From: Fibrobacterales bacterium
Lineage (GTDB): Bacteria > Fibrobacterota > Fibrobacteria > Fibrobacterales > JAOPTW01
Length of the DNA: 30,078 nt
NCBI GenBank assembly: GCA_051532055.1
Contig: JAOPTX010000010.1
Span: 167,613-197,690, forward strand
Direction: 5' to 3'
Of the stretch, positions 1 to 30,078 are shown piece by piece (the first letter of the stretch is position 1; each line of letters opens with the position of its first letter). The notes under the pieces were generated by a model. It worked only from the letters and a program-made list of their open reading frames with translations. It had not been told where the DNA came from and did no database searches. A program made the translations under genes and the position numbers.

Positions 1-90
1 TTTTAACATAAAATCATATTTAGTTATTGGTGTTGCGGGGGTTATTTATCTAAGATTTAGGGTGAATATTTAATTTTAAGGGACCTACTT

Positions 91-1833
91 ATGAAAAATT
101 TAACTTTAATACTTACCCTGCTGCTGATATTAACAGGGTGTTTTCTTTCAAATGACCCAGGGGATGAATCTCCTAAAACTGATGTCACCCCCGACACATC
201 GCTGACTTCGAGTAGTACTTCACTGTGTAGAATTATTGATGGGGATGAGTACTGCCCAACTATTGATATAAGCTCTCAAGATATTAATAAGCCAGACGAA
301 TACATATCAGATGTATCAAGTGAGGGGTATTATTCAAGTGAATGGAATATTTCAAGTGAGGAGTATTCCTCTGAATGGTATGAGTACGAAATATCTTCAG
401 GTTGGGGGTATGAAGAGTCTTCATTTGATTATGATAATGCCTATGAAGTCGGTGAATCCGAACGATGTATTTATGGCGAACAATTTGAAGCATATTCTAC
501 CTATAATTATAAACAAGACAAATGGTATTGTCCTGATACTACCGGTTATAATTATAAGGTTGAGAAGCAGTATACTTCCGGAGATACTGTGCATAATGTT
601 GGTTTTTGCAATGCTGATGACCTAGATAGTTATGAGTACGTTAGAAAGGTTCCAGTATATATATCTTATACAGAGTATCTCGCATTAATTAAAAATACTC
701 CTGCTGTTACCCCTAAGCATTTTGGGGTTACTTTGAATAGTGGTACCTGGAAATTAGTGAATGAAATCGATGAAGGAATTCATGTGTATGATAATACTGA
801 TCCTCAGAATCCAATTTACACGACCTTTATTACAATACCAGGTAACAAAGATTTTGTTATAAAAAACAATACCCTTTTAGCGAACAGTTATGAAGTATTG
901 CTTGCAATAGATTTCACAACGCCAACAGCAGTAACACTTTTGAAAGATATTCCTGAAATTCTCGTGAATAGTAGTTATGGAAGGTCGTTGATGGTGTCAA
1001 AAGATTTAGGGTTTATATCTGGTATAACGGAGGTACGAACAACTGAAGTGTATTGTAGAAATGGTTTGTATACTACCAATGGCTTTGAAAGTAGTAATGC
1101 ATATTATTTTGAGAATGAGTACAGTGGCTACACATATGATTATGCCTACAGTAGTTATGATATGATGATAGAGCCCTATTATGAAGAAAATGGCATTGCG
1201 GAAATATTCGCACTCGGTGATGACTACTTATATGCACTTAGACCAGGTGTACTGATTACAATCAATGTAGCGGATGAGACTTCACCTAAGTATCTTTCTC
1301 AAAATAAAATTAATGATTGGGATATTACTTCGATCTATATCTCTAATGAGATGCTTTTTTTAGCAGGCTATGAAGTGATTCAGCTTGTTGATTTAACGAA
1401 CCCAAGTAACCCAGGTGTTGGCGACCCTTTACGTGGAATTACACACTGTGACGAGCTTATTGTGGTTGAAGATTTTCTTTATGCATCAAGTGTTAGAAAT
1501 AAAGAATGTTATAGTCGAAATAATGGTTTGACAATAGTGAACATTAGTGATAAATCAGAGCCCGTTATTGAAGAGGTCTATTCAATGGATGGACCCACTG
1601 ATATTGAAATCGTAGATGGGTTTCTCTATGTATGTGATGGTCGTGCTGGATTTAAAATATATACTGTTGAAGGGGCGGAGTTAGATCTTGTTGCACAAAT
1701 TGATTCAATAGTTGTTGAGACTGTTTCTGTAATTGATCTTGTAGCAACTTTGATTGGTGAAGATGGAATCTATATCTATGATGTGTCAGATGCAAAGAAT
1801 CCAGTAGAAGTCTCTTTTACTCCAACACCGTAA
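91..1833 (+). CDS. LVIVD-repeat lipoprotein (paralog 1)
   Basis: Lipobox LTGC (Cys17). Ser/Glu/Tyr-rich linker. Family-type motifs GIHVYDNTDPQNP..FITIPGNKD and LYVCDGRAGFKIY. Repeated 'VDLTNPSNP / YDVSDAKNP' units. Confidence 0.85.
   Translation: MKNLTLILTLLLILTGCFLSNDPGDESPKTDVTPDTSLTSSSTSLCRIIDGDEYCPTIDISSQDINKPDEYISDVSSEGYYSSEWNISSEEYSSEWYEYEISSGWGYEESSFDYDNAYEVGESERCIYGEQFEAYSTYNYKQDKWYCPDTTGYNYKVEKQYTSGDTVHNVGFCNADDLDSYEYVRKVPVYISYTEYLALIKNTPAVTPKHFGVTLNSGTWKLVNEIDEGIHVYDNTDPQNPIYTTFITIPGNKDFVIKNNTLLANSYEVLLAIDFTTPTAVTLLKDIPEILVNSSYGRSLMVSKDLGFISGITEVRTTEVYCRNGLYTTNGFESSNAYYFENEYSGYTYDYAYSSYDMMIEPYYEENGIAEIFALGDDYLYALRPGVLITINVADETSPKYLSQNKINDWDITSIYISNEMLFLAGYEVIQLVDLTNPSNPGVGDPLRGITHCDELIVVEDFLYASSVRNKECYSRNNGLTIVNISDKSEPVIEEVYSMDGPTDIEIVDGFLYVCDGRAGFKIYTVEGAELDLVAQIDSIVVETVSVIDLVATLIGEDGIYIYDVSDAKNPVEVSFTPTP
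316..369 (+). repeat. Short coding tandem repeat (18-bp period) in the linker of paralog 1
   Basis: TCAAGTGA at 316, 334 and 352, encoding SSEGYY-SSEWNI-SSEEYS. Confidence 0.7.
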
Positions 1834-1851
1834 TATGTATCAAAACTTTTT

Positions 1852-1882
1852 AAAAGGTGCCAGCTTATTGCTGGCCTTTTTT
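1852..1882 (+). terminator. Intrinsic terminator
   Basis: GCCAGC-TTATT-GCTGGC hairpin followed by a T run. Confidence 0.85.
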
Positions 1883-2007
1883 GTACCAAAATTTCTTAGA
1901 GATATGGAACATACTATTATTAATGTAAAAAGGTGTTTGGTTATTAGGATTGATGGGTGTTATTTTGTAGACTTTAGCGTGAACTTTATAACTTTTGGAA
2001 CCTATAT

Positions 2008-3564
2008 ATGAACTATTTAAAGTTACTTCTTACCCTGCCGTTGGTATTTGTAGGGTGCTCTCTTTATAATGAACAATCTGTAGATTATAGCCTTCAAGAT
2101 GAGCGGACATACGCATCGTCAAGTAACGAGTATTATTCAGTGAATGAGTCCTCATTTGATTTTGATAATGCCTATGAAGTGAGTGAGTCTGATCGATGCT
2201 TTAAAGGTGAAGAATTTGAAGTACATTCTGCGTATAATTTTAAAGAGAATAAATGGTATTGCCCTGATACTACAGAATATAACTATAGGGTTGAGAAAGA
2301 ATACACTGCAGGAGATACGGTGTATACTGTTGGTTTTTGTAACACTGATGACTTAAAGAGTAATGAGTATATTAGAAATAGTGAAGTGTATACGCCCTAT
2401 TTAGAATACCTGGCATTGATTAAAAATGTACCTGCTGTTACTCCAAATAATTTGGGTTATACTTTAATACATGGTAAATGGAAACTTGTAAACGAGGTAA
2501 ATGAAGGAATTCATGTGTATGACAATACTGACTCTCAGAATTCAATTTACACTACCTTCATTTCGATACCAGGTAACAATGATTTTGTTATAAAAAATAA
2601 TATTCTTCTAGCAAACAGTTATGAAGTATTGCTTGCAATAGATTTTACAACACCGACAGCGGTGACGCTTTTAAAAGATATTCCTGAAATATTAATAAGT
2701 GAAGATTATAAGGGAGAAATGGTAGTTTCAAAAGAACGAGGACTAGTGACTGAGATGATTGAGGTGAAAACTACCGAAGTGTATTGCAGGAATGGCTTGC
2801 GCTATGCAAACAATAATGAGAGTAGTTATGGTAGAGAAGAAAATAGTAGCGATGATTATTATTATGCGATGAGTAACAATAGTATGACATCAGAATCTAC
2901 ATGGCCCTATTATGATACAAGTGCTGATGTAAATAATTTTGTGCTGGGGGATGATTACCTGTATGTTCTCAAACAAGGTGTGCTTGTTACTATTGATGTT
3001 GAAGATGAGACTTCTCCTAAGTATCTATCTCAAAATGAAGTAAATAAATGGTCTATAACATCAATCAATAATTCAAATGGGGTACTCTTTTTGGCGGGTG
3101 ATAGAGAAATTCAGCTTGTTGATATTTCAAAGCCGAGTAACCCAAGAATAAGGGATCCGTTAATTGGCATTACACGTTGCGATGAAATTATCGCTGTTGA
3201 AGACTATATCTATGCAGGACGGACCAGAAATAAGAACTGTGATAATCGGGAAAATAGTTTGCTAATAGTAAATATTAGTGATAAATCAGAGCCCGTTATT
3301 GAAGAGGTCTATTCAATGGGTGGACCATCTGATATAGAAATTGTTGATGGGTACCTTTATGTGTGCGATGGTCGTGCTGGATTTAAAATATATGCTGTTG
3401 AAGGTGCAGAGTTAGATCTTATTGCACAAATTGATTCAATAGTTGTTGAGACTGTTTCGATAGCTGGTCTTGTAGCGACTTTGAGTGGTGAAGGTGGTGT
3501 CTATACCTATGATTTGTCAGATGTAAATAATCCAGTAGAGATCTCTTTTACTCCTACAGAATAA
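2008..3564 (+). CDS. LVIVD-repeat lipoprotein (paralog 2, close duplicate of paralog 1)
   Basis: Lipobox FVGC (Cys17). Long stretches identical to paralog 1 (LLANSYEVLLAIDFTTPTAVTLLKDIPEIL; IVNISDKSEPVIEEVYSM). Confidence 0.85.
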   Translation: MNYLKLLLTLPLVFVGCSLYNEQSVDYSLQDERTYASSSNEYYSVNESSFDFDNAYEVSESDRCFKGEEFEVHSAYNFKENKWYCPDTTEYNYRVEKEYTAGDTVYTVGFCNTDDLKSNEYIRNSEVYTPYLEYLALIKNVPAVTPNNLGYTLIHGKWKLVNEVNEGIHVYDNTDSQNSIYTTFISIPGNNDFVIKNNILLANSYEVLLAIDFTTPTAVTLLKDIPEILISEDYKGEMVVSKERGLVTEMIEVKTTEVYCRNGLRYANNNESSYGREENSSDDYYYAMSNNSMTSESTWPYYDTSADVNNFVLGDDYLYVLKQGVLVTIDVEDETSPKYLSQNEVNKWSITSINNSNGVLFLAGDREIQLVDISKPSNPRIRDPLIGITRCDEIIAVEDYIYAGRTRNKNCDNRENSLLIVNISDKSEPVIEEVYSMGGPSDIEIVDGYLYVCDGRAGFKIYAVEGAELDLIAQIDSIVVETVSIAGLVATLSGEGGVYTYDLSDVNNPVEISFTPTE

Positions 3565-3583
3565 CTACGAACCCATACTTTTT

Positions 3584-3613
3584 AAAAGGCTAGTAATTTA
3601 CTGGCCTTTTTTT
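3584..3613 (+). terminator. Intrinsic terminator
   Basis: AAAAGGCTAGTA-ATT-TACTGGCCTTTT hairpin plus T run; homologous to the terminator at 1852. Confidence 0.85.
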
Positions 3614-3755
3614 GTACCTAAACTTGAACTAGATATGGCTGTTAGTGCTCCTGACTTGTGAGCGCTTATGTTGAGTAATTAATAGATGTACTATGTTTTG
3701 TCTCTTATTCTGTCTATACTTAGAGAAACAACCTATTTATTGAACAGAGGAAATT

Positions 3756-5408
3756 ATGAAAAATTTAGTTGCGATTTTAGGAGCGGGTTTACTCTTTACG
3801 GGGTGCTTAACTTCGGATGATTCATCGACACCCCCAGTGGAAAGTACTGCGGATTGTGTTATAGTTGATGGGGTTACTTTTTGTAAAGAGAATACAAGTT
3901 CATCGGAAGAGGAAGAGCCAGGAGATAATGTGTATTCAAGCGATCTTATTGGGTATTCTAGTTCAGAAGAAGATTTACCAATAGATTATTCATCTATTGA
4001 ATTAGGAGAAGAGTGTATTGTACTTGGTGGAGCTGAATACTGTAAAGATGTAGAGATAGATCCCTCTTCTAGTTCAGTGGTTATCTATGAATCAAGTTCG
4101 TCATGGGAGTGTGATTATTGTAGTTCCTCTGACTATGAATATAACGTTGATAGTATGTATACCTCAAATGATACACTGTATCATGAAGGGACGTGTCAGT
4201 CTGATGAGCTCTACTCATGGGAAAATATCGTTAACACACCAATATATTTGGCTTATGAAGAGTATTTAAAGAGTATCGGTAATGAGAGTGGTATTAAGCT
4301 TGAAACAACGGGTAAAATTTATCAAGTTGAAAAATGGAAATTTATTAATGAGGTAGACAAAGGAGTCCATGTGTATGATAACAGTGATCCTGTCAACCCT
4401 AAATATATTAGCTTTATTAATATTCCAGGTAATAGAGATATTGCAATTAAAAATAACACCCTCCTTGCAGATAGTTATGCAACATTAGTCGCCCTGGATT
4501 TCTCAAGCCCCGGTGCGGTGAAGCTTTTGAAAAATATTCCTGATGTTCTTACGGGTAGATATGAAAATGGCTATGAGATGCTCACCAAAGATTCTGGTCT
4601 TATTGTTGATTGGGATATTGATACAACCGTAAATGTTATGTGTCAAAATTATCGAGAATGGGACTATGATATGATGCCTGTGTTGGAAATGACAGATGAC
4701 GCAGCAGAGAGTAGTAGTGAAATGTCGAATGATGTTGAAAAAAGTGTTGTTATTGGTCAAGGTGGGTCTCTGGCTCGTTTTGCTCTTTCTGCTGAATATC
4801 TCTATGCCGTAACTGATCGTGAGCTTATCACCTTTTGGGTAACCGATGAATCTAACCCAAAGTATAGTTCTACAACAGATATTGATTGGAGTGGCATTGA
4901 GACTATCTATATGAAAGAAGACATGCTCTTTGTAGGATCGATGAATGCAATGTATATCTATGATATTTCGAATCCTTCAAACCCAAAAATGGCATCACGC
5001 TTTAGTCATGTAACGAGCTGTGATCCTGTGGTTGTCGAAGGTGATTATGCGTACGTGACCTTACGAACAGGTACTGGCTGTCGCTGGGGGGATACAGAGC
5101 TTGAAGTAATTGATGTATCTGATATTTATGAGCCAAAATTATTAGAAACATATGAAATGGATAATCCGTCAGGGCTCGGTATTCATGATGATGCACTCTA
5201 TGTATGTGATGGTCGTGCAGGGCTTAAGGTGTTTGATATTACCAATACTCCAGAGCTCGAGATGGTAAATATTGTTGATACCATTGAAGTGAACGACCTC
5301 ATTGTTGATGAGACGAATCTGACACTCGTTGGGCCCAAAGGTATGTATCAGTATGATCATAGTGATCCGACAGATTTGGTATTTCAAAGCTTTATAGAAG
5401 CGAAATAG
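3756..5408 (+). CDS. LVIVD-repeat lipoprotein (paralog 3, canonical motifs)
   Basis: Lipobox FTGC (Cys17) and GAGG RBS. Motifs GQGGSLARF, IETIY, YIYDISNPSNP, SCDPVVV..YAYVTLRTG, LYVCDG. Confidence 0.88.
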   Translation: MKNLVAILGAGLLFTGCLTSDDSSTPPVESTADCVIVDGVTFCKENTSSSEEEEPGDNVYSSDLIGYSSSEEDLPIDYSSIELGEECIVLGGAEYCKDVEIDPSSSSVVIYESSSSWECDYCSSSDYEYNVDSMYTSNDTLYHEGTCQSDELYSWENIVNTPIYLAYEEYLKSIGNESGIKLETTGKIYQVEKWKFINEVDKGVHVYDNSDPVNPKYISFINIPGNRDIAIKNNTLLADSYATLVALDFSSPGAVKLLKNIPDVLTGRYENGYEMLTKDSGLIVDWDIDTTVNVMCQNYREWDYDMMPVLEMTDDAAESSSEMSNDVEKSVVIGQGGSLARFALSAEYLYAVTDRELITFWVTDESNPKYSSTTDIDWSGIETIYMKEDMLFVGSMNAMYIYDISNPSNPKMASRFSHVTSCDPVVVEGDYAYVTLRTGTGCRWGDTELEVIDVSDIYEPKLLETYEMDNPSGLGIHDDALYVCDGRAGLKVFDITNTPELEMVNIVDTIEVNDLIVDETNLTLVGPKGMYQYDHSDPTDLVFQSFIEAK

Positions 5409-5488
5409 TATCAATATTATTAACGTATTCAGTGGAGTTTTACTTTTGTTACACTGAGTGCTATTAATTCAAATTTTCAAAGGAATTC

Positions 5489-5514
5489 AGCCTACTCAGT
5501 GAGTGGGCTTTATA
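5489..5514 (+). terminator. Probable intrinsic terminator
   Basis: AGCCTACTC-AGT-GAGTGGGCT hairpin (G-U pairs) followed by TTAT. Confidence 0.55.
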
Positions 5515-5635
5515 AGTCAATAGAAACATTACTTAGATATAGCTCAGTGTTTTAAGGAAGTGCTGGTATGGCTCATAGTATATCAAAATGTAACTATTCT
5601 ATTTAATTGCCCTGATCCCTTTCATAAGTGACCAC

Positions 5636-5664
5636 AAAAAAAGCCTGCTCATTGAGCAGGCTTT
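5636..5664 (-). terminator. Intrinsic terminator of the ferredoxin gene
   Basis: Perfect AAAGCCTGCTC-ATT-GAGCAGGCTTT stem; the A run at 5636-5642 is the U tail on the - strand. Confidence 0.9.
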
Positions 5665-5685
5665 CAAAAATAGAATGAGTAAGAA

Positions 5686-5856
5686 CTACTCTTCGATAGC
5701 GTCTTCTGGACACTCGTCTACACAAGCACCACAGTCAGTACACTCGTCTTCGTCAACGATACAAAGTCCATCAATTACTTCAAGAGCATCTGTTGGACAT
5801 ACTTCAACGCAATCACCGCAACCGGTACATTTATCTTTTAAAATAGTTACTGCCAT
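5686..5856 (-). CDS. fdx: 2[4Fe-4S] ferredoxin, clostridial type (56 aa)
   Basis: Two CxxCxxCxxxCP motifs (CTGCGDCVEVCP, CTDCGACVDECP); very acidic. Start placed at ATG 5856 because GAGG lies just upstream. Confidence 0.95.
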   Translation of the reverse strand: MAVTILKDKCTGCGDCVEVCPTDALEVIDGLCIVDEDECTDCGACVDECPEDAIEE

Positions 5857-5901
5857 ATTTTCCTCACTGTACATTAATTTGATATGATAATCTGTTGAAC
5901 T

Positions 5902-5910
5902 ATAATATCA
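5902..5910 (-). promoter_or_regulatory. Putative extended -10 promoter of the ferredoxin
   Basis: TGATATTAT (TGn-TATTAT) on the - strand about 45 nt upstream of the start. Confidence 0.45.
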
Positions 5911-6041
5911 TTATTGATTGTTCTGATAGGTAAAATATAGGTAATAACCGTTCTAAATAGGTGGCTGAAAATGTGCTTTTTTCAAAAAATAAGGCTAGCT
6001 TGAAGTTGACTCTGAAACTAAATCTCAATTGTAGGCCTGTG

Positions 6042-6069
6042 AAAAAGTCGCACTTGAAATACGACTTTT
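6042..6069 (-). terminator. Intrinsic terminator of the rnf operon
   Basis: - strand AAAAGTCGTAT-TTCAA-GTGCGACTTTTT; the G-U pairs work only on the - strand. Confidence 0.8.
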
Positions 6070-6097
6070 AGGTACTATAAAATAGTGATTTTAAACG

Positions 6098-6670
6098 TTA
6101 AACCATACCGGAAAAACCCATAAATGCGAGTGCTAAGAGTCCTGCTGTAACGAGGGCAATTGGTGCACCACGCATTGCTTTTGGTACTGAATAGAGTTCG
6201 ATTTTTTCCCTGATTCCTGCAAATACAATTAGGGCTAAACCAAAGCCTATAGCAGATGCAATGGCATAGATGATTCCCTCAAAAATTCCGAGCTGTTGTT
6301 TGAATGCGAGGATGGCGACGCCAAGTATCGCACAGTTTGTGGTTATGAGAGGTAAGAACACTCCCAGCGCTTGATAAAGTGGAGGACTCACTTTTTTCAT
6401 AATAAGTTCCACCATCTGCACTAATGAGGCAATGATGAGTATGTAAGATATCGTTTGAAGATATTCAATACCAAAAGGTATGAGTATCTCGTTCATTATA
6501 AGCGAGGTGACAATAGTAGCAAGAGCCATTACAAAGGTTACCGCAGCGCTCATACCTACCGCAGTACTTACCTTGGTACTTACACCAAGAAATGGGCAGA
6601 TGCCGAGGAACTGTACGAGAACAACGTTATTTACAAATATGGCGCCGACTATGAGTGCAATAATTTCCAT
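6098..6670 (-). CDS. rnfA: Rnf complex subunit A
   Basis: NNVVLVQFLGICPFLGVS and FLPLITTNCAILG motifs; hydrophobic; GGAGG RBS. Confidence 0.96.
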   Translation of the reverse strand: MEIIALIVGAIFVNNVVLVQFLGICPFLGVSTKVSTAVGMSAAVTFVMALATIVTSLIMNEILIPFGIEYLQTISYILIIASLVQMVELIMKKVSPPLYQALGVFLPLITTNCAILGVAILAFKQQLGIFEGIIYAIASAIGFGLALIVFAGIREKIELYSVPKAMRGAPIALVTAGLLALAFMGFSGMV

Positions 6671-6682
6671 CGTGATGCCTCC

Positions 6683-7273
6683 TTAAGATTTTCTGGCGAA
6701 TTTGTTAAACGCCGCAGTTAAAAATCCAAGTGCAATAAAGGCACCTGGTGGTAATATGAAGAGGAGCATTGTTGTAGCGTCTGTCGAGACAAATTTATAA
6801 TCGAAAATTGACCCAGCACCGAGTACTTCACGAACAGCGCCGAGAAGTGTGAGTGCAAATGCAAACCCAAGGCCCATTCCTAATCCATCAATAACAGCAG
6901 GGAACATAGAATTCTTAGATGCAAATGCCTCTGCACGACCAAGTATCAGGCAGTTAACCACGATTAGAGGAATAAAAAGTCCCAGTTGCTCATGGAGGTC
7001 GGGAAGGTGTGCAGCCATAAGCAGGTCGATAATGGTTACAAAACTTGCAATAATAACGATAAATGCGGGGATACGTACTTTGTCGGGAATAAAGTTTTTA
7101 ATGATTGAGATTACAAAGTTTGAACCAACAAGTACTGCAGTAGAAGCAAGTCCCATACCAAGACCATTGATTGCAGAGCTTGTTACACCGAGTGCAGGAC
7201 ACATGCCTAAGAGTAATACAAAGACTGGGTTTTCTGTAGTGAAGCCACGTCGAAATACATTTAATAAATTCAT
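6683..7273 (-). CDS. rnfE: Rnf complex subunit E
   Basis: [46 protein letters not shown]; 4-nt overlap with rnfG. Confidence 0.96.
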
Positions 7274-7917
7274 TGAGTTACCTCCTGTGTAGAGTCAGTA
7301 GTGGGAGGGGTTATTGGTACAGCTTCAGGTTGTGTTGCTGGTTCTTCTATGAGAGTCCCTTTTTTGAGCATGGCATCGTAGGCTTTTTGAACCGCAGCGC
7401 TAAAGGCACGTGAACTTATTGTTGCTGCAGCAATTGCATCAACAGCACCACCATCTTTTGTAACTCTCAGTGTATATTCTAACGGGTCTTTACCATCAAA
7501 CTGGTCTTTAAACTTTGGTTCAGCCATTTTTGTGCCAAGGCCCGGCGTCTCTTTGTGACGAAGTACTGAGGTTGTTATGATTTTATTATCACTATCAAAT
7601 CCAACCATGATCCATACTGCTTCGGTAAAACCATCGGCAAAGGTCTCGACGGCAGTGCCAATCAGAGTACCATCTTTTTTGCCTGGGTAAAAGGTGAGTC
7701 CTTCAAAGCCTTCGACAGTGTACTGCTCTGCACTTGGATCGTTGTTAAGCCCTGGGACGACGGTACTTATCGCTGCAAGGGTCTTTTTCTTTTGAACCTC
7801 TTTAATAAGGTCTTTTGTTTTTTCGTTAGTAATTGCGAGTGCAAGAGCAGAAATTACTGCAATGGCAGTGAGTACTACTACCATATTTAAAAAGGTAGAA
7901 TCGAGTTTCTTAGCCAA
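7270..7917 (-). CDS. rnfG: Rnf complex subunit G (FMN-binding)
   Basis: N-terminal TM anchor, [18 protein letters not shown] flavinylation-site region; TTG start with AAGGAGGTGA RBS. Confidence 0.94.
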
Positions 7918-8884
7918 AGTTCACCTCCTTTCCGAAGCGTTTGGGTTTACAAGCTTTATCTATGAGGGGAACAAATGCATTCATTATAAGGATAGAGTAT
8001 GAGCATCCTTCAGGGTATGCACCGAGAATACGAATGAGTGCACAGAGTATACCACCACCAAGCGCAAAAATAATCTGACCTTTGGGAGTCATTGGGCTCG
8101 TAACCATGTCGGTTGCCATAAACCAGGCGCCAAGCATTGCACCACCAGCAAAAATATGGAACATTGGATTTGCGTAAGTGAGTGGGTCAACGAGCCAGAA
8201 GGCACCACTGATAATAATTAGTCCGAGAAGATAGAAGACTGGGATGTGCCACGTGATGATTTTTTTGTAGAGCATGTAACAGCCCCCGAGAAGTACCGCT
8301 ACGGCACTTACCTCACCAAAACAACCACCAATATTACCGATAATCATATCAACAAGCGCCGGGAGTCCTTCTGTGCCTTGTTCAGCAAGATGTCCAAGTG
8401 GTGTCGCACTAGTTGTAGCATCAAACAAAGACAGTTGGTTTGTACCGGGCTGTGCCCATGTTGTCATCTGTACGGGGAATGAGGCGAGCATAAACGCACG
8501 CCCAATAAGGGCAGGATTAAAAGGGTTATTTCCTAAGCCACCAAAAGCAATTTTTGAAACGCCAATTGCAACAATGGCGCCAATCACTATTTGCCACAAA
8601 GGAGTGATGCTGGGTACATTAAATGCGAGAAGGAGTCCGGTAATCACCGCTGATCCATCAGAAATTTTTGAAGGTTCTTTTAATAGATACCGCTGAAGAA
8701 TGTGTTCAACAGCGAGGCATGAGACTACAGAGGTTGCTACGACGGCCAGTGCTTGGATACCATAATAGTAGAGCCCAACGCCGAGGGTAGGAATAAGAGC
8801 TATGACCACTCCCCACATAATCGTAGTAACCGATGGCGTTGCTTTTTCGTGAGGTGAAAGAGATACAATAAATTTTTGAGCCAT
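7910..8884 (-). CDS. rnfD: Rnf complex subunit D
   Basis: FGGLGNNPFNPALIGR, DATTSATPL (FMN Thr), FMATDMVTSP, YPEG. Confidence 0.96.
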   Translation of the reverse strand: MAQKFIVSLSPHEKATPSVTTIMWGVVIALIPTLGVGLYYYGIQALAVVATSVVSCLAVEHILQRYLLKEPSKISDGSAVITGLLLAFNVPSITPLWQIVIGAIVAIGVSKIAFGGLGNNPFNPALIGRAFMLASFPVQMTTWAQPGTNQLSLFDATTSATPLGHLAEQGTEGLPALVDMIIGNIGGCFGEVSAVAVLLGGCYMLYKKIITWHIPVFYLLGLIIISGAFWLVDPLTYANPMFHIFAGGAMLGAWFMATDMVTSPMTPKGQIIFALGGGILCALIRILGAYPEGCSYSILIMNAFVPLIDKACKPKRFGKEVNFG

Positions 8885-10216
8885 TTAACTTCTCTCCCTT
8901 CTAATACGCATAACATTTCCTTTGCCTAGTCGAATATAATCGAGAATAGGACGGTTGGAGGGGCAGGCATAACTACAGCTGCCACACTCAATACAATCAG
9001 TGATATCATCTTTTTCTGCTTCTTCGTAAAAACCTTTAGCAGAGAGCTTTTCAAGTAGCTGTGGTTCAAGACCCATTGGGCATACGGTAACACATTTTGC
9101 ACACCGTATACAGTTATCTACGGTGCCGCGGCGTGCATCTGATTCATCCAGGATAGTAATTCCTGAAGTGCCTTTAACAACGGGGGCATCTATGTTGGTA
9201 CATGCTCCACCCATCATAGGGCCACCACTGATTACTTTTCCAGTGTTCTCTGGGAGCCCACCAGCTGCTTCGATCAGGTCAGTCATCGGAGTGCCAATTC
9301 GTGTAAGAAAGTTAGAAGGGTTTGAAACATTTTTTCCGGTTACTGTTACTACGCGGTCGATCAGTGGTTTGTTTTTTTGAACGGCCTCATAGATTGCAAG
9401 AGCGGAACCAACATTACTCACGACACATCCCACTTCTAGAGGAAGAGTGCCACTGGGCACTTCACGATTAACCGTAGCTTTAATGAGTTGTTTTTCTGCA
9501 CCTTGAGGATACTGAACTTTAAGAGGAACTATTTTAGTTCCAGGAAATGAAGAGGCAAGCTCGGTCATTATAGCAATAGCATCAGGCTTATTTCCCTCAA
9601 TACCAATCACTGCCTTTTCGACTTGCAATGCTTTTTTCATTGCTTCAACACCAATGAGAATCTCTTCGGTGCGTTCAAGCATAATACGATGATCGGCAGT
9701 AAGATAGGGTTCACACTCTACTGCATTGATTACGAGGTGATCGGCCTTCTTCCCTTCGGGTATCATGAATTTTACGTGAGAGGGAAAGCACGCCCCTCCA
9801 AGACCAACAATACCAAAACTCTTAATACGTGCAACAATCTCTTGAGGGGAGAGTGTTATATCGCGGAGTATTGTATCACTTCTGTCGATATTCTCTTCCC
9901 AGTCATCACCTGAAACTTTGATGGTTACTGCTGTCTTTTTATAGCCGTTATGAGCTGCGACTTCTTCGATTTTTGCAACGGTACCCGATACTGATGAGTG
10001 AATATTGGCTGAGATAAATCCTGCTGCCTGACCGATAGGGGTGCCAACTTTAACGGTATCACCTTTTTTGACGAGAGCAGACGCAGGGGCGCCTATATGT
10101 TGCGAGAGAGGAATGCTCACTTGTTTTGGGGTGGGCAATACTACTATGGGTGCACCGGCAGAAAACTTGTTTTCTGGAGGGTGTACACCGCCTATTTTAA
10201 ATGTTTTAAATATCAA
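8885..10216 (-). CDS. rnfC: Rnf complex subunit C
   Basis: QHIGAP, GIVGLGGACFP, ECEPYLTADHR, YPQGAEKQL, GGPMMG; two 4Fe-4S motifs (CIRCAKCVTVCP, CIECGSCSYACP); TTG start. Confidence 0.96.
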   Translation of the reverse strand: MIFKTFKIGGVHPPENKFSAGAPIVVLPTPKQVSIPLSQHIGAPASALVKKGDTVKVGTPIGQAAGFISANIHSSVSGTVAKIEEVAAHNGYKKTAVTIKVSGDDWEENIDRSDTILRDITLSPQEIVARIKSFGIVGLGGACFPSHVKFMIPEGKKADHLVINAVECEPYLTADHRIMLERTEEILIGVEAMKKALQVEKAVIGIEGNKPDAIAIMTELASSFPGTKIVPLKVQYPQGAEKQLIKATVNREVPSGTLPLEVGCVVSNVGSALAIYEAVQKNKPLIDRVVTVTGKNVSNPSNFLTRIGTPMTDLIEAAGGLPENTGKVISGGPMMGGACTNIDAPVVKGTSGITILDESDARRGTVDNCIRCAKCVTVCPMGLEPQLLEKLSAKGFYEEAEKDDITDCIECGSCSYACPSNRPILDYIRLGKGNVMRIRRERS

Positions 10217-10236
10217 ACCATTCTCCGTATATTATC

Positions 10237-11148
10237 CTACGCCTCGGTAGAAGCTTGTTGTTCTTCTTTGGCTTTACGTTTTGCCTCTTTAGCTTCACGC
10301 TCTTCTCTGAGGGCTTTCGGAACTTTAGGCTCCCAAGTTGCTGAGATAGCATCAGTGGGGCAGTAATGAAAACAGATACCACATGCGGTACATTTGTCCG
10401 GATCAATATAGGCCCGGTTATTGATCATTTCGATTGCATTGAAATTATCGGGACATGCTTTTTCACATTTGGAACATCCAATACAGGCGACTTCACAATT
10501 CTTTTTAGATGCCCCACCTTTCTCTTCATTCATACAGTTGATCCAGATTCTTTTTCCCTTTTTACCAAGAGGACGAATCTCAATCAAATCTCTAGGGCAT
10601 GCGGTAACACAGCCATTACAACTAGTGCATTTATCTTCAAGTATCACAGGGAGTTTAGTCTCTTCATCCATGTACATTGCATCAAAGTCACAGGCAATAA
10701 CACAATCTCCGCAACCAAGGCATCCTGTTGGGCATCCGCCTTCACCGCTATGAAGGGTATGGGCAATTGAACAATTCATTGGGCCATCATATTCGGCTTT
10801 GGCAATAGATTTTTCACATGAGCCTCCACACCTGAGAACTGCAACAGTAGGCGAGCCAGCTTCTACAGCCATACCGAGGAATGTACCGACGCTTTCTGCG
10901 CATTCATTTCCACCTGGTGGACAACTTAAACCAGCAATATCACCTTCATCTGCCCCTCTTACAAGTGCCTCAGCAAAGCCACGACATCCTGGAAAACCGC
11001 AACCACCACAATTTGCAGCGGGTAACAGCTCTTGAACGGAGTCTATTCGTGGGTCTTCATAAACATGGAATTTCTTTGCAACAATATAGAGTACCATGGC
11101 TGCAACAAGTGCAATGGACCCGAGGGTAAGTACGGTTGAAAGTATCAC
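10237..11148 (-). CDS. rnfB: Rnf complex subunit B (polyferredoxin type)
   Basis: TM anchor, LPAANCGGCGFPGC, four further Cys clusters (CLGCGDC, CTSCNGCVTACP, CIGCSKCEKACP, CTACGICFHYCP), charged helical tail; GTG start. Confidence 0.95.
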   Translation of the reverse strand: MILSTVLTLGSIALVAAMVLYIVAKKFHVYEDPRIDSVQELLPAANCGGCGFPGCRGFAEALVRGADEGDIAGLSCPPGGNECAESVGTFLGMAVEAGSPTVAVLRCGGSCEKSIAKAEYDGPMNCSIAHTLHSGEGGCPTGCLGCGDCVIACDFDAMYMDEETKLPVILEDKCTSCNGCVTACPRDLIEIRPLGKKGKRIWINCMNEEKGGASKKNCEVACIGCSKCEKACPDNFNAIEMINNRAYIDPDKCTACGICFHYCPTDAISATWEPKVPKALREEREAKEAKRKAKEEQQASTEA

Positions 11149-11162
11149 GGTATTTCCTTTTC

Positions 11163-11585
11163 TTACGATGTTTTCTTTTTGGCGGTAAAGACAAAATTTT
11201 TGGTAATCTGTTTTTTAAAGAGGAAGAGCATACTATAATATGGGATAAGAGTCGCGAGGCTGATGAGCGCTGCTAGTGACTCATTGCCCGATACGATATA
11301 GGTAATAATAAGCCCACCGAGCATACAGAAAAAGGGGATAATAAAAGTATATAATACAGCAAGCCAACCTTGCCTTTCACCCATTTCTAAAATAACACGT
11401 TCACCCGGAATAAGGGTTTCTGCTGCGAGGGCATCGATAACTTTTTCGGTGGATTCTACTGAATTGCAAACTGACTTGGCTTGACATGTTTCACAGGCAG
11501 CGGGTTGAACTATTGTGACTGCAACACTAAGGCCTGTTACAGAATTAACAATACCCTCTCTACAAATGTTGTTTTCTTTGTTCAT
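11163..11585 (-). CDS. rseC: RseC/MucC family protein (SoxR-reducing system accessory)
   Basis: EGIV..ACETCQAKSVC motif, two C-terminal TM helices; first gene of the rnf operon. Confidence 0.88.
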   Translation of the reverse strand: MNKENNICREGIVNSVTGLSVAVTIVQPAACETCQAKSVCNSVESTEKVIDALAAETLIPGERVILEMGERQGWLAVLYTFIIPFFCMLGGLIITYIVSGNESLAALISLATLIPYYSMLFLFKKQITKNFVFTAKKKTS

Positions 11586-11618
11586 CCGACATTCATTATG
11601 AATTAAATAGCAAATTTA

Positions 11619-11627
11619 AATATAGCA
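11619..11627 (-). promoter_or_regulatory. Putative extended -10 promoter of the rseC-rnf operon
   Basis: TGCTATATT on the - strand about 33 nt upstream of the rseC ATG. Confidence 0.4.
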
Positions 11628-11823
11628 AAGTTGTAATCAATAACATCTTTCCGGCGGTAATTTGCAGATTATGGCCGATTAAATTAAAAATTTGGCCTTT
11701 GCTAATTTATTATGGATAATGGGCTTGCCACAATGATCCTTGTGTATTAATCACATTTGAACGTTGTTTTGGTGTATAAAGAGCCTTTAATTAAATAGGA
11801 TATTGAATAAATGAGAGGTACTC

Positions 11824-11855
11824 AAAAAAAAAGACCTTCAAATAATTGAAGGTCT
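11824..11855 (-). terminator. Intrinsic terminator of the fad operon
   Basis: Perfect AGACCTTCAA-ATAA-TTGAAGGTCT stem with a 9-U tail on the - strand. Confidence 0.9.
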
Positions 11856-11882
11856 CAGCTATCTCAATAATACTACTGGTAC

Positions 11883-13802
11883 CTATTCGTCAGCACTATC
11901 TGTCCAAATGACTCCTTCTTCAAGCCAGTTAATATCTTCTTCAAGAACACTCGCTGCGAGCTTAACTCGTTTATGGTCACAGTTGTCAGAGAGGTCATCA
12001 AAAAGCTTAGCCACTCTATTCTCGGCATCGAGGGAATAGACATCAGCTAAGTAGAGTGGGGTCATGTCATCACCGTTTTTTTCAAAAAGTGATATGGCGT
12101 ATGAACAGGTTGTAGCAATAACAAAGAGTTCAGTGCCAATATCCATAAGTCGTCCCAGTACCATCTGTTTGCTTTCAAGTTTCTCTTGGTAAAGTCCCAT
12201 ATAATGAAAGATAGTTCGGGCGAGTTTATGGCTGGTGGATTCTACAAATTTATAGTGCTTCGCAAGCTTTCCTTTATCCGTATGGCTATTCCAGAGACTA
12301 GAATTGATCCACTGTTTAGGGTACCATTTGGCGTAAAAGGATGCAAGCTGTACCCCGGCGTGGAGTTTCTTGTTTTTTGGACCGTGTTTTTTAATTAGGT
12401 CTGCAGCGATTTTAAGGTGGGGATCCATTGCTTCTCGTGCCAAAAATAGTTGCATGATGTCGCTAGTACCTTCAATGATCCGATTAATACGACAGTCGCG
12501 AAGCATCCTTTCTATAGGGAATGGGTCTTCGCCTCGAGCTTTGAGGGAGGACGCTTTCTCATAACCTCTTCCTCCTCGAAATTGGAGTGCGGTATCAATA
12601 AGTTCCCATGAACGTTCTGTTGACCATAGTTTTGCCATAGCGGCTTCAATTCTAATATCTTTATCTGGGTCATCAGCCCAGGCTGATGTGAGGAGTGATA
12701 CCGCTTCAAGAGCAAAGGTAGTGGATGCGACAAAAGATATTTTTTGTGCGCCTGCCTCATGTTCTCCGATAGGAGCTCCCCATTGTTTTCGCTTATTACC
12801 CCATCGACGCATATAACTGAGGCACTGTTTGGCCATACCAACACTTGATGCAGGGATAGTTAGGCGACCAGTATTAAGTGTTGCAAGGGCAAGTTTAAGT
12901 CCTTTACCTTTGCCCCAAATAATGTTGTCGACCGGTACGGTAACATCGGTAAATGTCATGATTCCATTTTGAATCGCTCGAATTCCCATAAAGTCGCAAC
13001 GATGGGTTACCTGAATACCAGGATATGATTTTTCTACGATAAAAGCAGTTATCTGCTTTACCTCACGACCATTAATGTCTTTGGGTTCTGTCTGAGCCAT
13101 TACTACCATTAGGTCGGCAATGGGTCCATTGGTACACCAGAGCTTTGTACCATTAATGACATAATGAGTTCCCTCTTCATTTAACACCGCAGTGGTTTGC
13201 ATCTGAGCAGGGTCAGAGCCAACACCCGGTTCAGTGAGCGCAAAGGCTGAAATTTTGCCTTCAGCAAATTGTGGGAGATACTTCTTTTTTTGTGCTTCAG
13301 TGCCGAAAAGTTTTAACGGTTGTGGAATACCAATAGATTGGTGAGCTGATATGAAGACGGCAGTTGATGCGCACCATGATGTAATCGCGGCCATGACTCG
13401 ACCATAATTTACCTGAGAGAGTCCCAGGCCATTATACTCCTTGGGAACTTTCATGGCAAATAGATTCATTTTTTTGAATCCTTCGATAATTTCATCGGGA
13501 ATCGTTCTGGTTTCATCTACCTCTTCGGCGTCAAGATTTTCTTTTAAGAACACTGATACTTCTTTTACTAGAGTATCTCCAATGTGGCGTTCGCTTTCAC
13601 TTTGGATCGGAAAAGGAAAGATTGCATCGAGGTCAAGGTTCCCCATAAAGATATTGCCAGCAAAACTGGCACTTTTCCAAACCTCTTCACGTGCATCTTC
13701 GGTCAGGTTGAGTGCTGATGCTTTACCTTCAGACATATGTGAGGTATCTATGAGCATTTCTGGGTCTTCTATTTCTTGTGGTTCATTTGTATTGTCAGAC
13801 AT
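11883..13802 (-). CDS. fadE: Acyl-CoA dehydrogenase (long, VLCAD/ACAD9-like)
   Basis: AFALTEPGVGSD, INGTKLWCTNG, LNTGRL, GGRGY, RDCRINRIIEGT (catalytic Glu), C-terminal extension. Confidence 0.92.
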   Translation of the reverse strand: MSDNTNEPQEIEDPEMLIDTSHMSEGKASALNLTEDAREEVWKSASFAGNIFMGNLDLDAIFPFPIQSESERHIGDTLVKEVSVFLKENLDAEEVDETRTIPDEIIEGFKKMNLFAMKVPKEYNGLGLSQVNYGRVMAAITSWCASTAVFISAHQSIGIPQPLKLFGTEAQKKKYLPQFAEGKISAFALTEPGVGSDPAQMQTTAVLNEEGTHYVINGTKLWCTNGPIADLMVVMAQTEPKDINGREVKQITAFIVEKSYPGIQVTHRCDFMGIRAIQNGIMTFTDVTVPVDNIIWGKGKGLKLALATLNTGRLTIPASSVGMAKQCLSYMRRWGNKRKQWGAPIGEHEAGAQKISFVASTTFALEAVSLLTSAWADDPDKDIRIEAAMAKLWSTERSWELIDTALQFRGGRGYEKASSLKARGEDPFPIERMLRDCRINRIIEGTSDIMQLFLAREAMDPHLKIAADLIKKHGPKNKKLHAGVQLASFYAKWYPKQWINSSLWNSHTDKGKLAKHYKFVESTSHKLARTIFHYMGLYQEKLESKQMVLGRLMDIGTELFVIATTCSYAISLFEKNGDDMTPLYLADVYSLDAENRVAKLFDDLSDNCDHKRVKLAASVLEEDINWLEEGVIWTDSADE

Positions 13803-13809
13803 ACAGTCC

Positions 13810-15951
13810 TCACTGGTAAAAGGTTTGGTTTTTACTTGCTTTTTCTGTTAAAAGTGGTGCGGGCTCGAACCGAGAGCCGTATTGCCGGGTTAAGAGTTCA
13901 AGTTCTGAAACAATTTTTTTAAGGCCAATACTATCTGCATATCTCAGTGGGCCACCTCTGAATGGGGGGAACCCGGAGCCAAGTATCATTGCCATATCAA
14001 GATATTCGGGGCTTTGTACGATACCCTCTTCTATACAGCGTGCAGACTCGTTAATCATTGAGTATATGCAGCGCTTAATTATAGTATCGGTGTCGATTGG
14101 TGAGGTAGTGGTGAGGAATTCATTTCTAATCGTTATTACTTCAGGATTTACGGATTGTTTTTTGCCTGAATGGAGATAGAAACCCTTACCACTTTTTTTA
14201 CCACGGAGAGAAGAATTAGCCATAAGTGAATCAAATATTGGAGCTGTTTTCATTCGCTCACCATATCCCTCTTCGAGAATTTTTGCAACATGATACCCTA
14301 TGTCTATGCCTACCTCATCGGTAAGGGTAAAGGGACCCATAGGCATTCCATAGTCAAGAATTATCTTGTCAATTTCTTCGATGTCACCGCCTTCCTGCCA
14401 GAGTTTTACTGCTTCGTTGAGATAGGGAATTAATATGCGGTTGACCAAAAATCCTGGACAGTCTTGAACGACAATGGGAGTTTTGCCAAGTTTTTTACTG
14501 AGGGTAACGACCGAGGCAATAACCGAGTTCGAACTCTCTTTCCCTGCAATCACCTCTACAAGGGGCATTCTGTTCACAGGATTAAAAAAGTGCATCCCAA
14601 CAAATTTTGACGGCCGTTCAAGTGCCGAAGCCATCTCGGTAATAGAGAGGGATGATGTGTTGGATGCGAGGATAGCATTCGGGGGGAGGTGGTCTTCGCA
14701 TTCTTTAAGGACTTTCTTTTTGACTTCCATATTTTCGACAACTGCTTCTATAGCAATATCACGATCTGAAAATCCGGTAAAATCTAGTGTTCCACCAATG
14801 TGCTGCATCTTAACAGCAACTTGGTGTTTGTTGAGCTTCCGTATTTTAATAAGCTGGCCATACATTTTGGCAGCAGAACTAAAACCAATATTGATTGCCC
14901 CCCACGTAATGTCTTTCATACGGACAGAAATGTCTTTCATACTGAGGGCCCAGGCAATGCCACCACCCATGATTCCTGCTCCAATAACAGCAGCAGAATC
15001 GATATGTTTTATTTCAACATCTTCGGGTACTCCCGTTTCTTTTTTGAGTGCCTCAGAAGTAAAGAATACTTGAATAAGGTTTTTTGAAATGTCTGTAACT
15101 GCAACGTTTGCAAAATGCTCTCGTTCTATAGCGTACCCGTTTGAAGATACTGGGTAGGTTTGCTCAATAACAGCAAGAGCTACAAGTGGTGCAGGATATT
15201 GACCTTTCGTTTTAGCAAAGAGTAGTTTTTTTGTTTTGCTATACACTATTTTTCGGCCCATTGATGTGCTTTCAAATACTTTTTGTATCAGCACTTTATT
15301 AGTGCGTCTCTTTTGTGATTTTTTTAAGAATGAAGAATCCTCAAGTAGATTTTGTAGGATTTTTTCAGATTCATCCTTAAAAAATTCCTTTTTGAAATAC
15401 GTATCAATTATTTTGAATCGATACCCTTTTTTGGTGTCAAATACTTTTGCACCAAGTATCAGATCAAGTGCGGTAGTCAGGCCAGTAATATGAGGGAGTC
15501 TCTGAGTGCCACCAAAACCAGGAATAATACCGAGTGATACTTCAGGGAGGCCCAGTTTACATTTTGGGTTATCAGAGGCAATACGAAGATCACAAGCGAG
15601 TGCTAACTCCATACCACCCCCTAAACATGCACCGTCAATGAGGGCTATAGTAATAAAAGGGAGGGATGCAATAAGATTACAGATGTCTTGGCCGTATTGC
15701 GCTTTTTGCATTGCGTCACTTGGATTTACAATATCTTTAATTTCTGAGATATCTGCACCTGCAATAAAGCAGCCTTCTTTGGCAGAGGTAAAGGCGACGA
15801 CTTTAAGAGTAGCGCGCCCCTTGATGTTTTCGAGTATGGTTTTTAGTTCTTTAAGAACGGAGCTTCCGAGAGTATTTACTCGGGAGTCTGCTTGATTAAA
15901 GGTGATAGTTGCAAGTCCTGAATCAGCTATGTCGAGTGTTACATTACTCAT
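13810..15951 (-). CDS. fadJ: Multifunctional enoyl-CoA hydratase / 3-hydroxyacyl-CoA dehydrogenase (FadJ/FadB)
   Basis: FIAGADI, CLGGGMELALACD, LPEV (crotonase); GAGIMGGG, SNTSSL, GMHFFNPV, GFPPFRGGP (HCDH). Confidence 0.9.
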   Translation of the reverse strand: MSNVTLDIADSGLATITFNQADSRVNTLGSSVLKELKTILENIKGRATLKVVAFTSAKEGCFIAGADISEIKDIVNPSDAMQKAQYGQDICNLIASLPFITIALIDGACLGGGMELALACDLRIASDNPKCKLGLPEVSLGIIPGFGGTQRLPHITGLTTALDLILGAKVFDTKKGYRFKIIDTYFKKEFFKDESEKILQNLLEDSSFLKKSQKRRTNKVLIQKVFESTSMGRKIVYSKTKKLLFAKTKGQYPAPLVALAVIEQTYPVSSNGYAIEREHFANVAVTDISKNLIQVFFTSEALKKETGVPEDVEIKHIDSAAVIGAGIMGGGIAWALSMKDISVRMKDITWGAINIGFSSAAKMYGQLIKIRKLNKHQVAVKMQHIGGTLDFTGFSDRDIAIEAVVENMEVKKKVLKECEDHLPPNAILASNTSSLSITEMASALERPSKFVGMHFFNPVNRMPLVEVIAGKESSNSVIASVVTLSKKLGKTPIVVQDCPGFLVNRILIPYLNEAVKLWQEGGDIEEIDKIILDYGMPMGPFTLTDEVGIDIGYHVAKILEEGYGERMKTAPIFDSLMANSSLRGKKSGKGFYLHSGKKQSVNPEVITIRNEFLTTTSPIDTDTIIKRCIYSMINESARCIEEGIVQSPEYLDMAMILGSGFPPFRGGPLRYADSIGLKKIVSELELLTRQYGSRFEPAPLLTEKASKNQTFYQ

Positions 15952-17239
15952 GGTCTACCTCCAGTAAGAGGGCCCCGCCCTGTCCGCCGCCAATACAAAG
16001 GGTTGCGATGCCTCGTTGAGCACCTCTTCGTTTTAACTCTTTAAGAAGAGTGAGAACAAGTCGCGTTCCGGTAGCTCCAACAGGGTGCCCAATAGCGATT
16101 GCGCCGCCATTAACATTAATGATATCAGGATCTATAGCGCCAACTGCAGTATCTGAATGGAGATAGTGTTTAGAAAAGTCGTCTGACTCAAAAGCTTTGA
16201 GGTTTCCGATGATTTGTGATGCAAATGCTTCATTCATTTCTATGAGATCTATATCTGAAATAGAGAGCCCTGTTTTTTGTAATAACTTTGCAGTTGAATA
16301 AACAGGGCCAAGTCCCATTCTATTTGGAGGGAGTCCAGCATAGCTATAATCACTTAAATACCCTAAAGGAGTTAAATTGAGTTCTTTGGCGCGTGATTCT
16401 GTCATGATAAGGAGCATTCCCGCGCCATCAGTAAGTGGACAAGCGTTGCCAGGGGTGACTGAACCACTGACTGGTTCAAAAACAGGACGGAGCTTACCCA
16501 GTGCCTTCATATTTTGTTCAGCTCTGATTCCGGTGTCTCTGTCAATAAGGTTTTTGTAACTCGGTGGATTGGGAGTGGGTATCAGTTCTTCAGCGAGTAT
16601 CCCTGTCTCTTGGGCTTTTGCTGCTTTGTGATGACTCTCCATCGCGTACCGGTCCTGTTCTTCCCGAGTTATGCCAAATTCTCGAACAAGTACCTCAGCA
16701 GTTTGCCCCATATTGAGTGAACACGTAGGGTCTGTTAGTCCTTGAATGACGGCTATATCGGGTTTTAAGTGAGAGAGTCTAAATGTCGAAAGGGTTTTTA
16801 ATTTTGCGAGAGTTCCTTTGGCTTTTTGGAGTGAACCAAAAAACTTGGTCATTGCACTATTAAAAAGAAGGGGATAGTTACTCATTGATTCAGCCCCACC
16901 GACAATCATGATGGACGCTTCACCTGCGAGTATTTTGTTGGTTGCGGTGGTGAGTGATTCGAATCCCGAAGCACAGTTTCGGTTGACGGTATAGGCTGGG
17001 ATCGAAAGAGGAAGGCCTGCTTTAATAGCAATAATGCGAGCTATATTTGCTTTGTCTGAAGGTTGTCCGACATTCCCAATGATAACTTCGTCTATGAGAT
17101 GTGGGTCAATTGGGACCCGTTCTAATAATTCCTTAAGAATGTGAGCTCCAAGGTCATCGGCAGGTGTTCCATTGAAGTCAGTTCCCGCTTTACAAAATGG
17201 GGTTCGGAGTCCATCAATTATTGCTATTCTCTCTTTCAT
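15944..17239 (-). CDS. fadI: 3-ketoacyl-CoA thiolase (FadI/FadA)
   Basis: NRNCASG (active Cys), NEAFA, GHPVGATG, CIGGGQG; 8-nt overlap with the next gene. Confidence 0.9.
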   Translation of the reverse strand: MKERIAIIDGLRTPFCKAGTDFNGTPADDLGAHILKELLERVPIDPHLIDEVIIGNVGQPSDKANIARIIAIKAGLPLSIPAYTVNRNCASGFESLTTATNKILAGEASIMIVGGAESMSNYPLLFNSAMTKFFGSLQKAKGTLAKLKTLSTFRLSHLKPDIAVIQGLTDPTCSLNMGQTAEVLVREFGITREEQDRYAMESHHKAAKAQETGILAEELIPTPNPPSYKNLIDRDTGIRAEQNMKALGKLRPVFEPVSGSVTPGNACPLTDGAGMLLIMTESRAKELNLTPLGYLSDYSYAGLPPNRMGLGPVYSTAKLLQKTGLSISDIDLIEMNEAFASQIIGNLKAFESDDFSKHYLHSDTAVGAIDPDIINVNGGAIAIGHPVGATGTRLVLTLLKELKRRGAQRGIATLCIGGGQGGALLLEVDHE

Positions 17240-17241
17240 GG

Positions 17242-19008
17242 TTACACCTCTATTTCTGGATACATGGCTGAAATTTCTTCACTAAATTTTTTATCAATAA
17301 CATGACGACGGAGTTTCATAGTAGGAGTAAGTTCACCTGATTCAATTGAAATGGGTTGAGGTATAATAGTGAATGCTTGAATTTGTTCCCAATGATCGAG
17401 CTTTTTATTTACTCGTTGTATGATTTCCTCGATATGGTTTCGGTAAATTTTTGAATTGATAAATTCGTCATCACTCATTTTGGACGCTTTAAATTTACGT
17501 TTTACTTGTGGGATTATTTCGAAGTCAGGAAAAATAAGACAACTGGCAAATTTTCGGTTATCAGCAATAACGGCTGCTGCTTCTATTGTTTTAGTAAGAC
17601 AGAGACGGTGTTCTATGGGGAGAGGTGATACATACTTTCCTGTGGATGTTTTGAAGAGTTCTTTAATGCGACCCAGGAGAACAAGGAATCCGTCTTCATC
17701 AAATGAACCCCGGTCACCGGTGTGGAGCCATCCATCTTTTATGATTTTCTCTGTTTCCGTGGGCATGTTGTGATATCCCTGCATTAAGTTTTCACCTTGT
17801 GCGATCACTTCACCATCGTCAGAAATTTTTATGGTAACATTGGGGAAGGGGTGCCCGACCGTGCCAAGCTTATTACACCCTGGGAAGTTTGCAGCAATAA
17901 CAGGAGAGCACTCTGTAAGGCCATATCCTTGATAAACGGGAACTCCAATGTTGGTAAAAAATCGTCCAATTTTTGGGAAAAGTGCTGCGCCCCCAACTAT
18001 TGTCATTCTGAGTCGGCCACCAAGTCCATCTCTAATTTTAGAGTAGACTATTTTGTTGAGTATTCGGTATTGTAGCGTTGTTTGATCAAGATCGATACGC
18101 ATAGCATATCCAATGGCAATTTTAAGAAGGAGTTTTTTTATACCTCGTTCGGTATTCGGTTTGGCAAGAATTTTAGCATAGGCTTTCTCAAGTATGCGCG
18201 GTACCATTGTCATTATAGTTGGTTTCACCTCTTTCATGAATTCACCAACTTTTTTAACATCATCAACAAAATAGATACTCGCTCCTGAACTTACATAATA
18301 ATACATAACCATTCGCTCAAATACATGGGCGAGAGGGAGGCAGCTTAATATGGTATCAGAGTGAGAATCAATGGGGAACCGTTGAGCAGAACCATGTATT
18401 TGCATCGTTAAGCTTTGGTGAGTAAGTACCACACCCTTGGGGGTGCCTGTACTGCCGCTTGTGTAAATTATTGTTGCAATATCTTCCGGTGAAACCAAAT
18501 CACGCATTTTGCTATAGAGATCTGGTTCCTTCTCAGAGAGTTCATCTCCTGAGAGCAGTATGTCCTGTATATTGACAATGTTAGTTCCTTGAACTTGCAC
18601 GCTATTGGAAATGACTGTTTTAAAACGCCCAAACTCAGATTTGATATGATCTTCAATTTCATCGTCACCATCGATAAAGAGATATTTAATATTGCCATCT
18701 TTAACTTCGTGGTCAAAATGTTCATGAGAAATGTTGTGAAACATCGGTATGGATACCGCTTTGTTGATCATAATAGCAACATCGACCATAAGCCATTGGG
18801 GGGATGGACGGGAGATTATGCCGACACCATCGCCTGGTTGAATACCTAATTGTTTGAAGCCGAGAGCGAGACGCCGAATGCGTTCAACAAATTTTGAGGT
18901 TGAGTAACTTTCCCAGCGATCAAGTATTTTGATATTGAGTGCTTTGGAATTACTGTATTGATTTAATACCTGCTGAATCATTTCGGGTATGGTATTGAAA
19001 TCATGCAT
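17242..19008 (-). CDS. fadD: Long-chain fatty acid-CoA ligase
   Basis: YTSGSTGTPKGV, QGYGLTE, TGD, GRIKE..GKYVSP, TPTMKLRR. Start placed at ATG 19008 (GGAGG RBS), not 19074. Confidence 0.92.
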   Translation of the reverse strand: MHDFNTIPEMIQQVLNQYSNSKALNIKILDRWESYSTSKFVERIRRLALGFKQLGIQPGDGVGIISRPSPQWLMVDVAIMINKAVSIPMFHNISHEHFDHEVKDGNIKYLFIDGDDEIEDHIKSEFGRFKTVISNSVQVQGTNIVNIQDILLSGDELSEKEPDLYSKMRDLVSPEDIATIIYTSGSTGTPKGVVLTHQSLTMQIHGSAQRFPIDSHSDTILSCLPLAHVFERMVMYYYVSSGASIYFVDDVKKVGEFMKEVKPTIMTMVPRILEKAYAKILAKPNTERGIKKLLLKIAIGYAMRIDLDQTTLQYRILNKIVYSKIRDGLGGRLRMTIVGGAALFPKIGRFFTNIGVPVYQGYGLTECSPVIAANFPGCNKLGTVGHPFPNVTIKISDDGEVIAQGENLMQGYHNMPTETEKIIKDGWLHTGDRGSFDEDGFLVLLGRIKELFKTSTGKYVSPLPIEHRLCLTKTIEAAAVIADNRKFASCLIFPDFEIIPQVKRKFKASKMSDDEFINSKIYRNHIEEIIQRVNKKLDHWEQIQAFTIIPQPISIESGELTPTMKLRRHVIDKKFSEEISAMYPEIEV

Positions 19009-19987
19009 TGGAGCCTCCAAATATATAGGGTTCAAATGAGCGTACAATTGTTCGCTCAAGCCCAGAGTGGCCAAATGTGTGCCATGGGCGGTTTTCTATG
19101 GGTGTAATTCTTGATTTGTTTTTTGCTAATTGATCGATATCACTAATGAGGTCTTTAGCTGCGGTAACGCCTGCGCGCATAATAGAATCCAATTGGTGAA
19201 AGTCAGTCCAATGAATTCCTTGTAAATCTGGCTGTATAACAATGTCGGAACAATAATGTAGTTCAGAGTGAATATGGTGATAGATGAGCTCACCCTGTCG
19301 GAAAAGCATGTCGAGCCCGGTGTTGGGCACGTAATGTTGAGTAGGAACTGAGGTGACGTCAACTGAAATAATAATGTCAACGGGGTCAACGTAAAAGGCT
19401 TGTATGGGGACTGGATATACTTGTTGGGAATCTGTAAGAAGTCTATCTCCTAGTGGGATTGGAGGGAAATATCCCGCAATACTTGTTGCGGCAATAATCG
19501 ATTCTTGTATGTTGCCTTTATTAATAAGTACTTGTTGTCCAGTGACAGCGTCTACGGTGCAGACATACATTTTTTGAGGAAGTGTTTCGAGGTTACCAGG
19601 GTGTATGTATTGATCGACGATATTTTTTATAATAGTAGCATCTTCAACATTAGGCTTGGTAACGAGGTGGAAAAACTTGAATGCTTGATCGACACGCTTT
19701 ACCATTCGTTTATGAAGAGGCATTGCGGTGTGTTCTTGAGCTTCGGCATATTGCATTTTTTTAAACTCTTGGGCAAACCGTAATACAAATTGTTTAAACG
19801 TTGTATTGGTCTTGTCAAAGGTGCTATGTTGCATATAGGCAATGGGGATTAGTGAGCCCATTGAAGAACCAGCGATAATATCAACTTCGATGTTTGACTT
19901 TTTCAGCATGCGGAGAATGCCGAGATGTGCAAAAGCACGAGCTCCACCACCACCCAACGCTAATCCAATTCGTAACCCTTTATACAT
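19001..19987 (-). CDS. Patatin-like phospholipase/esterase (RssA/NTE-like)
   Basis: GGGGARAFAH oxyanion motif, GSSMG nucleophile elbow, Asp motif as DSQ; overlaps the fadD start by 8 nt. Confidence 0.88.
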   Translation of the reverse strand: MYKGLRIGLALGGGGARAFAHLGILRMLKKSNIEVDIIAGSSMGSLIPIAYMQHSTFDKTNTTFKQFVLRFAQEFKKMQYAEAQEHTAMPLHKRMVKRVDQAFKFFHLVTKPNVEDATIIKNIVDQYIHPGNLETLPQKMYVCTVDAVTGQQVLINKGNIQESIIAATSIAGYFPPIPLGDRLLTDSQQVYPVPIQAFYVDPVDIIISVDVTSVPTQHYVPNTGLDMLFRQGELIYHHIHSELHYCSDIVIQPDLQGIHWTDFHQLDSIMRAGVTAAKDLISDIDQLAKNKSRITPIENRPWHTFGHSGLERTIVRSFEPYIFGGSNA

Positions 19988-20048
19988 TCTTTCCCTGGTG
20001 TATTTTGAAAATTTCGTAGCTACATCTTTCTAGAAAATGTGCGTTTTT

Positions 20049-20057
20049 ATTATATCA
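20049..20057 (-). promoter_or_regulatory. Extended -10 promoter of the patatin-fad operon
   Basis: Consensus TGATATAAT on the - strand about 60 nt upstream of the patatin ATG. Confidence 0.6.
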
Positions 20058-20398
20058 TAGAAATGAAAAATATGAGAGAGATTCTGCTATAAATTATTGG
20101 TTTATTTTAAAAAATTGAGTTTATGGTTGGTTTAGCTGTAAATGGCGTTTTGGGATTAAAAAAGCTTGTTATAATGTGGTGATGTATAAAGACATGTGGA
20201 GATTCATGCTTTGGGAGAACTATTTTATGGCTCGCCTAGGTGTCGAATCCACAATCGAGTAATTAAGAGTCACTTATTTAACTCATCGAGTTAATAGGCT
20301 TATTTGGTATTGTTCCATTAGATTTATCTCGACTGTTTATTAAATGTATCTGACTTTATGGGGAATAAGGATTTCAATAGGTTTTAGTAAGGATCTAA

Positions 20399-20407
20399 TG
20401 GTATACT
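20399..20407 (+). promoter_or_regulatory. Extended -10 promoter of HDOD gene 1
   Basis: TGGTATACT; the same TGnTATACTG occurs upstream of HDOD gene 2. Confidence 0.5.
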
Positions 20408-20433
20408 GTTGAATGAAAGTTTAGCTTGAAACT

Positions 20434-21309
20434 GTGATGACATCTTCAATAAAAAATAGTAGTCTCTTTAAAAAAATGATAGAGGATATACCGGTTCCCC
20501 CCAAGCCGACTAACCTCATAAATTTCTTACATGCCTTGAATCAGGATGGGGTTGATATTGGAGTCTTGTCAAAAACCATCACTCAGGATTTAGCTATAAG
20601 TACAGCCATACTTAAAACAGTCAATTCACCCTTTTTAAATATGTCTCAAGAAATTATTTCGATTCAACAAGCAATAGTGTTGCTCGGTCTCGATAACATT
20701 AAAAACCTTCTGTTGTGCTTTTCATTAAAAAGTGCATTTGATAGTTCTGACGACCTTTTCTTGCAAGAATTTTGGAAACAGACCTATGGTGTCTCTCTTA
20801 TTAGTGCGGCACTTGCTCATACGATAACGAATAAACCGAGTGATGAAGCTTTTACCTTTAGTATGGTGTGTGATATAGCAGTGCCAGCAATTGCAGCAGT
20901 AAACAGTGGATATGGCGAACTGTATATAGAACATAGTTTTAGTGAATCTGCATGTGTAATAGATGTTGAAAATAAGAATTATTACATTGATCATTGTGTG
21001 GTGGGTGAATTTATAGCACATCACTGGAACTTGCCACCTTTTTTAAGTAAAGGGATAGAGCTGCATCATACCTATACTGAAAATTTTGGGTATGAGTTTA
21101 ATAGAGGAAATGCTGATTCGATTGTATTTACGGCAATTCACTATCTTGCTGAACATGTGTATGGATCATATAAAGGGAATAATGATTCGTTTGAATGGCG
21201 CAGTGTAAAACCTCAGGTCTTTTCTGTGTTGGGAATAAGAGACGAATTAGTGTCCCAACTTAAAAGTAATTTATTGAGTCTTTATGAAGAAGCTACTTTT
21301 AATTCATAA
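20434..21309 (+). CDS. Stand-alone HDOD domain protein
   Basis: IPVPPKP, QDLAISTAILKTVNSPF, SIQQAIVLLGL, DHCVVG..IAHHWNLP..HH. Start is GTG 20434 or ATG 20437. Confidence 0.88.
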   Translation: MMTSSIKNSSLFKKMIEDIPVPPKPTNLINFLHALNQDGVDIGVLSKTITQDLAISTAILKTVNSPFLNMSQEIISIQQAIVLLGLDNIKNLLLCFSLKSAFDSSDDLFLQEFWKQTYGVSLISAALAHTITNKPSDEAFTFSMVCDIAVPAIAAVNSGYGELYIEHSFSESACVIDVENKNYYIDHCVVGEFIAHHWNLPPFLSKGIELHHTYTENFGYEFNRGNADSIVFTAIHYLAEHVYGSYKGNNDSFEWRSVKPQVFSVLGIRDELVSQLKSNLLSLYEEATFNS

Positions 21310-21380
21310 ATTGTAGATCGTCTTTTACTCTAATTATACAAGAGTATTCCTGTAATCGCGGGTGCGCAGTATTTCAGCAT

Positions 21381-21495
21381 TCTAACAGTATTCTAACTGT
21401 TCTCATTGGTATCTCACATATCTAACCTCTGCGACATGCCCCCTCCCCATATTTAACCTGTGGCTCATGTATTTCTAACAATGCATTTCTACCTT
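21381..21495 (+). promoter_or_regulatory. Pho-box-like direct repeat array and -10 element
   Basis: TCTAAC-like hexamers at 21381/21392, 21401/21412, 21421 and 21452/21463/21474 (mostly 11-bp period); -10-like TACCTT at 21490. Confidence 0.7.
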
Positions 21496-21512
21496 ATGAG
21501 CAGAGTTAATTA

Positions 21513-21701
21513 GAACAGAATTATGATGGGCGAACAAAAGTACAAGTGGAATCCCTCGTAACTTTGGTGGACTGGATGATTCATGAGGGTTAGCAGTTTA
21601 CTAAACCGCAGTACTATGCGCCACTCCTCGCTAAAGCACTCGTTCAAGCCGAAGAAATACTTGCTTTAATTACCTAAAATGGTAAGGCAGTCCAAAAATA
21701 A
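21513..21701 (+). pseudogene. pstS: C-terminal remnant of phosphate-binding protein PstS
   Basis: Translates as EQNYDGRTKVQVESLVTLVDWMIHEG*QFTKPQYYAPLLAKALVQAEEILALIT*NGKAVQK*. It resembles PstS C-termini (W..GQ...YAPL...ITYNGK), has two internal stops (21591, 21675) and lacks the 5' part of the gene. Confidence 0.8.
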
Positions 21702-21706
21702 GAAAG

Positions 21707-21744
21707 TAACACTGTAGATTAGTTATTGGCTAATCTACAGGTTA
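21707..21744 (+). terminator. Strong hairpin after the pstS remnant (terminator or mRNA stabiliser)
   Basis: Perfect 11-bp stem CTGTAGATTAG / CTAATCTACAG plus outer TAAC/GTTA; weak U tail. Confidence 0.6.
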
Positions 21745-21774
21745 TTGATATCTTTTTAATTATAAGGATGTACA

Positions 21775-22455
21775 ATGAAGAAAATATTAATAATAGAAGA
21801 TGATGAAGATATCCGAGAGTTACTCAGCTACAACCTTACTCAAGAAGGGTATACGGTAATAGATGCTCCCGATGGACAAAAAGGACTCGAAAAGTATTGG
21901 AATGATACTCCTCATCTGGTACTGCTTGACATAATGATGCCCGGAAAAAATGGTATTGATGTTTTGAAAGAAATCAGGAATGGTAAAATAGCACCCCACA
22001 CACCAGTAATCCTCATTTCTGCAAAAGGTGAAGAACTAGACATTGTAATGGGGCTTGAACTTGGTGCTGATGATTATGTGGTTAAACCGTTTAGTTTAAA
22101 AGTACTTTTTGCACGAATACGGAAAGTATTTTCAAAAGCGGTACAGAAAAGTGAGATGGTGACCGATATAATTTCCCATTATGAAATTACAATTGATGAT
22201 AGCAAACGTAAAGTATCCTATGGGGATAATGAACTCGACCTCACTGCATCAGAATTTTCGGCGCTCTATTTCTTAATCTCTAATCCAGGAAGGGTCTATA
22301 CACGTAATCAGATTATTTCTGCGGTCCATGGAGATGACTATTTTGTCACCGACCGAAGTATCGATGTTCTTATCGTAAGTTTACGTAAGAAGATGGGGGA
22401 TGCCGGTAAACTTATCGAAACAATTAGAGGAGTAGGGTATAAATTCTCCGAGTAA
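21775..22455 (+). CDS. phoB: OmpR-family response regulator, PhoB-like
   Basis: IEDD, LLDIMMPG (phospho-Asp), GLELGADDYVVKPFS, DRSIDV, ETIRGVGY; phosphate gene context. Confidence 0.85.
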   Translation: MKKILIIEDDEDIRELLSYNLTQEGYTVIDAPDGQKGLEKYWNDTPHLVLLDIMMPGKNGIDVLKEIRNGKIAPHTPVILISAKGEELDIVMGLELGADDYVVKPFSLKVLFARIRKVFSKAVQKSEMVTDIISHYEITIDDSKRKVSYGDNELDLTASEFSALYFLISNPGRVYTRNQIISAVHGDDYFVTDRSIDVLIVSLRKKMGDAGKLIETIRGVGYKFSE

Positions 22456-24214
22456 TACCAAAAAGCGACGCCTCTTTTGGGATATTCTTCCTTCATATGT
22501 TTTGATAATAGTAATATCTATTATCACACTTGGTTGGTTTTCAACACTTACCATTCGTGACACTTCAATTACTAGTCTTGAAAAAGATCTTACAGCCCGG
22601 TCTACTATCGTTGATAAAGTTTTTTCTCAACTCTATAATGAATCCCAAGGTTATATTGAAGCGCTTAATATATTGAGTATTAAAACCGAAACACGGGTTA
22701 CTGTTATTCAAGGTGATGGACTCGTAATTTTTGATTCTCACAAAAACATTCAATTGATGGATAATCACTATTATCGTCCCGAAATTATTGATACTCGGAA
22801 GTCAGGTACTGGTTCAGCTATTCGCTATAGTAATACCATAAATAAAGAAATGGTTTATAGTGCAGTGCGCTCTGAGGTTCCCGATGTTGTTATTCGAACC
22901 GCTGTTCCTATGACTGCGGTTGAATCGTTTATTGCTGGCTATACTCAGAGAGTTGTGTTTGCCGGGACCTTTACACTGCTCTTTGCAATATTTGTTGCCA
23001 TAATAATATCTAAACGTATTACTGATCCACTGACAACGTTGAGGGAAGGCGCTCAAGTTATAGCTGAAGGTCATTTACAACATAAATTACCCGACTATGA
23101 GTGGTACGAAATGTCATCACTCTCCCAGTCTATGAATGAAATGTCATCCCAACTTATGCAACGTATTACTGTCGCTAATGATCAAAAGAACGAATTGGAA
23201 GCGGTGTTTGCGAGTATGAATGCTGGCATTGTAGCGATAGATAAGAAAGGGATTCTCTCTCGGTACAATAATTCATTTCTCCAAATGTTTTTATTAACAA
23301 ACGATAGGGCAAAGAAGAGAAAGCTGACCCATATTATAGGTGAAAATCAATTGGATGAATTATTACAACATATTCACCAAACCTCAAACCCGGTAGATGC
23401 TGATATTGAAATAACGAATGGTGATGAAGGACGAGTGTTTCATGTTCGTGGGTCAGTATTACTCGATGTCAATGGCAACGATATCGGTGCGCTTCTTGTT
23501 TTTAATGATGTGACAAAAATCCGAGAACTAGAAAACATGCGGTCTCAATTTGTCTCAAATGTATCACATGAATTACGCACTCCCATTACTTCAATTCAAG
23601 GGTATATTGAGACCCTTCTTAATGGTGCCATTAATGATATAGCAGCACGTGATAAATTCCTTGGGGTTATCCAAAAGCAAGCAGGTCGTTTGGCCGCGAT
23701 TATTGAAGACCTTTTAGCTCTTTCACGCATCGAAAAGAGTGATGATATGCTCATAAGAAAAGAAGAATGCATTAAAGAGGTAGTTGATTCTGCAATACAG
23801 TTAACAAAAATTGCTGCAGAAGAGAAGAACATCACTCTTGTAAATGCTATTGATGAGAGTATTGCCCTTTCTGTAAATGCGAACCTTATTGAACAGGCTT
23901 TGGTGAATTTGATTAATAATTCGATTAAATATACTGATGATGGAAAAGTAATCACGATGAGCTCGGTTGTTGAAAAGAATGCCATTTCTATTGTAGTAGA
24001 GGATCAAGGGTTTGGTATTGATAAAATGCACTTAAAGCACTTATTTGAACGTTTTTATCGAGTCGATAAGGCGCGGAGTAGAAATGTTGGCGGAACTGGC
24101 CTTGGACTCTCAATTGTAAAACATATTGTGCAGATCCATGGTGGAATTGTGGATGTTGAGAGTGAAGTAGATGTCGGTTCGAGATTTAGTATGAAATTCC
24201 CTAAGGTTATTTAA
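22439..24214 (+). CDS. phoR: Sensor histidine kinase, PhoR-like (start uncertain: ATA 22439 or TTG 22502)
   Basis: Two TM helices, periplasmic MDNHYYRPEI motif, HAMP, PAS, FVSNVSHELRTP H-box, FERFYRVDKARSR..GGTGLGLSIVKH. Confidence 0.85.
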   Translation: MNSPSNTKKRRLFWDILPSYVLIIVISIITLGWFSTLTIRDTSITSLEKDLTARSTIVDKVFSQLYNESQGYIEALNILSIKTETRVTVIQGDGLVIFDSHKNIQLMDNHYYRPEIIDTRKSGTGSAIRYSNTINKEMVYSAVRSEVPDVVIRTAVPMTAVESFIAGYTQRVVFAGTFTLLFAIFVAIIISKRITDPLTTLREGAQVIAEGHLQHKLPDYEWYEMSSLSQSMNEMSSQLMQRITVANDQKNELEAVFASMNAGIVAIDKKGILSRYNNSFLQMFLLTNDRAKKRKLTHIIGENQLDELLQHIHQTSNPVDADIEITNGDEGRVFHVRGSVLLDVNGNDIGALLVFNDVTKIRELENMRSQFVSNVSHELRTPITSIQGYIETLLNGAINDIAARDKFLGVIQKQAGRLAAIIEDLLALSRIEKSDDMLIRKEECIKEVVDSAIQLTKIAAEEKNITLVNAIDESIALSVNANLIEQALVNLINNSIKYTDDGKVITMSSVVEKNAISIVVEDQGFGIDKMHLKHLFERFYRVDKARSRNVGGTGLGLSIVKHIVQIHGGIVDVESEVDVGSRFSMKFPKVI

Positions 24215-24254
24215 TATAAAGTCTTAGGGGTGTATTTGTTGAGCTTCTTTCGAT

Positions 24255-24309
24255 CCTAATCAGTAATTGTTAGGTTTCTAATAGAAATCTAACAATTCTA
24301 TTCTATACT
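24255..24309 (+). promoter_or_regulatory. Pho-box-like promoter of Na/Pi cotransporter 1
   Basis: CCTAAT 24255, TCTAAT 24277, TCTAAC 24288 (11-bp register), TATACT at 24304; same geometry as the promoter at 21474-21495. Confidence 0.7.
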
Positions 24310-24371
24310 ATTGCGAGATAAGTTAAGTACCAAAACTTCATTGTATGAAGTTCGCAATAAGGATAATATAG

Positions 24372-26522
24372 ATGAAAATTTCGACTAATGCGTTTCGCAC
24401 ACTGTGTGTGATGTTCATGGTAGTCATGAGCGTATCAATAAACCTTTGGGCAACAGAGGCACAGCCCCTTCCTTTAAACTTAGAGTCTCAGCCTGTAGGA
24501 CAGGTTGTCTATGAAGAGAAAGAGTATGATTTGGTAGTTGCGCCAAATCACTCATTTGAATTGCTTCCCAAGGCTGTAGATCTTTCTTTACAAAAAGAGA
24601 ATGTTTTTACTGGAGTCGTTCGGTTATATAAAAAAGAGATACCTCTGAAGGGCACAAAGCTCACCTTTAAAGATGAAATGGGTAAAGAGGTTACCACAAA
24701 AAGTAATCGTGATGGAGAGTTTACTGTAAAAGGCCTTACGGGAAAAGAATTTAAAGTATCGGCTTCTCTTAAAAAGCATGAACTGAATGGGGCTACAATT
24801 TCTATCGCTGGACCAGAGGTAAAAGACCTCACTATCATCATGGCTTCTGAAGCCGATGTGATGAAAATGGTATTCTCGGTTCTTGGTGGGCTGGGTATTT
24901 TCTTACTTGGGATGCGCTATATGTCAGATGGACTTCAGACCGTTTCTGGACCATCTCTCAAGCGTATGATTTCATTGGTTACCGATAACCGTTTTCTTGC
25001 AACAGGTGTGGGAGTTGCAGTAACGTGCTTTGTTCAGTCGAGTTCAATAACTACGGTCATGGCAGTTGGATTTGTTAACTCTGGTATTATGGCATTGAAT
25101 CAGGCAATAGGCGTGATATTAGGTGCTAATATTGGTACGACCATTACGGGCTGGATTCTTGTGTTGAAAATTGGTAAATGGGGCCTTCCACTTATTGGTG
25201 TGTTTGCTTTTGTATTTCTCTTTTCTAAAAGAGAGAAGCTCAGATATTTTGCATTGGTATTTATTGGTGTCGGTATGGTTTTCTTTGGGTTAGAGCTGAT
25301 GAAAAATGGTTTCAAGCCTATCAGATCAATGCCTGAGTTTTCAGAAATGTTCGCACTCTTTCAAGCAACATCTTATTTGAATGTCTTAAAAATTGCAGCT
25401 ATAGGATGTATTCTTACCATGATTGTTCAGTCATCTTCTGCAACACTCGGTATAACAATAGGTCTTGCGTCTACAGGAGTTATTGGCTTTGAAACTGCAG
25501 CCGCTCTGGTACTCGGTGAAAATATTGGTACTACCATTACAGCGCTTCTTGCTTCAATTGGCACCACTACAAATGCACGGAGAGCGGCATACTTTCATGC
25601 ACTCTTTAATGTAGCGGGGGTGCTCTGGATAACGGCAATTTTTCAATATTATCTACCGCTCGTTATAAGTGTTGTAGGGCATGACCCTAATATGATGGTA
25701 ATGAAAGATGGTTCAGAAACGTATCCCTATATCACTGCGGGTATAGCATCGACTCATACTATTTTTAATATAGTGAACACTTTAATTTTTCTTCCTTTTA
25801 CAGGCTACATAGCAAACTTCCTCATGAAATTTGTTAAAGACGCTAAGGTAAAGCCTGCAGAAATGATTACCAATCTTCAGTATTCTATGATTGGTACTCC
25901 ATATGCGTCAGTACAACAGTCTAAGCTTGAAATTGATAAGATGGAAGTAGCAGCAAAAGAGATGATGGATGACCTTAAAAAAGTGCTCTCAAATGATTCT
26001 AATAGAGATACTCTTATTAAAAAGATCTTTAAAGATGAAGATATACTCGATGTTATGCAGAAAGAGATCACCGAGTTCTTGACAGAATTCTTGAGTACAC
26101 AGATTCCACAGGATGTAGCTGAGACTGCTAAAGAACATTTAAGAATGTGTGATGAGCTTGAGTCGGTATCTGATTATGTAATGCAAATTGTAAAATTACA
26201 ACTGCGTCTTGAAGATAATGATGTTGCCCTATCTCAAAATAGAATGAATAGTATCATCGAGTTACACGATACCGTTAAAGAGTTCTTTGATTTTGTTATG
26301 GTGTGTGAGAGCAAAGAACAGGTACAAGAACAGTTCACTGCTATTTCAGATAAAAGTGATGCTATTACCCGTCAAATTAGAACACTTCGTAATGATTATT
26401 GGAAAATTGCTTCTGAAGAAAAAGTTAATCCTATGGTAAGTACTACTTATACGGATATTCTTCAATCGTATCGAAAAATTAAGAACCATATCCTTAATGA
26501 GGCTGAAGTACAAACGTTATAA
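24372..26522 (+). CDS. nptA: Na/Pi cotransporter (NptA/YjbB family) with N-terminal extracytoplasmic domain and C-terminal PhoU-like domain
   Basis: GGLGIFLLGM, two QSSS motifs, GANIGTT/GENIGTT, helical C-terminus; about 160-aa N-terminal extension beginning with a signal-peptide-like segment. Confidence 0.88.
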   Translation: MKISTNAFRTLCVMFMVVMSVSINLWATEAQPLPLNLESQPVGQVVYEEKEYDLVVAPNHSFELLPKAVDLSLQKENVFTGVVRLYKKEIPLKGTKLTFKDEMGKEVTTKSNRDGEFTVKGLTGKEFKVSASLKKHELNGATISIAGPEVKDLTIIMASEADVMKMVFSVLGGLGIFLLGMRYMSDGLQTVSGPSLKRMISLVTDNRFLATGVGVAVTCFVQSSSITTVMAVGFVNSGIMALNQAIGVILGANIGTTITGWILVLKIGKWGLPLIGVFAFVFLFSKREKLRYFALVFIGVGMVFFGLELMKNGFKPIRSMPEFSEMFALFQATSYLNVLKIAAIGCILTMIVQSSSATLGITIGLASTGVIGFETAAALVLGENIGTTITALLASIGTTTNARRAAYFHALFNVAGVLWITAIFQYYLPLVISVVGHDPNMMVMKDGSETYPYITAGIASTHTIFNIVNTLIFLPFTGYIANFLMKFVKDAKVKPAEMITNLQYSMIGTPYASVQQSKLEIDKMEVAAKEMMDDLKKVLSNDSNRDTLIKKIFKDEDILDVMQKEITEFLTEFLSTQIPQDVAETAKEHLRMCDELESVSDYVMQIVKLQLRLEDNDVALSQNRMNSIIELHDTVKEFFDFVMVCESKEQVQEQFTAISDKSDAITRQIRTLRNDYWKIASEEKVNPMVSTTYTDILQSYRKIKNHILNEAEVQTL

Positions 26523-26559
26523 AATAACGCTAGTTTTCATTGATTTCATCTGTTTTCAG

Positions 26560-26591
26560 ATAAAAGAGCCCTTAATTAGGGGCTCTTTTAT
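26560..26591 (+). terminator. Intrinsic terminator between the two transporters
   Basis: ATAAAAGAGCCCTT-AATT-AGGGGCTCTTTTAT. Confidence 0.9.
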
Positions 26592-26640
26592 TGTTTTATT
26601 CGATGCACCATTAAGAATAGTGGGCGATAGTATGGGGTAT

Positions 26641-26649
26641 TGCTATAAT
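26641..26649 (+). promoter_or_regulatory. Extended -10 promoter of Na/Pi cotransporter 2
   Basis: Consensus TGCTATAAT 25 nt upstream of the ATG. Confidence 0.65.
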
Positions 26650-26674
26650 TCTGCAAAATTATGATTAATGAGCG

Positions 26675-28867
26675 ATGAAAATGAAAATTGGGAAGTACAA
26701 TAAAATTATTTCGTTAGCGTTTCTTTTGTGTTTCACTTGTATAAGTAGTGCGAGTGAAAATGTATCACTGAGAGGCTCAAGTATCAGTGATACTCTTGCA
26801 GAGAGTATTGAGGTAAATGATGCTCCAAAAAATGTTGAGTTAGTTACTTCTGATAGTGAATTTTCTCTTACGGTCGATACCATGTCTCATGTAGGTATTC
26901 GTGGTGTGGTAAGAGCTTTTAATGATAAACAAGGTTTTAAAGCCAAGCATGCGGTGGAAAAAGTATCACTACTGTTGTGTAGTGGCTCTCTCGTAAAAAC
27001 AGAATCAAGTGATGAATTTAAGTATGGTTACAAATGTAATGGTACTGTTTTTAAACAAATTCATTCGGATATCGATGGACGATTTTCCATTGCACAAATT
27101 CCGAAAGGAACCTATTCTGTTGCTGTGCTTAAAAAACAACACTCTCTCTTTTCATCAACAGTAATAACTCAAAGTGGAGTTCCCACTGAATTACAGATTG
27201 TTGTTGTGAAAAGGCCTGATTTTAAATTGATGATCTTTTTTGTGATCGGAGGGTTAGGTATATTTCTTTTAGGTATGCGTTTTCTTTCTGATGGTCTCCA
27301 GACAGTTTCTGGACCGACTCTTAAGCGTATGATTAGCCTTGTCACCGATAATAGATTACTTGCAACGGGCGTTGGTGTCGTTGTAACTGGAGTGGTTCAA
27401 TCAAGCTCTATTACGACCGTGATGGCGGTTGGTTTTGTGAATTCGGGAATAATGGCGCTTAATCAGGCGATAGGGGTCATACTCGGTGCTAATATTGGGA
27501 CAACTATAACCGGTTGGATCATGGTGCTTAAAATAGGGAAATGGGGCCTTCCAATTATTGGGGTTTGTGTTTTTATTTATCTCTTCTCGAAGCGTGAAAA
27601 AATTAAGTACCTTGCGTTGGCGCTTATGGGACTCGGAATGATTTTCTTTGGTCTTGAACTCATGAAAGATGGATTCAAGCCAGTTAAAAATATGCCTGAG
27701 TTTATCGAGTGGTTTACCATGGTAAATGCGACTTCATTTGTCAATGTGATTAAATTGGCATCTATAGGATGTGTTCTTACCATGATAGTACAGTCCTCTT
27801 CAGCTACCCTTGGTATTGTGATTGGACTCGCGTCTACTGGTGTTCTTGAATTTGAAACTGCTGCTGCTCTTGTCGTAGGTGTGAATATAGGTACAACTAT
27901 TACAGCACTCATAGCGTCTATTGGAGTAAACACCAATGCACGGCGTGTTGCCTATTTCCACTGTATATTCAATGTCGTCGGGGCCTTGTGGGTTATTGTG
28001 ATATTCTATCAATATCTTGATATTGTTCGCATGCTTGTTCCCGAAGTTGAGGTAAATGGGGTAAAAGAATTTCCAATTCTTGCAGGTATTGCTATGACTC
28101 ATACGGTCTTTAATATTGTGAATACAGTGGTCTTCCTGCCTTTTACTGGGGTGATAGGAAATTTCTTAATGAAGATTGTGAAGGATAAGAAAATAGCTTC
28201 AAAAGACCTTGTCACAAACTTGCAGTACTCAATGCTCTCATCTCCCTATGCATCTATACAGCAATCAAAAATTGAAATTGATAAGATGGAGAAGAGTGCT
28301 AAAGAGATGATGGATGATCTAAGATTGATATTCTCGGGTTCTGAAAAGAAAGATGTGTATATTAAAAAAGTTTTTAAGGATGAAGATAAGCTTGATCTTA
28401 TGCAAAAGGAAGTAACTGAATTTCTTACTGAGTTTTTAAGTACTCAAATCCCTCAAGATGTTGCTGAGACTGCGAAGGACCATTTGAGAATGTGTGATGA
28501 ACTTGAGTCCGTGAGTGATTATGTAATGCAGATTCTAAAATTAAAACTTCGTTTGGAAGAGAATGACACTCGCTTTTCTTCGGAGCAGGTAAGTAATATC
28601 ATCGAGCTCCATGATACGGTTAAATCATTTTTTGATTACGTCATGGAATGTGGATCTAAAGAAGGAGTTCGAGATAAGTTTGCTGAGATTCTTGAAAAGA
28701 GTGATCAGATAACGCGTAAAATTAGAACACTGAGAAATGATTATTGGAAAATGGCCTCAGAGCAAAAAATTAATCCAATGGTCAGTACCTCATATACCGA
28801 TGTTCTCCAATCGTATCGTAAAATTAAGAATCACTTACTTAATGAAGTAGAGGTTCAAGCAGTATAA
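26675..28867 (+). CDS. nptA: Na/Pi cotransporter paralog 2, same fused architecture
   Basis: Two QSSS motifs, GANIGTT/GVNIGTT; core highly similar to paralog 1; divergent N-terminal extension of about 180 aa. Confidence 0.88.
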   Translation: MKMKIGKYNKIISLAFLLCFTCISSASENVSLRGSSISDTLAESIEVNDAPKNVELVTSDSEFSLTVDTMSHVGIRGVVRAFNDKQGFKAKHAVEKVSLLLCSGSLVKTESSDEFKYGYKCNGTVFKQIHSDIDGRFSIAQIPKGTYSVAVLKKQHSLFSSTVITQSGVPTELQIVVVKRPDFKLMIFFVIGGLGIFLLGMRFLSDGLQTVSGPTLKRMISLVTDNRLLATGVGVVVTGVVQSSSITTVMAVGFVNSGIMALNQAIGVILGANIGTTITGWIMVLKIGKWGLPIIGVCVFIYLFSKREKIKYLALALMGLGMIFFGLELMKDGFKPVKNMPEFIEWFTMVNATSFVNVIKLASIGCVLTMIVQSSSATLGIVIGLASTGVLEFETAAALVVGVNIGTTITALIASIGVNTNARRVAYFHCIFNVVGALWVIVIFYQYLDIVRMLVPEVEVNGVKEFPILAGIAMTHTVFNIVNTVVFLPFTGVIGNFLMKIVKDKKIASKDLVTNLQYSMLSSPYASIQQSKIEIDKMEKSAKEMMDDLRLIFSGSEKKDVYIKKVFKDEDKLDLMQKEVTEFLTEFLSTQIPQDVAETAKDHLRMCDELESVSDYVMQILKLKLRLEENDTRFSSEQVSNIIELHDTVKSFFDYVMECGSKEGVRDKFAEILEKSDQITRKIRTLRNDYWKMASEQKINPMVSTSYTDVLQSYRKIKNHLLNEVEVQAV

Positions 28868-28913
28868 AGGTGCTACAACTACTCAGTTAAGCGCACTATA
28901 TAGGTAATACAAT

Positions 28914-28943
28914 AAGGCTGTTTCTTTTAAAGGGCAGCCTTTT
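28914..28943 (+). terminator. Intrinsic terminator
   Basis: AAGGCTGTTT...AGGGCAGCCTT stem (G-U pairs) followed by a T-rich tail. Confidence 0.7.
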
Positions 28944-29126
28944 GTATTTTATTTAATATGGGTGCTTTTTTGCAGATTTTTGCGAATAGGGTACTTGACT
29001 GGTTCTCGATACATAAGATGGTCATTAAGATTGGGGGTATGACTGCCTTCTGCTTACCGTTATACGTGTGTAAGGTGTAAAAAATAACGACATCACTTAG
29101 TTTTTCTCGCTTTTCCACCTGCAATA

Positions 29127-29135
29127 TGATATACT
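29127..29135 (+). promoter_or_regulatory. Extended -10 promoter of HDOD gene 2
   Basis: TGATATACT about 43 nt upstream of the ATG; GAGGG RBS downstream. Confidence 0.5.
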
Positions 29136-29178
29136 GAATGCTGTATTCGTTTTCTTTGTACCTAGAGGGTAACTAGCT

Positions 29179-30027
29179 ATGTCGATAAATAGTGTTCGTG
29201 AAAAACTTATTGAGGGGTTGATTCTGGATATCCCGCTTCCACCAAAACCAGAAATACTGTTACGTTTTGTTAGAGAAAGAGAACGTGATGAACTTGACCT
29301 TGAGGGGTTTGGAAATATCATTTCAAATGATATGGCTTTGGCATTGGCTATAATTAAAACTGTAAATTCATCATTTTTTGGTTTAGAGTATGAAGTACGT
29401 TCAGTGAACCATGCAATATCAATGCTGGGATTAGAAAATATTGAGAACCTTGTACTTGCTTTTTCTTTAGAAAGGTCGTTGAGTCAAGGAGACAGTTTTT
29501 TGCTCAATCAGTTCTGGGAGACAAACCGTATAAAGGCCCTTATTGGATCGAGTCTTGCAACGAGCTATACCCGGATCTCTTCAGATTTAGCCTATACCTT
29601 TTGTCTCATATGCGATTGTGGTGTACCTGCAATTATGAGGAAAGAGCAGAGTTATGCGGAGTTTTATGCCGGTATCGCCGATAAAGTTTCAGAAGATCAT
29701 GTTACTCAAGAAGAAGATATTTATATGTATAACCATGCTCAGGTTGGAGCGCACCTTCTTAAAGAGTGGCTTGTACCAGAAGATCTCATTCTAGGTGTTA
29801 AATATCACCACCATACTGATTTGCATGCTCTTGACATAACTCATGAGGTAAAGGTTTTAATCGCCTTACAGCACCTAGCAAGTGATATATTCTCTCGCTT
29901 TTATCATAATGAGTCTTACTACTACTGGAGTAATAGCATGGGTCAAAGCCTGGACTTACTCGATATTACTGATAAAGGGCTTGCGGGAATTGAGAAAAAC
30001 TTTAAGTTATTACTCGATGAGTTGTAG
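29179..30027 (+). CDS. Stand-alone HDOD domain protein (paralog 2)
   Basis: IPLPPKP, NDMALALAIIKTVNSSFFG, SVNHAISMLGL, NHAQVG..LKEWLVP..YHH. Confidence 0.88.
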   Translation: MSINSVREKLIEGLILDIPLPPKPEILLRFVRERERDELDLEGFGNIISNDMALALAIIKTVNSSFFGLEYEVRSVNHAISMLGLENIENLVLAFSLERSLSQGDSFLLNQFWETNRIKALIGSSLATSYTRISSDLAYTFCLICDCGVPAIMRKEQSYAEFYAGIADKVSEDHVTQEEDIYMYNHAQVGAHLLKEWLVPEDLILGVKYHHHTDLHALDITHEVKVLIALQHLASDIFSRFYHNESYYYWSNSMGQSLDLLDITDKGLAGIEKNFKLLLDEL

Positions 30028-30078
30028 ATATTTTTATTTGGTTTGACAACGTAGTGGTTATACAGAAAGAGCCAGACT

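Follow-up and report, generated by a model that had tools for sequence, protein, structure and literature searches.

Apparent remnant of a pstS 3' end ahead of phoBR in a Fibrobacterales genome

The window analysed here is a stretch of 30,078 nucleotides in which an HDOD gene (20434-21309) and a phoB-like gene beginning at 21775 are separated by a gap of 465 bases. The locus raises the question of what the DNA in this gap once encoded and how it came to stand in front of phoB. The reading preferred here, with a probability of roughly 0.85, is that positions 21513-21701 are the remnant of a pstS 3' end, left by a deletion that placed the final 62 codons of the gene behind a predicted PhoB-activated promoter. 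The window DNA is present in a marine metagenome. The features of the gap and the two regulatory genes behind it are as follows.

21381..21398, + strand: two Pho-box-like half-sites with a spacing of 11 bases, scoring under the pair threshold of 13 bits; resembles the single pair of the sister species (G001)
21452..21481, + strand: predicted PhoB site with Pho-box-like half-sites at 21452 and 21474 (22 bases apart), 16.9 bits; the 21474 site is kept in G001
21490..21495, + strand: predicted -10 hexamer TACCTT, offset by 16 bases from where the last half-site begins; identical in G001, with the same offset found before nptA1
21496..21512, + strand: predicted transcript start region and deletion junction, without PstS similarity in any frame; continuous in DNA contigs of depth 535 and 527
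21513..21701, + strand: pstS remnant (last 62 codons and stop codon), with nonsense codons at 21591-21593 and 21675-21677 and no frameshift
21705..21746, + strand: 19-pair hairpin, 3 bases past the pstS stop; kept in the sister species, no Rfam match
21775..22455, + strand: phoB-like response regulator; best NCBIfam match TIGR02154 with 216.9 bits, below the cut-off of 296.2
22502..24214, + strand: phoR-like kinase with weak sCache-like, HAMP, PAS, HisKA and HATPase domains; best match below the curated cut-off; the true start is probably slightly upstream of 22502, as in G001

PstS homology and lesions of the remnant

Read in a single frame, 21513-21701 holds an internal TAG (21591-21593), an internal TAA (21675-21677) and a terminal TAA (21699-21701), and the translation given in a preliminary description of this DNA was reproduced exactly. 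The homology to the PstS C-terminus claimed there was borne out by pairwise searches. When P0002, a PBP_like_2 protein by domain search, was compared with the whole genome, the remnant was the only match (residues 283-342 of 345, 55% identity over 60 residues, E 4.6e-12), the next one having an E-value of 0.88. The score of 64.7 bits compares with at most 23.5 bits among 1000 shuffles of the intergenic region. The protein search with the remnant returned one match among 220 candidates, again P0002 (55% identity), and the PstS of the order-level relative G002, which passes TIGR00975, is 45% identical to the remnant (E 3e-8). Among 30 plasmid records, searched with the stops entered as X, the four lowest E-values (4e-6 to 3e-2) belonged to Deinococcus PstS proteins, the best of them matching at the extreme end of a gene that is followed by pstC, pstA and pstB. 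In an unindexed search, 21 of the 22 matches lay at most 25 residues from the C-terminus of the matched protein. The similarity of 21513-21701 to PstS is significant and lies at the C-terminus, as a PstS origin demands.

Curated models gave a different outcome. The search with TIGR00975, proposed earlier as a check, found no match in the whole genome at E<=1; the remnant gave no match to this model, whose curated cut-off for a PstS protein is 205 bits, and scanning the fragment against NCBIfam, Pfam and PDB also returned none, its detection coming solely from pairwise searches and a profile built here. The start, the signal peptide and both lobes of PstS are absent from the remnant (62 codons, two stops, no upstream similarity). 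Across six frames no other part of pstS was found, and the similarity ends at 21513. The nearest kin are type I PstS proteins (TIGR00975) of the subgroup with the QNYxxR insertion, such as P0002, the G002 PstS and Deinococcus grandis BBN96499.1. Over the last 60 residues the remnant is 45-55% identical to P0002 and the G002 PstS and 37% to BBN96499.1, and WxxxxG, YAPL and the same end are common to them. Unlike type I PstS, it has lost about 280 N-terminal residues, the signal peptide and most of the binding site, carries two stops and lies in a genome in which no pstCAB or phoU was found. Judged by sequence, 21513-21701 represents the final 62 codons of a type I pstS gene.

The lesions were analysed in an alignment of 90 intact PstS proteins, comprising P0002 and 89 of 95 loci (six without a full frame were left out). 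The column of the first stop holds Gln in 72 of the 89 intact proteins having a residue there, and that of the second holds Tyr in 30 of 70. Both stops had been described as one base from the expected Gln and Tyr codons. This is true of L118, the closest intact gene by identity count, which has CAG and TAT at these columns, but for the first stop it does not extend to three other close intact genes, which have CAA, two bases from TAG. Within the LxYAPLP motif, Leu is changed to Gln (intact proteins: Leu 83/90, Gln 0/90) and Pro to Leu (Pro 75/90, Leu 0/90). The 25 closest proteins share 15 conserved columns; 5 of these are changed in the remnant, against 0-4 in the intact proteins.

It is scarcely credible that assembly error produced the junction or the stops, or that TAG and TAA are read through. 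The public DNA contigs do break exactly at 21497-21526, but the break is a 49-base tip of depth 5.9, the loose end of which we take to be library adapter sequence. The main contigs, 19900-21526 (depth 535) and 21497-21861 (depth 527), overlap there by 30 bases with 0 differences to the window. An RNA-library contig covers 21527-22697 in one piece, again with 0 differences, and since it is identical to the window it carries both stops, the hairpin and phoB. The DNA and RNA runs come from one sample, and the DNA run is possibly the source of the window. With these overlapping DNA contigs and the stops present in the RNA contig, the suspicion of a misassembly at about 21510 was not borne out. TAA terminates 1288 and TAG 585 of the 2108 long reading frames of the genome; as the two together terminate 1873, they are true stops here, and recoding was rejected.

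The remnant thus combines homology to a working gene with disabling lesions that are, in the one sample, artefacts neither of assembly nor of the code, which is how bacterial pseudogenes are recognised. As to a product or selection on the remnant, it has no ribosome site and no fold signal and is nearly absent in the sister species; it exists in one copy only, which gives no dN/dS. Ahead of the start codons in the leader, matches to a ribosome site never exceed 3 bases, against 4 for phoB, whose site is AAGGA at 21764-21768. The remnant showed no sign of structured RNA: it was no more stably folded than shuffled sequences (z -0.07 and -1.40), and Rfam gave no match. The remnant is an ordinary pseudogene overlooked by standard annotation and curated HMMs; it is probably non-coding and likely decaying without function of its own in the predicted phoBR 5' leader. 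Young bacterial pseudogenes tend toward fast deletion, according to Kuo and Ochman 2010 (PMC2916853). Set beside the deletion-eroded pseudogenes described there, the remnant is alike in being disabled, shortened by deletion, unannotated in a spacer and almost lost in the sister; it is unlike typical ones in lying inside the predicted leader of a live operon and in having persisted to gather several changes.

This persistence bears on whether the phoB leader has co-opted the remnant, as a regulatory RNA or a short leader peptide. It survived about 0.1 changes per site without a frameshift, though young pseudogenes tend to go fast (PMC2916853), and the RNA contig spans 21527-22697 in one piece. 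The sister species, however, does without the remnant, and neither a folding signal, nor an Rfam match, nor a good ribosome site for any short frame was found, which makes such a role very unlikely.

Promoter-like site, hairpin and predicted transcript

The Pho-box matrix was trained on 15 half-sites from relatives and applied with a threshold of 13 bits. The half-sites at 21452 and 21474 reached 16.9 bits, rank 5 of the 44 pairs at that spacing with at least 13 bits. The matrix is unspecific, giving 89 genome hits at 13 bits or more; phosphate genes were not singled out in the genome-wide scan, and the nptA1 pair fell under the threshold. In relatives, CTAAC repeats with an 11-base period lie upstream of pstB, pstS and phoB. 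Upstream of nptA1 (24277-24309) the same half-site stands at the same 16-base offset, here to TATACT; half-site and TATACT are kept in G001, while the DNA just upstream of them is not. The sigma-70 scan found no + strand promoter in front of the remnant. The hexamer TACCTT (21490-21495) ends 17 bases before 21513, in accordance with the distance of about 18 nt from the -10 to the remnant stated previously. A PhoB-activated promoter at 21452-21495 is a plausible prediction. The second-ranked pair of Pho-box-like half-sites at 11-base spacing lies at G000:C7:118526 in this genome (G000), ahead of a 142-residue frame; this frame presumably resembles an arsenate reductase or a low-molecular-weight phosphatase.

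The RNA run gave no cover over 19900-21526, and its contig begins about 30 bases past the predicted -10. Its start at 21527 fits a transcript start there, the contigs by themselves giving no start, strand or level. Two alike 11-base words (9/11 identical), 15 bases apart, flank the junction within 21496-21527; they may be due to chance or a trace of the deletion.

The strong hairpin reported after the remnant was recovered at 21705-21746. The fold of 21695-21790 has an energy of -26.7 kcal/mol and a z of -6.45, with 0/200 shuffles as stable. All 19 of its 19 pairs hold in both species, two of them by compensatory changes on both sides, a result from two sequences only that 134 of 500 shuffles also reach. 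Of 24 related pstS genes, 14 have a stable fold after their stop. The pattern scan calls a terminator at the hairpin on both strands; its U-rich tail is broken, and one RNA contig crosses the hairpin. An Rfam search gave 0 matches at E<=1.

Sister species, ancestral layout and the deletion

The sister species has an identical gene order at about 84% DNA identity, and its gap measures 211 bases compared to 465 in G000. Run X1 holds DNA like that of this genome and DNA like that of the sister together in one sample, with contig depths of about 530 and 273, and the G001 junction is present in the contig of depth 273 from the same DNA run. Within the G001 gap, the last half-site and TACCTT are followed by 36 bases up to the homologous TAA (203 in G000), then by the hairpin and the phoB leader. 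A sister genome had been suggested as the place to look for an intact pstS upstream of phoB, but G001 has there only about six PstS-like codons, its pstS having been removed at this same site by a deletion that reached further into the gene. These resemble PstS ends with p 0.0015 against 20000 random draws in a post hoc test. Since the homologous stop, the PstS-like last codons and the hairpin are all found in G001, the ancestor probably carried pstS, the hairpin and phoB one after another.

The same observations weigh against an insertion of pstS, or a piece of it, after the species split by phage or other transfer, followed by its failure. The best pairwise matches do lie outside the order (53-55% vs 39-45% for order relatives), and type I pstS occurs in just 14/208 genomes of the class. 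But the sister has the homologous stop, the PstS-like last six codons and the hairpin, and phage pstS loci matching the remnant at E<=1e-3 number 0/80 as against 35/95 cellular loci, which leaves a phage origin unsupported. A quick tree (17% of columns filled) puts the remnant in an unresolved group with four order relatives and one outsider (support 86). Such an insertion is extremely improbable.

The loss was dated relative to the species split, for which fourfold sites in eight neighbouring genes (1643 sites) gave 0.72 changes per site between the species, or 0.36 per lineage. Neutral decay of intact tails was simulated with a model free of indels, distant proteins standing in for the ancestor, and the remnant fitted best at about 0.08-0.15 changes per site. 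At 0.36 changes per site the share of 7200 simulated tails scoring as high as the remnant rounds to 0.000; by conserved mismatches 0.36 is borderline, 5.2% of simulations doing as well. Among intact tails, 8/25 score below the remnant. It is likeliest that pstS was functional in this lineage well after the species split, and the decay of about 0.1 vs 0.36 per lineage suggests that G000 and G001 lost pstS in separate events. A metagenome search with PhoB for a third close locus found no relative above 43% identity.

An intact pstS directly before phoB was found in none of 80 genome loci or 11 relatives' loci, nor in 80 phoB loci, 19 of them with pst or npt genes (a type II pstS would be missed there); the ancestral layout is therefore reconstructed and not observed. 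In pstSCAB-phoU-phoB(R) operons, pstS, a hairpin after its stop and phoB lie on one strand as they do here, but at this locus nothing stands between hairpin and phoB. The order pstSCAB-phoU-phoB was seen in 3/80 genome loci and 4/80 phoB loci. The counterparts of phoB and phoR in G002 and G033 adjoin the pst operon. Three of four order-level relatives (G002, G032 and G033) have pstS behind pstB-phoU, in the order pstB-phoU-pstS-pstC, while in G031 it comes first, behind Pho-like repeats. In view of the three, the deletion may have removed more than pstS. Of the deletion set out in the preliminary description, the loss of any start site and of most of pstS, with the last 60 or so codons and the hairpin retained, stands; that the promoter was pstS's own is a supposition.

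A larger deletion is a possible variant of the preferred reading, though we hold it only tentatively. In this variant the promoter would have been that of a pst operon ahead of pstS, either pstB-phoU or pstCAB, and a single event would have removed everything up to codon ~283 of pstS. The gene order in G002, G032 and G033 speaks for it, pstS being last in the operon in 2/80 other loci, as does the second half-site pair at 21381-21398, and it accounts without extra steps for a pstS still intact after the split. Yet neither intergenic region, nor any other part of G000, holds a trace of pstC, pstA, pstB or phoU, and pstC-pstA follow pstS in the three relatives, whereas the hairpin-phoB junction here is common with G001. 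Either the loss of pstCAB-phoU came first, leaving a lone pstS for a time, or these genes lay upstream or elsewhere and went later. A possible lone pstS is seen at L121:6146-7177, a related gene without pstCAB up to 6 kb upstream or 10 kb downstream. At L225 (G033:C191:42498-43504), pstS matches fall in two frames near the 3' end, a frameshift that is either an assembly error or early decay.

Under the preferred reading, with its remnant left by deletion, the common ancestor would have had pstS, hairpin and phoB in a row, and each species would have lost pstS by a deletion starting about 10-20 bases after the -10 and sparing promoter and hairpin. A predicted PhoB-activated transcript would start near 21500, cross about 200 untranslated remnant bases and deliver phoB and phoR, the remnant being a passenger. 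Selection would act to keep the promoter and, probably, the hairpin, whose likely role is to limit or stabilise the transcript reaching phoB. The nptA1 gene is likely transcribed from a PhoB promoter of its own. Phosphate uptake would now proceed by Na+/Pi cotransporters and Pit; judging from S. aureus in alkaline medium, PhoR would most likely be held in check by the PhoU domains of the cotransporters.

Phosphate genes of the genome and the control of PhoR

Two cotransporter genes follow phoR in the window.

24372..26522, + strand: nptA1, Na+/Pi cotransporter with PhoU domain; own Pho-box-like site at 24277-24309
26675..28867, + strand: nptA2, second Na+/Pi cotransporter with PhoU domain

A third PhoU-domain Na+/Pi cotransporter of this genome lies at G000:C23, about 39265-40881. 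In G000 and G001, PhoU domains are confined to three long Na+/Pi cotransporter frames each, and each genome has one Pit transporter. The products of nptA1 and nptA2 begin with an additional segment of about 160-185 residues, which gives a weak carboxypeptidase-regulatory-like match and which the G002 counterpart lacks.

Searches found no pstS, pstC, pstB, phoU or pitR in G000 (94% complete) or G001 (91%). No cognate pstC, pstA or pstB scored over cut-off in G000, and profiles from related pstC, pstA, pstB and phoU detected no remnants in its intergenic regions or elsewhere. The search for pstSCAB elsewhere in the genome, proposed in the preliminary description, accordingly came back empty in this 94% complete assembly. 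One pstC/pstA-like match, a 230-residue permease far under cut-off, was rejected. Frames of 141-162 residues at G000:C24:35203-35541 and C93:941-1273, and in G001:C20 and C75, align with the type II PstS model at positions 120-235 only. From its gene content, the lineage appears to have given up high-affinity phosphate uptake, the rest of the Pst/PhoU set not being found either. Across the class, pstC was found in 97/208 genomes (one of the 97, G171, is unpublished) and in 60/120 good-quality ones; since absence of Pst is common in this class, the surprise is limited.

In S. aureus the PhoU domain of NptA is a PhoR repressor and matters most in alkaline medium, according to Vermilya et al. 2026 (PMC13170248), in which this control is shown in part, with S. 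aureus mutants. In both S. aureus and this genome, PhoU-domain Na+/Pi cotransporters occur together with a PhoBR-type system. S. aureus has also PstSCAB, PhoU and PitR (PMC13170248), whereas none of these was found here; the NptA domains are therefore the sole PhoU-type domains detected. In enterobacteria, loss of pstSCAB-phoU generally turns the Pho regulon permanently on, as stated in PMC3511308. These genomes are thus natural cases for asking if the PhoU domain of NptA alone can control PhoR. A bolder history would give the genus ancestor a pstS-hairpin-phoBR-nptA-nptA unit, in which PstS was selected after the loss of pstCAB/phoU and served the cotransporters or the outer domain of PhoR; both daughters would then have discarded pstS separately, leaving PhoBR without Pst, PhoU and PitR and braked only by transporter-fused PhoU domains. 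This history is unlikely.

The remnant is a dated record that a co-occurring species pair held pstS at this place, likely until after their split, and that each species lost pstS while retaining the regulator, the promoter-like site and the hairpin. In the literature, searched by titles and abstract beginnings and without subscription papers or supplements, no report was found of a pstS remnant before phoBR or of the Pho system of this lineage.

Other parts of the window show further organisation. Stand-alone HDOD-like genes at 20434-21309 (Pfam-confirmed) and 29179-30027 flank the phoBR-nptA block on the same strand. Positions 91-5408 hold a tandem of three related lipoprotein-like frames, 518-580 residues long and containing Ser-rich linkers. 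The minus-strand stretches 6098-11585 and 11883-19987 hold what we take to be an rnf-like cluster and a fatty-acid oxidation-like cluster with a patatin-like gene.

Follow-up and report, generated by a model that had tools for sequence, protein, structure and literature searches.

The window analyzed here, a stretch of 30,078 nucleotides, is part of a Fibrobacterales metagenome-assembled genome (MAG) that is 94% complete, and all of the features described below lie on its plus strand. A Pho-box-like promoter (21463–21495) stands upstream of a C-terminal remnant of pstS (21513–21686), a pseudogene with an internal stop, and of a gene for a PhoB-like response regulator (21775–22455), whose best NCBIfam match, TIGR02154, was below cut-off and which is 46% identical to the regulator of a relative's pst locus. 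The following gene (22502–24214) encodes a PhoR/PnpS-like histidine kinase, as judged from profile matches and comparison with a relative. Downstream of a further Pho-box-like promoter (24277–24309) lies nptA1 (24372–26522), encoding a 716-residue Na/Pi cotransporter with two PF02690 repeats, a PhoU domain and a predicted exported N-terminal extension. A terminator-like hairpin (26559–26592) separates it from its paralogue nptA2 (26675–28867; 730 aa), and the two proteins are 68% identical over 606 aligned residues. An earlier note on this DNA had placed the transporters behind phoBR, and the two upstream genes are indeed phoBR-like.

Both genes encode NptA-type Na/Pi cotransporters with a C-terminal PhoU domain and intact motifs, as had been proposed, with transport itself predicted from sequence. 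PF02690 matched two stretches in each protein (193.7 and 197.9 bits), and TIGR00704 scored 238 and 240 bits against a cut-off of 210; TIGR01013, which covers the eukaryote-type SLC34 and Vibrio NptA proteins, scored 84.7 and 71.4 bits, under its cut-off of 306. The membrane core of NptA1 (residues 163–487; 24858–25832), delimited by motifs and model, carries QSSS at 222–225 and 353–356, NIGTT at 253 and 384, and the pairs H409/N413 and H462/N466, all kept in at least 122 of the 123 alignment rows. PF01895 (PhoU) was matched at 32.3 and 39.6 bits in the two proteins, and the PhoU-like domain of NptA1 (residues 505–716; 25884–26519) aligned with PhoU 2i0m in a VIA search (Z 22.5, rmsd 2.4, 197 aligned). 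The core and PhoU-like domain of NptA2 occupy 27221–28864. A PDB sequence search found no bacterial NptA/YjbB structure.

The two proteins differ from their relatives at the N-terminus, where 171 (NptA1) and 191 (NptA2) residues lie ahead of the GGLG motif, compared with a median of 14 among 120 homologues (30 or fewer in 105 of the 120 closest). In the AlphaFold2 model, TM1 of NptA1 starts at about residue 163, in agreement with the extension of 160–180 aa reported earlier for both paralogues, and the segments quoted then, INLWA, ISSA, GVVR...SNRDGEFTVKGL and HSDIDGRFSIAQIPKGTYSVAV, were all found in the translations. The predicted signal peptide of NptA1 (residues 1–27; 24372–24452; dN/dS 0.125) ends in ...INLWA and that of NptA2 (residues 1–26; 26675–26752) in ...ISSA; a basic n-region, an h-region and, where cleavage is predicted, small residues can be recognized. 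In the NptA1 model, a helix (residues 5–27) is followed by a low-confidence linker (26–47) and by strands at 77–159 with a block pLDDT of 83–94. The disordered linker proper (residues 28–48; 24453–24515) has pLDDT below 50 and a dN/dS of 0.73, and a short additional beta element (residues 50–62; 24519–24557), a segment similar to which occurs in homologues, precedes the beta-sandwich (residues 77–159; 24600–24848). The last strand of the sandwich continues into TM1 almost without a linker.

A profile search with the isolated extensions returned PF13620 at residues 80–156 of NptA1 (E 3.4e-5, 24.6 bits) and 127–176 of NptA2 (E 3.7e-4, 21.2 bits), both under the gathering cut-off of 32.3 bits, which the homologue P0002 passes with 47.0 bits; the genome contains 47 PF13620 matches. 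Profile matches of the domain also included NOMO2 (E 3.6e-13) and SdrD (E 3.1e-8). The top VIA matches of the NptA1 domain were 5aq0 (Z 8.0, rmsd 2.5, 77 aligned), 9hfj and 1qmu, a Z of 8.0 being middling and at the level that the tool labels a possibly common arrangement; at this level, the model indicates a transthyretin-like beta-sandwich. Foldseek returned no match at E≤0.001 with either the full NptA1 model or the domain, and an ESM Atlas search with the extension (0.80, PF13620 clusters) gave a lead at best. The sandwich of NptA2 (residues 73–181; 26891–27217), recognized by profile and dN/dS, has an insert between C102 and C121, both retained in the sister genome and likely forming a disulfide. 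Complex prediction for a domain homodimer (score 0.14, mark 0.42) was counted neither for nor against. Among distant copies, which are 15–34% identical, conservation is confined to Gly/turn and hydrophobic positions, and the net charge changes sign; no Ser/Thr/Arg site and no phosphate-binding residues are conserved among the aligned copies. The earlier description of a signal peptide followed by an extracytoplasmic PF13620-like sandwich is supported by profile and model, export being predicted.

Compared with the sister genome, dN/dS is 0.128 for the NptA1 domain and 0.157 for that of NptA2 (0.13–0.16), indicating purifying selection. An RNA-library contig (24506–25184) spans the NptA1 domain through TM1 without mismatch; for nptA2, only a 238-nt piece was present among those listed, with no cover over the extension, and as the run was chosen by its match to this stretch and such contigs can neither prove absence nor rank genes, we claim no expression difference. 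Extensions of the same kind are also present in other genomes. Selection on the domain, its survival through a gene duplication and its presence also in Spirochaetes show that it is more than neutral baggage. The extension might still be missing from the mature protein or be cytoplasmic, through an internal start or an uncleaved reverse anchor: Met codons occur shortly before TM1 (residues 157, 164 and 166), the export call derives from a sequence pattern, and the N-terminus of animal NaPi-II is in the cytoplasm (PMC6325988). However, the selection on a confidently folded domain, the three-part signal pattern, the Cys pair, the architecture common to two phyla and the mismatch-free RNA contig make this extremely improbable. 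An internal Met before GGLGIF as the real start is contradicted by the in-frame stop directly 5' of the nptA1 ATG, the AAGGA upstream of it, the dN/dS values and the homologues, and an annotation artefact was ruled out by the homologous extensions, dN/dS and the bridging contig.

An N-terminal slot of this kind is also filled in other NptAs. Of 63 sequences in which 80 or more residues lie ahead of TM1, 59 have a signal-like hydrophobic segment, and the contents of the slot include PF13620-like domains, Ig/cadherin-like domains in Planctomycetota, tandem Big_1 domains, disordered linkers (as in a Lentisphaera homologue) and whole PstS lipoproteins. Several unrelated rigid domains likewise end right at TM1. 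The whole PstS is fused to the NptA N-terminus in three Planctomycetota loci (L106, L194 and L222), for which a single origin was not rejected (p-AU 0.28). This PstS–NptA fusion is a stronger lead than the beta-sandwich fusion.

PstS is an exported protein; since it is fused directly to TM1, that end of NptA should be outside. The signal peptide is probably cleaved and the domain probably lies outside the cytoplasm, as the sequence pattern, model helix, Cys pair of the NptA2 domain (consistent with the periplasm), charge bias and PstS fusions agree in suggesting. With its N-terminus exported, the transporter would sit N-out, in an orientation probably opposite to that of SLC34A2. Over 123 rows, the loops that are inside under N-out carry a mean of 14.9 K+R, versus 7.9 in the outside loops, with a poor fit in TM2–TM3 (1.55 K+R) and TM4–HP2 (4.1 K+R). 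The longest aligned stretch pairs bacterial repeat 2 with SLC34A2 repeat 1; SLC34A2 was not among the structure-search matches, which gives no superposition basis for orientation.

The decay of pstS at this locus was borne out: window positions 21513–21686, which contain an in-frame stop, match a relative's PstS at its C-terminus (45% over 58 aa, E 3.5e-8). This was the sole match to that protein in the genome, and the remnant is missing from the sister genome. No pstSCA or standalone phoU was found in this 94% complete MAG, PF12849 and TIGR00975 had no match in it, and no PitR was found; its only three PhoU matches are each inside an NptA. The third NptA paralogue, which branches as the sister of the fusion clade, combines a signal peptide with a short linker and lacks the domain. 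In the promoter of nptA1, which is kept in the sister genome, a pair of half-sites spaced 11 bp apart is followed after 10 nt by a −10 hexamer. The full pattern with −10 occurred at four genome sites versus a mean of 0.56 at 41 other spacings, although it was derived from these same loci and PhoB binding is predicted. The loose version, with two half-sites alone, showed no enrichment (48 at spacing 5 versus 53–67 at other spacings), and no Pho-box-like site was seen upstream of nptA2. A third such site precedes a DUF3078 beta-barrel-like gene.

Six genomes were found to carry the fusion, three of Fibrobacterota and three of Spirochaetes, and three proteins came up when the extension by itself served as a single-sequence query; this breadth is a lower bound. 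The architecture is rare, and no description was found in the literature, within limited coverage of subscription journals. In the tree, the fusion of genome G003 falls outside the main clade, with a single origin not rejected (p-AU 0.49), and for transfer between Fibrobacterota and Spirochaetes we claim no direction. We conclude that the fusion is a rare, new form of a known transporter, in which the domain is likely accessory.

Among known systems, Staphylococcus aureus NptA (TIGR00704/NF037997) is of the same family, with the same core and C-terminal PhoU layout. According to PMC13170248, it acts as an importer that depends on PhoPR and modulates PhoPR through its PhoU domain; the main text of that paper contains neither "signal peptide" nor "periplasm". 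The predicted signal peptide and periplasmic beta-sandwich set the window's proteins apart from it, and, unlike in S. aureus, no Pst, PhoU or PitR was found in this genome. The YjbB of Escherichia coli and Salmonella, also of the PF02690 family, has a PhoU-like tail and is not known to carry an N-terminal extension; it reportedly does not suffice for import and, if overexpressed, can export. The repeats of SLC34A2/NaPi-II (PDB 9Z60) are homologous (E 1.9e-17), and its QSSS, Thr, Asn and His site residues are conserved here (compared with bioRxiv 10.64898/2026.05.25.727688), whereas the Na1-site Asp position is Ala, Ile or Val. SLC34A2 has eight TM helices, a cytoplasmic N-terminus and no PhoU domain; seven TM helices with the N-terminus out are predicted here. 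The SusC NTE (PF13715; 9hfj, 6ytc) shares the fold (VIA Z 8.0, rmsd 3.1, 74 aligned) and is, as predicted for the domain here, a periplasmic N-terminal transporter appendage, important for growth (PMC7782687), but it belongs to a TonB-dependent barrel of the outer membrane, where it precedes the TonB box, whereas here the domain precedes an inner-membrane helix of a symporter. In the binding-protein-dependent secondary transporters of the TRAP/TAXI type, a module outside the cytoplasm supplies an ion-driven carrier, and the PstS–NptA fusions would work in a similar way; TRAP/TAXI carriers belong to another transporter family, and the domain of the window's proteins does not represent a substrate-binding protein.

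The reading we favour, by a little over even confidence, is that these are two NptAs with a likely exported, periplasmic transthyretin-like sandwich that acts as a non-catalytic structural accessory and not as a PstS-like phosphate binder. After cleavage of the signal peptide, the domain would fold in the periplasm; TM1 would run from outside to inside, giving a seven-helix N-out core and a cytoplasmic PhoU domain, opposite to animal SLC34. The core alone would carry out Na+-coupled phosphate import, PhoB would switch on the first gene, and feedback on PhoR would come, as in S. aureus, from the PhoU domains of the NptAs, beside which no other PhoU-type domain was found in this genome. Domain shuffling may have brought the sandwich, for which the 47 PF13620 matches of the genome offer a source, into the exported N-terminus, a site tolerant of many modules, and it may be retained because it aids insertion, folding or stability or gives a weak contact surface. 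An accessory role is favoured because the domain is dispensable in the family, most close homologues and the third paralogue doing without it, because its conservation is limited and its charge variable, and because it is not coupled to the loss of Pst. Several observations speak against this reading: the domain is more than neutral baggage and adjoins a helix that belongs to the mobile gate in SLC34A2, deletion of the equivalent fold from SusC abolished growth (PMC7782687), two loops fit the N-out charge count poorly, the PF13620 scores are under cut-off and the VIA Z is only 8.0, and the relative YjbB can export phosphate if overexpressed, the transport direction here being predicted. The earlier note had proposed instead that the domain captures periplasmic phosphate and that the fusion evolved in place of the lost Pst. 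All three Fibrobacterota genomes with the fusion lack pstC and PstS, and the real PstS–NptA fusions at the same position indicate that the slot is able to serve capture. However, the three Spirochaetes carriers all retain pstC/pstA, with the fusion outside any pho context, so that co-occurrence with pst loss is not specific (3/6 carriers keep pstC); conversely, Pst is often missing in the order where there is no fusion: in the related genus g6, 66 of 76 genomes lack pstC and 72 have NptA, with a fusion profile match in none of the 76. Replacement of Pst by the domain was rejected on this distribution, and capture by the domain is unsupported, as it has no binding-protein fold and conserves only Gly and turn residues, with no Ser/Thr/Arg site. 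The presence of the fusion beside an intact Pst in distant bacteria points to a structural add-on on the outer face of the membrane and not a replacement phosphate catcher. Moreover, the pstS remnant can still be recognized at 45%, but the identity of the two fused paralogues is already down to 68%; the fusion is therefore likely older than the loss of pstS. We regard capture or replacement as very improbable.

Alternatively, a partner in the periplasm or outer membrane (a porin, phosphatase or cell-wall protein) that channels phosphate to the transporter could dock specifically on the domain. The fold of the domain is a common protein-contact module, with an interaction role suggested for the SusC NTE, and purifying selection, weak Porin_O_P matches in the genome (two of four over cut-off), the DUF3078 gene at the third Pho-box-like site and a putative porin adjoining an unfused nptA in a relative would fit such a role. 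It is nevertheless unlikely: no partner gene is kept beside the fusion in the Fibrobacterales, G003 or Spirochaetes loci, the 10 aligned domains show no conserved surface patch, and the relative's porin has no tblastn match in this genome. Less probable still is mechanical coupling of the domain to a TM1 gate, tuning rate or affinity or sensing envelope conditions. The domain is joined to TM1 almost directly, and the moving gate of SLC34A2 consists of TM1 and TM4, so a regulatory role is conceivable, and the unrelated rigid domains ending at TM1 are in keeping with it; yet most homologues are without any N-terminal module, the Lentisphaera protein has a disordered linker there, and no bacterial structures or kinetics were found.

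A broader proposal, which we hold only tentatively and which probably reaches too far, is that NptAs are inverted relative to SLC34 and that their exported N-terminus is a socket on the gate helix, repeatedly given periplasmic modules that control uptake. The PstS version of Planctomycetota would then be a one-chain, binding-protein-fed, Na-driven importer, and the domain studied here would couple the gate to a partner in the periplasm or outer membrane. The beta-sandwich by itself is probably no more than a small, lineage-level addition. Import versus export by some bacterial NptA/YjbB proteins is disputed, and natural fusions to exported domains are ready-made topology reporters, indicating an orientation opposite to SLC34A2. 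This genome, in which neither Pst nor standalone PhoU nor PitR was found, offers a clean natural case in which PhoR is likely under NptA PhoU domains alone, and the PstS–NptA fusions would bring phosphate into binding-protein-dependent secondary transport. A rigid domain on TM1 also provides a built-in cryo-EM fiducial for a small transporter.

nptA1 (24372–26522, + strand) and nptA2 (26675–28867, + strand) lie in tandem and encode proteins of 716 and 730 aa with 68% identity over 606 aligned residues. In a profile search, both exceeded the cut-offs of PF02690 (two repeats), PF01895 (PhoU), TIGR00704, and NF037997. NptA1 carries 171 residues upstream of the GGLG motif and NptA2 carries 191; among the 120 best homologues the median is 14, with ≤30 residues in 105, 31–99 in 9, and ≥100 in 6. 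Each extension starts with a basic, hydrophobic, small-residue segment. PF13620 matched the extensions weakly (E 3.4e-5 for NptA1 and 3.7e-4 for NptA2, both under the cut-off), and its cut-off was passed by the homologue P0002. The AlphaFold2 model of NptA1 (123 sequences, mean pLDDT 87) showed a helix (residues 5–27), a disordered linker (26–47), a beta-sandwich (77–159), TM1 (at 163), the membrane core, and a PhoU bundle, in that order, with the last strand of the sandwich continuing into TM1. Structure-match Z values for the domain were middling, and the profile search was concordant (NOMO2, E 3.6e-13; SdrD, E 3.1e-8). The architecture claimed in the earlier note, a predicted signal peptide and a PF13620-like beta-sandwich ahead of NptA, proved correct.

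Compared with the sister genome, the domains of NptA1 and NptA2 had dN/dS values of 0.128 and 0.157 and the cores 0.011 and 0.019; values for the linkers spanned 0.57–0.73. The region was present in one metatranscriptome, in which an RNA-library contig covered 24506–25184 with zero mismatches, joining the domain to TM1, and a second began at the pstS remnant, crossed phoB, and reached phoR. Other parts of the window were matched by contigs at ≥99% identity, so the organism was present in that metatranscriptome; such contigs are no proof of transcription or of its level. A signal-like hydrophobic segment was found in 59 of the 63 sequences with ≥80 residues upstream of TM1; one of the other four narrowly misses, and three resemble untranslated open frames. 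That the extension studied here is itself untranslated or cytoplasmic is hardly to be expected.

The fusion architecture is rare, and our search counts are a lower bound. The domain-plus-TM1 profile was matched by 77 of 251 Fibrobacterota genomes, but over its whole length in only 3, all members of its training set. Outside Fibrobacterota, the fusion occurred in three Spirochaetes MAG loci among 79 loci (3 of the 12 genomes of that family) and in the unnamed proteins P0002 and P0005. Of the nine fusion cores, eight grouped together as a clade in two trees (support 96 and 89); one origin for the whole set was not rejected. With 47 PF13620 matches, the organism's own genome is a ready source of copies for shuffling.

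Among named relatives, a Fibrobacterales MAG is the closest. In the organism's own genome (5.17 Mb, 94.4% complete), profile searches found neither PstS nor any PstC above the cut-off. We also used tblastn queries from a relative with a pst locus and an unfused nptA: its PstC, PstA, and PhoU gave no credible match in this genome, and its PstB matched generic ABC ATPases only. The relative's PstS had a single match, at 21513–21686 (45%, 58 aa, E 3.5e-8), and the decayed pstS proposed earlier is therefore real; the remnant is gone from the sister genome. PiT is retained, as is a third NptA that has a signal peptide followed by a short linker and lacks the domain. The further proposal, that the fusion could replace Pst, did not hold up: its occurrence does not follow Pst loss. 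All three Fibrobacterota fusion carriers lack pstC, but all three Spirochaetes carriers keep it above the cut-off, together with a second, PstA-like match, and their fusion gene sits outside any pho locus. In a related genus (g6), pstC is missing from 66 of 76 genomes and NptA is present in 72, yet none of the 76 matched the fusion profile. In an alignment of ten domains, conservation is confined to one Gly plus a handful of hydrophobic or turn positions; there is no sign of a phosphate site, and net charge is positive in some copies and negative in others. We consider phosphate capture in place of Pst very improbable.

We favor, with moderate confidence, a Na+-driven phosphate importer core with the periplasmic beta-sandwich as a structural accessory. 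The core would import phosphate with Na+; its site residues are conserved in ≥122 of 123 rows. Import is the predicted direction for NptA1 and NptA2; overexpressed YjbB can export (PMC11850910). The signal peptide would export the N-terminus, where a slot tolerating many modules would hold the sandwich. A real function for the domain is likely, because it is under selection, abuts the gate helix, and has the same fold as a domain whose deletion from SusC stopped growth (PMC7782687). Of the other roles, a docking site for a partner is possible but unlikely, and modulation of the gate is less probable still. The structural accessory remains our preferred reading.

Every identifiable fusion partner of NptA is exported; therefore, TM1 probably crosses the membrane from outside to inside. 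Such a direction agrees with seven helices that lead into a cytoplasmic PhoU domain, and the charge bias also fits an N-out reading (mean K+R 14.9 in five inside loops versus 7.9 in five outside loops), with two loops fitting poorly. In animal NaPi-II, by contrast, both termini are cytoplasmic (PMC6325988). SLC34A2 has eight helices and a moving gate of TM1 and TM4 (bioRxiv 10.64898/2026.05.25.727688), and bacteria are unmentioned in the main text of that preprint. The best alignment to SLC34A2 repeat 1 was bacterial repeat 2, and NptA is likely inverted relative to SLC34A2. Both H-x3-N motifs of NptA1 fall in residues 409–466 (25596–25769), after repeat 2 (TM6, TM7), whereas SLC34A2 has one per repeat; the last bacterial helix may complete repeat 1. 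The Na1-site Asp is missing in NptA1, hinting at SLC34A3-like stoichiometry.

Pho-box-like elements on the + strand, with half-sites 11 bp apart, then 10 nt and a -10 hexamer, lie at 24277–24309, before nptA1, and at 21463–21495. The element is kept in the sister genome and precedes all four other pho units at the relative's locus. Genome-wide, the pattern occurred at 4 sites, two of which served to derive it, versus a mean of 0.56 across 41 other spacings. A third site (G000:C7:118527; L063:586-2018, in the same genome) lies ahead of an ArsC-like LMWPc gene, with a DUF3078 beta-barrel-like gene next in line. nptA1 would likely be induced by PhoB. A terminator-like hairpin sets nptA2 apart, and no Pho-box-like element was found ahead of it. 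An extended -10-like TGCTATAAT at 26641–26649, kept in the sister genome, suggests that nptA2 may have its own promoter. PhoU matches in this genome are solely the tails of the three NptAs, and no PitR was found there. These tails would likely signal to PhoR, as in S. aureus, where the NptA PhoU domain modulates PhoPR (PMC13170248).

Among 300 full-length NptAs, a non-random, fusion-enriched set including near-copies, 237 had no extension; the others carried a Planctomycetota domain (24), a signal peptide and short linker (12, two of them doubtful and relabelled ahead of the tree), a PF13620-like domain (10), tandem Big_1-type lipoprotein domains (9), whole PstS (3), or other modules (5). To explain where extensions occur on a tree of 289 rows, after removal of 11 near-identical cluster members, 13 changes are required. 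The Planctomycetota domain had no Pfam match and resembled Big_9/cadherin clusters (ESM features, score 0.91); it occurred in 9 of the 15 regions retrieved for one family, in which 59 of 151 genomes have NptA. This variant, a signal peptide and ~100 aa domain whose W-x-P-D-Y-W end directly abuts TM1, is widespread (loci L072, L078, L084, L116, L126, L140, and L145–L153, proteins P0134 and P0146, and others); the L146 protein (G307:C11) has an unusually long tail, 908 aa past the TM1 motif. Further exported modules (proteins P0151, P0159, P0162, and P0166; locus L122; locus L136; proteins P0106 and P0148) include Big_1-like lipoprotein domains in tandem, a lipoprotein domain rich in beta structure from a Fusobacteria MAG, a domain resembling helical repeats, and domains lacking annotation.

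In three Planctomycetota MAG loci (L194:3839-6448, L222:2257-4824, and L106:4110-6671), a whole PstS lipoprotein is in frame with the NptA N-terminus. TIGR02136 scored above the cut-off in L194 and L222; in L106, the last gene of a pstCABB-phoU operon, the PstS lobes are in swapped order. GSDT and R-x-x-x-SGT, phosphate-binding motifs of PstS, are retained. PstS-NptA is a candidate binding-protein-dependent secondary phosphate transporter. Three things here merit further work: the exported N-terminal socket, the probable inversion of NptA, and these PstS-NptA fusions. Existing annotation names the fusion proteins plain Na/Pi cotransporters, an already known family; our search of mainly open-access literature found no account of NptA fused to a signal peptide, PF13620, or PstS.

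Two stand-alone HDOD-domain genes (20434–21309 and 29179–30027) bracket the phoBR-nptA block, as in the sister genome. Three tandem paralogues with LVIVD repeats (580, 518, and 550 aa) occupy 91–5408; an RNA-library contig links 2690 back to 1201 within them, probably owing to likeness between the copies. On the - strand, 6098–11585 holds a complete Rnf operon with RseC, and 11883–19987 a fatty-acid beta-oxidation operon with patatin first; Rnf could supply an ion gradient for the symporters.
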